A program made the position numbers and the translations under genes. The notes below the pieces were generated by a model that did not search any database, was not told the DNA's origin, and saw only the letters and a program-made list of their open reading frames with translations. Of a DNA stretch of 50,312 nt, positions 1 through 50,312 are shown one piece after another. How positions within the stretch are numbered: position 1 is the stretch's first letter; each line of letters begins with the position of its first letter. Where the stretch lies: the NCBI GenBank assembly GCA_035696765.1, contig DASSEB010000456.1:1-50312 (forward strand). Reading direction: 5' to 3'. The stretch comes from Pyrinomonadaceae bacterium. GTDB lineage: Bacteria; Acidobacteriota; Blastocatellia; Pyrinomonadales; Pyrinomonadaceae.

Positions 1-495
1 TTGCAGAATGGCAATCGAATAATAACCGAGTTTGGTGGATTGATCGGTAACGCGAGTTTGCGCGAGCTTGTCTTGAAGTGCCGGTGCGAACCTGAAAGCG
101 AGCTGCGCCGCAGCGTGATTCACGGCGACGTGAACGATTACAACGTGCTGGTAGATCCGGAGACACTGACTATTTCCGGGGTGATCGATTTCGGAGACAT
201 GGTTTACAGCTACACGGTCGGCGATCTCGCAATCGCGCTGGCGTACGTGGTGTTGGAGAAAGATGATCCGCGAGATGCAGCGCGACAAGTTATCGGCGGT
301 TACACGAGTGAGTTTGGATTGCTCAATAACGAAAGAAAAGCTTTGTGGCCGCTCGTGCGTTTAAGACTCGCGATGAGTGTTTGTATGGCGGCATATCAGC
401 AACGACAGCAGCCTGACAACGAATATCTGGGCATCAGTCAAAAGGCGATCGAACAGAGCTTGCCACGGATTTTCACGGATGACTACACGGATTGA
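1..495 (+). CDS. C-terminal part of an APH-fold small-molecule kinase (hydroxylysine-kinase / homoserine-kinase-II-like phosphotransferase); 5' end cut by window edge
   Basis: Open frame from base 1. Catalytic-loop motif [12 protein letters not shown] and downstream IDFGD are typical of aminoglycoside-phosphotransferase-fold kinases. The stop overlaps the next gene start by 17 nt. Confidence 0.7.
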
Positions 496-1687
496 GCCAC
501 TGATAAAAGCGAGACGGCGACTGCTCGGAGGGAATCTCAGCATCGCGTATGAGAAGCCGCTGAATATCGTGCGCGGCGAGATGCAGTACTTGTATGACGA
601 CGAGGGACGCCGTTATCTCGATGCGTACAACAACGTCGCGCACGTGGGCCACTGTCATCCCAAAGTCGTGGCTGCCGGCCAGCAACAGATGGAACTGCTG
701 AATACAAATACACGGTATCTCAGTGAACTGATTCTGGAATATGCGGAGCGTCTCGCGGCGACGCTTCAGGATCCGCTCAACGTCTGCTACTTCGTCAACT
801 CCGGCAGTGAGGCAAACGAGCTCGCGCTTCGCCTCGCGCGCGCCCACACAAAAGCACGCGACCTCATCGTGCTCGATCATGCTTATCACGGAAACACGAC
901 CACGCTGATCGACATCAGTCCATACAAGCATGATGGTCCGGGCGGTGAAGGCGCGCCCTCGTGGGTACACAAAGCACCGTTGCCTGTTTCAGACGATGAC
1001 GCGCAACACGTCGTTGACTTGATTAGCGAACCGTTGTGCGGCTTTATCGCCGAGTCGATGCCGAGCGTTGCGGGACAGATTGTTTTACCCGAAGGCTATC
1101 TGGCGAAGGTGTATGACGCGGTGCGTGCGGCGGGAGGAGTTTGCATCGCGGATGAAGTGCAAACCGGTTATGGACGCATCGGCACTCACTTCTATGCGTT
1201 CGAGAAGTACGGCGTCACTCCGGACATCGTCGTGTTGGGCAAGCCGATTGGCAACGGCCACCCGATCGGCGCAGTGATTACCACACGAGCGATCGCCGAC
1301 TCGTTTGCTAACGGCATGGAATTCTTCAGCACGTTTGGCGGGAACAACGTTTCGTGCGCGATCGGATTGAAGGTGCTCGAGGTTGTTCATGAAGAAAATC
1401 TGCAAGCGCATGCTCTCGAGGTTGGTGAACGTCTACTCGCGGGCTTACGTGAGTTGCAACAGCGCCACGAAATCATCACCGATGTACGCGGCTCAGGACT
1501 GTTCCTCGGCGTTGAGTTAAAGCATCAAGCAAGCGGCGTGGTCAATCAAATGCGTGATCGCGGAATCCTGCTCGGCACCGAAGGGCCACTTCACAACGTG
1601 CTCAAGATCAGACCGCCAATGCCATTCTCCGCAGCCGACGCAGATCTCTTGCTTTCCAATCTCGCCGGCGTCATAAACCACAGATGA
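479..1687 (+). CDS. Class-III PLP-dependent enzyme, AGXT2L-like (phosphoethanolamine / 5-phosphohydroxylysine phospho-lyase-like aminotransferase fold)
   Basis: Motifs [53 protein letters not shown] and [11 protein letters not shown] resemble eukaryotic ETNPPL/PHYKPL by eye. ATG at 479 (MTTRIEP) preferred over the table start at 377. Confidence 0.85.
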
Positions 1688-1743
1688 ACGCGGATCAAAC
1701 CCGGATCAGAAATCCGCGTTTTTAATCCGTGTTAATCTGTGGC
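1686..1743. repeat. Family-B repeat (CGGAT units, ends ...AATCCGTGTTAATCTGTGGC), including an intrinsic-terminator-like hairpin
   Basis: AACGCGGAT (1687..1695) pairs with ATCCGCGTT (1712..1720), followed by a T-run, immediately after the stop at 1685..1687. The tail matches other B-family copies at 20481, 42853 and 43492. Confidence 0.7.
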
Positions 1744-2093
1744 TAGTCTCTGTTGAGGATGAAAGATAAGGAGTGGCCTTTGGTGGTCCAACCACCATTC
1801 GAGTACGCGATCGGCAAGTCTACGGCAGTCGTGTTTTCTTCCTTCCAGACTGCACTCGAAACTTGCTCGCAGTGCAGCAGGTAGTGCTCGATACCCGTGA
1901 AGACGCTGCGCCAGTAGCCACCGTAGATAGTTTTGTAAACAACTCCACCAACCTCTATATAAACTCGATTGCCACTGAGTATCCGGTAGTTGATGCGGCC
2001 GAGCAGATCGAGGAGCCGGCACTGTTCCCGCACAGACGGATCGCCGGCAGGTTGCTCGGCGTCTCGCCATGCTTCGGGTTCGTAGTGCGGCAT
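1743..2093 (-). CDS. Hypothetical protein (about 116 aa from MPHYEPEAW...)
   Basis: The only protein-like frame of three overlapping ORFs here; the others are Arg/Ala-rich shadows. Start moved to the ATG at 2093 because the upstream 36 nt lie in a hairpin. No recognisable motif. Confidence 0.4.
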   Translation of the reverse strand: MPHYEPEAWRDAEQPAGDPSVREQCRLLDLLGRINYRILSGNRVYIEVGGVVYKTIYGGYWRSVFTGIEHYLLHCEQVSSAVWKEENTTAVDLPIAYSNGGWTTKGHSLSFILNRD

Positions 2094-2112
2094 GGGGCTT
2101 AGTTTAACCACA

Positions 2113-2148
2113 GGTTGCGCAGATTGCACTAAAAACTTCTGCGCAACC
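2113..2148 (-). terminator. 10-bp perfect hairpin downstream of the metzincin gene (possible terminator, no U-run)
   Basis: GGTTGCGCAG (2113..2122) / CTGCGCAACC (2139..2148) with a 16-nt loop. Confidence 0.3.
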
Positions 2149-2173
2149 CGTGGGGAAAAAGGGATCGACGAAA

Positions 2174-4123
2174 TTATGGAACTTTCGACGCAACCAGGGA
2201 GAACCGGAAATTCAAATCGTTTCTCCTCGTGAACGTCAAACCACCGTTCGTCGAAACGAAGGATCGTCCTAAGATCGGCGCCTGAGTGCTCAAACCGATT
2301 AGCGGCGGCTGATTGCTGACGCCGGGGAACGGTGCAGGCGGAATTTGAAGAACCAGAAACAGGTTCTGGATCGATCCGTCAGCAATACCGAGCCGGACGA
2401 CTTCACTGAGATCGTGCGGGTTCTTGAAGTAGAACGGCGCGAAATCAGTGTCCTGCGCGAGGAATGTGGCTGTGCTGGTGAACGGAGTCGCCAGGTCAAT
2501 GGTCGCAGTGGTGTCCGGATTGATCACACCCTTGCACAGCGATGCTTTCGCGAAAAGCACCGGAACGGAGGCGTCGAGTACTAACGTATCGAAAAGCCCT
2601 GCCTGGAGCAGTGTCGGGTTTCCGCCGTTCAGGGCGCTGATCTGCGAAGCCGGAAATTGCACCGCGTAGATAAAGCCGCCAGACGGAGGATTGATGAACC
2701 CGATGTTTGTGCGCGCGCCGAAGGGGCTGATCGTGAACACGTCGTTCGTTATGATGTTGGTACCGGTATTGGTCTGACCGGCATTCACGTGGACGTTCTT
2801 ATCCTGCTCCGGATCGCGTTCAATCGCGGCTTCGCTGTTGTTGTTGAAAAACTCCTCGATGAAGTTTTGTTGACCGTAGAAGTTTCCGATCTGAGTTCTG
2901 AAGCTGATTTGTCCAGCGGAATTGGGACTACCGTCAACTGCTTCGACACCAACGCTGTAATTTCCCGGCGGAACCGGTATTACATAGTTGCCATTCAGAA
3001 TGGCCTGCCCAATGTTGGCCGCGGGAACGAAGAACAGGCCGCCGGTGGCCGGGTTAAATGAAAGGTTCGCGGTGCCGCTAAATCCGCTCACCGCATTTTC
3101 CCCAGTGTCCCAGTTAACGGCGAAGAGGCTTCCACCAGCTATTGGCTGATTTGTTACGCCGTGTCTCAACTCGCCTGTGATCAGACCGAACGCGCTGGCG
3201 AATGGCACGTCTCCCGGTTGCAGAGCTGCCGGACCTGACGTAGCAGTACCTTCGGGATAAGTAAACGCCGCCCACGCGATGTCGTCGATGTCGAGAGTCG
3301 CCTGGCCCAATTCCGCCGCCGGGTCGCCGGTATCGATCAACGGGAACATGGTTGCGCCATGACCGTCGCTAATGCTCGTCTGGTTGTCCTGCGAATGGGA
3401 CAGACCGAGAGAGTGTCCAAACTCGTGGACCGCAACACACTCGAGATCGACAGAGCGAGTTACGGTATCTGCCTGGGCATCGTCGACAGTAAAGCGAAAT
3501 CCATTGCTGACTTTCGTGTTGAACTGGACGTCGTTATCAAGAATCGTTCCCGCTTTGTAGAAGCCCGCGGGAAACTCGTGATCGCCGTCGTTATCAACAT
3601 CAGCCACTACGGTAATCGCGCTCGAAACATCAGAGTCTCCGTCGCCATCGATATCATCGCCATTCGCCAAAGTGGTGTCCTGAATCAAATTTATGGATGG
3701 AGACGAAGCGATGGCGCTAAAGTTCGCCGCCGTGCGGAACGTTAGTTCGTTAATCATGTCGAACTTAATCAACCCCGTGTTGCTCGTCGTTCCAACAATG
3801 TGTGAACTGATGTAAGAGGTGGGGATCGAATTCCAGGCGTCAAACGAGGCCTGCAAAGCCACACTGGCTTGAGCCACACTCAAGAACGGCGCGCCCAGCG
3901 GATTGGGAACAGGATCCATCGTGTTATTGACGCGATATCGGACCGGAATGGTTCGCGCGTCCCATTTAATGGGAATCACACGAGCCAACACCTGGCCCGT
4001 TATGGGAGATGGGCCCGCATTCGTGATGTCTACGCTTTCGAACGGCCCGCCCGCGAACGTAGTCCCGATGGTCATTAAAATCATGGATGTAGCCAACAAA
4101 ATAGACGTGAGTTTTCTTTTCAT
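2174..4123 (-). CDS. Secreted zinc metalloprotease, metzincin (matrixin/M10-like catalytic domain) with a large C-terminal domain of unknown type
   Basis: Signal peptide MKRKLTSILLATSMILMTIGTTFAGG. Extended zinc motif HEFGHSLGLSH (HExxHxxGxxH) followed by Met-turn ATMFP. Asp-rich Ca-binding-like inserts DIDGDGDSD and DVDNDGD. Confidence 0.85.
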   Translation of the reverse strand: MKRKLTSILLATSMILMTIGTTFAGGPFESVDITNAGPSPITGQVLARVIPIKWDARTIPVRYRVNNTMDPVPNPLGAPFLSVAQASVALQASFDAWNSIPTSYISSHIVGTTSNTGLIKFDMINELTFRTAANFSAIASSPSINLIQDTTLANGDDIDGDGDSDVSSAITVVADVDNDGDHEFPAGFYKAGTILDNDVQFNTKVSNGFRFTVDDAQADTVTRSVDLECVAVHEFGHSLGLSHSQDNQTSISDGHGATMFPLIDTGDPAAELGQATLDIDDIAWAAFTYPEGTATSGPAALQPGDVPFASAFGLITGELRHGVTNQPIAGGSLFAVNWDTGENAVSGFSGTANLSFNPATGGLFFVPAANIGQAILNGNYVIPVPPGNYSVGVEAVDGSPNSAGQISFRTQIGNFYGQQNFIEEFFNNNSEAAIERDPEQDKNVHVNAGQTNTGTNIITNDVFTISPFGARTNIGFINPPSGGFIYAVQFPASQISALNGGNPTLLQAGLFDTLVLDASVPVLFAKASLCKGVINPDTTATIDLATPFTSTATFLAQDTDFAPFYFKNPHDLSEVVRLGIADGSIQNLFLVLQIPPAPFPGVSNQPPLIGLSTQAPILGRSFVSTNGGLTFTRRNDLNFRFSLVASKVP

Positions 4124-4201
4124 AAGTCCTCCTAGGGATGTGTTCTCGAATATTTCTCGGATCAGCCGGCGGCTAATCCAATGTGGTGACGGTCGCGGGC
4201 G

Positions 4202-4813
4202 TTATTGGGTCTTCATGTAACCCCTGACCTGGTCCTTGAACGTCGAGAGCGGGGTCACGTTTGCTCCACCTCGACGAACTCCGTTATTGCCCTGGAGTGA
4301 CATCTTGGTCAGATCACGCGAGACGACCGGTGTCCCGTCTTCGTCGTTCACGATCGAGAATTTCCCTTGAGAGAAACCGGCAACGTTATAGCCGCCTGCG
4401 AAGCCGGTGTCGGAGGTAAGAAACAGAAAAACATCTTCACCGGGCGTCAGTCGCGGCGCACCGGGATAGGACATCGCAACGGGGAACTTGCGGTTGGCAT
4501 CGATGCCACCGGGTAGAACCACAGTGACGGTTCCGGATTCAGTGGCCCCCTTGATAGTTTCGCTGACGGAAACTGTAGCCAGAGTCACGAGAGATTGATC
4601 CACCCAGATGCTCTTCGTGTCTACACAATTTCCGATCGCGATCACGTCTGACTGGTTGACCATGTCTTCAAGTGAGAGCGCAACGGCGAGGGTGGTGTCC
4701 GGCGTTCCGAGAGTATCGGAGGGAGGGGCGTCGTCGGCCTTTGTACCCCAGCGGGCGGACACCAACAGGGCGATAAGGATAAGTAAGCAACTTACCAACA
4801 GAGTCTTTTTCAT
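4202..4813 (-). CDS. Secreted hypothetical protein, first gene of the metzincin operon
   Basis: N-terminal signal peptide MKKTLLVSCLLILIALLVSA. Same strand as the protease, 78 nt upstream. No recognisable catalytic motif. Confidence 0.6.
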   Translation of the reverse strand: MKKTLLVSCLLILIALLVSARWGTKADDAPPSDTLGTPDTTLAVALSLEDMVNQSDVIAIGNCVDTKSIWVDQSLVTLATVSVSETIKGATESGTVTVVLPGGIDANRKFPVAMSYPGAPRLTPGEDVFLFLTSDTGFAGGYNVAGFSQGKFSIVNDEDGTPVVSRDLTKMSLQGNNGVRRGGANVTPLSTFKDQVRGYMKTQ

Positions 4814-5042
4814 GCGCGGGTCCTTTCTTACTGAGCGTGTGTTTTTGAAACGGACTAACCCGAATGAGCTCGGGAGAAGATCAAGACGTGATCACAGATA
4901 AATTTTCCGAACGTTTAGCTATTGAGGCACAAACAGGCACGCAGAAGGAGTGCTACTCACAGCCCAGCTCTCAAGGAGTGCGTGGCACATTAATGTCCCT
5001 GTAAATTAATGTCAAGGCCAAATCGCGATTTTGCGGATAACG

Positions 5043-5771
5043 ATGACGGACAATCAAACGCGCCGCATGTTTGCGTCGCTGCTCTTTTCGCGACTCGCGC
5101 TCGCGATTCTTCTCGGCGGATGTAATCAGGCGAGTGTGGTCGAACAAACATCTGTGAAGCCAATGACGACACGACCTATGGTTTATGTTGCTCTCGGAGA
5201 CTCAACCGGATCAGGTGTCGGCGCGAGAGAAGGTGGGTACGTGGTCCGCCTTTTTAACCGGCTCGTCAAACGCTTGCCTGAGACGCGGTTGACTAATCTT
5301 TGTGTGAGTGGCGCGACGACCGCCGACGTCGTTCGTGGTCAGTTGCAACGAGGCGTCGCGCTCAATCCCGACCTCGTTACATTGGGTGTGGGCATTAACG
5401 ACATCGGTCATGGACTGACGCTGGAGCAGTTTTCAAAAAACTACGAAGAGATTCTCAGCACGCTGCGTGAGAAGACGCGAGCTCAGATCGTCGTCGCGAA
5501 CATTCCCGACGTCTCGGGTGCGCCACGGATTCCAAACGCGTTGCGCAAGCAGTATCAACAGGAAATCATGCGGTTCAGTCAAAGGCTGGAACAGGTCGCA
5601 GGGCGTCACGGCGTGACGGTGTTTGATATCTACTCGATCACGCACGAGCAGCTTGCGTCGCATCCTGAGTATTTTTCCGCCGACGGGTTTCATCCGTCCG
5701 ATGAGGGGTATGAGTTATGGGCGACGCAGATGTGGCCGACAATGGCGAGGGTGGTTGGAGTTGCGGAGTAA
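5043..5771 (+). CDS. SGNH/GDSL-family hydrolase (lipase/esterase), probable lipoprotein
   Basis: Block I ALGDSTGSG (GDS nucleophile), block V DGFHPSDEGY (DxxH). Lipobox-like LLGGC. ATG at 5043 preferred over TTG at 5031. Confidence 0.8.
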   Translation: MTDNQTRRMFASLLFSRLALAILLGGCNQASVVEQTSVKPMTTRPMVYVALGDSTGSGVGAREGGYVVRLFNRLVKRLPETRLTNLCVSGATTADVVRGQLQRGVALNPDLVTLGVGINDIGHGLTLEQFSKNYEEILSTLREKTRAQIVVANIPDVSGAPRIPNALRKQYQQEIMRFSQRLEQVAGRHGVTVFDIYSITHEQLASHPEYFSADGFHPSDEGYELWATQMWPTMARVVGVAE

Positions 5772-6848
5772 CTAACGCCGAACATCTGCGGCTTCTCCTG
5801 AGATCGGATCGAAGAAATGCGCGTTGTCGGTTGCAAGTTTGAGCCAGACTTTGCTCTCCAACTCAGCTCGGAAATCCGCGGGCGCGCGTGCGATCAATCT
5901 GTGCGGGCCAACTGAAAGAAACACAAACGTTTCGTTCCCCATCAACTCAGTCACATAAACACTCGCCGGGATTGCGCCATCGCGCGGCTCAGTCAATACC
6001 TGCACGTGTTCCGGCCTGATGCCCATCGTCCATCGCGATTGCCGCGACAGTTCGTTTAACTGATCGACGTTCAGCGGAACGCGCAGCGAATCACTCACAA
6101 ACGTCTCCGCCTCGACCGCGCCTTCGATGAAATTCATACTCGGACTCCCGACAAACTCAGCCACAAAACGATTAGCCGGATGGTTGTAAATGTTCATCGG
6201 CGTGTCGAACTGTTGCAGCCGCCCTTTCCTCATCACTGCGACGCGCGAGGCGAGCGTCATCGCTTCAGCCTGATCGTGCGTTACGTAGATCGTCGTGGTC
6301 CCGAGTTGATGTTGGAGACGCTTCAGTTCGCCGCGCATCTGCACGCGCAAACGCGCGTCGAGATTCGAGAGCGGCTCATCCATCAGGTACGCGCGCGGCT
6401 CGCGCACGATTGCACGCGCGAGCGCGACGCGCTGCCGTTCGCCGCCGGATAACTCTCGCGGTTTGCGTTCGAGCAGTGATTCGATCTCCAGGAGGGCCGC
6501 CACGCGATTCACGCGTTCAGCTCGCTCGGCTTTTTGAAGTTTTCTGACGCGCAGCGGATAACCGATGTTCTCCGCAATCGTCATGTGCGGATAGAGCGCA
6601 TAACTCTGAAACACCATTGCGAGATCGCGGTGCTGTGTCGGCACGTCGTTGATTCGTTCGCCGTCGATGTAGATCTCGCCGGAAGTGACCGTTTCAAGAC
6701 CGGCGAGCATGCGTAACGTCGTCGTCTTGCCGCAACCTGATGGTCCAAGCAGCACGATAAACTCGCCGTCGTCGAGCTCGAGCGACAAGTCGTCGACCAC
6801 GCGCGTCGCGCCAAACGTCTTACTCACATTCTGGAACTTGATTCCCAT
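5772..6848 (-). CDS. Sugar ABC transporter ATP-binding protein (MalK/UgpC-like)
   Basis: Walker A GPSGCGKTT, signature LSGGERQRVALARA, Walker B YLMDEPLSNLD, plus a C-terminal regulatory domain. Confidence 0.9.
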   Translation of the reverse strand: MGIKFQNVSKTFGATRVVDDLSLELDDGEFIVLLGPSGCGKTTTLRMLAGLETVTSGEIYIDGERINDVPTQHRDLAMVFQSYALYPHMTIAENIGYPLRVRKLQKAERAERVNRVAALLEIESLLERKPRELSGGERQRVALARAIVREPRAYLMDEPLSNLDARLRVQMRGELKRLQHQLGTTTIYVTHDQAEAMTLASRVAVMRKGRLQQFDTPMNIYNHPANRFVAEFVGSPSMNFIEGAVEAETFVSDSLRVPLNVDQLNELSRQSRWTMGIRPEHVQVLTEPRDGAIPASVYVTELMGNETFVFLSVGPHRLIARAPADFRAELESKVWLKLATDNAHFFDPISGEAADVRR

Positions 6849-7673
6849 CTAACCTTTGACCGCACCCATCGACAGCCCACGCACGAGATACCTTTGCAGC
6901 GCGAGTGCAAACACGAGGATCGGAACGATAGCTACAGACGCCGCAGCGCTCATTACGCCCCACTTGATCTCATACTGCGTGACTCGCCCGGCAATTCCGA
7001 CGGGTAACGTCATCGCCGCATCGGTCTGTGTCAACACTAAAGCGAAGAGAAACTCGTTCCACGAGACAATCAAACAAAACACCGCGGTCGCGGCCAGTCC
7101 AGGCGCGACGAGGGGCAAAACCACACGGACGAGCGCGCCTAAACGCGAGTCGCCGTCGACGAGCGCGGCCTCTTCAAGATCGCGCGGCAAGTCTGCAAAG
7201 AAACCGCGCATCATCCAGATCACGAAGGGAAGGTTGAAAGCGGTGTAGACGATGATCAGCGACGCTCGCGTGTTGAGCAGCCGCACGTCGCGCATCATCA
7301 AAAAGAGCGGCACGGCGGTGACGATTGCCGGAAACATGCGCGTGGAAAGGATCCACAAAGAGAGCCGGCGGTTGAGCTTCCAGGGAAGTTGAAATCGCGC
7401 GAGAGCGTAGGCGGCGAGCGTGCCGATTACGAGCGCGCAGGCGGTTGAAGTAACCGCCACGATGGCGCTCGTGAGCAGATATTGTGCGAACGCGCGTGTG
7501 ACAAACGCGTCGTAGTAGTGTTGCAGGGTGGGCGTGAAGATGAACCAGGGCGGAGGGCTCGCGAACTGGTCCACCTCCGTCTTGAGCGAGATCGTGAGCA
7601 TCCAGTAAACCGGCGCCAGCGCGAAGAGCAGCGCGACACTCACGGCCACATAACGGAGGATACGAAAAGTCAT
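6849..7673 (-). CDS. Sugar ABC transporter permease (MalG/UgpE-like)
   Basis: Multi-TM protein with EAA loop DLEEAALVDGDSRLGALVRVVLPL. Abuts the ATPase gene. Confidence 0.85.
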   Translation of the reverse strand: MTFRILRYVAVSVALLFALAPVYWMLTISLKTEVDQFASPPPWFIFTPTLQHYYDAFVTRAFAQYLLTSAIVAVTSTACALVIGTLAAYALARFQLPWKLNRRLSLWILSTRMFPAIVTAVPLFLMMRDVRLLNTRASLIIVYTAFNLPFVIWMMRGFFADLPRDLEEAALVDGDSRLGALVRVVLPLVAPGLAATAVFCLIVSWNEFLFALVLTQTDAAMTLPVGIAGRVTQYEIKWGVMSAAASVAIVPILVFALALQRYLVRGLSMGAVKG

Positions 7674-7684
7674 TGTTCAGATAG

Positions 7685-7725
7685 GCGACAAAATAATTTT
7701 TTGTGACTTATGGGCCTTTTGTGGC
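7685..7725. repeat. Degenerate family-A repeat (…TTTTTTGTGACTTATGGGCCTTTTGTGGC)
   Basis: Ends in CCTTTTGTGGC followed directly by TA. On the minus strand TAGCCACAAAAGG contains the TAG stop (7725..7727) of the permease gene. Confidence 0.55.
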
Positions 7726-8627
7726 TAAGTCTCCTTTGTCTGGAGAAAGCGAATGTAAATCGCGCTGATCACGTTCGTCAGTGCGAGCAGCACGAACGAC
7801 ATCGCCGCCGCATATCCGAAGTCAAAAAAGCGAAACGCCGTTCGATAGATGTAAAGACTGATCGTCTCGGTCGCGAAGCCTGGCCCACCTTCAGTCAAAA
7901 TAAAGATCTGATCGAACACGCGCAGCAGATCCATCGTGCGTAAAAGCAGGACGATAAGGATCGACGGCTTGAGCAGCGGCAACGTCACGTGCCAAAACGT
8001 TTGCCAGCGACTCGAGCCGTCGATCAGCGCGGCTTCGTAAGGTTCCTGTGGAATCGCCTGGAGTCCCGCCAATAGCACGAGGAACACAAACGGTGTCCAT
8101 TGCCAAACGTCAACTGCTATCACGGACAACATCGCTAGCCGCGGGGATGCAGTCCACGTCAAATTCTCAGTGTTGACGCCGAATTGCTTGAGCGTTCCAT
8201 TCACCGCGCCGAAGTTTGGGTTCAGCATCAATCGCCAAACCACGCCGACGACGACGCTCGGCAGCATCATCGGCACGAGCAGGCTTAAGCGAAACAGACC
8301 GCGCCCGCGGATCTCTTTGTTAAGCAGAAGCGCGAGGCCCAGGCCGAGCAGGAACTCGCAAGTCAGCGCGGCAACGGCGTAGACAAACGTATGGGCCATC
8401 GCCGTCAGGAAGAACTTGTCCGTCCCAAGCCGCGCGAAATTTCCGAGTCCCCACCTGATGCCGGACGCAGTCTCACGTTGCAGGCTAATTGTTACTGAGT
8501 AGATGAGGGGATAGATCGAAAGTGCGAGGAGCACCGCCAGCGCCGGCGCAATGAAGAGCAAGGGCAACAGCCACTCGCGCCTACCGCGCCGCTGGGGCGC
8601 GTTGAAGAATCTTCTCGATTTCGGCAT
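7725..8627 (-). CDS. Sugar ABC transporter permease (MalF/UgpA-like)
   Basis: Multi-TM protein with EAA loop PYEAALIDGSSRWQTFWHVTLPLL. The ATG at 8627 overlaps the SBP gene by 47 nt; an in-frame TTG at 8567 is an alternative start. Confidence 0.8.
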   Translation of the reverse strand: MPKSRRFFNAPQRRGRREWLLPLLFIAPALAVLLALSIYPLIYSVTISLQRETASGIRWGLGNFARLGTDKFFLTAMAHTFVYAVAALTCEFLLGLGLALLLNKEIRGRGLFRLSLLVPMMLPSVVVGVVWRLMLNPNFGAVNGTLKQFGVNTENLTWTASPRLAMLSVIAVDVWQWTPFVFLVLLAGLQAIPQEPYEAALIDGSSRWQTFWHVTLPLLKPSILIVLLLRTMDLLRVFDQIFILTEGGPGFATETISLYIYRTAFRFFDFGYAAAMSFVLLALTNVISAIYIRFLQTKET

Positions 8628-9846
8628 TCGCCTGATTCATTGCTTCCGCTGGAGACAGTTCACCGCTGTTCGCCTTCGAAAGAAAGATGCCAAATGCGTT
8701 TTCAATCTCGTTCCAATAGGGCGTGCGCGGGCGTGGTCGCGAGCTTTCAAGGGAACGCAACTGGGCCGGATACGCAGGATTCTTCGCGATGAGCTCGGCA
8801 TCGCGAAACAGCGATTTGCGCGTCGGTGGATTGCCTCGTTGCGCCGATCGTTTCATCTGCTCGGCGCTTGTGGCCCAGAGCAGGAAGTCCATCGCGGCCT
8901 CGGTGTTTTGCGAATCGCGAGGAATCGCGATGAGCCAGTTGCCAATCTCGGCCTGACCCGGCTTTTGCGCGCCGGGCAAGGTCGTGAACTCCATCTTGCC
9001 GATTACTTTCGATTTGGTGGGATCTGCAAACGAACTGATCCATGCCGGCCAATTGATCGACATCGCCGCCGTGCCTTGCAACAAGTGAGCACCGACTTCG
9101 TCGGCATTGAAACTCGCGTAACCCGGCGGCGAGTATTTGCCGAGCTCGAGCATGTATTCCAGCGCCGCGATTCCTTCCGGACTGTTTACTGTTGGTTTGC
9201 CGGAGGCGTCGAACATCTCGCCACCGAAGGCCCAGAAGATGGGCATGAAGTCTGCGACCGCGGCGTTGCCCTGCGCCGCGCGCATCACGTAACCATAAAC
9301 TTTCTGCCCGGCGTTCTCTTTTTCCTGGATTGTTTTGGCAGCCGCAAGGACGTCCTGCCAGGTCGCAGGGTTTTTCAACGAATGCTTCTCAAAAAGATCT
9401 TTGCGATAAAAAAATAATTGTGAGTTGCCGACGTAGGGGAGTGCGAAGAGTGGACCGGTTTGATAAGGGTGACGGCAAAGCGCGACTGAGGTATCGACAA
9501 AATCGCTGTCCGGCCCAGACTGCCCACGCCGCTGGAGCAGGGGTGAAAGCTCAGTCAGGAACTGCTCAGTCGCAAAACGTGGAAACCATGGATCGTCGAG
9601 CATGATCAGGTCGTAAGCGCCCGTCCGTGCTTTGAGATCTATTAATTCTTTCTCAAAAAGATTTATATAAGGAAACTCGGCGATGTTGATGTGCGTGCCG
9701 GTTTGTGCTTCGTAATCGAGGGCGGCTTGCTTGAGCGCGTCGCCTTCAACTCCCGAGACTACGGCGAGCGTGAGCTGTTTTCGAGAGGGCTGATTCGTGC
9801 AGCTTATGGCTAGGACCAGGAGCAGCATCAGAAGAATTAGTCGCAT
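8581..9846 (-). CDS. Extracellular solute-binding protein (family-1 sugar SBP), lipoprotein
   Basis: Lipoprotein signal MRLILLMLLLVLAISC. First gene of the SBP-permease-permease-ATPase operon. Start set at the ATG at 9846 rather than 9909. Confidence 0.8.
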   Translation of the reverse strand: MRLILLMLLLVLAISCTNQPSRKQLTLAVVSGVEGDALKQAALDYEAQTGTHINIAEFPYINLFEKELIDLKARTGAYDLIMLDDPWFPRFATEQFLTELSPLLQRRGQSGPDSDFVDTSVALCRHPYQTGPLFALPYVGNSQLFFYRKDLFEKHSLKNPATWQDVLAAAKTIQEKENAGQKVYGYVMRAAQGNAAVADFMPIFWAFGGEMFDASGKPTVNSPEGIAALEYMLELGKYSPPGYASFNADEVGAHLLQGTAAMSINWPAWISSFADPTKSKVIGKMEFTTLPGAQKPGQAEIGNWLIAIPRDSQNTEAAMDFLLWATSAEQMKRSAQRGNPPTRKSLFRDAELIAKNPAYPAQLRSLESSRPRPRTPYWNEIENAFGIFLSKANSGELSPAEAMNQANAEIEKILQRAPAAR

Positions 9847-9900
9847 ATTTCGCCAAAGATTAACACTGATGAGACGGATCAGAACTGATAATATCGGTCC

Positions 9901-10920
9901 ATGCGACAAATCGTAACCACAGGAAATGGCGACATCGGCGTGCTGAAGGTCCAGGAGAAGCCCGACCCAACGCCCGGCGATGGTCAGGTTGTTATTCGCG
10001 TGCGCGCTGCCGGTTTGAACTTTGCCGACATCCTGGCGCGCCAGGGTTTGTATCCCGACGGCCCGCCGAAACCGTGTGTAATGGGATATGAGGTCAGCGG
10101 TGTCGTCGAGGCCGTGGGTAAGGACGTGAACAGTTCATTCGTCGGCAAATCTGTCGTGGCGATGACGCGTTTTGGCGGGCAATCGGACATGGTGGTTGTG
10201 AAAGCCGCGCAGATGTTTGAGAAGCCTGAGAAGTTGACGTTTGAACAGGCAGCGGCGATTCCGGTGAACTATCTGACGGCGTATGCGCTGCTCGTTGTCA
10301 TGGGTTCTCTGCACGCAGGTGAATCGGTCCTGATCCATAACGCCGGCGGCGGGGTCGGACTGGCGGCACTCGACATCGCGAAGAAGATTGGCGCGGTGAC
10401 GTATGGCACGGCGAGCCCGGGCAAGCACAAGTTTCTGACGGAACGCGGCCTGGACCATCCAATCGACTATCGCAAACAGGACTGGCAACCGGTCTTGCAG
10501 CAACTCACGAACGGGCGCGGTGTGGACCTAATCATCGATCCGATCGGCGGCGGGCATTGGAAGAAGAGTTACGCCGCGTTGAGACACACGGGACGCCTGG
10601 GGATGTTTGGCGTCTCAACAGCTTCGGCAAACGGCCTCAGTGGCAAACTCAAGATGTTGAAGGCTGTGATCCAGACTCCGTGGTTTCACGCGCTTGCGTT
10701 GCTCAACAAGAACCGCGGTGTGTTTGGATTGAACCTCGGTCACATGTGGCACGAACCGGAGAAGGTCGCCGTGTGGATGCGCGACATTCTGCGCGGCGTC
10801 GAGGAGGAATGGATCCAGCCGCACGTCGATCGCGCGTACGCTTTCGACGATGTCGGAAAGGCGCACCGCTATATGGAAGAGCGAAAGAATATCGGGAAGG
10901 TGGTATTGACTCCGAAGTAG
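9901..10920 (+). CDS. Zinc-type alcohol dehydrogenase / quinone oxidoreductase superfamily (MDR, VAT-1-like)
   Basis: GroES-like N-terminal domain and Rossmann motif VLIHNAGGGVGLAALDIAK. C-terminal KVVLTP is typical of MDR quinone reductases. Confidence 0.8.
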   Translation: MRQIVTTGNGDIGVLKVQEKPDPTPGDGQVVIRVRAAGLNFADILARQGLYPDGPPKPCVMGYEVSGVVEAVGKDVNSSFVGKSVVAMTRFGGQSDMVVVKAAQMFEKPEKLTFEQAAAIPVNYLTAYALLVVMGSLHAGESVLIHNAGGGVGLAALDIAKKIGAVTYGTASPGKHKFLTERGLDHPIDYRKQDWQPVLQQLTNGRGVDLIIDPIGGGHWKKSYAALRHTGRLGMFGVSTASANGLSGKLKMLKAVIQTPWFHALALLNKNRGVFGLNLGHMWHEPEKVAVWMRDILRGVEEEWIQPHVDRAYAFDDVGKAHRYMEERKNIGKVVLTPK

Positions 10921-10925
10921 GTTTG

Positions 10926-10970
10926 GCCACGGATTTACACGGATTAATACACCGATTGATCTTCCGATTG
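10926..10970. repeat. Family-B repeat, one arm only (GCCACGGATTTACACGGATTAATACACCGATTGATCTTCCGATTG)
   Basis: Tandem 9-10 nt units of ACGGATT/CCGATT. Overlaps the last codons of the minus-strand gene ending at 10944. Confidence 0.6.
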
Positions 10971-11405
10971 GCGCTTCGCAAGGAAAAACGAGATCACCGT
11001 CGAGTAGATCAATCCGAAGAGCAGGGCGCCGAGAAACAATCCAATGAATGCTTGCGCTGCCACGCGTGACGTCGGTGTGCCTTCTATTCCCGGCTCGCTC
11101 GCCAACCACTTCGTTCCAATCACGGCCAGCACGCCAGCGAAGAACAAGGCGGCGCTGAGTGCGTAGACGAACGAGATTGCAACACCCGTCTTCACTCCTT
11201 GTTTGAACGGGGCCCTCTCACCTTTCTCGCGTTCCAGCTCCTTCAGTCCGAGATAGATCATTACGAACTCAAGGATATTGAAGACGATTGGGCTGCCAAG
11301 TGTATGGACCAGTGACTGCGGATTGGAAACCGTCGAACGGGCAACGAGCACCCAAATCATCACTCCGAGCGTGATCAGCAGTCCATATTTAACTGGAATT
11401 TTCAT
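10944..11405 (-). CDS. Small integral membrane protein, DUF4199-like
   Basis: Four predicted TM helices. The N-terminus MKIPVKYGLLITLGVMIWVLV resembles DUF4199 proteins. ATG at 11405 preferred over TTG at 11414. Confidence 0.5.
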   Translation of the reverse strand: MKIPVKYGLLITLGVMIWVLVARSTVSNPQSLVHTLGSPIVFNILEFVMIYLGLKELEREKGERAPFKQGVKTGVAISFVYALSAALFFAGVLAVIGTKWLASEPGIEGTPTSRVAAQAFIGLFLGALLFGLIYSTVISFFLAKRQSEDQSVY

Positions 11406-11407
11406 TT

Positions 11408-11435
11408 GCCACAAAGAAGCACAAAACGCACAAAT
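11408..11435. repeat. Family-A repeat, solitary arm (GCCACAAAGAAGCACAAAACGCACAAAT)
   Basis: Three decamer units of GCACAAA. No inverted partner nearby. Confidence 0.6.
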
Positions 11436-11466
11436 CAGTAAAGAGCAAAATCAACCGGCAATCGGA

Positions 11467-13878
11467 TCATTCCCAGGCGGGTTTGATGCCGCCGTGCGCG
11501 TCCTGCCAGTAAGGCGCCCACGCAAGTGTGAGTAATTTGACAGCGATGTTTGCTTTCGTTGGCTTCAAACTCACTTTCCCGAGTTCTTCAGTTTGCGGGT
11601 CGAAAGCACCTTCGAGCGCCGCCGTTTCGGCTTTGAATTCAGTATCGAGGTCCGCCAGCTTTTGTTCGATCGCGGCGACGTTCTCTTCGGCGCGGTCCAC
11701 GTCGTCAGCTTCTTTCATCGAGCGACCCGCGCCACGCACCGCCGTAGTTGCTCGTCCCAGCGTCGACATGCTCACTCGCTTTCGACCCATGAACGACGAG
11801 AGCAACGTAGCGCCAAACGAGATCGCCGTCTGTAGCTTTTGACCTTTTGCCTGTTCCTTCTCGCGCTCGACTGCCTGCTCGGCGCGACGCTTCCTGTCCT
11901 CGAGCTGCTCAATCTTCGGCGCGTACTTCCGCCGCAAATTCTCCACCGCCTCGTCGCGCTTTTCTCTCGCGAGCTGTTGCAGGCGAACTCGGAAATCGCG
12001 TTCTGACTCACCCGGATTCGAAGCGATCTCCAGTGTTGGACTCTCGAGCAACTCGAGTCGCTGGTTGCGATAGATCCAATTCGCGAAATCTTTGTTCCAC
12101 GTCGCATACGCCTTAGGCTTCGTCGCCGTCGTGGGAACTTCAACAAACGACGCACCTGCCTCCGGTTGCGCTTCGAGATCCTCGGCGGGTAGTTCCAACG
12201 CCGTCGCCGAGCTCCAGTCGAGGCTGACTGGTCCATCTGTAATTGGCGCAAGCAACGCCAACTGCTGAGTCGTATCGGTTGACTTTGAATTGCTGTAACG
12301 AACATCCGCGACGCCGAGCAGCATTGGATGATAAGAGAGCTTTGCATTCGCCTCGCCGGATGAGCGAACGGGAATGAAATACTGAGTGATTTCAGGCGGC
12401 AGCACCGGCCTATCGCTTTGGGCGCGTGTGCTTGAAATCGTCTCCGCGACAGGCGCAGGCGCCGCGGCGGATGTCACACCCTCTTTTAACGGATCCATCA
12501 GCAACTTGATCTGCGCGCGTGTCAACGGCCCACGCAGATACGACATGGCCCAACGTGTCTCAAACACTTCAGGCGCATCGTCGTGCACGTTGTTCATGAG
12601 AAAGATCCGGTTGTTCAGTCCCGCGAGCAGTTGTTCCATCTGCTGCCTGTCAAACTTCTGCCCGGTGCCGGACGCAATACCTTCGAGGCCTTCCAGCACC
12701 CGCGCCTTATCGCGTTCAGTCTGCAAGCGACCGATGAACCACGTGCCGGTGTTTGCGAGTCCTTTGTAATCCAGGTCAACAGGATTCTGCGTTGCCAACA
12801 CGACACCCAATCCAAATGCCCGCGCTTGTTTCAGAAGCGTCAACAGCGGCAACTTCGACGGCGGATTCGCAACCGGCGGGAAGTAACCAAAGATCTCGTC
12901 CATGTAGAGAATGGCGCGCAGGCTCGACGTGCCGGATTGAGTCCTCATCCAACCGAGCACCTGATTGAGCAATAGCGACACGAAAAACATGCGCTCCGAA
13001 TCGGCGAGATGCGCGATCGAAAAGATGGCGAGGCGCGGCTTTCCTTTGTCTGTGTAAAGGAGCTTTTGAATGTCGAGTGGCTCGCCTTCCATCCAGCTCG
13101 CGAAACTCGGCGACGCGAGCAGGTGGTTCAGCGCCATTGCGAGTTCAAAGCGATCGCTGGCCGGGAAGAATGAATCGAGATCCATCACGCCGACCTTCGT
13201 GATCGCCGGCGACTGGATCTTTTGGATGAGCCCGCCGAGATCGAGATCTCTGCCGGTGGACCACTCCTGATTGAGAATGTTGGAAAGCAGAATGTGTTCG
13301 CGGCTGCGAATCGGATCCGCGTCGATGCCGATTAGTCCGAGCAAGCTCGTAACAGTCGTGTTAATGCGCTCGGCGAGTGATTCGTTGTCCTGCCTGATCG
13401 TTTCCGGTGGAGCGGCGAACGATTTGAGAATAGACACCGGCAAGCCGGCGTTGCTGCCGGGTGTGTAGATGCGAAAGTCCGCAGCGTCGCGTAAACGCTT
13501 GATGCGTTCACCGTCCTGTCCCCACTTCGCCAGACCTTCTTTCCAGAGTTTCGCCTGTTGCGCTGCATCAACACCTTCCTCCACCCACGGCGCGAAGTCT
13601 TGCGGCGAAAGGTTCGGAAAGGTCAGAAGCAGGTTACACAGATCACCTTTCGGATCGATGATGATTGCCGGTATGCCGTCGATCGCAGCTTCTTCGAGTA
13701 GCGTGATGCACAGACCGGTCTTGCCACTGCCGGTCATGCCAACGCACACGGCATGCGTGACAAGATCTTTGGAATCGTAGAGGAGGAGGTTGTTATCGGA
13801 TTTTGCTCGACCGAGGTAGAAGACGCCCAGCTTCTCAAACTGCTGGACGGCAGGACTTGCCACATTTTCAGGATTCAT
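11467..13878 (-). CDS. HerA/FtsK-superfamily P-loop NTPase, YjgR (DUF853)-like, with long C-terminal coiled-coil extension
   Basis: Walker A GMTGSGKTG, DPKGDL, Walker B ILYMDEIF and ATQNPVDLDY are arranged in parallel to E. coli YjgR motifs (GATGTGKT, DVKGDL, FFDEAH, SQNPSD). The C-terminal ~200 aa are Glu/Lys/Arg-rich heptad-like. The ATG overlaps the upstream stop (ATGA). Confidence 0.75.
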   Translation of the reverse strand: MNPENVASPAVQQFEKLGVFYLGRAKSDNNLLLYDSKDLVTHAVCVGMTGSGKTGLCITLLEEAAIDGIPAIIIDPKGDLCNLLLTFPNLSPQDFAPWVEEGVDAAQQAKLWKEGLAKWGQDGERIKRLRDAADFRIYTPGSNAGLPVSILKSFAAPPETIRQDNESLAERINTTVTSLLGLIGIDADPIRSREHILLSNILNQEWSTGRDLDLGGLIQKIQSPAITKVGVMDLDSFFPASDRFELAMALNHLLASPSFASWMEGEPLDIQKLLYTDKGKPRLAIFSIAHLADSERMFFVSLLLNQVLGWMRTQSGTSSLRAILYMDEIFGYFPPVANPPSKLPLLTLLKQARAFGLGVVLATQNPVDLDYKGLANTGTWFIGRLQTERDKARVLEGLEGIASGTGQKFDRQQMEQLLAGLNNRIFLMNNVHDDAPEVFETRWAMSYLRGPLTRAQIKLLMDPLKEGVTSAAAPAPVAETISSTRAQSDRPVLPPEITQYFIPVRSSGEANAKLSYHPMLLGVADVRYSNSKSTDTTQQLALLAPITDGPVSLDWSSATALELPAEDLEAQPEAGASFVEVPTTATKPKAYATWNKDFANWIYRNQRLELLESPTLEIASNPGESERDFRVRLQQLAREKRDEAVENLRRKYAPKIEQLEDRKRRAEQAVEREKEQAKGQKLQTAISFGATLLSSFMGRKRVSMSTLGRATTAVRGAGRSMKEADDVDRAEENVAAIEQKLADLDTEFKAETAALEGAFDPQTEELGKVSLKPTKANIAVKLLTLAWAPYWQDAHGGIKPAWE

Positions 13879-15680
13879 TGTCGTGTGTCACCAAACAACG
13901 TGAATTTTTGCACTGCAAACAGCCGCCACTCGCCGCAGCCGGATAAGTTGTGAAGACCGCGATCGTCAAGACTGATTCCTGATCCGGCCACGAGATCTTT
14001 CACAGTGCTCGATACGAGCACTTCGCCGGGCTCTGCCTCATGGGCCACACATCCACACATCCGTACAGCGTCGCCTCCGACTCTCCCATCGACGATCTCG
14101 CACTCGCCGGTGTGCAATCCGGCGCTTATCGTCACACCGAGGCGCGATGCGTATTGCGTGATGGTGGACGCACAGCGTATCGCACGCGCCGGCCCGTCAA
14201 AGATCGCCAGCAGGCGATTTCCGGCCAGGTCGATCTCACGCCCGCGGTACCACTCGATCTCCTTGGCGATGTACGCCTGCAGGCGGCGCAGCAATTCGAG
14301 ATGTTGCCCGGCATCGGCGATCTCGGCGACCAACACAGTCGCGAGCACTGTATCAGGCTCGACGCGGTGACGCACTCCCGTCAAAAACTCCTCCACCTCG
14401 TCGAGAATCGCATCCTGATCGCCGACGAAGGGAAGGTGGTCGTTCCCGGGCAACGCCACAAACTTCGCGCCCGGGATTCGTTCCGCCACAAACCGGCCTT
14501 CCTCGACTTTCAAACACTGATCGTCCGTGCGATGAATCACGAGTGAAGGCACGCGGATCGACGGCAAGACGTTTCGCACATCGATCGCGGCGTTCATCTG
14601 TGTCAACGCCACGGCGGCGCCGGGACTCGCTCCCATTCGCAGATACGTGGCCCACCACTCGCGGAAGTTTGGATCGTCCGCGCGACTCGGCGCGCGTTCG
14701 TCGATGCCGATCGGTCCACCCCAATGCTTGCGCATGACGTCGAAAAACTGTTCGCGCTGTTCTGCTGTTGGTCCCCACGGATAATCCGCGTCGCGAATGC
14801 GTTTGGCGTACGTGCCGATCATGACGAGCGCCAACGTCTTCTCCGGATACGTGGCCGCAAAGAGACTGCACATCGGACCACCTTCGGAGACTCCGCACAG
14901 CGCCGCACGTTCGGAACCGACCGCGTCCATCACTGCGCGCACGTCATCCATTCGTTGTTCGAGCGTCGGCAGTTGATTGATGGGAACGCGATCGGAAAGT
15001 CCTGTTCCGCGTTTGTCGAAGAGGATGAGACGTGAAAAGGACGCGAGTCGTAACAGGAAGCGCGCGAAGTTCGGTTCACGCCAGAAGTACTCGAGGTGCG
15101 ACACCCAACCCATCACAAACACGAGGTCGAGCGGTGCGTCGCCAATGACCTGGTAAGCGATGTTCACATCGCCGCTGCGCGCATACATTGTTTCCGGAAT
15201 CCGCGGCAGTGGCGCCTCCGGTTGGACGTCGATCACAGCCGGGCCGGTTGTTTTGATTTCGCGCGCGTCGTCTTCGTCATCGATGTGTTCGACGCCAATC
15301 CTCGCCCTCGTCCCTTCGCGGACAATGACAGTTTCTTCCTCGCCGGCGGTCGTGTGCACGTCCGTAAGGAAACGATAGCCCCGCTTGGGCACCGTCTGAA
15401 TGTACTGCTCGCCCTCCTTACCTTCGCCGAGTGCTTTTCGGAGTATCGAGATGTTTTGCGCGAGGTTGTTCTCCTCGACAAAACTGTCGGGCCAAACTTG
15501 CTGCATCAATTCTTTCTTTGTGAGGACGTGGCCGGAGTTTTCGAGGAGCACCAGCAGGGTGTCGAACACCTTCGGAGTCAGCGGTATTTCGCGATCTTCT
15601 TTGAAAAGAAGGCGCTCCTGCGCGTCCACGCGAAACCCATCGAATAGATAAAAGCGCCTGCCCGGCCGGTTCGTCATCAT
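13875..15680 (-). CDS. Three-domain fusion: OmpR/CadC-type winged-helix DNA-binding domain + alpha/beta hydrolase + class-III nucleotidyl-cyclase-homology domain (apparently degenerate)
   Basis: N-terminus LTPKVFDTLLVLLEN...VPKRGYRF (trans_reg_C). Hydrolase elbow GVSEGG with late GNDHLPF His. C-terminus TVLVAEIADAG...AGNRLLAIFDGP...AGLHTGE...GDAVRMCG...PGEVLVSS follows the cyclase-homology pattern, but the metal-binding Asp are replaced by E and N, and the transition-state Asn by R. Confidence 0.75.
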   Translation of the reverse strand: MMTNRPGRRFYLFDGFRVDAQERLLFKEDREIPLTPKVFDTLLVLLENSGHVLTKKELMQQVWPDSFVEENNLAQNISILRKALGEGKEGEQYIQTVPKRGYRFLTDVHTTAGEEETVIVREGTRARIGVEHIDDEDDAREIKTTGPAVIDVQPEAPLPRIPETMYARSGDVNIAYQVIGDAPLDLVFVMGWVSHLEYFWREPNFARFLLRLASFSRLILFDKRGTGLSDRVPINQLPTLEQRMDDVRAVMDAVGSERAALCGVSEGGPMCSLFAATYPEKTLALVMIGTYAKRIRDADYPWGPTAEQREQFFDVMRKHWGGPIGIDERAPSRADDPNFREWWATYLRMGASPGAAVALTQMNAAIDVRNVLPSIRVPSLVIHRTDDQCLKVEEGRFVAERIPGAKFVALPGNDHLPFVGDQDAILDEVEEFLTGVRHRVEPDTVLATVLVAEIADAGQHLELLRRLQAYIAKEIEWYRGREIDLAGNRLLAIFDGPARAIRCASTITQYASRLGVTISAGLHTGECEIVDGRVGGDAVRMCGCVAHEAEPGEVLVSSTVKDLVAGSGISLDDRGLHNLSGCGEWRLFAVQKFTLFGDTRQ

Positions 15681-15813
15681 CTTTCAGAAATTTTTGAGAA
15701 CTATCTCACGATCAATTCATAGCTTCCTAAATACGAGACGAGGCGTCCGCCCCTATTTTCTCAACACTCACGCGCCCGACATCGTTGACCCAGATTATTT
15801 AGGAGGAGTCGCA

Positions 15814-17268
15814 ATGAATACAAGAGCGAAGCGCCAGGTCAAGCCTGACGGACAGCATGCCGTGGTGCTTGGCGGAAGTCTTGCGGGGCTGTTGGCGGCG
15901 CGAGTGCTGGCCGATCATTTTGACCGCGTGACCTTGATCGAGCGCGATGCTTACCCGCAATCGTCGCAAGCTCGCCGCGGCGTCCCGCAGGCGAACCACG
16001 TGCACGGGTTGTTATTGCGCGGACGGCAGATTCTCGAAGACTTCTTTCCCGGACTGCAAGACGAGATGATTGCGGCTGGAGCGCCGGTCGTCGACATGGC
16101 GAAGGAGATCGCGTGGTTCACTCCGGCTGGTTGGGGCGTCCGGTTCCCATCCGATTTGCAGATACTTGCCTTCACTCGGCCGATGCTCGACCTGTACGTG
16201 CGGCGACACCTCGCGCGCAATCCGAAAGTCGAGATTGTGGATGACACTGATGTTTTACGTCTGCTTCGCGGCCCTTTGCCGAATCAACTCGAGGGTGTTC
16301 TCGTGTGCCCGCGAAATTCAGAAATTTATCGCCGCGTCGCTAAAGAGTTGCGTGCCGATCTGGTTGTCGATGCCACTGGCCGTGCGTCGCGCGCGCCGCG
16401 CTGGCTCAGCGATCTCGGTTACTCGACGCCTGAAGAGACGGTGATCGATGCGTTCCTCGGATACGCGAGCAGGCTGTACCAGATTCCCGATAATTTCGAA
16501 CGCGACTGGAAATGCGTGTTTGTGCAGAGCGCTCCGCCGGAACAAAGGCGCGGCGCGATCTTGTTCGAGGTTGAAGACAACCGCTGGTTAGTAACTCTTG
16601 TCGGCGGCGGCCGGGACTATCCGCCAAGTGATGAGGCCGGGTTTCTCGAGTTCGCTCGCAGCCTGGCGGTCCCAACCGTCTATGACGCGATTCGACATGC
16701 GCAACCACTCTCGCCGATCAAAACGCACCGCGCGACAGAGAATCGACGACGCCGGTACGATCGCGCGAAAGAGCTGCCGGAAAACTTTCTCGTGCTCGGC
16801 GATGCGGTTTGTGCTTTCAATCCAGTTTACGGGCAAGGCATGACCGTCGCCGCCCTCGGCGCACTGGCTTTGCACAAGACTTTAGCCGAACAGCGGCGAC
16901 GTTATGCGGATGGAAGTTTAGTGGGGCTGGCTCGACGCTTCCAGAACCGGCTGGCGAAGGTCAACGAAACTCCGTGGATGCTGACCACTGCTCAAGATCT
17001 TCGGTATCGTGAAACTGTCGGCGGCTCTCCCGGTCGCATGACCAGGTTTATGCACCGTTACATGGATCGGGTAGTCGAACTCGCGACGCGAAAGGTAGCG
17101 GTGCGCAGAGTTTTGTTGCGAACCTTCAACATGTTGACGGCGCCGTCGACGCTTTTCCAGCCGCGGGTGCTGTTTCAAGTGTTGGCCCAGGTGCTTAAAC
17201 CTGCTCGGCAGCAAAGAGTGCGTCACTCGCGGACACAAGCCGCGCACGTGACTGAGGCGATGTCGTGA
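15814..17268 (+). CDS. FAD-dependent oxidoreductase / monooxygenase-like
   Basis: Dinucleotide-binding motif VVLGGSLAGLLAARVLA...VTLIERD, later GDAVCAFNPVYGQG (FAD ribityl motif). ATG at 15814 is preceded by AGGAGG (15801..15806). Confidence 0.75.
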   Translation: MNTRAKRQVKPDGQHAVVLGGSLAGLLAARVLADHFDRVTLIERDAYPQSSQARRGVPQANHVHGLLLRGRQILEDFFPGLQDEMIAAGAPVVDMAKEIAWFTPAGWGVRFPSDLQILAFTRPMLDLYVRRHLARNPKVEIVDDTDVLRLLRGPLPNQLEGVLVCPRNSEIYRRVAKELRADLVVDATGRASRAPRWLSDLGYSTPEETVIDAFLGYASRLYQIPDNFERDWKCVFVQSAPPEQRRGAILFEVEDNRWLVTLVGGGRDYPPSDEAGFLEFARSLAVPTVYDAIRHAQPLSPIKTHRATENRRRRYDRAKELPENFLVLGDAVCAFNPVYGQGMTVAALGALALHKTLAEQRRRYADGSLVGLARRFQNRLAKVNETPWMLTTAQDLRYRETVGGSPGRMTRFMHRYMDRVVELATRKVAVRRVLLRTFNMLTAPSTLFQPRVLFQVLAQVLKPARQQRVRHSRTQAAHVTEAMS

Positions 17269-17281
17269 AGAAACGGACTTC

Positions 17282-17350
17282 GCCACAAAAAAGCACAAAA
17301 GGCACAAAATCAAGAACAGCGGTTTTGTGCTTTTTGTGCTTTTTTGTGGC
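17282..17350. repeat. Family-A palindromic repeat, full copy; probable bidirectional terminator between convergent genes
   Basis: GCCACAAAAAAGCACAAAAGGCACAAAA (17282..17309), 13-nt loop, TTTTGTGCTTTTTGTGCTTTTTTGTGGC (17323..17350). 28-nt arms with a single G:U-type mismatch. Confidence 0.85.
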
Positions 17351-17358
17351 TGAAATAC

Positions 17359-18753
17359 TCACTCAGTATCGCTCTTATTTTTCGCGCTCTCCCCGATCCA
17401 AACCGTCTTGATGTTCACGAACTCGCGGATCCCAAACTCCGCGAGTTCGCGGCCATACCCGGAATGCTTCACGCCGCCAAACGGCAGCCGCGGATCCGAC
17501 GCGACCATCCCGTTGATGAACACCGCTCCGGCTTCAAGCTCTTCGATGAACTTAGTTTGTTCGTGCGCGTCGTTGGTCCACGCTGAGGAACCGAGCCCAA
17601 ACGGCGTCGCATTCGCGATCCGGATTGCTTCGTCAATATCACGAACGCGAAAGAGCATCGCAACCGGCCCGAAGATCTCTTCGCACGACACTGGCTCGTT
17701 AACATCAACATCGACCAGCACCGTCGGCTCGAAAAAGTTACCGGGCCGGTTCAGTCTCTTCCCACCGGTTAAGACACGCGCGCCAGTGGCGGTTGCTTTT
17801 TTCACCTGCTCTTCGAGATCGTTCACGATCTGCGGAGTCGCGAGTGGTCCAATCTCCGTCGACTCTTCCATCGGATCGCCGATGGGGAGTGCCTGCATCT
17901 GGCTTACGAACTTGCGCTCAAACTCGTCGTAGATCTCGCTTGCAACGATAAAGCGTTTGGCGGCGATGCACGATTGTCCGTTGTTGAGGGTGCGTGCTTT
18001 GACCGCAGTCGTCACCGCCTCGTCGAGATTGGCCGAAGGCATGACGATGAACGGATCACTGCCGCCGAGCTCCAGAACCGTCTTCTTGATCTGCTTTCCG
18101 GCGATCGAAGCGACACTGCTGCCGGCGGGTTCACTTCCGGTCAACGTTGCAGCGACGACGCGCGGATCGTTCAGGATCTTCTCGACCGCTTCCGAGCCAA
18201 TCAACAGAGCTTGAAACGCGCCTTTTGGAAATCCGGCGCGCGTGAAGATCTCTTCGATCGCCAGTGCGCACTGCGGCACATTCGAAGCGTGTTTGAGCAG
18301 TCCAACGTTGCCGGCCATCAAAGCCGGTGCGGCAAAACGAAAGACCTGCCAGAACGGGAAGTTCCAGGGCATTACGGCGAGCACCGGACCAAGCGGCTGG
18401 AAACGCACGTAGCTCTTCTTCGCATTTGTTTCCACGACCTGATCGGCCAGATGACGTTCGGCATTTTCAGCGTAGTAGCGACAGACCCAGGCGCATTTTT
18501 CCGCTTCGCTGACAGCGGCTTTAATCGGCTTGCCCATTTCCGTCGACATCAGCTTGCCGAGCTCATGTTTGTCGCTTTCAAGGATCTCCGCCGCACGCTG
18601 CATCATGCGCGAGCGATCGGCGAACGGCGTGTGACGATAGTCGCGAAACGTGTCTGCTGCGAGTTGAAGTTTCTCTTCGATCTGCGTTGCTGATAAGGCC
18701 GGGAAAGTTTTTAGAGTTTCACCCGTAGCCGGATTGATTGATGCTATTGCCAT
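17359..18753 (-). CDS. NAD(P)-dependent succinate-semialdehyde / aldehyde dehydrogenase (Sad/YneI-like)
   Basis: ALDH motifs LELGGSDPFIV and NNGQSCIAAKRF (catalytic Cys). End-to-end resemblance to E. coli YneI, including INPATGE, MPWNFPFWQV and FGGVKHSGYGRE. Confidence 0.9.
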   Translation of the reverse strand: MAIASINPATGETLKTFPALSATQIEEKLQLAADTFRDYRHTPFADRSRMMQRAAEILESDKHELGKLMSTEMGKPIKAAVSEAEKCAWVCRYYAENAERHLADQVVETNAKKSYVRFQPLGPVLAVMPWNFPFWQVFRFAAPALMAGNVGLLKHASNVPQCALAIEEIFTRAGFPKGAFQALLIGSEAVEKILNDPRVVAATLTGSEPAGSSVASIAGKQIKKTVLELGGSDPFIVMPSANLDEAVTTAVKARTLNNGQSCIAAKRFIVASEIYDEFERKFVSQMQALPIGDPMEESTEIGPLATPQIVNDLEEQVKKATATGARVLTGGKRLNRPGNFFEPTVLVDVDVNEPVSCEEIFGPVAMLFRVRDIDEAIRIANATPFGLGSSAWTNDAHEQTKFIEELEAGAVFINGMVASDPRLPFGGVKHSGYGRELAEFGIREFVNIKTVWIGESAKNKSDTE

Positions 18754-18773
18754 GATGGGGTAATTATAGTTGC

Positions 18774-20480
18774 ATGTCTGAAGCTCAAAAAGCCCAACTC
18801 GACCGCTTCGGCGTCGCCGCTGCGTTGCAGGAGATCGCGCAGTTGATGGAGTTGAAGGGCGGTCAATTTCGTTTCAAAGCAAAAGCCTACAACGCAGGCG
18901 CCCGCGCGATTCAAGGCGTCGCCAATCTCGATCAGCTCGTCAAAGAAGATCGTCTCACGACGCTACCACGCATCGGCGACGCACTCGCTTCTCAAATCAA
19001 GCAACTCTATCTCACTGGCGAGTCTTCAGTTTTGAACGGACTGCGCAAAGAGTTTCCGGCCGGCGTGGTCGAACTTTCAACTGTACCGGGATTGAGCATC
19101 GAGAAAATCAAGCAACTCAACGAACTGGGAATCAGTTCCATCGCGCAGCTCAAGGCCGCCGCCGAAACCGGCCGCCTGCAACAGCTAAAAGGCTTTGGAC
19201 CAAAAACTGAGGAGCGACTGCTCACCCAGATCGCGAACCCAGTCAAGAAAACGAAGCGGCGCCTGCATCTTCATCACGCGTGGAGCACTGCGGATCAGGC
19301 GATTGAGTATCTCAAAACGATCGACGGAGTCGTCGACGTTAGCGTTGCCGGTTCGTTGCGTCGTTGGGAAGAGACGATTGGGATCGTCGATCTGGTTGCG
19401 AGTTCGAAAAAGCCGGCCGCAGTTGTAGAACAGTTCCTGCGCTTTCCGCTCATCTTGTCGAGCCAGTCGGATGGTCCAAACGAGTGTGTCGCGCAGTTCG
19501 CCGACGGCGCGCCGGTGTCGCTTACGGTGGTGACGCCGAAGGAGTTTGCCGTGTCGCTTTTTGTTAGGACGGGATCGGAAGCGCACGTCGAAAAAGTAAT
19601 GGAGCAGGCGGCGCGGAAGAAGAAAGGTTTGGCGCGTTCGCCGCGCAGCGAAGAAGAGATCTACAACCACCTCGGCATGGCTTACATCCCGCCGGAGTTG
19701 CGCGAGAACGAAGGTGAGATTGAAGCGGCACTCGCGAAAAAACTGCCTGACGATCTGGTGACTGAGGCGGACGTGAAAGGCATGGTCCATTGCCACACGA
19801 CTTATTCCGACGGCATTCACACGCTCGAAGCGATGGTGCGCGGCGCTGAAGAGATGGGAATGAAGTACATCACGATCACGGACCATTCGCCCACGGCGAT
19901 CTATGCGAACGGGCTGAAGGTGGACAGGTTGAGACGCCAGTGGGACGAGATCGACGAGGTGCAGGAAAAAGTCTCGATCAAAATCCTGCGCGGTACTGAA
20001 TCGGATATCGTTGCTGACGGACATCTCGACTATCCGGATGATGTGCTCGAGAAGTTTGACGTGATCGTGGCCAGCATTCACGCGCGTTACAAAATGGATT
20101 CGGCGAAGATGACGGAGCGGATCACGAAGGCGATGCGTTATCCAGTGTTCAAAATTTGGGGACACGGGCTGGGACGATTGCTGCAACGGCGGCCGCCGTT
20201 TGAGTGTGACGTTGAGCGCATTCTCGATGTGATTGCGGAGTCGCAGGCGGCGATCGAGATCAATGGCGATCCGTACCGGCTCGACCTGGAGCCGCGCTGG
20301 GTGCGCGAGGCGCGCAAGAGGAAGATCAAGTTTGTCATTTCAACCGACGCGCATTCAGTGAAAGCGATGAACAATGTGAAGTATGGGGTCGCGATGGCGC
20401 GCCGCGGTTGGGTCAGGCGCAAAGAAGTTCTCAACACCCTCAATACGGCCGCGTTCGCGAAAGCCGTCAAACCAGTCTAA
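18774..20480 (+). CDS. polX: Family-X DNA polymerase with C-terminal PHP domain (PolX)
   Basis: HhH-rich N-terminus, pol-beta-type GSLRRWEETIGIVDLV. PHP motifs VHCHTTYSDG, ITDHS, LRGTESD, ASIHA and ISTDAHS. Confidence 0.85.
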   Translation: MSEAQKAQLDRFGVAAALQEIAQLMELKGGQFRFKAKAYNAGARAIQGVANLDQLVKEDRLTTLPRIGDALASQIKQLYLTGESSVLNGLRKEFPAGVVELSTVPGLSIEKIKQLNELGISSIAQLKAAAETGRLQQLKGFGPKTEERLLTQIANPVKKTKRRLHLHHAWSTADQAIEYLKTIDGVVDVSVAGSLRRWEETIGIVDLVASSKKPAAVVEQFLRFPLILSSQSDGPNECVAQFADGAPVSLTVVTPKEFAVSLFVRTGSEAHVEKVMEQAARKKKGLARSPRSEEEIYNHLGMAYIPPELRENEGEIEAALAKKLPDDLVTEADVKGMVHCHTTYSDGIHTLEAMVRGAEEMGMKYITITDHSPTAIYANGLKVDRLRRQWDEIDEVQEKVSIKILRGTESDIVADGHLDYPDDVLEKFDVIVASIHARYKMDSAKMTERITKAMRYPVFKIWGHGLGRLLQRRPPFECDVERILDVIAESQAAIEINGDPYRLDLEPRWVREARKRKIKFVISTDAHSVKAMNNVKYGVAMARRGWVRRKEVLNTLNTAAFAKAVKPV

Positions 20481-20554
20481 CCACGGATTACACGGATTTA
20501 GGACGGATTAGTGCTTCTCCGCGCTAATCCGGCCTTGATCCGTGTAATCTGTGG
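20481..20554. repeat. Family-B palindromic repeat, full copy
   Basis: CCACGGATTACACGGATTTAGGACGGATTAG ... CTAATCCGGCCTTGATCCGTGTAATCTGTGG. Starts directly after the polX TAA and contains the stop plus the last ~10 codons of the minus-strand ORF ending at 20524. Confidence 0.85.
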
Positions 20555-21288
20555 TCCGGTTTTACGTTGCATGTGGGCGGCAGGTTGGGATTCTTCGCTT
20601 CGTAGTTCTTGATCTCCTGCTCGAATTTGGTCTTTGCCTTTTCTCGTTCGTCATCGCCAAACAAAGCAGCATCGCCCTCCTCGCGAGTTACTTGTGCGCG
20701 GAGACGCCGCGCAGCGTTTAGGATCTTCTGACGCAGATCGCGATCTAGATCGATGATGTAAACGGCTGTCGTCCGACCGGCAGGCACCAACGTTCGAAAC
20801 GGGATCCCGGCGCGCTCCAGTCCATTTGCAAGCGCAACAAAATTTGACGCGCGCCTTCGTAGGCGTAACGTGTAAAGATCTGCTGAACCCTTCGGTCGCG
20901 GGTGAAAGTAGATCACGTACTTCTGTTCAGCATCGCGTCCCATGCGCGCGAGAACATAGCGAAGTGTCGGCCGATCACTTTTAACCCGCAGCATGACGGA
21001 GTGTTCGGCGCCATCGCTCCAGGATCCCAGTGCTTTGAATGCGCGAATTCTGGTCCTCACGACGCAACTCAAGTTGATCGCTCTCGCGCGTAACTGTACC
21101 TCTTCGGGCGAGTTCATCCCCTTGATCGCTTCTTCGAGTTTCAAATCAGTCTTTGTGTTCGGACTGACAAACCCGTAGTTGAACGACTTCTCCGACTGCT
21201 GCGCGGAGATCGCGGTGGTCCAACCGAGCAGCAGGACAAGTAAAAAGGATCGTGACGCCGAGAATCGATTTGTCATAGAATGGCGCAA
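20524..21288 (-). CDS. Secreted hypothetical protein
   Basis: Signal peptide ...SFLLVLLLGWTTAISAQQ. Protein-like composition, no recognisable motif. The C-terminal residues are encoded by the B-repeat. Confidence 0.55.
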   Translation of the reverse strand: MRHSMTNRFSASRSFLLVLLLGWTTAISAQQSEKSFNYGFVSPNTKTDLKLEEAIKGMNSPEEVQLRARAINLSCVVRTRIRAFKALGSWSDGAEHSVMLRVKSDRPTLRYVLARMGRDAEQKYVIYFHPRPKGSADLYTLRLRRRASNFVALANGLERAGIPFRTLVPAGRTTAVYIIDLDRDLRQKILNAARRLRAQVTREEGDAALFGDDEREKAKTKFEQEIKNYEAKNPNLPPTCNVKPDHRLHGSRPD

Positions 21289-21316
21289 CCTTAATCCTCA
21301 TCAAGGAGACAAATCA

Positions 21317-22063
21317 ATGCAACGAAGAACCCTCACCGAACTCGCCAATAATCCTGACTTAATTTCAGGTATTTACAACTATTGCGATCGTTGGTGTGAA
21401 CGGTGTCCTTTAACCTCACGTTGTCTGGTCTATGCGACCGAGCAGGAAGACGACGATTCACCCGAGAGCCGCGACGTTCGCAATGAAGCATTCTGGCGAA
21501 AACTCGGTGCTATTTTTCTTGAAACGCGCGAAATGGTTGTTGAGTGGGCCAGAGAGGCACGCGTCGATCTTACCGGGCCTGCGGAGGGAGAAGAAAAACG
21601 ATCTCACCGGAGAAGACAACTCATCGACAATCATCCGCTCGCGAAATCCGGCAAGAAGTACGCGAATGCAGCCAGTGACTGGTTTCGCGAGTTTGATCAA
21701 ACGATTGAGATCAGCGATCTACGCGCCACGGAAAACGAACGCGAACACCTGGAAGATGCGCGCGAAGTGATTCAATGGTATCAGTATCAAATCGCGGTCA
21801 AGACAATACGGGCGCTCTCAGGCCGGCGAGAGGAAGAAGATCCGGAATTGGCTGATTTTCCGAAGGATTCCGACGGCTCGGCAAAGGTCGCGCTGATTGG
21901 TATCGATCGCTCGATTGCAGCGTGGCGGCTGATGCAACTATCGTTGCCCGAGCGCGCCGACTCGATCGTGACGTTGATTTTACAGCTCGAACGTTTGCGT
22001 TATCGTTTGGAAAACGGGTTTCCGCAGGCGCGACGTTTTATCCGGCCTGGATTCGATGGATAA
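21317..22063 (+). CDS. Hypothetical cytoplasmic protein with N-terminal Cys cluster C-x3-C-x2-C-x5-C
   Basis: ATG at 21317 preceded by AAGGAG (21303..21308). Motif CDRWCERCPLTSRC lies at nt 21383..21424. The rest is predicted helical and acidic. Confidence 0.6.
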   Translation: MQRRTLTELANNPDLISGIYNYCDRWCERCPLTSRCLVYATEQEDDDSPESRDVRNEAFWRKLGAIFLETREMVVEWAREARVDLTGPAEGEEKRSHRRRQLIDNHPLAKSGKKYANAASDWFREFDQTIEISDLRATENEREHLEDAREVIQWYQYQIAVKTIRALSGRREEEDPELADFPKDSDGSAKVALIGIDRSIAAWRLMQLSLPERADSIVTLILQLERLRYRLENGFPQARRFIRPGFDG

Positions 22064-22070
22064 ACAAAAA

Positions 22071-22101
22071 CCGCGGATGAACACGGATTATTAACAGATG
22101 G
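22071..22101. repeat. Family-B repeat fragment (CCGCGGATGAACACGGATTATTAACAGATGG)
   Basis: Three CGGAT/CAGAT units. The HIT gene ATG (22098) lies in the last unit. Confidence 0.5.
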
Positions 22102-22526
22102 ATGAGAATTGTCTGTTTTGTCGAATTGTGTCTGGCGAGGTGCCGGCAACTGTAGTTTACGAAGATCAGCAGTCGCTGGCATTCCTCGATCATCGTCCCC
22201 TGTTTCACGGTCACACTTTACTGGTGCCGCGAGAACATGTGGAAACACTCGGCGATCTGCCGGCGCCGCTCGTCGGTCCTTATTTCGAGGCTGCGCAACT
22301 GTTGAGTCGTGTAGTTCAAGCAGCGCTCGATGCCGAAGGAACTTTTGTCGCGATGAATAATCGTGTGAGTCAGAGTGTGCCGCATTTGCACGTGCACGTA
22401 GTGCCGCGACGAAAGAAGGACGGCTTGAAAGGCTTTTTCTGGCCGCGCACAAAATACAAAGGCGAAGAAGAAATGAAAGCAGTGCAAAGCAAGATCGTTG
22501 CAGCGCTCAAGAAAATCAAGAAGTAA
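22098..22526 (+). CDS. HIT-family (histidine triad) nucleotide hydrolase/transferase
   Basis: CLFCRIV N-terminus and histidine triad HLHVHVVP. Confidence 0.9.
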   Translation: MDENCLFCRIVSGEVPATVVYEDQQSLAFLDHRPLFHGHTLLVPREHVETLGDLPAPLVGPYFEAAQLLSRVVQAALDAEGTFVAMNNRVSQSVPHLHVHVVPRRKKDGLKGFFWPRTKYKGEEEMKAVQSKIVAALKKIKK

Positions 22527-22558
22527 AAAATTATCGTCGAAATAAAACACAAAAAAAG

Positions 22559-22587
22559 TTGCTCTAAAAATCCTGTAGGAGTATAAA
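22559..22587 (+). promoter_or_regulatory. Candidate sigma-70 promoter of the ncRNA unit
   Basis: TTGCTC (22559..22564), 17-nt spacer, TATAAA (22582..22587). Confidence 0.35.
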
Positions 22588-22594
22588 CCCCCTG

Positions 22595-23088
22595 TCGCGA
22601 GGGTTGCGGCCTTCGAGACCGAACAAGGGATCGGCAATCGGTGCGGTGACGCCCGAACGAGAGAAGAGACAGGCGGCTGTTGATTCTATTGACGCCCTGA
22701 TCGAAGCCGAAAGGCTTAGCTAGAGAAGGTTGCGAGACTTTCTCGAGCCATTCGAATAAAAACGAATGGCACCCGGAGGCAAGGACCCGCCGAAGGGAGC
22801 AAAGCGGCTCAACGAAAGTTGAGCTTCGTTGCCGGAGCGTAACCGGCGGTGGAGGAAAAGCCACCACAACAAAAACCTAAAGGCACCGTGTTCTTCGGAA
22901 CGCGAGGATTGTGAAAATGATTCGTGTGCTGACCGGCGATTGACTGACCGCCAGTTGATCATCGGGATACAAATTGGCGACTTGAGTGTGTACATGCTCT
23001 TGTTGCCATCTTATAGGTAGCTTCGGCTAACTATAGGAAAACGGATTGCGCTGCTTTCAGCTTGCTGGATGCAGCGCATTTCGTTTTT
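22595..23088 (+). ncRNA. Candidate large structured non-coding RNA of unknown class (about 490 nt; 5' end approximate)
   Basis: 680-bp gap without a protein-like ORF. At least eight strong hairpins, four capped by GAAA or UUCG tetraloops. Ends in an intrinsic terminator. No universal RNase P, tmRNA or SRP motifs found by eye. Confidence 0.5.
23047..23088 (+). terminator. Intrinsic terminator closing the ncRNA unit
   Basis: TGCGCTGC (23047..23054) / GCAGCGCA (23071..23078) with inner CAG-CTTG-CTG helix, followed by TTTCGTTTTT. Confidence 0.65.
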
Positions 23089-23205
23089 AAATCCGCCCGT
23101 TCCAATCTCTGTTCGTCCGTGGCCCGATTCCGAAATTTTTGTTAGATTACCCGCTTCCAAAAACAGAAAAGTTTCTCCCCGCATTGCTTCCACTTCTTTA
23201 AGGAG

Positions 23206-24015
23206 ATGACCCAGATGACTGAAGCACGAATGCAAGAGGTACCCGAATACAAACCAGGTACGTTCTGTTGGGTTGAGTTGGGAACAATTGATAGTCCGGC
23301 CGCCAAAACTTTTTACACCCAACTCTTCGGCTGGGAATATGAAGACCATCCAATGGGGCCCGGCATGGTCTATACAATGCTCAAGCTCAACGGCAAAGAC
23401 GTCGGTGCACTTTACGAATTGATGCCGGAGATGAAGGCGCAGGGAGTTCCACCTCACTGGCTTAGTTACGTCTCCGTCAACAATGCTGACGAGACGGCGG
23501 AAAAGGCGAGAGCTGCAGGCGCGACGCTAATGAAAGAACCGTTCGACGTTATGACTGAGGGCCGCATGGCCGTGATCCAGGATCCCACTGGCGCTGTCTT
23601 TGCGATTTGGCAAGCTATAAATCACAAAGGATCCGCGGCGCGCATGGTTCCGAACTCCGCTTGCTGGAACGAACTAGGCACAAACGATACAAAGAAAGCA
23701 GGAGAGTTTTATTCGAACGTCTTTGGTTGGTCCCAGGAAGGCTTCGGGGCGAGTTCGATCGAATACACAGTTTTCAAAAACGGCGATCAGGGCGTGGGCG
23801 GCATGTATCAGATCACGCCGGAAATGGGACCGATACCGCCACACTGGCTCGTTTACTTTGCCGTCGACGATTGTGATGCGAAGGTCCAGCAAGCGACTGA
23901 GCTTGGGGCCAAAGTAATGAAGCCGGCAGAGGACATTCCGGGAGTCGGACGCTTTGCAATCCTGATCGATCCGCAGGGGGCGGCGTTCGCACTGCTCAAA
24001 CCGCAGCCACAATAG
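23206..24015 (+). CDS. VOC-superfamily protein (glyoxalase/bleomycin-resistance fold), two tandem domains
   Basis: Internal duplication: FCWVELGT...PPHWLSYVSV and ACWNELGT...PPHWLVYFAV. AAGGAG lies upstream of the ATG. Confidence 0.8.
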   Translation: MTQMTEARMQEVPEYKPGTFCWVELGTIDSPAAKTFYTQLFGWEYEDHPMGPGMVYTMLKLNGKDVGALYELMPEMKAQGVPPHWLSYVSVNNADETAEKARAAGATLMKEPFDVMTEGRMAVIQDPTGAVFAIWQAINHKGSAARMVPNSACWNELGTNDTKKAGEFYSNVFGWSQEGFGASSIEYTVFKNGDQGVGGMYQITPEMGPIPPHWLVYFAVDDCDAKVQQATELGAKVMKPAEDIPGVGRFAILIDPQGAAFALLKPQPQ

Positions 24016-24029
24016 TTTCAAAAGGCAAA

Positions 24030-24098
24030 GCCACAAAGAGGCACAAGAAGCACAAAATGATTGGTCCAGGTTTTGTGCTTTTTGTGCTTTATTGTGGC
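24030..24098. repeat. Family-A palindromic repeat, full copy
   Basis: GCCACAAAGAGGCACAAGAAGCACAAAA (24030..24057), 13-nt loop, TTTTGTGCTTTTTGTGCTTTATTGTGGC (24071..24098). Confidence 0.85.
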
Positions 24099-24106
24099 CT
24101 GAAAAT

Positions 24107-24982
24107 ATGAAAGCGCGTCTCGTTTGGCTCGTACTCTGCGGCATTTGGGGATCAACCTGGCTGTTCATCAAGCTGGGTCTCGCCGATCTTCCGCCATTCA
24201 CGTTTGCCGGCATCAGGTTTGTAATCGCGTGCGTGATTCTATTCGCATTGATTCGAATCCGGCGTTTGCAACTACCTCACAGCCGCGCTGATTGGATCCT
24301 GTTAGTCGTCACTGGAATTCTTTCGTTTGGATTCAACTACGGTTTGGTCTTTTGGGGAGAGCAGTACGTGTCTTCCGGTCTCGCCGCTCTTTTGCAAGCG
24401 ACGATTCCCGCGTTCGGATTAGTCTTCGCACACTTCCATCTGCCTGGTGAACGACTGAGTTGGTCCAGGATGGGCGGTGTCATACTTGGAGTGTGTGGCG
24501 TTGGAGTAGTTTTTTCCAATCAACTCGCGATTGCCGGTCGCCAGGCCGTGGCGGGTTGCGCGGGTCTGATTTTCGGTTCGATGTGCGCGGCCTATGCGAA
24601 TGTGCTGGTGAAAACGTACGGCAAACATCTCGATCCGGCGATACTCTCGGCTGGTCAGATGTCGGTTGGTCTACTGCTACTTTTTGCAGTTGGCATCCCG
24701 CTGGAGGGGAATCCTTTGTACTTTCACTGGACACCGATGGCTTTTATCGCTCTGCTCTATCTGGCGGTCGTCGGTTCTGTGATTGCGTTTTTGCTTTACT
24801 ACTGGCTGGTGCTGAATATGGCCGTCACCAACTCGATGATGATCGCGCTGGTCACACCGGTTGTCGCAGTGATTCTCGGAATGATTGTTTTAGACGAGGA
24901 GATCGGCTGGCGCACACTGCTCGGCGGCGCAATGATCATTACCGGCATTGCTTTCATCGTCTTATATCGCCGCAGATCCTGA
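24107..24982 (+). CDS. EamA/DMT-family transporter
   Basis: About 10 TM helices in two EamA-like halves. ATG at 24107 preferred over TTG at 24092, which lies inside the repeat. Confidence 0.8.
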   Translation: MKARLVWLVLCGIWGSTWLFIKLGLADLPPFTFAGIRFVIACVILFALIRIRRLQLPHSRADWILLVVTGILSFGFNYGLVFWGEQYVSSGLAALLQATIPAFGLVFAHFHLPGERLSWSRMGGVILGVCGVGVVFSNQLAIAGRQAVAGCAGLIFGSMCAAYANVLVKTYGKHLDPAILSAGQMSVGLLLLFAVGIPLEGNPLYFHWTPMAFIALLYLAVVGSVIAFLLYYWLVLNMAVTNSMMIALVTPVVAVILGMIVLDEEIGWRTLLGGAMIITGIAFIVLYRRRS

Positions 24983-24999
24983 TGCGCGTTGATCCGCGG

Positions 25000-25287
25000 C
25001 TAAATCAAATCCTGAACTCCTCGAACCTGCGCCGCGAGATAAGCTTCGATTGCAAACTCGACGAGCGGTGCTTCATCCGGTGAGTAGTACTCGGGTAGAC
25101 GGCGCAATTGACTGATCTGAGGAGACAGCAACCAGAAGCCACCGATGTCAGCTCCGAATTGATTGTGGACCGCGAGCTCGAGCGCAGTGCCATGCACGAC
25201 GCGCAAGTACTTCGCCGAAGCAGCATCGAGATTGACCGTGCAATCGGTCAGCGCAAACCCGACAAACTCCACCTCACGCTGCGGCAT
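25000..25287 (-). CDS. Hypothetical 95-aa acidic protein translationally coupled to lexA
   Basis: Its ATG (25287) lies 14 nt inside the lexA 3' end. Protein-like composition, no TM segment, no known motif. Competing ORFs in other frames look like shadows. Confidence 0.45.
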   Translation of the reverse strand: MPQREVEFVGFALTDCTVNLDAASAKYLRVVHGTALELAVHNQFGADIGGFWLLSPQISQLRRLPEYYSPDEAPLVEFAIEAYLAAQVRGVQDLI

Positions 25288-25894
25288 ATTTACGAATTAA
25301 ACCTCTCACGACACCCTGGATCTGAATCCGTTCCGGCGTCTTGATGAAGAGTGGTTTGAACTGCGGGTTGGCCGGCTCGAGACGGATAAACTCAGGTTCG
25401 CGATAAAACTTCTTCACCGTCGCATAATTGCCGTCGATCAGAGCGACAACCACCTGGCCGTTTTCGGCAGTCTGTTGTGACGCAACGATGAGGACGTCGC
25501 CGTCCTCAATGTTTTCCTCGATCATCGAATCCCCACGCACACGCAGGGCGAAAGTGCGGCCGCGTCCCTGCATGTCTTTCGGCACAGAGACGGTGTCGTG
25601 GCGGAGAATTGCTTCAATTGGCTGGCCGGCAGCTACTGTACCCAGCAAAGGAATCTCGGTGTCATCGTCGTCATCACCACCCTTTTGTTGCACGATCTGA
25701 ATCCCCCGGCTGACGTTCGGAATGCGTTTGATTAATCCCTCCCGCTCCAGGGCCACAAGGATGGCGTGAACGCTGGCAGGCGATTTCATCTGAAACTGCG
25801 CCCCGATCTCCGCAATGGTGGGTGGTTCGTGGTTCGACTCGATAACGCGCCGGATGAACTCATAAACTCGTCTTTGTTTGGCCGTGACTGGCAT
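25274..25894 (-). CDS. lexA: LexA repressor (S24 peptidase)
   Basis: N-terminal wHTH (LTAKQRRVYEFI...PPTIAEIG), cleavage-site region, catalytic Ser in VRGDSMIE and Lys in ATVKKF. ATG at 25894 (206 aa, GGGGA upstream) preferred over TTG at 25936. Confidence 0.9.
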   Translation of the reverse strand: MPVTAKQRRVYEFIRRVIESNHEPPTIAEIGAQFQMKSPASVHAILVALEREGLIKRIPNVSRGIQIVQQKGGDDDDDTEIPLLGTVAAGQPIEAILRHDTVSVPKDMQGRGRTFALRVRGDSMIEENIEDGDVLIVASQQTAENGQVVVALIDGNYATVKKFYREPEFIRLEPANPQFKPLFIKTPERIQIQGVVRGLIRKYAAA

Positions 25895-25948
25895 AAACGT
25901 CCCCTTTACCTGCTCGAAAATAATTTTCGTTGACAACCGAAAATCTGG

Positions 25949-25982
25949 CGAACATTCTCGAACATATGCGGCGCGACGTCAA
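25949..25982 (-). promoter_or_regulatory. Candidate lexA promoter with overlapping direct-repeat operator
   Basis: Minus strand reads TTGACG (25982..25977), 17 nt, GAGAAT (25959..25954). The direct repeat ATGTTCG-n3-ATGTTCG (plus-strand CGAACAT at 25949..25955 and 25959..25965) overlaps the -10. Confidence 0.4.
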
Positions 25983-26165
25983 GTAGTTTTTTCAGGGTCG
26001 AGACGGTGGCGCGGGGGAGACCGTTGCCGTTTTGGTTCTGAATCGTCGCGCCGTGACTCTAGCCCGGTGATCAATTGTGCCCCTCATCGTCCGGATTTGA
26101 ACGGCTTCTGGACCTTGGCGAATTGAACACCACCACCGGGCTAAAGCCACGGCGCGACTGAAGCG

Positions 26166-26825
26166 CTACTTGATGACCTTCGCGAGTTTTTTGAGGTCGT
26201 CGATAAAGAGTCGCAGCTCGAGATGGCGCGTTTCATCATCGGGAGCACGAAGGATTGAGGAGGGATGTACGGTGGCCATGACGTAGGGTGCAAGGGTTGA
26301 GGGAATAAATTCACCGCGTTGTTTTGTCACGCGAAACTGTGGTCCGAGCAGAGACTGGGCAGCTGTCGCGCCGAGCGCAACAATTACGTCGGGTTTGACG
26401 ACGGCAATCTCGGCTTCGAGCCAGGGACGGCACGCGCCGATTTCCGCTGAGTTGGGTTTCTTGTGGATCCGGCGTTTGCCGCGCGGTTCCCATTTGAAAT
26501 GTTTGACAACATTGGTGACGTAGGTTTGTTCGCGATCGATGCCGGCTTCTTCGAGGGCGTTATCCAGCAAGCGTCCGGCGGGGCCGACGAAAGGTTTGCC
26601 GGTCAGATCTTCTTCGTTACCCGGTTGCTCGCCGACGAACATGACTTTTACTCGCCGGGCGCCTTCGCCGAAAACGGTTTGCGTTCCTTTTTTCCAAAGG
26701 TCGCAGGCACGGCAATCGGCTGCGGCGCTTCTGAGCGACGAGAGCGTTGGTCGCGGTGGAATTAAAGCCTGTGCCGCGCTGTCGGAAGATTTGCGTCTCG
26801 GCATTGTGATCGATTTTCTGGGCAA
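26166..26825 (-). CDS. Uracil-DNA glycosylase, family 4 (Fe-S type)
   Basis: Motif A VGEQPGNEED (GExPG), motif B VHPSSILR, Cys ligands CRACDLW and GACRPW. The start is TTG at 26825 or ATG at 26804. Confidence 0.85.
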   Translation of the reverse strand: MPRKSITMPRRKSSDSAAQALIPPRPTLSSLRSAAADCRACDLWKKGTQTVFGEGARRVKVMFVGEQPGNEEDLTGKPFVGPAGRLLDNALEEAGIDREQTYVTNVVKHFKWEPRGKRRIHKKPNSAEIGACRPWLEAEIAVVKPDVIVALGATAAQSLLGPQFRVTKQRGEFIPSTLAPYVMATVHPSSILRAPDDETRHLELRLFIDDLKKLAKVIK

Positions 26826-26828
26826 ATG

Positions 26829-26864
26829 TCCTGCGTTTCTCTGCTGTCCGAGAGAAACGCAGGA
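26829..26864. promoter_or_regulatory. Perfect 14-bp-arm palindrome in the 60-bp UDG / imuA divergent spacer
   Basis: TCCTGCGTTTCTCT (26829..26842), 8-nt spacer, AGAGAAACGCAGGA (26851..26864). Confidence 0.5.
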
Positions 26865-26885
26865 TGTGCAGAGAGAATTCTAAAC

Positions 26886-27665
26886 ATGAAAGCAGCATTC
26901 TCAAAAGCAGAACTCGAGTCTGAAATCGCCAGTCGTTTTGGCGATGTATTCAAGGTCCATGAAAAGTCTGTGGTCGAGACTCTCGCCACAGGCATTCCGG
27001 AGATCGACGCGTTAACAGGCGGCCTGCCGCGTGGAGCTATCAGTGAAATCTTTGGACCAGCGTCGTCGGGCCGTACCAGTCTGATGTATTCAATGCTTGC
27101 TTATGCCACCACGCACGAAGAGACGTGTGCCCTCGTTGATACGAACGATGCCTTTGCCCCCGCGGCCGCCGCTGCCGCCGAGATAGATTTCGATCGTTTG
27201 CTTTGGGTCCGCGGCGCCGGCGATCTCGAGCACGCTTTTAAAGCCACGGATCTCTTGTTACATGCCGGCGGGTTTGGCCTGGTGATACTCGATATAGGCG
27301 ACGTCGCGGGAAAGGACACGCACCGGATCATTTCGTCATGGTGGTATCGCTTTCGCCATACGGTGGAAGATAGACCAACAGTATTAACGGTAATTTCAGA
27401 AGAAGCCTGTACCAAGTCATGTGCTGCACTTACGCTGGGGTTGAATGGAGTAGCGGAATGGTCACGAGCTAATGCCGAGTCGCGCGCGGCAGTTCAGTTC
27501 GTAAGACCAGCCAATGTGTTGCCGATGCGAAAGCAAATGCCCGTCAACCGGGCACCGCTTACCCACGGAAATCTGTTGCGCCGCAACACGGTAAAAGTTA
27601 ATCGCCAGCGTCCCCTTTCTCCCTCGCTGAATGAAAGCCAATTCCAGGCTCACCAGCACATTTAA
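26886..27665 (+). CDS. imuA: ImuA-type RecA-fold protein of the SOS mutagenesis cassette
   Basis: RecA/SulA-like core with degenerate P-loop GPASSGRTS. Sits immediately upstream of imuB-dnaE2. ATG at 26886 preferred over 26826, which would translate the palindrome. Confidence 0.7.
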   Translation: MKAAFSKAELESEIASRFGDVFKVHEKSVVETLATGIPEIDALTGGLPRGAISEIFGPASSGRTSLMYSMLAYATTHEETCALVDTNDAFAPAAAAAAEIDFDRLLWVRGAGDLEHAFKATDLLLHAGGFGLVILDIGDVAGKDTHRIISSWWYRFRHTVEDRPTVLTVISEEACTKSCAALTLGLNGVAEWSRANAESRAAVQFVRPANVLPMRKQMPVNRAPLTHGNLLRRNTVKVNRQRPLSPSLNESQFQAHQHI

Positions 27666-27699
27666 TCTTCGGAAAATTTTCGTCAATTTTCGATTTATC

Positions 27700-29061
27700 G
27701 TGTTTGCGTGTATTCATGCACAACAAATTCCGGCCAACCTCTCGCTGCCGGAGTTTGCCTATAACTTTTCACCCGTGGTGGAGCAGGCACGGGGCGGCAC
27801 AGTCGTCATAGACGTGGACGGGTGTGAGCTTTTATTTGGCTCCGCTTATCAACTCGCAAATGAAATCGCTTCGCGAGCAAAAAAATCCCGGATCCATGGC
27901 GGCCTGGAAAGCACAGTCAGTATCGCCATCGCCGCAAATCCCGACGCCGCCATTCACGCCGCCACTCGCCTGCCAGGAGTCACCTTCGTCTCACCCGGCG
28001 AAGAGCTAACTTGCCTCGGAGAGTTTCCCATCGACCACCTCGACTATTCGCTGGTTAGCATCGAGAAAAAAGTTGCGGATGAGATCCTCGAGACACTAAA
28101 GCTCTGGGGCATTCGCACCTTTGCCGATTTCGCCGCACTTCCCGTCGCCGGTGTTTCCGAGCGTTTGGGACAGGCCGGAGTGAGACTGCAACAACTCGCC
28201 GCGGGTAAAACCGAGCGACACTTAAAGGTCAAACAGCCCGCGCCTGTTTTTATGTATTCGATTGAGATCGAACACGGCCTTACCGAACTCGAGCCCCTCT
28301 CATTTGTTTTGGCGCCCCTCCTGCATCAACTCTGCGCCGCTTTGAATGCCTATGCACTGGCTACGAACGAATTGTGTGTGGTGATGCAACTGGAAGATCA
28401 CACCACACATGAACGCAAGCTGACTCTGCCTCACCCAATGCGCGACCACAAAGTGTTTCTGAAATTGTTATTGCTCGACACGGAGATGCACCCGCCCGCG
28501 GCAGCCGTAAAGTCAGTTTCAATTACCTGTGAGCCGGTGAAGCCGCGCGTGTTGCAGAACGGATTGTTTGTGCCGCTCGCTCCGGCGCCCGACAAACTCG
28601 AACTCACACTCGCGCGACTGGCGAAACTCGTCGGCGAGCAAAACATCGGTTCCCCAGCCTTGCTCGATACGCATCGTCCCGACGCGTTCACCTTGAAACG
28701 TTTCACGCTCACAACTAAATCGGACTCGCGTAAGCGGCGAAGAGGAGTTTCGCAGTTTGCGATTCGCAATTCGCAATTGGCCATGGGGTTCCGGATGTTC
28801 CGTCCGCCGCTGCGCGCGATAGTTCAAGCCGACCAGGGTTGGCCCGCGCAGATCAGCGCGTGGAGTAAGCAACGGAGTGTTTATGGGAAAGTGGTCAACC
28901 TCGCTGGTCCATGGAGAACTATGGGTGATTGGTGGCGCGACGATCGTTGGGCGCGAGACGAGTGGGACGTGACGATCGAGCGCTCCGGCCAGCAAGCCGT
29001 GTATCGCGTTTATCGAGAGCTGAAAACCGATACCTGGTTTGTGGAAGGGAACTACGATTGA
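27700..29061 (+). CDS. imuB: ImuB, catalytically inactive Y-family polymerase-like protein
   Basis: Typical ImuB N-terminus (M)FACIHAQQ from the GTG at 27700. Y-family palm/fingers-like layout without the DxD acidic motif. Positioned between imuA and dnaE2. Confidence 0.75.
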   Translation: MFACIHAQQIPANLSLPEFAYNFSPVVEQARGGTVVIDVDGCELLFGSAYQLANEIASRAKKSRIHGGLESTVSIAIAANPDAAIHAATRLPGVTFVSPGEELTCLGEFPIDHLDYSLVSIEKKVADEILETLKLWGIRTFADFAALPVAGVSERLGQAGVRLQQLAAGKTERHLKVKQPAPVFMYSIEIEHGLTELEPLSFVLAPLLHQLCAALNAYALATNELCVVMQLEDHTTHERKLTLPHPMRDHKVFLKLLLLDTEMHPPAAAVKSVSITCEPVKPRVLQNGLFVPLAPAPDKLELTLARLAKLVGEQNIGSPALLDTHRPDAFTLKRFTLTTKSDSRKRRRGVSQFAIRNSQLAMGFRMFRPPLRAIVQADQGWPAQISAWSKQRSVYGKVVNLAGPWRTMGDWWRDDRWARDEWDVTIERSGQQAVYRVYRELKTDTWFVEGNYD

Positions 29062-29062
29062 A

Positions 29063-29150
29063 GCCACAAAGAGGCACAAAAAGGACTCGCCACAAAAAGG
29101 CACAAAAAGGCACAAACAATTCATTTGTGTTTTTTGTGCCTTTTGGTGGC
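29063..29150. repeat. Family-A repeat: extra half copy plus full hairpin
   Basis: GCCACAAAGAGGCACAAAAAGG (29063..), then GCCACAAAAAGGCACAAAAAGGCACAAA (29089..29116), loop, TTTGTGTTTTTTGTGCCTTTTGGTGGC (29124..29150). Confidence 0.85.
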
Positions 29151-29159
29151 AGGTGAACA

Positions 29160-32100
29160 ATGTCTACGTATGTTGAGCTGCACGCGCGGTCGGCTTTTAG
29201 TTTTTTAGAAGGCGCGTCTGTGCCTGAAGAATTGATTGCGGCCGGCGTTGAGTTGCAAATACCCGCGATGGCTTTGCTCGATCGCGATGGAGTTTATGGC
29301 GCGCCGCGGTTTCACCTCTCCGCCAAGAAGAATGACATCAAGGCCCACATCGGCGCCGAGATAAGCGTCCGGATTCCAAAAACCAAAGTTCAAAAATCTG
29401 CTGTTTGTTCGATTCCTGTTCTGGTGCAAGATCGTACCGGTTACCAGAATCTTTGTCGCCTGATCACGTTGATGAAACTGCGTGTACCCAAACACGCAAA
29501 ACCGGGTGAGTGTGTGGTCACCTCCGAAGAGTTCGCGGCGCATGCCGAAGGGTTGATCTGTTTGACCGGCGCATTTGATGGACCAGTTGCGACTGTGCTC
29601 AGCCCGAGAGACGCAGAGAACACAAACAACGCACAACGAATAACCGAGTGGCTGATCGATCTGTTTGGTAAAAACAACGTGTACGCCGAATTGCAGCGCC
29701 ACTTCGATCGCAACGAGGAAGCTCGCAATCATTTAGTGATTGAACTTGCACGCCGCAATCATCTGCCTTTACTCGCGACGAACGGCGTGTGTTACGCCAT
29801 CCCCGCGCGCCGTGAAGTGTCTGACGTCTTCACCTGCATTCGCAATCACGTGCGACTGGAAACTGCCGGACGCCTGCTGGCGCAAAACTCAGAGCGGTAT
29901 CTGAAGTCAGGCGCCACGATGGAAAAGCTCTTTGCGGATCTGCCGGAAGCAATCGCAAATACCTCTGAACTTTCATCCCGATTGAAGTTCACGCTCGAAG
30001 ATCTCGGGTACGAGTTTCCGAAATATCCGACACCGCCGGGCGAAACAATGACTTCTCTCTTGCGCAAGATCACGGAAGCAGGCGCACGCTCGCGCTATAC
30101 GGGCGCGAATGATGCACCCACTTACGACGAGGCGCGCCCGCAGCTCGAACGCGAGTTGAAGCTGATCGAAAAACTCAAGCTCGAAGGTTATTTTCTGATC
30201 GTTTGGGACATCGTCCAGTTTTGTCGCAAACAAGGCATCCTGATCCAGGGACGCGGATCGGCGGCAAACAGCGCGGTCTGTTATTCATTGGGGATTACAG
30301 CCGTAGATCCAATCGGCATGGACTTGCTGTTCGAACGGTTCCTTTCTGAAGAACGAGGCGAATGGCCCGACATCGATCTCGACCTGCCAAGCGGAGATCA
30401 ACGTGAGAAAGCCATTCAATACGTTTACGAACGGTACGGAAAACTCGGCGCGGCCATGACCGCGAACGTTATTACCTATCGAGGACGCTCGGCTGCGCGT
30501 GAAGTCGGCAAGGCGTTGGATTTCGATGAAGAAACGCTTTCACGACTGGCCGCCCTCGTCCACACGTGGGAATGGAAAGATCCAAACGACTCCAGCGAGC
30601 GCCAGTTTCGCGACGCGGGCCTCGATCTGCGCCATCCGCGCATCAGGAAATTCTTTCAGCTTTATCAAATGGTGCAGGACCTGCCTCGCCACCTGGGCCA
30701 GCATTCGGGCGGAATGGTGATCTGCCAGGGGCAGCTCGATTCGATCGTTCCGCTCGAGCCTGCGGCCATGCCCGGCCGTGTAGTGGTCCAATGGGACAAA
30801 GAGGATTGCGCGGACCTGGGATTGATCAAAGTAGACTTACTGGGGCTTGGAATGATGGCGGTCCTGGAAGATTCGATCACATTGATTCGCGATTCCTATG
30901 GCGAAGAAGTTGATCTGGCCCATCTGCCGCAAAACGACGCGGCAGTTTATGAGGCGCTGCAAAATGCCGACACGATCGGAATGTTCCAGGTTGAAAGCCG
31001 GGCGCAGATGTCATGCCTGCCGCGACTGCGACCGGCGACTTTTTACGACATCGTGGTCCAGGTGGCTATCATTCGTCCCGGCCCGATCGTCGGAAACATG
31101 GTCCATCCCTATCTGAAACGCCGGCAGGGCAGAGAGCAGGTGACTTACGCGCACCCGCTTTTGGAGCCAATCCTGAAACGAACACTTGGCGTGCCGCTGT
31201 TTCAAGAGCAGTTGTTGAGGATGGCGATGGTGTGTGCCGGTTTTACCGGTGGCGAAGCGGAAGAGTTGCGCCGCGCTTTTGGCTTCAAACGTTCGGAAGC
31301 GCGCATGAAAGCGATTGAAGTAAAACTGCGGCAAGGGCTGACGCGAAATGGAGTCACCGGAAAAACTCAGGAAGAGATCGTGCAGGCCATCAGCTCGTTT
31401 GCGCTTTACGGTTTTCCGGAATCGCACGCCGCAAGTTTTGCCCTGATAGCTTATGCGAGTGCCTATCTGAAATGTAATTACCTGGCGGCGTTTACGGCGG
31501 CGATACTCAACAACCAGCCGATGGGGTTTTATCAACCTTTCACGCTCATCAAAGATGCGCAGCGCCATGGATTGAAGGTCCTGCCGATCGATGTTACCTG
31601 CTCGGATTGGTTGTGCACGCTCGAGAAGGAAGACGGCGCGCCCGTGCTCCGTCTGGGACTGAGATACGCGAAGGGTTTGAGCCAGCAGTCGGGAGAGGCG
31701 ATTGTTCGCGCGCGACTCGCACGCGGTTTCGCCGGTATTGATGACTTGCGTAATCGCGTGCCTGAACTGCGCAAAGATGAAATGAGAAAGTTGGCCGCGA
31801 TCGGTGCGTTGAACTTTATTCAGGATGTTGGTGCGCCAAAGTCGGGAGGCAGAAAAACAAAGACGCATCGTCGCGACGCGTTGTGGCAAGTGGAACGTGT
31901 GACGCGTGCGCCGGGGAAACTCTATGAGGAGTTGCTCGAGCAGGACGGCAATTCACCTTTGCAGCAGATGGGATTACTGGAGCGAGTGGACGCGGATTTT
32001 CGTGGGACGGGACTGACGATTGGGAAGCACCCGGTTGCTTATTATCGAAGCGAGCTGGACAAGCTCAAGGCGTTGAAAGCGATCGATATCCGCCGCCTGC

Positions 32101-32384
32101 GCGATGGCGCCACCGTGCGTGTAGCCGGCTGGGTGATTGTTCGCCAGCGGCCGGGCACGGCAAAAGGATTTATGTTTTTGACTCTCGAAGACGAGACAGG
32201 AGTGAGCAACATAATAGTTACGCCGCAACTATTCGAGCAGTACCGGCTCGAGCTGGTCGATCATCCGTTCCTCTTGATCGAGGGAGTATTGCAAAACCAG
32301 GATAACGTGATCTCAGTGAAGGCGCGCCACGTCCAGCCACTTTCCTTTACCGTCACCAGCGCCCCCTCCCACGACTTTCATTAG
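29160..32384 (+). CDS. dnaE2: Error-prone DNA polymerase III alpha-like subunit DnaE2
   Basis: 1074 aa. PHP N-terminus (YVELHARSAFSFLEGAS), pol III alpha core (GRGSAANSAVCYSLGIT, DIDLD, FQVESR), OB-fold C-terminus. Cassette context with imuA and imuB. Confidence 0.9.
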   Translation: MSTYVELHARSAFSFLEGASVPEELIAAGVELQIPAMALLDRDGVYGAPRFHLSAKKNDIKAHIGAEISVRIPKTKVQKSAVCSIPVLVQDRTGYQNLCRLITLMKLRVPKHAKPGECVVTSEEFAAHAEGLICLTGAFDGPVATVLSPRDAENTNNAQRITEWLIDLFGKNNVYAELQRHFDRNEEARNHLVIELARRNHLPLLATNGVCYAIPARREVSDVFTCIRNHVRLETAGRLLAQNSERYLKSGATMEKLFADLPEAIANTSELSSRLKFTLEDLGYEFPKYPTPPGETMTSLLRKITEAGARSRYTGANDAPTYDEARPQLERELKLIEKLKLEGYFLIVWDIVQFCRKQGILIQGRGSAANSAVCYSLGITAVDPIGMDLLFERFLSEERGEWPDIDLDLPSGDQREKAIQYVYERYGKLGAAMTANVITYRGRSAAREVGKALDFDEETLSRLAALVHTWEWKDPNDSSERQFRDAGLDLRHPRIRKFFQLYQMVQDLPRHLGQHSGGMVICQGQLDSIVPLEPAAMPGRVVVQWDKEDCADLGLIKVDLLGLGMMAVLEDSITLIRDSYGEEVDLAHLPQNDAAVYEALQNADTIGMFQVESRAQMSCLPRLRPATFYDIVVQVAIIRPGPIVGNMVHPYLKRRQGREQVTYAHPLLEPILKRTLGVPLFQEQLLRMAMVCAGFTGGEAEELRRAFGFKRSEARMKAIEVKLRQGLTRNGVTGKTQEEIVQAISSFALYGFPESHAASFALIAYASAYLKCNYLAAFTAAILNNQPMGFYQPFTLIKDAQRHGLKVLPIDVTCSDWLCTLEKEDGAPVLRLGLRYAKGLSQQSGEAIVRARLARGFAGIDDLRNRVPELRKDEMRKLAAIGALNFIQDVGAPKSGGRKTKTHRRDALWQVERVTRAPGKLYEELLEQDGNSPLQQMGLLERVDADFRGTGLTIGKHPVAYYRSELDKLKALKAIDIRRLRDGATVRVAGWVIVRQRPGTAKGFMFLTLEDETGVSNIIVTPQLFEQYRLELVDHPFLLIEGVLQNQDNVISVKARHVQPLSFTVTSAPSHDFH

Positions 32385-32548
32385 CCACAAAGCCGCAAAG
32401 AAAGAATTAGCCACAAAAAGGCACAAAAGGCACAAAAACAGATTAAGCCTTAAAAACAAAAGAGACATTACGAATTGCCTTGAGGCGTGGTCTACTCGGT
32501 TGATTTTGTGCTTTTTGTGCCTTTTTGTGGCTAGAGCTTTTTTGTGGC
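32384..32548. repeat. Composite family-A repeat (nested arms with 65-nt central spacer)
   Basis: Arms GCCACAAAG... (32384) and GCCACAAAAAGGCACAAAAGGCACAAAAA (32410..32438) face TTTTGTGCTTTTTGTGCCTTTTTGTGGC (32504..32531) and TTTTTTGTGGC (32538..32548). Both flanking genes use TAG inside TAGCCACAAA. Confidence 0.85.
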
Positions 32549-32943
32549 TAGGCGGGGCGGGCGGCGTGGCGCGGAGGGGATTCCAAGAGACCTTGAACGA
32601 TCTGTGCTACTTGCGAGAGAGGTTTGGGTTTTCTCAGGAATGCATCTGCGCCGCAACGCCTCGCCTCCTCTTCGATCTCCGGCGAACCGTAAGCGGTCAG
32701 CACAATGATTCGCGCTTGAGGATTGTGTTCCCTGACCATCCTGATCATGTCGAGCCCGTCATGATTGCTGGTCATCGTGAGGCGCAGGTCCTGGATAACG
32801 ACCTTGTAGTTAGTGGCCCCGAGGAGCTTCTCCGCTTCTTCCACTTCAGAAGCCGTATCAACCTTGTATCCCTGCAAAGAAAAGTATTCGCTCATCGAGA
32901 AGCAGATCGACTCTTCGTCATCGACGACCAGTAAACGCGGCAT
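32548..32943 (-). CDS. Single-domain response regulator (CheY-like receiver)
   Basis: LLVVDDEE, phospho-acceptor region VVIQDLRLT, LTAYG and conserved Lys region. ATG at 32943 preferred over the table start at 33042. Confidence 0.8.
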   Translation of the reverse strand: MPRLLVVDDEESICFSMSEYFSLQGYKVDTASEVEEAEKLLGATNYKVVIQDLRLTMTSNHDGLDMIRMVREHNPQARIIVLTAYGSPEIEEEARRCGADAFLRKPKPLSQVAQIVQGLLESPPRHAARPA

Positions 32944-33247
32944 CGGCAACTCGGGTTTCTCTTCTCGCCCGGCCCATAACTGTCTCAACTTACCTGAGAC
33001 TCTTTTGAGCGTTCCGAATCGGCTTTGCTTCACAGGGCACACTGAAACAGTAACGTTTTTAAGAGCAAACTGATTGTCGCGAGGGTGGATACCAGGAGCA
33101 CGTGCGCCCTGTTGCGCAGAAGCAGCACGCGCATCATGCGGAAAGTGATACTACTAATGCTCCCTTCAACTCATCGTCTATCTCCGCACCGATAGAACGA
33201 TGAGGTGAGGGCAGCAGTCGCTAAATTAACCGCCGCCCAACCCGGAG

Positions 33248-33460
33248 CTATATAGCTATGGCGGCGCGCACATTGGGTCTTTGTGCGCCCGATCCATTCA
33301 TTCGGCCTGAAATACTTTGCGAAGCCGGTTTGGTGATGATGTAGAGCAGAACTTCGCACACCTCACGTGTGCCAGTCCCAATCGTGTTTCCCTTTTCATC
33401 CTGCAGGGCATAAATCCGCCCGTTCGCGTCCAGGGGAAAAATCATTGGTTCAGCGTACAT
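33248..33460 (-). CDS. Small hypothetical protein (70 aa)
   Basis: ATG preceded by AAGAGGAG at optimal spacing (plus-strand CTCCTCTT at 33470..33477). Lies between the PEP-CTERM gene and the CheY-like gene on the same strand. Confidence 0.45.
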   Translation of the reverse strand: MYAEPMIFPLDANGRIYALQDEKGNTIGTGTREVCEVLLYIITKPASQSISGRMNGSGAQRPNVRAAIAI

Positions 33461-33583
33461 TCGTTGAACTCCTCTTTACCCGGGCTCGAAGACAGATCCG
33501 CACTAGCTGTTCAAACCGGTCAAGTTGGGCGCTCCTCATGTATGAGGCGCCCATTTAATCATGACACCCAGTTGAAGGTTGAT

Positions 33584-33620
33584 GTTTCCACAGCCACGGA
33601 GCAAATGCAGCTGTGGAAAC
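33584..33620 (-). terminator. 11-bp perfect hairpin about 50 nt downstream of the PEP-CTERM gene
   Basis: GTTTCCACAGC (33584..33594) / GCTGTGGAAAC (33610..33620) with a 15-nt loop. No clear U-run. Confidence 0.35.
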
Positions 33621-33671
33621 ACAGTTATCGGTTAGTACTTCAGAAATAGTTTGAAAGTAGAACTTCTTCCA

Positions 33672-34331
33672 CTATTTCTTTTTGAAACGCCGGCGCAAAC
33701 CGGCAGCGGTGCCGATTAGCCCTGATCCCAGCAACAGCATGCTCGTGGGTTCAGGAACTTCACCGATGTCACCACCACCAAGTCGAACCTGTCTCACATC
33801 CTGGAAGGTCGCGCCATTGATGGCGGTCAAGCTGATCGATGTCATCAGTTGCCCGTTGATAGCCGTGACCGTGAAGAAGTTCTGGCCATTGGCATCGACC
33901 GTGAAATCATCTTCAAAGAAACCGCCGTTGATATTGACACCTTCAACGTGAATCACGACCGAACCAGAGGTTGCGGCGTTTATGTTGAACACTGCACGAG
34001 TGAATGTGTCATTGTTAGCTAAACCGAAGGTGAGCTGGGTTAATGGGGAGTTTCCAGTTCCTCCGCTGACCGTAGCTTGGCCAGATGGATTAGCATTAAG
34101 CAATCCGCTGCCACTCGACGAAGTAAAGTTGACCAGCAGGTTGCTTGGGCCAACTGTACCCGTGACGGTGGTAACGTTTGTTGCCGGATTAAGCAGGACA
34201 TTATCGGTGCCTTGATTGTTGACGCCTGTGACGACAACAATGTCGGCCTTTGCCGTACCTGCGACAACGCCAACGATTGCGAAGACCGCTAGCGCAAGTA
34301 CAAATTGTTTGAGAGACCCAAATCGGGACAT
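33672..34331 (-). CDS. PEP-CTERM sorting-domain secreted protein (exosortase substrate)
   Basis: N-terminal signal peptide. C-terminus VPEPTSMLLLGSGLIGTAAGLRRRFKKK equals PEP motif + TM helix + basic tail. Confidence 0.85.
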   Translation of the reverse strand: MSRFGSLKQFVLALAVFAIVGVVAGTAKADIVVVTGVNNQGTDNVLLNPATNVTTVTGTVGPSNLLVNFTSSSGSGLLNANPSGQATVSGGTGNSPLTQLTFGLANNDTFTRAVFNINAATSGSVVIHVEGVNINGGFFEDDFTVDANGQNFFTVTAINGQLMTSISLTAINGATFQDVRQVRLGGGDIGEVPEPTSMLLLGSGLIGTAAGLRRRFKKK

Positions 34332-34509
34332 TTCAATTGCTCCTTGTTCTCTGACTCCCGAATAGGGAGACCTTTTCGATGCGTAAATTGTGGGAGGCTT
34401 GACGTCAGCAGAGCCACACGGGGCAAGTGCACGCTCTAATCAGCTCAGCCAAGATTGCTCGGAGAACTACCCGAGAAACATACGTATGTTTGGCACGTGC
34501 CCCTTCCTC

Positions 34510-34525
34510 AGCAAACACCGGGCCA
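34510..34525 (-). promoter_or_regulatory. Sigma-54 (-24/-12) promoter upstream of the PEP-CTERM gene
   Basis: Minus strand TGGCCCGGTGTTTGCT versus consensus TGGCACG-n4-TTGCW. There is one mismatch at defined positions and the GG-n10-GC spacing is correct. Confidence 0.65.
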
Positions 34526-34610
34526 CCAACCTTGGTAAGTCTTACAAAGGCAAAAGCTTAGGTAATGTTAGAGTGAATTTGTGCTCGGCCTGAGAGCTAG
34601 ACGCCAGCCG

Positions 34611-34625
34611 GTCTGAGATTCAGAC
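34611..34625. promoter_or_regulatory. Palindrome GTCTGA-gat-TCAGAC, candidate enhancer (UAS) for the NtrC-type activator or a weak terminator
   Basis: Lies 7 nt after the regulator stop and about 95 bp upstream of the -24 element. Confidence 0.3.
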
Positions 34626-34631
34626 TCAATT

Positions 34632-35984
34632 CTAGACTTTGGACGGTTGGATCTGGTGCTTCTTAATCTTCTGATAAAGCGAGCTTCGCGGAATGCCGAG
34701 GCGCTTGGCAGCCCTCTCGACCCGGCCGCGTTCCTCCTGAAGAACCCGTTCGATGTGCTGTTTTTCGAGTTCCTGGAGAGTCAGACTCGAGTCGAGAAAA
34801 GGCGTGCCGACCTGCGTGTGCCCATCGAAGTGAAGATCGTTGAGGGTGATAGTTTTCTGGTCGCTAAGCAAGACTGCGCGTTCGATTACGTTACGAAGTT
34901 CGCGGATGTTGCCTGGCCACGAATACGACTGTAATGCCTGAATGCAATTCTGGTCCAATCTCGTTTCGCCGCGGCCCAAGTCTGCTGAGACCTTATTAAG
35001 AAGGTATTGGGCCAACGTCGGGATATCTTCGATCCGCTCACGGAGAGCTGGGAACGAAAGCGGGATCGTGCTGATGCGAAAATAGAGATCGTCGCGAAAG
35101 CGCTTTTCTCTGACGAGCTGTCCGATGTCCTGGTGTGTCGCGGCAATCAGCCTTACATCCACTTGACGATCTCTAACGTCGCCCAAACGTCTGAAGCGTT
35201 TTTCTTCGAGGACCTTCAACAGCTTCGGTTGGATCTGAAGATCGACGTCGCCGACTTCGTCGAGAAAGATCGTTCCTCGATGAGCCACCTCGAACAGTCC
35301 CTGCTTTGAAGCGGTCGCACTCGTAAACGCGCCTTTTTCGTGACCGAAGAGTTCTGTTTCCAGCAGCTCGCGCGTGAGTCCGGCGCAGTTCAGATCGACA
35401 AAAGCCTCGTCAGCACGAGGACTGTTCTCGTGGAGCCAGCGCGCCAGCACGCCTTTCCCTGTTCCCGTTTCACCCAGGATCAAGACCGGACTTTCAGTGG
35501 AAAGGATCTTTCTGGCTTGATCCGCGAGGTTGCGAATGGCGGCGCTGGTGCCGATAAACGGATCGATTGCCTGCCGCACTTGTCGAGACTTACTTGCGAG
35601 TTGTTTGTGATAGTTGCGCTGCTTCTGAAGTAAACGTTGGAGAATGACGAGCAATGTGGGAAGCTCGAGCGGTTTGGTGAGGAACTGTTCCGCGCCTTCT
35701 TTGATCGCTCTTACTGCAAGATCGATCGATCCATGCGCCGTCAAAACCAGCAGGGGGATTCCCGCGTCGATCTCTCTCAAACGTGGGAGCAGATCCAGCG
35801 CGGTGCCGTCCGCCAGCATGTAGTCGGCGATGACGATGTCCGGGCGGGAGGTGCGAAACAGGTGCTGCGCGTCCTGGCAGCTCTCAGCTTCTTCGATCTC
35901 GTAACCGTGCTGTTCCAGGAAATCACGGATACCAAATCTGACTCCCGACTCATCATCGACAACCAAGACCTTGTTCCTGGACAT
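34632..35984 (-). CDS. Sigma-54-dependent response regulator (NtrC family enhancer-binding protein)
   Basis: REC domain (VLVVDDE, IADYML). AAA+ domain with GETGTGKG, ELFGHEKGAFTSA (GAFTGA loop) and FLDEVGD. C-terminal Fis-type HTH AAKRLGIPRSSLYQKIKK. Confidence 0.9.
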   Translation of the reverse strand: MSRNKVLVVDDESGVRFGIRDFLEQHGYEIEEAESCQDAQHLFRTSRPDIVIADYMLADGTALDLLPRLREIDAGIPLLVLTAHGSIDLAVRAIKEGAEQFLTKPLELPTLLVILQRLLQKQRNYHKQLASKSRQVRQAIDPFIGTSAAIRNLADQARKILSTESPVLILGETGTGKGVLARWLHENSPRADEAFVDLNCAGLTRELLETELFGHEKGAFTSATASKQGLFEVAHRGTIFLDEVGDVDLQIQPKLLKVLEEKRFRRLGDVRDRQVDVRLIAATHQDIGQLVREKRFRDDLYFRISTIPLSFPALRERIEDIPTLAQYLLNKVSADLGRGETRLDQNCIQALQSYSWPGNIRELRNVIERAVLLSDQKTITLNDLHFDGHTQVGTPFLDSSLTLQELEKQHIERVLQEERGRVERAAKRLGIPRSSLYQKIKKHQIQPSKV

Positions 35985-38209
35985 TAAGCATCTCCCTCAA
36001 CTGGTATGGGAAACCTCGCTATCATACAGGCGCCTCCTCCGGGATTATTGCCCGCGATCAGTTTTCCTCCGTGTTCCTGCATGATGCGCTGGGCGATGGC
36101 CAGGCCGAGTCCGGTCCCGCCGCGGCGCTTCGAAAAGAACGGTTCGAATATCTTTGGTAAATCTTCAGCCAGAATGCCGGCCCCCGAATCCCTGATCGCA
36201 CACTGGACCCACTCCTGGTTCCCGTCCACGATCTTCTCCGTTTCGATAGTGACTGAAGAATTGGCCGGTGAATGCTGAATGGCATTTTCGATCAAGTTTA
36301 CAAAAACTTTGGAAAGCCGGCGTCGATCGATTCTGATCTTCGGCAAAGACTCTTCGATCCTGCTTTCGAGATTTACGTGGGCCACCTCCGAGGCCGGCGT
36401 ACAGGCGCGGATGGAACGGGAGACCATCTCTTCCATTGAAACCAGGTACAACTCGCCGCGAAAAGGCTTTCCGTACTCTAACAACTCTTCCATCAGAATT
36501 GTGAGTCGTCCAATTTCATCGCGCAATACATTTGTATAACGCAAGTACTCCGTGCGGTCGCTGAATCTTGTTTCGAAGGCGTCGAGTATCGATGAGATAC
36601 CAAACAGCGGATTTCTGACTTCGTGTGCGACGCCTGCGACGAGCGAGCCGAGCAACGACATCATCTCACTTTGCCGTAACGATGCTTCGAGCTCGACGCG
36701 CTTCGTGATGTCCTGTGCGATCAAGATCGCGCGTTCGCCTGTCGAGCCGAACTCGTTGATGTGGTAGAGCGTGATGGCCCAGGTTTTATTGGTGGCGTCG
36801 TCTTTGACCTCTTCGGTGACTGGCGCACTGTTATCGCGAATATTCTCGAGGAGTTCGGCAGCCTTTTTCCAGGGCTGGTTTTCGCCGAGTTTACTCAGCG
36901 TGGTCCCGACAATCTTTTCCGCTTCGATACCAATGGTCTGTTCCGCCGCGAGGTTCGAACGTTTGATAGCACCCTCGAGATCGATGATGAGCACTGGAAA
37001 ATCGATGGCGTTGAAGGTTTGCCGCCACTCCATTGCAGACTGTTGCAGCGACGTGTGCAGGCGCTGCTGTTTCTCATCTAAAAGCTTTCTTTCGGTAACG
37101 TCGTTGACGATCACGAGCCGGCTGTTCTTGCCGTCAAAAATGACCGGATGCGAGCTCATCTCGACGTAGATCGTCTTGCCGTCCTTTGTCTTATGACGCC
37201 ACGGACTCGAGATCACGAGATCGTGAGGATCGTTTTTGATCATCAGCGTGGGAATGTCTTCATGTGGACGAATATCGTTGACGGTCATGGCGAGGAATTC
37301 GTCGCGCGTAAATCCGTAGGTGCGAGTGGCGGCTTCATTGACAGCTAAAAATGCGAGCGTGTCTTCGCGGTAGACCCAGATTGGCTGCGGTGTAGATTCA
37401 AAGAGGAGACGGTAGCGTTCTTCGGAGTCGCGCAATGCCTCCTCGAAGTGCTTTCGCTCGGTGACGTCACGAGCGAGTCCGCGAAATCCGATGGTCTCAT
37501 CGAGTTTGTCCTTGATCGGAGAGACGATCAGATCCAGCCAGCGGTCCTCGCCTCCTGCCGAACGAGCCACGAACTGGTGGCGAAACTCGCGCGTGTCCTG
37601 CGGGTTGCTGAGGCTGCCCGCGAAACCATTGGTTTCGGGAATGATGCCGAACACGGAGAAGAACGAACTGCCGATGACGTCTTCCGGCTTCCGTCCGAGA
37701 AAGTTCAGTCCGGCGAGATTGATACTGGTCAACCGGCCGGCGAGATCCTGCGTAAAAATCATGTCGCTCGCTTGTTCGACGAGGTCGCGATAACTGGCTT
37801 CGAGGCGCGAACGTTCCAGCAGCCGCGACACTTTGGCGACGAGACGCGCGGCGTCGAACGGGATCTCGAGATAATCGTCGGCGCCGGCGCGGAGGCCCGC
37901 AACCACGCTGTCGGTGTCTTTTTGCAGTGCGCTGACGAGCAGAATCGGGACCGTCTGCAACTCCGAGTCAGCGCGGATCTCGCGGCAAAACTCCAAACCA
38001 TTCATCCGCGGCATGGAGACGTCGCTGATCACGAGATCGGGACGTTTCTGCTTGGCGAGATTGAGAGCGTGCAAGCCGTCTTCTGCGGTCAGGACTGAGT
38101 ACCCGGCTTTGTGGAGCAGGTTACTCATCAGGGTCAGTTGGTCGGGCTCGTCGTTGACAATCAGGACGGAATTGTCCTCATGGCCGTTAGAGATTTCTAT
38201 CCCATCCAC
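35984..38209 (-). CDS. Hybrid sensor histidine kinase: N-terminal receiver, PAS domains, HisKA, HATPase
   Basis: REC (LIVNDEPD, VISDVSMP). Several PAS-like repeats. H-box VAHEVRNPL, N box NLIENAIQH, G boxes DSGAGI and GTGLGLAI. GTG start. The stop shares one base with the regulator ATG. Confidence 0.85.
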   Translation of the reverse strand: MDGIEISNGHEDNSVLIVNDEPDQLTLMSNLLHKAGYSVLTAEDGLHALNLAKQKRPDLVISDVSMPRMNGLEFCREIRADSELQTVPILLVSALQKDTDSVVAGLRAGADDYLEIPFDAARLVAKVSRLLERSRLEASYRDLVEQASDMIFTQDLAGRLTSINLAGLNFLGRKPEDVIGSSFFSVFGIIPETNGFAGSLSNPQDTREFRHQFVARSAGGEDRWLDLIVSPIKDKLDETIGFRGLARDVTERKHFEEALRDSEERYRLLFESTPQPIWVYREDTLAFLAVNEAATRTYGFTRDEFLAMTVNDIRPHEDIPTLMIKNDPHDLVISSPWRHKTKDGKTIYVEMSSHPVIFDGKNSRLVIVNDVTERKLLDEKQQRLHTSLQQSAMEWRQTFNAIDFPVLIIDLEGAIKRSNLAAEQTIGIEAEKIVGTTLSKLGENQPWKKAAELLENIRDNSAPVTEEVKDDATNKTWAITLYHINEFGSTGERAILIAQDITKRVELEASLRQSEMMSLLGSLVAGVAHEVRNPLFGISSILDAFETRFSDRTEYLRYTNVLRDEIGRLTILMEELLEYGKPFRGELYLVSMEEMVSRSIRACTPASEVAHVNLESRIEESLPKIRIDRRRLSKVFVNLIENAIQHSPANSSVTIETEKIVDGNQEWVQCAIRDSGAGILAEDLPKIFEPFFSKRRGGTGLGLAIAQRIMQEHGGKLIAGNNPGGGACMIARFPIPVEGDA

Positions 38210-38412
38210 CAGAGCTATACCTCGATACTGTTGCCGTAATTTGGTTTGGAATACCCGGGCGAAACGGCTTACAGGCTGTGACTTATGCGATTGGGCATTA
38301 GTTGACTAGATCCCAGCGTTTAACTGGCGTTTTAAGCGGCGCAGTATATCATATGCCTCAACTCCGCCAAGGGCGGGCAGCCTACAAGGAGGCGCGCAGT
38401 AATAATTAGGAA

Positions 38413-38472
38413 AGCACAAAAAATGCGAACATTTCAGAAAAGTTAGTTGTGGTTTTTGTGCTCATTTGTGGC
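38413..38472. repeat. Degenerate family-A repeat
   Basis: AGCACAAAAAA ... TTGTGGTTTTTGTGCTCATTTGTGGC. Confidence 0.5.
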
Positions 38473-38554
38473 TGATGCTGCCTGGGTGCAGCGGTAAACC
38501 GAAAGCGAGTTCTTTGAATCCAAAGTTTATATTTTTACAATCGGAAGCGGAGAT

Positions 38555-40051
38555 ATGGCTATGAATAGAATTGGAAGAGGAGTAATGGCCCGAGCAAACC
38601 TATTTTTGGGCCTGTTATTGGTTGTATTTACTTTCACGTCGTGCAATGCGCAGAACAAGGCAATGAGCTTCGCACCCGCTCAGCCGGCGCCGACCGTGGC
38701 GCCTTCAGATTCGGGCGCGGTGCAGGGGTCTTATGCCGACCTGGTGAGTCGAGTTTCACCGGCCGTCGTGACCATCAGATCGACGGAACGCGTGCGCGCC
38801 GCGCAGCAGTTTCCCTTCATGGACGATCCCACGTTCCGCGAGTTCTTTGGCGATCGTTTCCGGGATCAGCAACAGCAGCCGCCCCAGCGAGTGCAGGGAG
38901 TGGGCTCCGGAGTCATCGTCAATGGCGACGGTTACATCCTGACTAACCATCACGTCGTTGACGGAGCGATCGAGATCAAAGTTGAACTAACGGACAACCG
39001 CACGTTCACGGCCAAGTTGGTTGGTTCCGACCCGCCAAGCGACCTTGCAGTTTTGAAAATCGATGCGAAAAACCTGCCGACACTCTCGCTGGGCGACTCT
39101 GACAGAGTTCGCGTCGGCGACTTCGTTCTCGCCCTCGGCAATCCACTGGGAATCGGACAAACAGTCACGTCGGGCATTGTCAGCGCCAAAGGCCGGGCCA
39201 CTGGTTTGAGCGACGGCAGTTTTGAGGACTTTCTTCAGACTGATGCGGCGATCAATCGCGGCAATTCCGGTGGCGCGCTCGTGAACACCAACGGCGAACT
39301 AATCGGAATCAACTCGCAGATTCTTTCGCCGTCCGGCGGCAACATCGGTATTGGTTTCGCCATTCCGTCGAATATGGCGAAGGCCGTGCTGGACCAGTTA
39401 CTGAAAACTGGGAAAGTGCGTCGCGGAATGCTTGGCGTAACGATTCAGTCTGTGGACGCGGATCTTGCTTCGAGCTTGAATCTGCCTGCGGCGAGAGGAG
39501 CGATTGTTACTTCAGTCCAGGCCGGCGGTCCGGCTGAAAAAGCTGGAATCAAACGTGGTGACGTGATTACGGCGATCAATAAACAGCCGGTGGTCGACAA
39601 CAATAGTTTGCGTAACGCCGTCGCCAGCATGCCGCCTGGATCGAATGTCGAGGTGACCGTGATGCGCAACGGACGCGATCAAAACCTTCAGGTTGCGCTC
39701 GCGGAATTGCCCGAACGGCAGCGACCGGAAAGCGAAGAGAGCAGCAGCGGTGATGCTACCGGAACTGACAAATTCGGATTGACGTTGCAACCGCTCACTG
39801 CCGAAATGGCTTCTCGTTATGGTCTCGATGCCGACGATCAGGGATTGCTGGTCACGAAAGTGGATCCTTCCAGCAATGCCGCAAATGCCGGTATCAGGCC
39901 AGGTGACTTGATTCAGGAAGTCAACCGCCAGCAGGTAAGAACGGTTGCTGACTTCAATGCTGCGACTCAGCAATCAGGCACCCGGCCCGCCCTGGTTTTG
40001 ATCAAGCGTCGTAATAACGTAATCTACTTGACGCTCAAAGCGGGTTCCTAA
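38555..40051 (+). CDS. htrA: Periplasmic serine protease, Do/HtrA family with two PDZ domains
   Basis: Signal peptide. Catalytic His (TNHHVV), Asp (DLAVLKI), Ser (GNSGGAL). Two PDZ-like repeats. Confidence 0.9.
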   Translation: MAMNRIGRGVMARANLFLGLLLVVFTFTSCNAQNKAMSFAPAQPAPTVAPSDSGAVQGSYADLVSRVSPAVVTIRSTERVRAAQQFPFMDDPTFREFFGDRFRDQQQQPPQRVQGVGSGVIVNGDGYILTNHHVVDGAIEIKVELTDNRTFTAKLVGSDPPSDLAVLKIDAKNLPTLSLGDSDRVRVGDFVLALGNPLGIGQTVTSGIVSAKGRATGLSDGSFEDFLQTDAAINRGNSGGALVNTNGELIGINSQILSPSGGNIGIGFAIPSNMAKAVLDQLLKTGKVRRGMLGVTIQSVDADLASSLNLPAARGAIVTSVQAGGPAEKAGIKRGDVITAINKQPVVDNNSLRNAVASMPPGSNVEVTVMRNGRDQNLQVALAELPERQRPESEESSSGDATGTDKFGLTLQPLTAEMASRYGLDADDQGLLVTKVDPSSNAANAGIRPGDLIQEVNRQQVRTVADFNAATQQSGTRPALVLIKRRNNVIYLTLKAGS

Positions 40052-40072
40052 ACCGGGGAAACAAATAAGCAG

Positions 40073-40110
40073 AAAACACAAAGGCTCAAAATGAGCCTTT
40101 GTGTTTTTTT
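40073..40110 (+). terminator. Intrinsic terminator after htrA (related to the family-A motif)
   Basis: AAAACACAAAGGCTCA / TGAGCCTTTGTGTTTT perfect stem with a 3-nt loop, followed by a T-run. Confidence 0.75.
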
Positions 40111-40150
40111 GTGCCCTAAGGTACGTTCCACCATTCAAGGAGGAACGTAC

Positions 40151-40504
40151 ATGCGCGAGTTTGATCGGCGGCCCTGGGGAACGTACACGGTGCTCGAAGA
40201 GGGAACAACTTTCAAGGTCAAACGTATCGAAGTTTTACCCGGCAAGCGACTCAGTTATCAGAAACACTCGCAACGCGCCGAACACTGGGTCGTAGTAGAA
40301 GGGACCGCGAAGGTCACACTCGACGGTAAAGAGATCACCGTTCGAACTGGCGAAGCGATCGACATCCCGATCGGAGCAGCTCACCGCGTTGAGAACCCCG
40401 GCGACGCCGATTTGATCTTCATCGAAGTGCAACGAGGAAATTATCTCGGCGAGGACGATATCGAACGTCTTCAGGACGACTATGGCAGGGCTGGTAACGT
40501 GTAA
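40151..40504 (+). CDS. Cupin-domain protein (mannose-6-phosphate isomerase type II C-terminal-like)
   Basis: Cupin motifs YQKHSQRAEHWVVVEG and GAAHRVENPG. ATG at 40151 preceded by AAGGAGG. The table N-terminal extension reads through the terminator repeat. Confidence 0.75.
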   Translation: MREFDRRPWGTYTVLEEGTTFKVKRIEVLPGKRLSYQKHSQRAEHWVVVEGTAKVTLDGKEITVRTGEAIDIPIGAAHRVENPGDADLIFIEVQRGNYLGEDDIERLQDDYGRAGNV

Positions 40505-40539
40505 AACCGGTCCCTCCTCTTAAATAGAGGTCAATCAAC

Positions 40540-41982
40540 ATGGACTCCCCAAACGAACTCGCCTCCTCCGAACAAATACCGGTTCTTCACGAAGACTCAC
40601 AGAGCCTGTGGTCTGCCGTCAAGGAATCGATCCGCGGCTCGCATCGAAACTACACCACCGGTCCCATCGGTCGCGCGATTCTGTTGCTCGCCATTCCGAT
40701 GGTGCTGGAAATGATCATGGAAAGCGTGTTCGCGGTTGTCGACATCTTCTGGGTGTCGCACCTAGGAACTGACGCCGCCGCGACTGTCGGTCTCACCGAG
40801 TCCCTGCTCACTTTGATCTATGCGCTAGCCATCGGTCTAAGCATCGGCGCGATGGCGATGGTCGCGCGGCGCATCGGTGAACAGAATCCGGATGGCGCCG
40901 CACGCGCAGCGATGCAGGCCATTTTTTTGGCCCTGCTCGTGTCGATCGTCCTCGGCGCTGTTGGTGCTCCACTCGCGCCGAAACTCCTGGCTCTGATGGG
41001 CGGCTCGCCGTGGGTCATTGAGCACGGCTCCGCATTCACGCGAGTGATGCTGGCCGGAAACGTCACGGTCGTGATGCTCTTCATGATTAACGCGATCTTT
41101 CGAGGCGCGGGTGATGCAGCGATCGCGATGCGCACGTTGTGGCTCGCCAACTGGATCAACATCGCCCTCGGGCCGTGTTTGATTTTTGGACTCGGACCCT
41201 TTCCGAAACTGGGGATCGTCGGCGCTGCCATCGCCACAAACATCGGCAGAGGAACAGGTGCACTGTATGCGCTCACGAGGCTGGTTCGTTCAGGCGGCCG
41301 ATTCAACATCGAGCGCCGTCACCTGCGGATCGAACCGTCAATCATCGGCCGTCTTATCAAACTATCTTCCACCGGCACGTTTCAGGTCTTCATCGGAATG
41401 GCCAGTTGGATCGGCCTCGTCCGTATCATTTCCAGTTTCGGCAGCAATGCGGTGGCGGGTTACACGTTTGGAATTCGCGTGATCCTTTTCGCGCTCCTGC
41501 CTTCGTGGGGAATGGCGAACGCGGCCGCGACGATGGTTGGCCAGGCGCTGGGCGCACGCAATCCGGAACGTGCCGAACGCGCAGTCTGGAAAGCCGGTTT
41601 CTACAACATGATCTTCCTCGGGATCATTGGACTGCTGTTCATTCTCTTCGCGCCGCAGATCATCTGGTTCTACACGGACGATCCTAACGTCGCTCACTAC
41701 GGTGTCGATTGTCTTCGTATCGTCGCGTATGGCTTCCTGTTTTATGCTTACGGCATGGTGCTCGGGCAGTCGTTCAATGGCGCGGGAGATACCTGGACGC
41801 CGACGATCATCAACCTTTTCGTGTTCTGGCTCTGGGAGATCCCGCTCGCCTACGTGCTGAGTGTCGTCGCCGGCATGGGCCCGCGGGGCGTCTTTGTGGC
41901 GATGACCATTGCTTTTTCAACGCTAGCCGTGGTCAGCGCGGCTGTCTTCCGGCGTGGCCGCTGGAAGAAGAGAGTCGTTTGA
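40540..41982 (+). CDS. MATE-family efflux transporter
   Basis: About 12 TM helices with typical MATE N-terminal region ILLLAIPMVLEMIMESVFAVVDIFWV. Confidence 0.85.
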   Translation: MDSPNELASSEQIPVLHEDSQSLWSAVKESIRGSHRNYTTGPIGRAILLLAIPMVLEMIMESVFAVVDIFWVSHLGTDAAATVGLTESLLTLIYALAIGLSIGAMAMVARRIGEQNPDGAARAAMQAIFLALLVSIVLGAVGAPLAPKLLALMGGSPWVIEHGSAFTRVMLAGNVTVVMLFMINAIFRGAGDAAIAMRTLWLANWINIALGPCLIFGLGPFPKLGIVGAAIATNIGRGTGALYALTRLVRSGGRFNIERRHLRIEPSIIGRLIKLSSTGTFQVFIGMASWIGLVRIISSFGSNAVAGYTFGIRVILFALLPSWGMANAAATMVGQALGARNPERAERAVWKAGFYNMIFLGIIGLLFILFAPQIIWFYTDDPNVAHYGVDCLRIVAYGFLFYAYGMVLGQSFNGAGDTWTPTIINLFVFWLWEIPLAYVLSVVAGMGPRGVFVAMTIAFSTLAVVSAAVFRRGRWKKRVV

Positions 41983-42165
41983 GTTTGTCCTCTGCCGTAC
42001 ACTTTTGTGGCATAAGTACGATCAGTGCTGGCTCAGTTCGTTACGTTTTGCTTCTTCTTTTGACCTCACTTCTTATCCGTACGGTGGAATACTGACATTT
42101 TGACGCTCGTGATCGGCGGCATCTTTGTTGCGTATTAGGGTTTGCCAAATAGAGCAGGGCACGTT

Positions 42166-42229
42166 GGAGTGCGGTGACTTGCCCAAGCTTCGGATCCGCC
42201 GACCAAGCGGCGTCAAGTCGCCGCACTCC
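42166..42229 (+). promoter_or_regulatory. Long imperfect hairpin in the 5' leader of the DJ-1/PfpI gene
   Basis: GGAGTGCGGTGACTTG (42166..42181) pairs with CAAGTCGCCGCACTCC (42214..42229), with one U:G. Inner helix CCGC/GCGG. AAGCTTCG (42185..42192) could alternatively pair with CGAAGCTT (42249..42256) just before the SD. Confidence 0.35.
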
Positions 42230-42280
42230 ATGAGAGATGTCCGCTCGGCGAAGCTTTGAAGAGCAAGGAGGAGGAACCTC

Positions 42281-42847
42281 ATGGAGAAGAGATTAAAAGG
42301 AAAGAAAGTCGCGATACTGGTCGCCGACGGATTCGAACAAGTTGAACTGACCGAACCGAAGAAAGCCCTGGAAGAGGCCGGTGCGACGATCGAGATCGTC
42401 TCCCCCGCCGAAGAGCAAGTTCAGGGATGGAATCACGACGAAAAAGCGGACGCATTTAATGTTGATATGCCCCTGACCAGGGCCCGTTCTGATGATTACG
42501 ACGCATTACTATTGCCGGGTGGCGTGAGAAATCCCGATCAATTGAGAATGATGATGCGAGCGGTCGAGTTTATCGATGGGTTCTTTGTAACGGGAAAACC
42601 CGTGGCCGCGATCTGTCATGCGCCATGGACGCTAATCGACTCCGAAGTAGTTAAAGGAAGGACGATGACGTCGTGGCCGTCTTTGAAAAAGGATCTGATG
42701 AATGCCGGCGCGCGTTGGGTTGATAAAGAAGTGGTGGTTGATAACGGCTTAATAACGAGTCGGAAGCCTGCCGATATACCCGCGTTCAATAAGAAGATGA
42801 TCGAGGAGTTTGCAGAAGGCCGACATTCGCGGCAGAGAGCCGCGTGA
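42281..42847 (+). CDS. DJ-1/PfpI-family protein (type-1 glutamine amidotransferase-like / intracellular protease)
   Basis: Nucleophile elbow AAICHAPW and overall PfpI layout. AAGGAGGAGG upstream. Confidence 0.85.
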   Translation: MEKRLKGKKVAILVADGFEQVELTEPKKALEEAGATIEIVSPAEEQVQGWNHDEKADAFNVDMPLTRARSDDYDALLLPGGVRNPDQLRMMMRAVEFIDGFFVTGKPVAAICHAPWTLIDSEVVKGRTMTSWPSLKKDLMNAGARWVDKEVVVDNGLITSRKPADIPAFNKKMIEEFAEGRHSRQRAA

Positions 42848-42852
42848 GGTCT

Positions 42853-42911
42853 GCCACGGATGAACGCGGATATCATGAATAATCATCCGTGATATCCGCG
42901 ATCGTTCGTGG
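42853..42911. repeat. Family-B palindromic repeat
   Basis: GCCACGGATGAACGCGGATATCA ... TGATATCCGCGATCGTTCGTGG. Contains the stop and last ~9 codons of the MOSC gene. Confidence 0.75.
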
Positions 42912-43458
42912 TTAGTTTTTTCGCAGTGTGGCCCACCTTCACTACACCAGCCTGGACAACTTTAGCGTTGATGCCGCGCAGGCAGAGTTGCTTGCCGACT
43001 TCTGAGTTAACAAACTTCATCGCATCAACACCGAAACGAGATACGAACTTGTGACAGCCGGTGTGTGGCAGTGCGCTGACTTCAAGCACCGCTGAACCGA
43101 CTGCTATTCGCGAGCCCGCGGGCAAGTTGTCTTTACTCAAATCCATATCGAGGTAGAGTTGATCGCCTGCGAGTGGCCAGCGCTCCAGCTCTTGCGCGAC
43201 GAGGGCGGTGACGCGAGCGTTCATGATGTTGATCTGCATCTCCGGATGCGGACCACCGTCCGCAGATTTTGAGCTGCCGCGCCTGCTCCAACTGTCGCCA
43301 ATGAGACCGAGGACCGTATCGAGCTCAGCTTCCTCGACAACCTCCCGCTGATCTACCTGTGGACGTCGCACGATCAATTGCAAAACGCCATCGTCTTTCG
43401 GCGCGCCACGCAGATGATCCAGCGCCGCTTCAAGCTCCTGCATCGTTAGGTGTTTCAC
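42883..43458 (-). CDS. MOSC-domain protein
   Basis: C-terminal beta-barrel pattern LPAGSRIAVGSAVLEVSALPHTGCHKF with conserved Cys. Confidence 0.7.
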   Translation of the reverse strand: MKHLTMQELEAALDHLRGAPKDDGVLQLIVRRPQVDQREVVEEAELDTVLGLIGDSWSRRGSSKSADGGPHPEMQINIMNARVTALVAQELERWPLAGDQLYLDMDLSKDNLPAGSRIAVGSAVLEVSALPHTGCHKFVSRFGVDAMKFVNSEVGKQLCLRGINAKVVQAGVVKVGHTAKKLTTNDRGYHG

Positions 43459-43491
43459 GCGCGTTACTATAATCTCAGCGCTAAAATAGAT

Positions 43492-43527
43492 CCACAGATT
43501 ACGAATATAATCCGTGTAATCCGTGGC
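43492..43527. repeat. Family-B palindromic repeat, short copy
   Basis: CCACAGATTACG-aatata-ATCCGTGTAATCCGTGGC. Confidence 0.7.
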
Positions 43528-43628
43528 TGAAGTTCACAACTCTTAACAAATTTTTACCTCGGCTTGACACAGCCCAGGCTCGCCCGGCGTATGCTCTGCC
43601 CGCTGTGCCAACACCTCCGGAGGCTGGG

Positions 43629-45347
43629 ATGAAATTCAAAAGAGAAGGCAACACGCGGTTCCGGCTCTTCCTGACGCTCGGGCTCGCGGTGGTGTTGCCG
43701 GCTTTGACCCTCATCTTCGTCAATTTCCAACACGTCAAATCGATCCAGCGCGACAAGAAGGTCGAGGCATTGATCCATCGCGACTTTCAATACGTGCTTA
43801 CGATCGCCGCGAAGAAGATTAATGGTAAAGCCTACGAACTGACCGAGCAGGCGAGAGATGCTTTTCCTGGCGAAGCCGATTCGGAGGAGGAGAAGCGAAG
43901 AAAGTTTGATCTCATTTTGTCGAAGAGTCCGTGGTTCGCGCATCTGGCTCTCTTCGACGCCAGAGTCGGAGTGACTTATGAGCCGCAACGCGCGCACATG
44001 AACGACGAGCATGCCGACTCGAGCACAATGTATAGCAAGTGGTTGGGGATGGAAGGACCATATCTCGTCCAGCAGATGAGCAAAAAAACCAAACCGATCA
44101 TTTGGTTTGCCGGAGAATCGTATGGTCCAACGGGCGCGGTCTACACGACAACCGCTATCTTCACGTTGCCTCAACCCGCGAAGGATCGAATCGTTTTAGG
44201 AGTCGCAAGCTTCGATGCCGATTACCTAAAGCAGACTTTTTTTCCGCAGTTGCTGGATGAGTTGACTTCGCAAAAGTTTACTGAGGAACGCGAACAACAC
44301 GCCTCGCCGATGTTTCGCGAGTTGACCGTCCAGGAACTGAATGAACACCAGGACCAGCGGCTCGCGATGATGGTCTATCCGTCAGATGCGTTGAAAGCAG
44401 AATACGATCGGCCCCTCGTGACATCGCCGGGTTGGGGCACTGGTAAGCCGGAAGTAACACAGAGTCTCGGCAACCCGTTTAGCGGTCTTTCGTTGGGCAT
44501 CAAGTTTCAAGGGACAACAGCGCGAGCGATCAGCGACCGGTGGGTGTGGCAGAGTTTCATGATTCTCGGAGTGCTGTCCGTGCTGATGATTGGCGGGCTT
44601 GTGTTGACGTACCGCAGCGTCAACAAGCAAGTCGCTCTCGCACGTTTGAAGTCGGACTTTGTGTCGAACGTCTCGCATGAACTTCGTACTCCGCTCGCGT
44701 TAATTCGACTCTATGCGGAAACACTCGAGCTGGGACGCATTACGACGCCGGAAAAGAAAAACGAGTACTACAGCATCATTCGGAAAGAGAGTGAAAGGTT
44801 AAGCGCCTTAATCAACAACATTCTCGATTTCTCTCGCATTGAAGCCGGGCGCAAGGAGTATGACTTCAGAGAAACAGACGTCGCCGAGCTCGTACGCAAC
44901 ACGCTCGACTCCTACCGGTATCAAATCGAGCAGCAAGGCTTCGCACTCGAAGAGCAAATCGAACCCGTTCCGCCTGTGCGCATCGATCGCGAAGCCATCG
45001 CGCGCGCACTTGTCAATCTGGTCAATAATGCACTGAAATATTCCGACAACGAAAAATTTCTGGGCGTCAGGCTGTATCGCGATAAGAGCGTGCTCAAACT
45101 CGAGGTGAGTGATCGCGGGATTGGGATCAAGCGGCATGAACAGTCGCGGATCTTCGAGAAGTTTTATCGCACTGGCGATCCGCTGGTCCATAACACGAAG
45201 GGCAGCGGTCTCGGTTTGTCGCTGGTGCGTCACATCACTCACGCGCACGGCGGCCATGTCGAAGTGGAAAGCACGCCCGGGCGTGGAAGCAAGTTCACGT
45301 TGTCGTTGCCGCTTGCGCAACAACCAGGCACGACCGGCGCCGCGTAA
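43629..45347 (+). CDS. Membrane sensor histidine kinase
   Basis: Two TM segments flank a ~270-aa periplasmic region. H-box FVSNVSHELRTPL, N box NLVNNALKYS, G boxes DRGIGI and GSGLGLSL. ATG at 43629 preceded by GGAGG. Confidence 0.85.
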   Translation: MKFKREGNTRFRLFLTLGLAVVLPALTLIFVNFQHVKSIQRDKKVEALIHRDFQYVLTIAAKKINGKAYELTEQARDAFPGEADSEEEKRRKFDLILSKSPWFAHLALFDARVGVTYEPQRAHMNDEHADSSTMYSKWLGMEGPYLVQQMSKKTKPIIWFAGESYGPTGAVYTTTAIFTLPQPAKDRIVLGVASFDADYLKQTFFPQLLDELTSQKFTEEREQHASPMFRELTVQELNEHQDQRLAMMVYPSDALKAEYDRPLVTSPGWGTGKPEVTQSLGNPFSGLSLGIKFQGTTARAISDRWVWQSFMILGVLSVLMIGGLVLTYRSVNKQVALARLKSDFVSNVSHELRTPLALIRLYAETLELGRITTPEKKNEYYSIIRKESERLSALINNILDFSRIEAGRKEYDFRETDVAELVRNTLDSYRYQIEQQGFALEEQIEPVPPVRIDREAIARALVNLVNNALKYSDNEKFLGVRLYRDKSVLKLEVSDRGIGIKRHEQSRIFEKFYRTGDPLVHNTKGSGLGLSLVRHITHAHGGHVEVESTPGRGSKFTLSLPLAQQPGTTGAA

Positions 45348-45373
45348 GTGAGTTCAGACAGGATTGCAAGATC

Positions 45374-46057
45374 ATGAAAAACAAAATTCTGATTGTTGAA
45401 GACGAACCCGCAATGGTCGCCGGCCTGCGCGACAACTTCGAATACGAAGGTTACGAAGTGATCAGCGCCGAAGACGGTGTCTCCGGCCTCGAGCGTGCGC
45501 TCGCCGACAATCCGGATCTGGTTGTGCTTGACGTAATGATGCCGCGAATGAGTGGGCTCGACGTGTGCAAGCAGTTGAAATCCAAACGCCCTTCTGTGCC
45601 GATCATCATGCTGACTGCCCGCGGGCAGGAGATCGATAAAGTCGTCGGCCTGGAATTAGGAGCTGACGACTACGTCACCAAACCGTTCTCTGTGCGCGAA
45701 CTGATGGCGCGCGTGAAAGCCGTTTTGCGACGTGTCTCGTCGCCCCTGCCGGCGCCTGAGGTTTACCGGTTCAGCGACATTGAAGTGAACATTCGCAGCA
45801 ACGAAGTGCGGCGCAACGGAGACGTGATCGATCTCTCAGCTAAAGAGTTTGCCCTCCTCGCTTACTTCATCGCTCATCCGGTCGAGATATTGAGCCGCGA
45901 TCGCCTGCTTGATGAAGTCTGGGGATATGAAAACTATCCGAGCACGCGCACGGTCGATACGCACATCGTTCATCTGCGACAAAAGCTAGAACCAAATCCC
46001 GAAGAACCACGTTTCATTCTTACCGTTCATGGTAGTGGCTATAAGTTTGTCGGATGA
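45374..46057 (+). CDS. OmpR-family response regulator
   Basis: REC (ILIVEDEP, VVLDVMMP, LTARG) plus winged-helix output (LSAKEFALLAYF...TVHGSGYKF). Confidence 0.9.
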   Translation: MKNKILIVEDEPAMVAGLRDNFEYEGYEVISAEDGVSGLERALADNPDLVVLDVMMPRMSGLDVCKQLKSKRPSVPIIMLTARGQEIDKVVGLELGADDYVTKPFSVRELMARVKAVLRRVSSPLPAPEVYRFSDIEVNIRSNEVRRNGDVIDLSAKEFALLAYFIAHPVEILSRDRLLDEVWGYENYPSTRTVDTHIVHLRQKLEPNPEEPRFILTVHGSGYKFVG

Positions 46058-46069
46058 GGTCTTCTCGTT

Positions 46070-46921
46070 ATGACTCTCCCAGCAATCTTCAGCACAGGTT
46101 TGAGCGCTCGACGTGTAGTCGATTTTCCATCTCACGTCAGAGAACGCGAGCTTGAAGCAAAACTCCAGATACTTCAGCGCGATTATGCGGAACTAAACAC
46201 CGCGATTTTCGAGGCTGCCCAGGTGCACCGGCGATTGTGTGCCCCGAGTCTCGTGCGGCGCGGCGCTTTCCACGTAGCGAGCGAGATCTTTGCAGTTCGT
46301 CACTTGCCGGGAGACTTCTTCAGCGTTGAAGAAACGAGCGAAGGGCTGGTCCTCGCGCTCGGCGACATCGGCGGTAAGGGGCTTGCGGCCGGCATGTGGG
46401 TCACGCATCTCATTGGCCTGCTGCGCACGCACACGGCTGCGAACAGCGATCCGGAAGCGATCGTCGCCGCGGTCAATCGCGATATTGCGTTCTTGTTGGG
46501 TGTCGAGCCGCTGAGCAGTCTGTTCGTGGCGCGTTTGGATCCGAATTCAGGAAGACTCGATTACTGCAACGCCGGACATCCGCCTGCTTTGTTACTGCGC
46601 GCTGATGGACAACTCGAGTTGCTCTCGGTCGGTGGACCAGTGCTCGGCGCCGTGCCTGTAGCCGGTTTCGATCGAGGCAGTGTGAAAATGGAAGGCGGCG
46701 ATTTGCTACTGGCCTGTTCTGATGGCATCTTAGAGTCATTCAACGAAGCAGAGCAGGAGTTCGGCAATGCGCGACTCGAGACTGAGTTACGTCGCGCACA
46801 AGGCGGCTCGGCCAGGTCCGTTCTCTTTTCAGTGCTCGGCGCAGTCCAGGACTTCGCGGCGCCACGCCCGCTCACAGACGATATGACCCTCGTGATCGTG
46901 AAATCCGGTAATCCGTTCTAA
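46070..46921 (+). CDS. PP2C-family (SpoIIE/RsbU-like) serine phosphatase
   Basis: Motifs GDIGGKGLAAG, YCNAGHPP, CSDGILE and TDDMTLVIV. Confidence 0.8.
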   Translation: MTLPAIFSTGLSARRVVDFPSHVRERELEAKLQILQRDYAELNTAIFEAAQVHRRLCAPSLVRRGAFHVASEIFAVRHLPGDFFSVEETSEGLVLALGDIGGKGLAAGMWVTHLIGLLRTHTAANSDPEAIVAAVNRDIAFLLGVEPLSSLFVARLDPNSGRLDYCNAGHPPALLLRADGQLELLSVGGPVLGAVPVAGFDRGSVKMEGGDLLLACSDGILESFNEAEQEFGNARLETELRRAQGGSARSVLFSVLGAVQDFAAPRPLTDDMTLVIVKSGNPF

Positions 46922-46931
46922 AGAGGAGTTA

Positions 46932-47807
46932 ATGATGACAAACATACTCAAATACTCTCGCGCGCTCTTCGCAATCATGGCGCTTGTAGTTGCTGTCGCC
47001 GCAAACGCAACGGCGTTCGACGGAGAATCTCAATACGCCAAGCTGGACGGAGCGCGCGTTCATTACAAGAGTTACGGAAAGGGTAAGGACGCGCTGGTTC
47101 TGGTCCATGGCTGGACCTGCAATCTCGAGAATTGGCGCGAGCAGATCCCGGAGTTTTCCAAACGGAACAGAGTGATAGCGCTGGACCTGCCGGGTCACGG
47201 GTTGAGTGACAAGCCGCAAGTCTCGTACACGATGGACCTGTTCGCGAATGCGATCGACGCCGTGATGCGCGATGCGAAAGTCGAGCGCGCAGTGGTGGTG
47301 GGCCATAGCATGGGAACGCCAGTGGCGCGACAGTTCTATCGCAAGTACCCGCAGAAGACGCTCGGAATCGTTATCGTGGACGGCGGCTTGCGGCCCTTCG
47401 GCACAAAAGAAATGCGCGAACAGTTTCTGTCGATGTTTCGTGGGCCACAGTACAAGGAGGCGGGCGCGCAGATGTTTGCTCAGATGATGGGCAAGCTGCC
47501 TGCTGCCGACCAGCAACTGATCTCGGCGTCGTTTGCAAACACTCCGCAGCACGTACTGGTCAGCGCGATGGAGAATATGAGCCAGGAGTCGCTCTATACT
47601 CCGGACAAAATAAATGTGCCGGTGTTGGCGTTACTTGCCAAGTCACCGTTTTGGCAGCCCGACACTGAAGAGTTCTTGCACAGCCTTGCTCCCGACCTGG
47701 AGCTCCAGTGGTTCGAAGGGGTGGGCCACTTCATCATGATGGAGAAGCCGAAGGAGTTCAATGAGGCGGTGCTGGCGTTTCTCAACAAAAAAGCTCTCTT
47801 GAAATAA
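46932..47807 (+). CDS. Secreted alpha/beta-fold hydrolase
   Basis: Signal peptide. Oxyanion LVHGW, nucleophile elbow GHSMG, C-terminal catalytic His in GVGHFIMMEKP. Confidence 0.8.
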   Translation: MMTNILKYSRALFAIMALVVAVAANATAFDGESQYAKLDGARVHYKSYGKGKDALVLVHGWTCNLENWREQIPEFSKRNRVIALDLPGHGLSDKPQVSYTMDLFANAIDAVMRDAKVERAVVVGHSMGTPVARQFYRKYPQKTLGIVIVDGGLRPFGTKEMREQFLSMFRGPQYKEAGAQMFAQMMGKLPAADQQLISASFANTPQHVLVSAMENMSQESLYTPDKINVPVLALLAKSPFWQPDTEEFLHSLAPDLELQWFEGVGHFIMMEKPKEFNEAVLAFLNKKALLK

Positions 47808-47832
47808 CAACTGAATTGAAAGGGGAAAGAGT

Positions 47833-48294
47833 ATGGCAGACGTAAAACCGATTCCCGACGGATATCATTCGATAACGCCCTACCTGATTATTGAGGGCGC
47901 GGCCGAGGCGCTGGAGTATTACAAGAAAGCATTCGGCGCGACGGAACTGTTCCGCATGCCGCATGGAGACAAGATTGGCCATGCAGAGATGAAGATTGGC
48001 GATTCACCTTTCATGCTGGCGGACGCGCACGCGGAGATGGGCCACAAAGGACCGAAGTCGCTTGGTGGTTCGCCTGTTGGTCTGATGATCTATGTTGACG
48101 ATTGCGACACGATCTACAAGCAAGCGGTCGAAGCCGGTGCTACAGAGGTCAGGCCATTGCAGGATCAGTTCTATGGCGATCGTTCAGGCACGTTGACTGA
48201 TCCTTTCGGGCACGTTTGGACAATAGCGACGCACAAGGAAGACGTCGCACCGGAAGAGATGGAAAAACGCATGGCCGCCGCTCATGGAGGCTAG
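47833..48294 (+). CDS. VOC-superfamily protein, PhnB-like
   Basis: ITPYLIIEGAAEALEYYKKAFGA...FYGDRSGTLTDPFGHVWTIATH is typical of PhnB/glyoxalase-fold proteins. Confidence 0.8.
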   Translation: MADVKPIPDGYHSITPYLIIEGAAEALEYYKKAFGATELFRMPHGDKIGHAEMKIGDSPFMLADAHAEMGHKGPKSLGGSPVGLMIYVDDCDTIYKQAVEAGATEVRPLQDQFYGDRSGTLTDPFGHVWTIATHKEDVAPEEMEKRMAAAHGG

Positions 48295-48370
48295 CCACAA
48301 AGAGCATAGCTACAAAAAGGCACAGAAAGCACAAAAAATGATTTTGTGCTTTTTTGTGCCTTATTGTGGC
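48294..48370. repeat. Family-A palindromic repeat, full copy
   Basis: GCCACAAAGAGCATAGCTACAAAAAGGCACAGAAAGCACAAAAAA, short loop, TTTTGTGCTTTTTTGTGCCTTATTGTGGC (48342..48370). Starts on the G of the TAG stop at 48292..48294. Confidence 0.85.
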
Positions 48371-49617
48371 AATGCTTGCACTTCTTTGAGGCGACGTTCG
48401 AGAAAACGGCGCTCGCTGTCGTTAGTTACCAACTCGAGCGCGGCTTTGTAACTCTCGGCGGCTTCGTCGTTGGCTCCGAGCCGGCGCAACATGTCGGCAC
48501 GGGCGGCGTGCAGCAGGTGATAATCGTCGAGCTCTCCTGATGCTGCGAGTTCGTCGATGAGCGCGAGCGCCGGCTGCGGACCCTGGGCCATCGCGACGGC
48601 AACCGCGCGATTAAGCGACACGATCGGAGAAGGCATCACTTGTTGCAGTAGGTCGTAGAGCGTCACGATCTGCGGCCAGTTTGTGTCTTCAGCGCGCGCG
48701 GCCTTGCAATGCTCCGCGGCGATCGCGGCTTCGAGTGCGAATGGACCAGGCTCACCGCGCAGCGCCTCTTGGACAAAAGACAGTGCTTCATCGATCTGTG
48801 GCCTGTTCCAGCGCGTGCGATCCTGCTCCTCGAGTATGACGAGATTGCCGTCTTCGTCGAGTCGAGCTTCGCGCCGTGAATCGTGCAACAACATCAGCGC
48901 CACGAGGGCGGTCGCTTCGGCCGGCGGTTTAGGTTCGAGGAGCGTTCTGACCAGACGTCCGAGACGAATCGCTTCGGCGCAGAGGTCGGCCCTGATGAGT
49001 GGCTCGCCGCGAGTCGGCGCATAGCCTTCGGTGAAGATGAGATAGATCGCTGTCAGCACTGCGTCGAGCCGCGCGGGCATGTCGCTCGTATCAGGCACGC
49101 TGAACGGAATTCCAGCATCGCGAATCTTTCGCTTGGCGCGTACGAGGCGTTGGGCCATCGTTGCCGTGGGAACGAGAAATGCACGCGCGATCTCGTCCGT
49201 CTGAAGGCCGCCGAGAGTGCGCAGAGTGAGCGCGACCTGGGCTTCGAGCGATAGCGCGGGATGGCAGCAGGTAAAGATCAGGCGCAGGCGGTCGTCGGGA
49301 ATCTCGCCCATGTCGAGGACGGGAGCTTCGACGATTGGCTCGGAAGCAAAATCCGGATCGGCTTCCAGTTTTTCTTGCAGGCGTGTTTGCCGTCGCAGGC
49401 GATCGATGGCTTTGTGTTTGGCTGTTTGAATGATCCAGGCGCGCGGAGAATCGGGAATGCCGTCCGTTCGCCACTGATCGACGGCCGCCGTAAACGCGTC
49501 CTGTGCGGCATCTTCGGCCAGTTCGAAATCGCCAAACTGGCGTATTAGAGTTGCAACGATCCGGCCCCAATCGGATCGATATACTGAGTCAACAGCAACG
49601 TTAGCGTTTGGAACCAT
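48361..49617 (-). CDS. ECF sigma factor with long C-terminal TPR-like extension (ECF42-type)
   Basis: Region 2 (AEDAAQDAFTAAVDQW...PRAWIIQTAKHKAIDRLRR), region 4 (LGGLQTDEIARAFLVPTATMAQRLVRAKRKI), ~200-aa extension, divergent YCII/DGPF gene. The start is uncertain (49617 or 49677). Confidence 0.75.
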   Translation of the reverse strand: MVPNANVAVDSVYRSDWGRIVATLIRQFGDFELAEDAAQDAFTAAVDQWRTDGIPDSPRAWIIQTAKHKAIDRLRRQTRLQEKLEADPDFASEPIVEAPVLDMGEIPDDRLRLIFTCCHPALSLEAQVALTLRTLGGLQTDEIARAFLVPTATMAQRLVRAKRKIRDAGIPFSVPDTSDMPARLDAVLTAIYLIFTEGYAPTRGEPLIRADLCAEAIRLGRLVRTLLEPKPPAEATALVALMLLHDSRREARLDEDGNLVILEEQDRTRWNRPQIDEALSFVQEALRGEPGPFALEAAIAAEHCKAARAEDTNWPQIVTLYDLLQQVMPSPIVSLNRAVAVAMAQGPQPALALIDELAASGELDDYHLLHAARADMLRRLGANDEAAESYKAALELVTNDSERRFLERRLKEVQALPQ

Positions 49618-49703
49618 GGTGCTCGAGAGTTGATCATAAAAATTTTGCGGCGTGGTGTCGATCCGCGAACTCGCCATTCGATTTAGCAGTGGAGGCAAGA
49701 AAT

Positions 49704-50090
49704 ATGAAATACATGTTGCTGGTTTACCTCGATGAAACAGCGCTGAGCGAAACTGAACGCGAGCATTGCTACGTCGAATCGGCACAGCTTGCACAGGATC
49801 TCAGCGCCAGCGGCAAGTATCTCTCGGCTGGTCCGTTGCATTCGGTTGCGACTGCGACCAGCGTGCGAGTACGTAACGGCAAGCGTTTGGTGACCGATGG
49901 GCCATTCGCCGAAACTCGCGAACAACTCGGCGGCTACTACCTGATCGACGCGCGAGATCTAGATGAAGCGATGACTATTGCCGAGCGAATTCCGGTAGCG
50001 ACAGTGGGAACGATTGAAATCCGGCCGGTGCTGGAGATTAAAGGCTTGCCTGAGCAATCTAAAAACGCAGATAAAGGAAACCGCGAATGA
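49704..50090 (+). CDS. YCII-related (DGPF) domain protein
   Basis: MKYMLLVY start and DGPFAETREQLGGYYLI motif. GGAGG upstream of the ATG at 49704. Confidence 0.8.
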   Translation: MKYMLLVYLDETALSETEREHCYVESAQLAQDLSASGKYLSAGPLHSVATATSVRVRNGKRLVTDGPFAETREQLGGYYLIDARDLDEAMTIAERIPVATVGTIEIRPVLEIKGLPEQSKNADKGNRE

Positions 50091-50312
50091 ACATCTTACT
50101 TTGGATTTTTCAAATACTGTTGGCGCTGACTTTTCTGTTTGCAGGCGGCACCAAGTTAGTCCTGCCGACCGAAGTTTTGAATTCCATGGCACCGCCAAAT
50201 TCGATTCTATTTCCGGGCTGGTTTCTCAAGTTCATTGGTTTGTGTGAAGTACTTGGAGCGCTGGGTTTGATCCTGCCCGGTGTGTTCCACCGGAAGCAAC
50301 ACCTGACGGTAT
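50087..50312 (+). CDS. DoxX-family membrane protein, 3' end cut by window edge
   Basis: Own translation from the ATG at 50087 (ATGA overlap with the YCII stop): MNILLWIFQILLALTFLFAGGTKL...FIGLCEVLGALGLILPG. Not in the supplied ORF table because no stop is reached. Confidence 0.55.
   Translation, partial: MNILLWIFQILLALTFLFAGGTKLVLPTEVLNSMAPPNSILFPGWFLKFIGLCEVLGALGLILPGVFHRKQHLTV

Follow-up and report, generated by a model that had tools for sequence, protein, structure and literature searches.

Two overlapping genes in a Pyrinomonadaceae chromosome, a LipJ-like fusion and a HerA/FtsK-superfamily ATPase, are probably independent neighbours rather than a conserved defence module

LipJ/Rv1900c of Mycobacterium tuberculosis (CHD structures 1ybt and 1ybu) combines an N-terminal alpha/beta hydrolase with a C-terminal class-III cyclase-homology domain (CHD), and the first of the two genes described here has the same arrangement. 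The second shares a RecA-like ASCE core and inserted helical domain with the HerA of HerA-NurA, Sir2-HerA and DUF4297-HerA and with the C-domain of DndH; in HerA proper, an N-terminal domain, the HAS barrel, docks the effector. A P-loop close to the N-terminus is found both in the second gene and in the HerA-clade ATPases of the YjgR/DUF853 type (PF05872, HerA_C; PDB 11kk).

The window, a stretch of 50,312 nucleotides, comes from the chromosome of a soil Pyrinomonadaceae bacterium (Acidobacteriota). An earlier note had read two of its minus-strand ORFs, here gene 1 and gene 2, as a tightly coupled module resembling defence systems in which a HerA-like ATPase is paired with an effector. The coupling holds, according to both ORF list and sequence: on the minus strand (CGACAATGAATCC), gene 2 starts with an ATG at 13878-13876 and gene 1 stops with a TGA at 13877-13875, giving a 4-nt ATGA overlap at 13875-13878. 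(Databases give gene 1 as 600 aa, starting at the second Met.) The reading we prefer, with a probability of about 0.78, is that these are two functionally independent, vertically conserved genes which became neighbours through loss of a GNAT acetyltransferase gene, and that they do not form a conserved defence module.

Table. Features at the gene 1/gene 2 locus, in window coordinates
Feature	Position	Strand	Basis
Gene 1, 601 aa: wHTH + alpha/beta hydrolase + pseudo-cyclase; putative LipJ-like one-component regulator	13875..15680	-	ORF, Pfam, NCBIfam
OmpR/CadC-type winged-helix (wHTH) DNA-binding domain, residues 30-104	15369..15593	-	Pfam Trans_reg_C
Alpha/beta-hydrolase domain, residues ~166-437, triad intact	14370..15185	-	Pfam Abhydrolase_1
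Class-III CHD, residues 443-590, catalytically degenerate	13911..14354	-	alignment to 1ybt
Deletion scar, 56 bp, including the ATGA overlap	13849..13904	-	blastn junction mapping against L085, L086, L003
Gene 2, 803 aa: P-loop ATPase of the HerA/FtsK superfamily, stand-alone; its family is large and uncharacterised	11467..13878	-	ORF
ATPase core, residues ~19-470, with inserted helical domain, without N-terminal HAS barrel	12469..13824	-	AlphaFold2, Foldseek
C-terminal module, residues 487-803: beta-rich domain + inserted helical hairpin	11470..12420	-	fragment model
Divergent promoter region of gene 1 and epoxidase, palindromic blocks	15681..15813		13 aligned orthologous regions
Lsd18/LasC/MonCI-family flavin-dependent epoxidase, 484 aa from ATG at 15814	15814..17268	+	PDB, Pfam
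REP-like intergenic repeat copy, 3' of the ATPase gene	11405..11434		repeat scan; partner hairpin at 17279-17350

The backbone around both genes is conserved, housekeeping and syntenic, and is no defence island; its order is PolX, aldehyde dehydrogenase, (epoxidase, gene 1), (GNAT), ATPase, DUF4199, Zn-ADH and sugar ABC transporter. In Pyrinomonadaceae, the orthologues of gene 1 at 80% identity or above make up more than 120 clusters, and over more than 100 clusters each of the two genes keeps an identity of at least 80%, so that both have the look of core genes and not of rapidly evolving defence genes. The repeats earlier taken to flank the module are not its boundaries: they are copies of a REP-like element that occurs genome-wide and matches the window 16 times (0.01 expected), at no fewer than eight intergenic sites, many of them unrelated.

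The overlap itself appears to be recent. The 56-bp scar stands in the place of about 856 bp which, in relatives, carry a GNAT gene: the order gene 1-GNAT-ATPase is found in L003, L085, L004 and L005, with GNAT intact in L085 and L003, and L086 has a remnant with an internal deletion (residues 1-57 joined to 236-277). The window and L084 lack GNAT and have the 4-nt overlap, and the gene 1 tail FTLFGDTRQ is restricted to these two. Because a GNAT gene separates the two genes in close relatives, the overlap is best regarded as the product of a recent deletion, in which loss of about 800 bp would have removed the ancestral spacer. Given the overlap, the two genes are probably co-transcribed in the window, which would reflect local operon history rather than a two-protein machine; short contigs do cross the junction, but whether the runs are RNA or DNA is only guessed, making this weak transcript evidence.

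Neighborhood surveys found the two genes together only within one Pyrinomonadaceae sub-lineage. Outside the close clade, gene 1 is absent from all 71 ATPase loci, 59 of which extend 2 kb or more upstream, and a tblastn search with the gene 1 domains against 83 ATPase loci matched L002-L005 only. Reciprocally, among 80 gene 1 loci, the ATPase gene is downstream of the gene 1 homologue in 11/12 informative loci at 74% identity or above, 1/11 at 62-73%, and 0/13 below 62%. Two other Pyrinomonadaceae loci (L006, L071) have an ATPase homologue and no gene 1-type regulator, and L001, whose ATPase is 87% identical, has GNAT and ATPase while gene 1 and the epoxidase are both absent. Lack of conserved pairing and an ATPase occurring alone elsewhere, outcomes which the earlier note had itself set against its proposal, are thus what was found.

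With full-length alignment, the gene 2 family comprises 8112, 5745 and 2445 representative clusters at E <= 1e-3, 1e-10 and 1e-30, respectively (the 2445 being clusters at 50% identity), reaching many phyla at 52-69% identity, with at least 569 loci over many phyla. There was one weak match among 72,556 plasmids and none among 50,697 phages. At the 71 loci outside the close clade, no neighbour recurs. The largest cluster of neighbours is present at 6 of 76 loci, the commonest Pfam family accounts for 5 of 138 proteins at +/-1, and no PADLOC family is recurrent. The ATPase is a solo gene across phyla, with no defence-island signal. This orphan family is the more interesting leftover of the analysis, the "system" itself being ordinary.

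Membership of gene 2 in the HerA superfamily, as originally proposed, is supported: a Walker A motif, GMTGSGKTG, occupies residues 47-55 and a Walker B motif, YMDE, residues 325-328, and an AlphaFold2 model (pLDDT 86.5) matches HerA (9x1m, 4d2i, 7wrx), Sir2-HerA (8wld) and DndH-C (7es4) in Foldseek at E 1e-13 to 1e-9. Pfam gives weak DUF87 and HerA_C matches to the P-loop only. Two finer points of the same proposal did not survive. Assignment to the YjgR/DUF853 kind fails: PF05872 covers 43 of 502 positions, the alignment of the family profile with YjgR 11kk (E 0.0034) is limited to the P-loop region, and length and C-terminal architecture differ. The supposed ~200-aa coiled-coil tail is instead a 133-residue helical hairpin (626-697 + 705-758; window 11605-12003), with a conserved, hydrophobic and basic tip, inside a beta-rich C-terminal domain (fragment model, pLDDT 91.3). 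This module is kept across the family (alignment A1), and has no match in Pfam and none in the PDB at E <= 0.001 (best 0.037, to generic coiled coils). In the alignment with 8wiv, residues 33-63 of gene 2 pair with residues 152-183, leaving some 120 N-terminal HerA residues without counterpart. From its fold, gene 2 may be a ring translocase, with DNA as its most likely substrate; its role looks housekeeping-like, not defensive.

The three-domain reading of gene 1 agrees with Pfam and with the CHD alignment. Trans_reg_C scores 71.4 bits (cutoff 26.2) on residues 30-104, and the wHTH matches CadC (5ju7, 4e-13) and ToxR (7nmb, 1e-10). Abhydrolase_1 scores 58 bits on residues 186-419; the hydrolase, described before as apparently intact, indeed has a Ser265-Asp387-His415 triad, which does not vary among 121 orthologues or among 62 family members that are more distant, and is active-looking as judged from sequence. 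It is also the most conserved domain, at 0.94; the wHTH has 0.84 and the CHD 0.72. The CHD aligns with that of LipJ/Rv1900c (1ybt, E 5e-21), and the substitutions previously noted by eye are recovered: FTDIVG in 1ybt is VAEIAD in gene 1 (metal Asp to Glu), AGD is AGN (metal Asp to Asn), and GVAVHIGAR is GDAVRMCGC (catalytic Arg to Cys). The pseudo-cyclase call extends family-wide: 121 orthologues have R/E/Q and N where the metal Asp residues would be and, without exception, Cys in place of the Arg, and none of 55 homologues (55-81% identity) keeps every catalytic position intact. With this pattern in about 175 members, the domain is a long-standing pseudo-cyclase. That the hydrolase-cyclase fusion is a known architecture, that of LipJ/Rv1900c, whose NCBIfam model matches gene 1 end to end over these two domains, had been overlooked in the earlier note.

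Upstream of gene 1 is a divergent epoxidase gene whose product matches 8up4 (2e-78, residues 14-456) and MonCI (4e-74) and contains Pfam FAD_binding_3. The promoter region between them has two palindromes, AAATACG-N16-CGTATTT and TGAGA-N4-TCTCA, invariant in 13 orthologous regions; invariant arms without covariation are operator-like, not RNA-structure-like. At 74% identity or above, 11/12 loci have the epoxidase gene upstream of gene 1, and L102 and L103 (68%) have it there with the ATPase gene absent; at 62-73% identity, only 2/14 loci have it beside gene 1, and the pairing is missing from L089 and L112. On this comparative evidence the epoxidase seems a likelier (regulatory) partner of gene 1 than the ATPase. 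Gene 1 could then be a one-component transcription regulator: its hydrolase would bind or hydrolyse a small molecule of the ester or lactone type, in the manner of the hydrolase receptors RsbQ, D14 and KAI2, its dead CHD (an obligate-dimer fold) would hold two wHTH domains together, and the dimer would act on the palindromes in the 133-bp promoter shared with the epoxidase gene.

One alternative is a lineage-restricted operon, gene 1-(GNAT)-ATPase-DUF4199, in which the regulator controls ATPase transcription via a small molecule: a regulatory link, with no complex. The adjacency in 11/12 informative loci at 74% identity or above, the 4-nt overlaps or short gaps at every junction inspected, the junction-crossing short contigs from possibly-RNA runs and the absence of a terminator-like site between the genes (promoter and terminator scans being uninformative) are consistent with it, but L001 retains GNAT-ATPase without gene 1, ATPase homologues in other phyla and in L006 and L071 have no such regulator, gene 1 homologues below 74% identity are located elsewhere, and the conserved palindromes face the divergent epoxidase gene; we consider it rather unlikely. 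In one form of such a link, gene 1 would regulate its own operon, with the ATPase gene as one of the members.

Two further alternatives are far less credible. Gene 1 could be an orthologue of mycobacterial LipJ, an active bifunctional lipase/adenylate cyclase making cAMP: its CHD is homologous to 1ybt, and the NCBIfam LipJ model (NF058673) matches residues 158-589 at E 7e-107. Yet the score, 358 bits, is far under the equivalog cutoff of 800, both metal-binding Asp and the catalytic Arg are replaced, in gene 1 and family-wide, Pfam Guanylate_cyc is not matched at E <= 0.1, and LipJ has no N-terminal wHTH, making cAMP synthesis highly improbable. Equally hard to credit is a new anti-phage system, with a HerA-like hexamer and a DNA-binding hydrolase/pseudo-cyclase effector as in Sir2-HerA and DUF4297-HerA. 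The fold of gene 2 does resemble the HerA subunits of those systems (E ~1e-12, 12-16% identity), there are weak PADLOC matches (mad8, 6.5e-12; HerA models, 1e-9), and the ORFs overlap; but the PADLOC matches are superfamily-level with the other seven MADS genes all absent, gene 2 has no HAS barrel, the pairing is not conserved, the recent overlap replaces an ancestral GNAT gene, and the ATPase family is missing from phages and essentially so from plasmids. The core-gene identity levels and the syntenic housekeeping context also speak against this idea, which is already largely refuted.

Returning to two independent genes, each can be set beside its closest described systems. The neighbour epoxidase is homologous over its full length to the polyether epoxidases Lsd18/LasC and MonCI; unlike them, it has no polyketide synthase or epoxide-hydrolase genes among its listed neighbours. 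Gene 2 differs from HerA-type proteins and DndH-C, to which it is only 12-16% identical (Foldseek TM-score with DndH-C 0.69, normalised to target), in having neither HAS barrel nor partner nuclease or NADase gene, and in adding a C-terminal beta and hairpin module of about 320 residues without structural relative. Compared with LipJ/Rv1900c, gene 1 alone adds an N-terminal OmpR-type wHTH and linker, and it has lost the metal Asp residues and catalytic Arg which, in the alignment, Rv1900c keeps. Its hydrolase matches the receptors RsbQ, D14 and KAI2 (E 1e-11 to 1e-9, with the Ser-Asp-His triad); those are single-domain proteins signalling via partners, whereas in gene 1 the output wHTH is on the same chain, a fusion suggesting that ligand sensing may proceed by hydrolysis.

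The stop codon of gene 1 and the start codon of the ATPase gene (gene 2) share the bases ATGA at 13875-13878, the junction reading CGACAATGAATCC. The two ORFs, their coordinates and this overlap are as an earlier, sequence-only note described them. That note suggested a possible defence module resembling HerA-effector systems; comparison with the loci of relatives points to a different reading of the overlap. Within the sub-lineage the ancestral order is gene 1, a GNAT acetyltransferase gene and then the ATPase gene, as seen in L003, L085, L004, L005 and several metagenomic loci. Locus L086, whose ATPase is 90% identical, has at 5612-6004 a GNAT remnant that overlaps both neighbours, with residues 58-235 deleted and residues 1-57 fused to 236-277; this remnant is an intermediate in the loss behind the overlap in the window. 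GNAT is wholly gone in L084 (95% identical) and in the window, where homology to L085 ends at 13905 and resumes at 13848, 56 bp standing in place of 856 bp, and where gene 1 gained a lineage-specific tail, FTLFGDTRQ, at the deletion. In L001 (ATPase 87% identical, same backbone) GNAT and the ATPase are present without gene 1 and the neighboring epoxidase gene. The conserved backbone is of housekeeping type (PolX, aldehyde dehydrogenase and others, then DUF4199, Zn-ADH and a sugar ABC transporter), and the base composition of the region (GC 0.56-0.62, flat throughout) gives no sign of a foreign island. Because the GNAT gene can be followed across relatives from intact to remnant to lost, we read the ATGA overlap as a recent deletion product within this backbone; the defence-like overlapping pair is a juxtaposition of two core genes made by deletion, and a false lead is thereby removed. 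The next gene downstream of the ATPase (10944-11414, minus strand) encodes a DUF4199 membrane protein; every close Pyrinomonadaceae locus has it in this place, and other phyla do not.

Features of the gene 1/ATPase region and of the dispersed repeat in the window
Feature	Position	Strand	Description
Gene 2 (ATPase)	11467..13878	minus	ORF, 803 aa
Gene 1	13875..15680	minus	ORF, 601 aa
Divergent intergenic region	15681-15813		133 bp, between gene 1 and epoxidase; candidate operators
Flavin epoxidase gene	15814..17268	plus	divergent from gene 1; full-length Lsd18/LasC and MonCI homologue
REP-like element GCCACAAARAAGCACAAAA	11405-11434, 17279-17350, e.g. 24030-24098, 29063-29150, 32410-32531, 48309-48370		genome-wide repeat

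A defence module should recur as a pair, and the neighborhood survey that the earlier note proposed, across phyla and for defence islands, did not bear this out. When each gene 1 domain was searched by tblastn against 83 ATPase loci, the domains were found beside the ATPase only in L002-L005, all close Pyrinomonadaceae; gene 1 was absent from the 71 ATPase loci outside this clade, 59 of which extend 2 kb or more upstream. Clustering of the four neighbors on either side of the ATPase gave no family recurring in more than six loci, and hence no conserved partner gene, and among 138 immediate neighbors no Pfam or PADLOC family was recurrent, the maximum being generic methyltransferases (5/138). 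The reciprocal survey covered 80 metagenomic gene 1 loci; in the informative ones, the ATPase lay downstream of gene 1 in 11 of 12 at 74% identity or more, in one of 11 at 62-73% and in none of 13 below 62%. The adjacency is limited to one sub-lineage. The earlier note had itself named a lack of conserved co-occurrence as telling against its defence reading, which is thus refuted.

Matches to individual defence components do exist, all of them weak or generic. The sole PADLOC match of gene 1 is a generic TAP-like hydrolase model (7.6e-5), and those of the ATPase, to mad8 (6.5e-12) and HerA (1e-9), are at superfamily level only. The MADS system is an eight-gene mad1-mad8 operon (10.1101/2023.03.30.534895), and the neighbors here are DUF4199, ADH, ABC transporter, epoxidase and aldehyde dehydrogenase genes, so that membership is rejected. 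Membership of the Sir2-HerA or DUF4297-HerA type is likewise rejected: the ATPase lacks the HAS barrel, no effector is conserved beside it, and gene 1, composed only of winged-helix, hydrolase and cyclase-homology domains, contains neither a Sir2 NADase nor a DUF4297/Cap4-like nuclease, nor any comparable toxic domain. With superfamily-level PADLOC matches only, and no defence or other family recurring beside the ATPase across phyla, we reject membership of a defence system in general. A link of the ATPase to mobile elements fares no better, given one weak plasmid match (1/72,556, 26% identity) and none among 50,697 phages by tblastn, and flanking repeats that are genome-wide. These repeats, mentioned in the earlier note as flanking the module, are copies of a REP-like element with 16 matches in the window (0.01 expected), at many intergenic sites and often as inverted pairs that would form hairpins. 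A spike of about 30-fold in read depth at 17193-17400 in run X25 is attributed to the multiple copies of this element, and apparent “joints” in read contigs were set aside as cross-matches between copies. Promoter and terminator consensus scans did not rise above shuffles. Co-transcription of gene 1 and gene 2 is compatible with short, low-depth contigs that cross their junction in runs whose type, RNA or DNA, is only guessed.

Gene 1 itself appears to be a regulator of LipJ-like build whose cyclase domain is dead. An OmpR/PhoB-type winged-helix DNA-binding domain is predicted at residues 30-104 (Pfam Trans_reg_C, PF00486; 71.4 bits, cutoff 26.2, profile positions 2-77 of 77), followed by Abhydrolase_1 at residues 186-419 (58 bits). 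The NCBIfam model NF058673, “bifunctional lipase/adenylate cyclase LipJ”, matches residues 158-589 (E 7e-107) end to end, at profile positions 4-448 of 449, so that the fusion of hydrolase and cyclase, described in the earlier note as part of a three-domain protein with no mention of LipJ, is a known architecture, that of M. tuberculosis Rv1900c. At 358 bits the match falls short of the 800-bit equivalog cutoff, and the winged helix is extra, which would make gene 1 a LipJ-like relative and not an equivalog. Conservation was assessed in 121 orthologues, all at least 80% identical and from Pyrinomonadaceae wherever named, and in 55-62 wider homologues, soil-metagenome sequences of 55-81% overall identity. 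The hydrolase is the best-conserved domain among the orthologues (0.94, vs 0.84 for the winged helix and 0.72 for the cyclase-homology domain); S265, D387 and H415 are invariant in the 121 orthologues and in 62 wider homologues, and within the 121 the elbow motif GVSEGG, which holds S265, and the His of DHLPF do not vary. With nucleophile elbow, acid and His all in place, a Ser hydrolase is predicted. Receptor hydrolases (D14, KAI2 and RsbQ) are among its closest relatives of known structure. A second alpha/beta-hydrolase gene in the window, at about 47025-47441 (plus strand), is a distant relative of the gene 1 hydrolase domain (32% identity over 155 residues).

An active class-III nucleotidyl cyclase has two metal-binding Asp residues, a transition-state Asn (His in Rv1900c) and an Arg. 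The cyclase domain structure of Rv1900c (1ybt) aligns with the cyclase-homology domain of gene 1 at E 5e-21, placing E453 and N488 at the two metal positions, R540 at the transition-state position and C544 in place of the catalytic Arg; the substitutions that the earlier note had picked out by eye are thereby confirmed, and with them its pseudo-cyclase call. The Pfam Guanylate_cyc model is not matched even at E 0.1. Among the 121 orthologues the metal positions are R/E/Q and N and the Arg position is an invariant C; in the wider family the first is R/K/Q, the second D/N/G and the Arg position C/Q/K, and an intact catalytic set occurs in none of the 121 + 55 sequences. With the set broken in every one of these sequences, an active class-III cyclase is very unlikely. 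As the set is never intact even in distant homologues while the hydrolase triad is invariant, the loss must be old. The family would be a naturally occurring example of a cyclase fold retained for dimerization.

Two partners for this putative regulator can be weighed. Its recruitment within the Pyrinomonadaceae sub-lineage as a sensor or regulator of the ATPase is possible, and much the less likely. The divergently transcribed epoxidase is more likely to be the partner. It lies beside gene 1 in 11 of 12 loci at 74% identity or more, accompanies gene 1 in L102 and L103 (68%), two loci without the ATPase, and its presence and absence co-vary with those of gene 1, both being missing from L001. 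Over its full length it matches Lsd18/LasC and MonCI, flavin epoxidases of polyether biosynthesis (E 2e-78), with no PKS genes among the listed genes nearby. In the shared intergenic region, two palindromic blocks, AAATACG-N16-CGTATTT and TGAGA-N4-TCTCA, are invariant across 13 orthologous loci with variable spacers, and a direct repeat, TTCTCAAAAA / TTCTGAAAG, with 11-nt spacing, is conserved in the same number immediately before the gene 1 ATG. Invariant arms, variable spacers and no covariation argue for protein operators, and RNA structure was dropped on the last ground; palindromes and direct repeat alike are candidate operators. In L084 (3942-4255) and L096 (5776-5997), palindromic MITE-like insertions of about 180 bp and 90 bp, absent from the window, lie between the two genes. 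With the epoxidase as partner, gene 1 could act as a one-component regulator in which the hydrolase responds to or acts on a small ligand of ester or lactone type, the dead cyclase domain supplies the dimer interface and the winged helix binds the promoter common to both genes. A wHTH-hydrolase regulator family may be tied to an Lsd18/MonCI-like epoxidase.

The more interesting residue is the ATPase, one of a very large, highly conserved stand-alone family in the HerA superfamily with a structurally unmatched C-terminal module. Its Walker A motif occupies residues 47-55, with Lys at 53, and GMTGSGKT and YMDE are invariant in the family alignment A1. DUF87 scores 28.9 bits (cutoff 23.2), and the DUF87, HerA_C and TrwB profiles match at the P-loop region only. 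An AlphaFold2 model from 30 diverse homologues (pLDDT 86.5, pTM 0.80) matches archaeal and bacterial HerA, the HerA components of the Sir2-HerA and DUF4297-HerA systems and the DndH C-domain in Foldseek, at E 1e-13 to 1e-9 and 12-16% identity. Walker A and B motifs and a HerA-like ASCE fold place the protein in the FtsK-HerA superfamily of P-loop ATPases, as the earlier note had proposed; its further assignment to the YjgR/DUF853 kind failed, PF05872 matching residues 41-83 only and the A1 profile matching the YjgR structure 11kk (E 0.0034) at the P-loop only. Residues 487-803 are modeled (pLDDT 91) as a beta-rich domain and a long helical hairpin of about 130 residues (626-697, 705-758), for which Foldseek against the PDB gives no match at E <= 0.001, with generic coiled coils only (e.g., p85 iSH2, IpaB), and Pfam nothing significant at E <= 10. 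The conserved hairpin tip (about residues 685-712) is hydrophobic and basic and has a low pLDDT; it is a possible contact site for membrane or nucleic acid.

Clustered at 50% identity, the family has 8112 representatives at E <= 1e-3, 5745 at 1e-10 and 2445 at 1e-30, its best-scoring members mostly about 750-860 aa and aligned over nearly their full length. At least 569 loci at 52-81% identity occur among GTDB species representatives, in phyla including Acidobacteriota, Nitrospirota, Gemmatimonadota, Chloroflexota, Planctomycetota, Verrucomicrobiota, Myxococcota and Proteobacteria. A Methanomassiliicoccaceae archaeon MAG contig (L033, JACXTO010000086.1) encodes an ATPase 59% identical to that of the window, by either inter-domain transfer or binning error. 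In a literature search not extending to the FtsK-HerA survey of Iyer et al. 2004, no description of the family came up. The gene is solo, chromosomal and strongly conserved, and its product combines a fold of the HerA superfamily and intact Walker motifs with a C-terminal module that is novel. We would put at roughly two in five the probability that it represents a large, phylum-spanning HerA lineage, without HAS barrel or partner, with a possible new housekeeping translocase function. With low confidence we propose that it works as a hexameric translocase in a housekeeping-type role, with DNA its most likely substrate; in environmental bacteria that grow slowly it may, for example, serve a process associated with DNA or the membrane.

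Both proteins are members of large, already catalogued and functionally uncharacterised families. HerA proper, including Sir2-associated HerA, has an N-terminal HAS barrel, whereas the ATPase has none, as follows from a P-loop so near the N-terminus, from the two short strands that are all the model places before the core, and from the alignment of residues 33-63 with residues 152-183 of the Sir2-associated HerA 8wiv. Rv1900c/LipJ and gene 1 have the hydrolase and cyclase-homology domains in common, and the N-terminal winged helix is gene 1's addition.

Follow-up and report, generated by a model that had tools for sequence, protein, structure and literature searches.

Large, intricately folded RNAs are rare in bacteria, and the examples, which include RNase P RNA, tmRNA, group I and II introns, OLE, ROOL and GOLLD, have historically proved to be ribozymes, cores of ribonucleoproteins (RNPs) or, lately, self-assembling RNA particles. 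For example, OLE RNA (RF01071) is ~600 nt long, very abundant and forms the core of an RNP (PMC3413148, PMC9723947), and ROOL and GOLLD form homo-oligomeric RNA-only particles in which loop–loop contacts are important (PMC12286853). Similarly, the raiA motif RNA has been reported to be very abundant (PMC12968392).

The window analysed here, a stretch of 50,312 nt from a Pyrinomonadaceae bacterium, carries between its HIT and VOC genes a non-coding RNA (ncRNA) gene with its own conserved promoter, an intrinsic terminator and a covarying structure, the combination that marks an independent ncRNA gene. We put the probability that the gene is real and conserved and encodes a structured ncRNA from an uncatalogued family at about 95%, in support of a preliminary description that had read the region as an independently transcribed, structured ncRNA of ~0.5 kb and of unknown class. 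The Pyrinomonadaceae are a widespread soil lineage that has cultured members, such as Pyrinomonas and Blastocatella, and their phylum, the Acidobacteriota, is dominant in soil and poorly studied. Literature searches found no large ncRNA described for the Pyrinomonadaceae, for the Blastocatellia or for Acidobacteria at large.

Boundaries, expression signals and fold of the RNA gene

The HIT gene stops at 22526 and the VOC gene starts at 23206, leaving an intergenic gap of 679 bp, as against the 680 bp given previously. Across the 62 loci in which the RNA adjoins HIT, conservation spans exactly 22539–23089, from an upstream element through the end of the terminator (Table 1). Within these limits the RNA itself probably starts at 22594 and ends at 23088, which keeps the end of the unit first proposed (22559–23088) and moves its start to ~22594, as 22559 belongs to the promoter. 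That promoter had been given as TTGCTC-17 nt-TATAAA and is present in precisely this form, its TTG and TATAA being invariant across 59 homologues in which the spacer varies in sequence and is fixed in length; a simple promoter scanner omits it because the scanner demands T at the last -10 position. Related loci totalling 1.41 Mb contain the exact 12-mer of the upstream element 138 times, each copy flanking the RNA on its 5' side and none lying elsewhere, and its columns are invariant in the homologue alignment. Combined with the A-tract at 22551–22557, it looks like an UP element; alternatively, it may be bound by a regulator. Control by LexA was considered and rejected: the Acidobacterium-type LexA box, GTTCN7GTTC, has 56 matches in the window versus 57 expected, and the RNA promoter contains none. 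At the other end of the gene, the intrinsic terminator noted earlier is borne out with covariation, and an A-rich strand upstream of it pairs with part of the U-tract.

Table 1 Features of the RNA gene and its 5' flank, in window coordinates
Feature	Position	Strand	Description
Upstream A-rich element	22539–22550	+	GAAATAAAACAC in the window, AAAATAAAACAC in relatives; ~-45 to -56
Sigma-70-type promoter	22559–22587	+	-35 TTGCTC (22559–22564), 17-nt spacer, -10 TATAAA (22582–22587)
ncRNA gene	22594–23088	+	~495 nt; predicted start at an invariant G 7 nt past the -10 element, predicted end at the terminator U-tract
P1, 5'-terminal hairpin	22594–22619	+	3+7 bp, YNCG tetraloop; 5/10 pairs compensatory
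Domain 2	22620–22703	+	P2 closes a junction with P3, P4 (GUGA loop) and P5 (GCGG loop)
P5b loop GCGG	22673–22676	+	Proposed kissing partner of P18c loop CCGC (22948–22951)
P6 hairpin	22704–22717	+	GAAA loop in 114/114 sequences; 4/5 pairs compensatory
Domain 4	22719–22800	+	P7 (weak) closes P8 (GNRA loop), P9 (RAUAAAAA loop) and P10 (loop NNAGGACCCG)
P11 hairpin	22807–22824	+	GAAA or GCAA loop; 5/7 pairs compensatory
Domain 6	22828–22876	+	P12 (tentative) closes P13 (loop NNCGUAA) and P14
Domain 7	22881–22931	+	P15 (near-invariant) closes P16 (UUCG, GCAA or GAAA loop) and P17
P18, long hairpin	22933–22965	+	Conserved ACCGC loop; 8/12 pairs compensatory
P19 hairpin	22976–23007	+	6+6 bp, UU/UU internal loop, GUAC loop; 10/12 pairs compensatory
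P20 hairpin	23010–23037	+	UUCG loop; 9/11 pairs compensatory
Intrinsic terminator T1–T3	23041–23088	+	10/18 pairs compensatory; core listed by terminator scan

The RNA forms ~20 helices in eleven consecutive domains, many of them with GNRA or UNCG caps. Compensatory pairs are found in P2, P4 and P5 of domain 2 (3/4, 6/8 and 6/8, respectively), in P8, P9 and P10 of domain 4 (8/9, 6/8 and 7/8, respectively), in P13 of domain 6 (4/5), and in P16 and P17 of domain 7 (5/7 and 6/6), while the closing helices P7, P12 and P15 are without compensatory support (1/3 pairs in P12); P7, with no compensatory pair at all, is for that reason tentative. The hairpin P14, GGUGG-AGGAAAAG-CCACC, is 100% paired and never varies, so that covariation neither supports nor contradicts it, and it is followed by an A/C-rich linker at 22866–22880. 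Some loops vary in sequence, with UACG, UGCG and CACG in P1, and GUAC (84 sequences), GGCC (13) and GACG (17) in P19 across the 114 sequences compared. Length variation occurs at two expansion sites, namely domain 7, which has gained at least 46 nt in a clade with extracts of ~600 nt, and P20, where some homologues carry insertions of 17–60 nt.

Seven of the eight hairpins listed in the preliminary description are confirmed. Six of them (22704–17, 22747–70, 22807–24, 22831–47, 22887–904 and 23012–35) show compensatory changes, and the seventh (22848–65, P14) holds as a pairing, though it is invariant and without covariation. The eighth, CGAGA-ctt-TCTCG at 22733–45, is not supported, as its bases belong to P8, a GNRA-capped helix of 9 bp (22723–31 with 22736–44). 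The RNA has at least eight GNRA/UNCG tetraloops rather than the four counted earlier, and the 5' third of the RNA (22594–22703) and several multi-helix junctions, which had been overlooked, are also structured.

Conservation, coding potential and catalogued RNA families

Approximately 150 full-length homologues (114 non-redundant) were found in Pyrinomonadaceae/Blastocatellia MAGs and in metagenome contigs; the RNA is conserved in many uncultured Acidobacteria of soil (Pyrinomonadaceae), and the family appears limited, as far as seen, to the Pyrinomonadaceae/Blastocatellia (Acidobacteriota). Some genomes have tandem paralogues that are 85% identical, each with its own promoter and terminator. 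One apparent natural deletion variant (L071) was discarded because its gap is a string of undetermined bases (N) in the assembled sequence. In IMG/VR only two true matches to the RNA were found, both of them chimeras; two conserved 14-base patterns gave chance matches only, and a conserved 20-mer recovered L100 again plus one match unconfirmed by nhmmer, with no further true copies. Sense-strand fragments of the RNA lie within two contigs of Leviviricetes, ssRNA phages whose sequences can only come from RNA, and the fragments are therefore indirect evidence that the RNA is transcribed. The chimeras may have arisen artefactually in library preparation or assembly, in which case they would still show that the RNA exists, and nothing more.

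The fold is far more stable than expected by chance, with a minimum free energy of -216.9 kcal/mol versus -162.4 +/- 6.0 for shuffled sequences (z = -9.0) on the plus strand. The minus strand of the region has z = -3.9; many G-U pairs of the RNA become A-C mismatches when read on that strand. In the 114 non-redundant sequences, the curated structure of 160 bp is 94.2% paired and has 105 compensatory pairs, versus 28–39 in slid controls. Similarly, across 59 sequences 95.0% of cells are paired and 80 pairs show two-sided changes, versus 20–30 in slid controls, and none of 500 shuffles scored as high as the real alignment. The strong conservation and the compensatory changes in nearly all proposed helices are what the preliminary description had asked relatives to show.

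Most domains are local, like beads on a string, and a single long-range contact is proposed, a kissing interaction between the P5b and P18c loops. These loops are complementary over at least 4 bases in 114/114 sequences; a clade of 10 sequences has CGGU with ACCG in a shifted register, and one intermediate sequence has 5 bp. The contact is predicted from what is essentially one evolutionary event. A mutual information scan was dominated by the split between two clades and, beyond the known helices, gave P5b/P18c as its only lead, and a scan for conserved complementarity returned many wobble-tolerant chance matches. Other long-range candidates were rejected. For example, the RNAalifold pairing of GCCGAAG (22789–95) with CUUCGGC (P20 loop region) shows one-sided or no changes, while the local helices P10 and P20 covary, and two 2-bp long-range helices from the unconstrained RNAalifold consensus have only one-sided changes or none. 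An 8-bp alternative between GUUGCCGG and UUGGCGAC was likewise without two-sided changes. Dimerisation through the self-complementary P19 tetraloop was also considered, but GUAC or GGCC is present in 97/114 sequences and GACG replaces it in the other 17, which makes the idea weak.

Gene callers place a 165-aa ORF antisense to the RNA, and ORFs of 39–165 aa overlap the region. None of the five overlapping ORFs is kept open, each being intact in only 5–19 of 58 homologues, with length changes that break the triplet frame in 29–45 of the 58. The earlier statement that the gap has no protein-like ORF is thereby upheld, and no small ORF accounts for the conservation, which at 82.9% nucleotide identity exceeds that of the adjacent HIT coding sequence (73.5%). 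The antisense 165-aa gene in public assemblies is spurious, and an ncRNA feature should replace the call.

Against the 4227 families of Rfam 15, no match was found within the RNA, either with the whole window at gathering score, with the region at E <= 10 under permissive filters, or with six divergent homologues at E <= 5, as the preliminary reading had anticipated. Outside it, the search returned only chance matches, located in the 3' end of HIT and in hairpins of the flanks, and the covariance models of OLE, ROOL, GOLLD, HEARO, raiA and the remaining large bacterial ncRNAs in Rfam 15 had none.

Genomic neighbourhood and rival explanations

The genes around the RNA encode PolX, two hypothetical proteins, HIT, VOC, EamA, LexA, UDG, and ImuA-like and DnaE2-like proteins, and the polX-to-UDG region is syntenic throughout; in a sister clade, a Tag glycosylase occurs in the neighbourhood. 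No oapA, IscB/TnpB, RT or IS110 recombinase gene is found among the neighbours, in agreement with the earlier account as regards RT, TnpB, IscB and IS110. The linkage to neighbouring genes is stronger than that account had allowed. VOC-EamA, or EamA alone, lies downstream on the same strand in ~62 of the 66 loci with enough 3' sequence, even where the upstream gene differs; that upstream gene is replaced in the longer-variant clade (extracts ~600 nt). In some loci HIT and the RNA are separated by as much as 2 kb of inserted sequence, as are the RNA and VOC. In two loci (L210 and L240) the gene immediately 3' of the RNA is a convergent one for an M23 peptidase.

Two explanations would remove the need for a new RNA. 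Conservation could stem from something other than RNA function: the region might encode a small protein, belong to a mobile element or REP-like repeat array, or have a regulatory role at the level of DNA. The called antisense ORF and its overlapping companions speak for this view, which is largely refuted by the frequent frameshifting indels, by the compensatory nature of substitutions in helices, by the occurrence of just one syntenic copy per locus and of no other within the 50-kb window, and by the restriction of true IMG/VR matches to two chimeras. It is also very improbable that the RNA is a divergent or rearranged housekeeping RNA (RNase P RNA, tmRNA, 6S or SRP) missed by the Rfam models. 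Its size and promoter strength are comparable, and inspection shows a faint likeness of GGAGGAAAAGCC to RNase P CR-I (GAGGAAAGUCC); however, GGAGGAAAAGCC pairs locally as P14, and the RNA has no CCGGCUUA-like partner strand from which to build the P4 pseudoknot (GAGGAAAGUCC + ACAGAA..CCGGCUUA). The RNase P models RF00010 and RF00011 gave no match in the window (gathering score; E <= 10) or in the six homologues (E <= 5), and the consensus structure has no P1-type helix joining its termini; the preliminary description had likewise not found the RNase P elements it sought. The same holds for its negative verdict on tmRNA: ARAGORN finds no tRNA or tmRNA in the window, Rfam is negative, the 3' end is a terminator rather than a tRNA-like end, and a tag-like frame (GCC ACC ACA ACA AAA ACC UAA) does not survive in several homologues, where indels disrupt it or the stop is lost. 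6S RNA is a long irregular hairpin of ~180 nt with a large central bubble, whereas this RNA has eleven domains over ~495 nt in place of a single bubbled hairpin and gives no match to RF00013.

The remaining explanations accept a functional RNA and differ in how it would act. A giant cis-regulatory leader, riboswitch-like or a protein- or toxin-sensing attenuator, would sense a signal through its fold and use the terminator at 23041–23088 as the expression platform for a VOC-EamA detoxification and export operon. The position of the RNA 5' of a recurrent same-strand gene class is that of a leader. VOC/Ble-like enzymes with EamA exporters are a pair typical of riboswitch control, the window has no sigma-70-like promoter between the terminator and VOC in the promoter scan, and in VOC-less genomes (L228) the EamA ATG lies only ~25 nt past the U-tract, leaving no space for a promoter. 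We nevertheless judge this reading unlikely. To our knowledge, no riboswitch approaches ~495 nt and ~20 helices, all being several times smaller, and a near-invariant promoter with an upstream element would be unusual for a riboswitch-controlled operon. The terminator is long, self-contained and conserved, and the sole antiterminator candidate, in which the 3' strand of P15 (GUGCUG) could pair over 6 bp with that of the terminator (CAGCGC), shows only one-sided changes and was not adopted. The convergent gene in L210 and L240 and the tandem paralogues, each with a promoter and terminator, also argue against a leader, and since the entire polX-to-UDG region is syntenic, the linkage may be mere inheritance. 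Distinctly less likely still is a protein-sequestering sponge of the CsrB/RsmZ or CrcZ type, titrating a CsrA- or Hfq-like protein through GGA or (ARN)n motifs. By eye, conserved single-stranded GGA elements occur in the P10 loop (AGGACCCG), the P14 loop (AGGAAAAG) and J20/T (UAGGAAAACGGAU), with (ARN)3-like runs in the P9 loop (AAUAAAAAC) and linker (AACAAAAAC), and the strong promoter, terminator and tandem paralogues of some genomes recall CsrB/C and RsmY/Z. Such motifs number only a handful, however, and conservation with covariation extends to almost all helices and junctions, whereas in sponge RNAs the sequence between motifs is free to drift rapidly. The evidence as a whole argues for an independent gene, because of the variable inserts, the replaced upstream gene, the convergent 3' gene and the self-contained tandem paralogues, and the recurrence of VOC-EamA downstream leaves room for a cis or dual role.

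Proposed role and comparison with described RNAs

On balance we lean towards an RNA that acts mainly in trans as a folded molecule. Transcription would proceed from its own strong promoter, with an A-tract upstream element and TTGNNN-17-TATAA, and expression is predicted to be high. The transcript would open with a hairpin at +1 and end in an extended terminator whose U-tract is partly paired, and the product is probably stable and abundant. The P5b/P18c loop–loop contact would probably draw the domains into a compact shape, in which the invariant P14, the P10 loop (AGGACCCG), the A/C-rich linker and the P15/P18 junction (GUGCUGACCGG) may provide a binding or active surface. The folded RNA could then work in trans as the core of an RNP, or as an RNA-only or catalytic particle, and part of the transcripts probably reads past the terminator, allowing co-expression of VOC-EamA. 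Action in trans is proposed from sequence features, and the mostly local domains, the weak closing helices and the VOC-EamA linkage, which resembles that of a cis leader, count against it. More tentatively, and as a possibility rather than an expectation, the RNA may represent a new class of ornate RNA, a ribozyme or a new RNP or RNA-only core, abundant in the Pyrinomonadaceae and tied to a stress/DNA-damage neighbourhood (PolX, HIT, Ble-like VOC, EamA exporter, LexA, UDG and ImuA/B-DnaE2). With more than 100 non-redundant sequences, there is enough material for R-scape, covariance models and 3D modelling of what is very probably a new family of RNAs, comparable in size class to OLE, ROOL and GOLLD.

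Among described RNAs, the locus differs from RNase P RNA and tmRNA (350–450 nt) in that all defining elements tested are absent, while sharing their size, strong conservation and many GNRA tetraloops. Its helices and junctions are far more conserved than those of the CrcZ and CsrB sponges and its repeated motifs are few, but it resembles them in its multiple hairpins, strong promoter, Rho-independent terminator, occasional paralogues and A-rich or GGA loop motifs. Unlike the raiA motif RNA (~200 nt, widespread in Firmicutes and Actinobacteria), it has another gene context and no model match; like that RNA, it is an orphan, highly conserved and independently transcribed, and lies upstream of a recurrent gene without proven cis-regulation. 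ROOL and GOLLD share its size class and structural ornamentation, and the proposed kissing loop and mostly self-complementary P19 tetraloop recall their loop–loop contacts, although here the kissing loop would be intramolecular and there is neither a model match nor an association with prophages or tRNA genes; as GACG takes the place of the self-complementary loop in 17/114 sequences, oligomerisation is a speculation only. OLE is a Firmicutes RNA, whereas the present RNA belongs to Acidobacteriota, has no model match and lacks an adjacent oapA/B/C-like membrane protein gene. Even so, the two are alike in being large (~495 versus ~600 nt), ornate, multi-helix RNAs with many invariant nucleotides, each encoded by an independent gene and confined to one lineage.

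A structured RNA gene between the HIT and VOC genes

The 679 bp separating the HIT and VOC genes, proposed in a preliminary description to be a noncoding gap (~680 bp) carrying a promoter, eight hairpins and a terminator, almost certainly hold a genuine gene for a structured ncRNA whose family is uncatalogued. Five ORFs overlap the RNA and none is kept, as a conserved small coding gene would be: they are open in just 5–19 of 58 homologues and suffer frame-breaking length changes in 29–45. Nucleotide identity to the window across 48 loci is 82.9% for the RNA versus 73.5% for neighbouring coding sequence. Public assemblies call a 165-aa gene without Pfam match here (window 22370-22867 and L001:6273-6770, both minus strand), running antisense to the 3' end of HIT and to the RNA's 5' half; just 5 of 58 homologues keep this ORF open, so the call is spurious and is caused by the unannotated RNA gene. 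The plus strand of 22590-23090 has a minimum free energy of -216.9 kcal/mol, compared with -162.4 +/- 6.0 in dinucleotide shuffles (z = -9.0; 0/100 shuffles as stable), while the minus strand reaches a z of only -3.9.

The promoter described earlier, TTGCTC-17-TATAAA, is present at its position and is backed by an alignment of 59 homologues, where the -35 TTG and -10 TATAA are invariant and the spacer, always 17 nt long, is free to change in sequence, as expected of a promoter and not of an RNA. A simple promoter scanner did not list it because the scanner demands T at the final -10 position. An A-rich element, AAAATAAAACAC, lies upstream at about -45 to -56; its 138 occurrences in 1.41 Mb of related DNA are all at the RNA gene and none elsewhere. 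Together with the following A-tract it looks like an UP element, and a regulator site is equally possible. Transcription would start at the invariant G 22594, 7 nt downstream of the -10 and the first base of hairpin P1.

Comparative support for the fold is extensive. The unconstrained RNAalifold consensus was paired in 96.9% of cells, with 69 pairs showing two-sided changes versus 14–24 in slid controls. It also included a few long-range helices, which lacked compensatory support and were dropped; in the curated structure, guided by mutual information and alignment inspection, local P10 and P20 were substituted and P19 was lengthened. Its 160 pairs are paired in 95.0% of cells in the 59-sequence alignment (80 two-sided pairs; slid controls 20–30; observed value matched by 0/500 shuffles on any measure) and in 94.2% across 114 non-redundant sequences (105 two-sided pairs; slid controls 28–39), so the covariation envisaged in the preliminary description is borne out. 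Helices P1-P6, P8-P11, P13, P16-P20 and the terminator, which lies where it had been placed, are well supported. P14 is paired in 100% yet invariant, and the junction-closing helices P7, P12 and P15, for which compensatory changes are scarce or absent, are tentative. Of the eight hairpins, seven stood at their positions; the other, CGAGA-ctt-TCTCG, is unused in the structure, its bases forming the 3' strand of P8.

Several loops are sequence-specific, including GAAA in P6 (114/114 sequences), GUGA in P4 (104/114), ACCGC in P18, AGGACCCG in P10 and AGGAAAAG in P14, while those of P1, P8, P11 and P16 interchange freely among GNRA and UNCG tetraloops. The loop of hairpin P5b, GCGG (22673-76), is complementary to CCGC (22948-51) within the ACCGC loop of P18c, with at least 4 complementary bases in all 114 sequences. 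Both loops are altered together in a 10-sequence clade (CGGU and ACCGA), shifting the register by one and keeping 4 bp, and 5 bp are possible in one intermediate sequence and in the longer-RNA clade. Such a kissing interaction would bring the 5' and 3' halves together; we treat it as inferred because its support amounts to essentially one evolutionary event. Expansions sit at the tips of helices, a trait shared with other structured RNAs. At the P16/P17 junction one clade has two additional hairpins, together 46 nt or more, and its extracts are ~600 nt with flank.

Features of the locus and its homologues (coordinates refer to the window unless a locus is named)
Feature	Location	Strand	Remarks
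PolX (PHP + HHH + pol-beta thumb)	18774-20480		
Hypothetical protein 1	20524-21288	-	Conserved, no Pfam match
Hypothetical protein 2	21320-22063	+	Conserved, no Pfam match; Cys-rich CxxC motifs near N-terminus
HIT gene	22098-22526		Identity confirmed by Pfam
VOC gene	23206-24015		Identity confirmed by Pfam
LexA	25274-25936	-	
UDG	26166-26825	-	
ImuA-like gene	26826-27665		RecA-fold
476-aa gene	27631-29061		No Pfam match; possibly ImuB
DnaE2-like Pol III alpha	29160-32384		
Tag 3-methyladenine glycosylase	L210:11991-12584		Upstream of RNA in the sister clade
Tandem RNA copies	L218:73-658 and 723-1207	-	
Tandem RNA copies	L179:1355-1967 and 2384-2457	-	
P16/P17 expansion	Equivalent to 22887-22925		L078, L087, L040, L210, L258 and about 25 others
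P20 expansion	Equivalent to 23018-23029		L231, L179, L176; 17-60 nt within or near tip
RNA fragment, phage contig	L137:202-390		Between unrelated 200-nt piece and phage 5' UTR
RNA fragment, phage contig	L100:314-2		Truncated third phage ORF runs into RNA

Homologues, known families and RNA-derived contigs

Scanning a genome collection with the HIT protein gave 80 loci, nearly all from MAGs labelled Pyrinomonadaceae, Blastocatellia or Acidobacteriota. An nhmmer search with the HIT-VOC intergenic region, followed by a profile re-search, found a strong plus-strand match just 3' of HIT at every one of these loci except 13; it always covers the equivalent of window 22539-23089, beginning with the A-rich element and finishing where the terminator ends. 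Full-length copies occur in 62 loci, counting near-identical same-species contigs. The identical HIT protein was found on 22 metagenome contigs of the same species, whose intergenic region is almost identical to that of the window. Those 13 unmatched loci have no other gene in common with the window; most carry other taxon labels (e.g. Bryobacterales, Bryobacteraceae, Thermoleophilia), and five are labelled Pyrinomonadaceae or Blastocatellia. A two-motif pattern drawn from invariant columns was used to scan a metagenome collection, and nhmmer confirmed as true copies 117 of the 120 among the matches listed, bringing full-length copies to at least 149. Dropping near-identical sequences at a blastn threshold of 95.5% left the 114 non-redundant ones. 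Extracts measured 553-626 nt including ~60 nt of flank, hence ~490-565 nt for the RNA itself. An apparent 280-nt internal deletion of the RNA in one MAG (L071) proved to be a run of N at 6635-6644 (scaffold gap or masked stretch) rather than a natural variant.

Searches for known families returned nothing within the RNA: cmscan of the entire window at gathering thresholds gave zero matches, a permissively filtered cmscan of the RNA region at E <= 10 gave only two chance matches, both within the HIT 3' end, six divergent homologues at E <= 5 had none within the RNA, and ARAGORN detected neither tRNA nor tmRNA in the window. As no Rfam 15 family corresponds to it, and full-text literature searches and targeted look-ups in the main discovery papers turned up no description, we rate it a new RNA family without demonstrable relation to a known kind, function being the real test of kind. 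In one homologous locus a long hairpin lies immediately 3' of the RNA terminator (L197:1038-1116). Several models of animal miRNA precursors match it below threshold, and it is probably no more than a long inverted repeat.

True fragments of the element were also identified in two IMG/VR contigs. Both (L137, 1-4124; L100, 1-3474) carry a phage maturation gene and a coat-sized ORF. In L137, where the maturation protein matches PF03863, these are accompanied by an RNA replicase beta chain (PF03431), and in L100 by a third ORF that is truncated, which identifies both as Leviviricetes genomes. These genomes have no DNA stage, so the contigs derive from RNA. Both carry the fragment in sense orientation, fused to phage sequence; the fusions may be chimeras with abundant host RNA that arose in library preparation or assembly, or products of RdRp template switching, which, if true, would indicate Pyrinomonadaceae as hosts of these phages. 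Whatever their origin, the joins indirectly indicate that environmental RNA pools contain the plus-strand RNA, its transcript ends staying inferred.

Genomic neighbourhood and mode of action

The gene order is polX, two hypothetical genes, HIT, RNA, VOC, EamA, LexA and UDG, followed by the ImuA-like, 476-aa and DnaE2-like genes, and much of the family shares this arrangement; the two hypothetical genes are syntenic only in closer relatives. Many neighbours share a DNA-damage theme (PolX, HIT, Ble-like VOC, LexA, UDG and the ImuA/DnaE2 genes, with Tag in another clade), which is a lead, not a conclusion. The Acidobacterium-type LexA-box motif was not enriched in the window and was absent at the RNA promoter.

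There are several signs of an independent gene. The HIT-RNA and RNA-VOC intervals tolerate inserts of up to 2 kb; in the longer-RNA clade HIT is replaced by Tag and a hybrid histidine kinase at some loci and by a divergently oriented TPR/thioredoxin-like gene at others; a convergent M23 peptidase gene follows the RNA in two loci (L210, L240); and in L218 two paralogues stand in tandem, 64 nt apart, sharing 85% identity, showing compensatory differences and each having its own promoter and terminator. Against these stands a downstream coupling: of 66 loci with sufficient downstream sequence, ~62 have VOC-EamA, or EamA without VOC, behind the RNA on the same strand. Where VOC is lost (L228), the EamA start codon lies ~25 nt 3' of the U-tract, so terminator read-through must contribute to EamA expression there. 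It is mainly this coupling that keeps a cis-leader or dual-function model appreciably probable; a giant attenuator for VOC-EamA is on balance unlikely. A protein sponge is less likely still. A divergent housekeeping RNA, set beside the empty cmscan and ARAGORN searches, is very improbable, and a non-RNA explanation, set beside the compensatory changes and broken ORFs, is scarcely credible.

The best-supported reading is a stable, probably abundant, folded RNA that would act mainly in trans (probability roughly 0.6). This reading draws on a promoter that is strong and conserved to an unusual degree, on a hairpin at the 5' end (+1) and a terminator with a partly paired U-tract at the 3' end, on dense covariation-supported helices with invariant loops and junctions and a putative tertiary loop-loop contact, and on helix-tip expansion segments with paralogues in some genomes. 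Known RNAs sharing these features are ribozymes, RNP cores (OLE, tmRNA and RNase P) or the RNA-only assemblies ROOL and GOLLD (PMC12286853).
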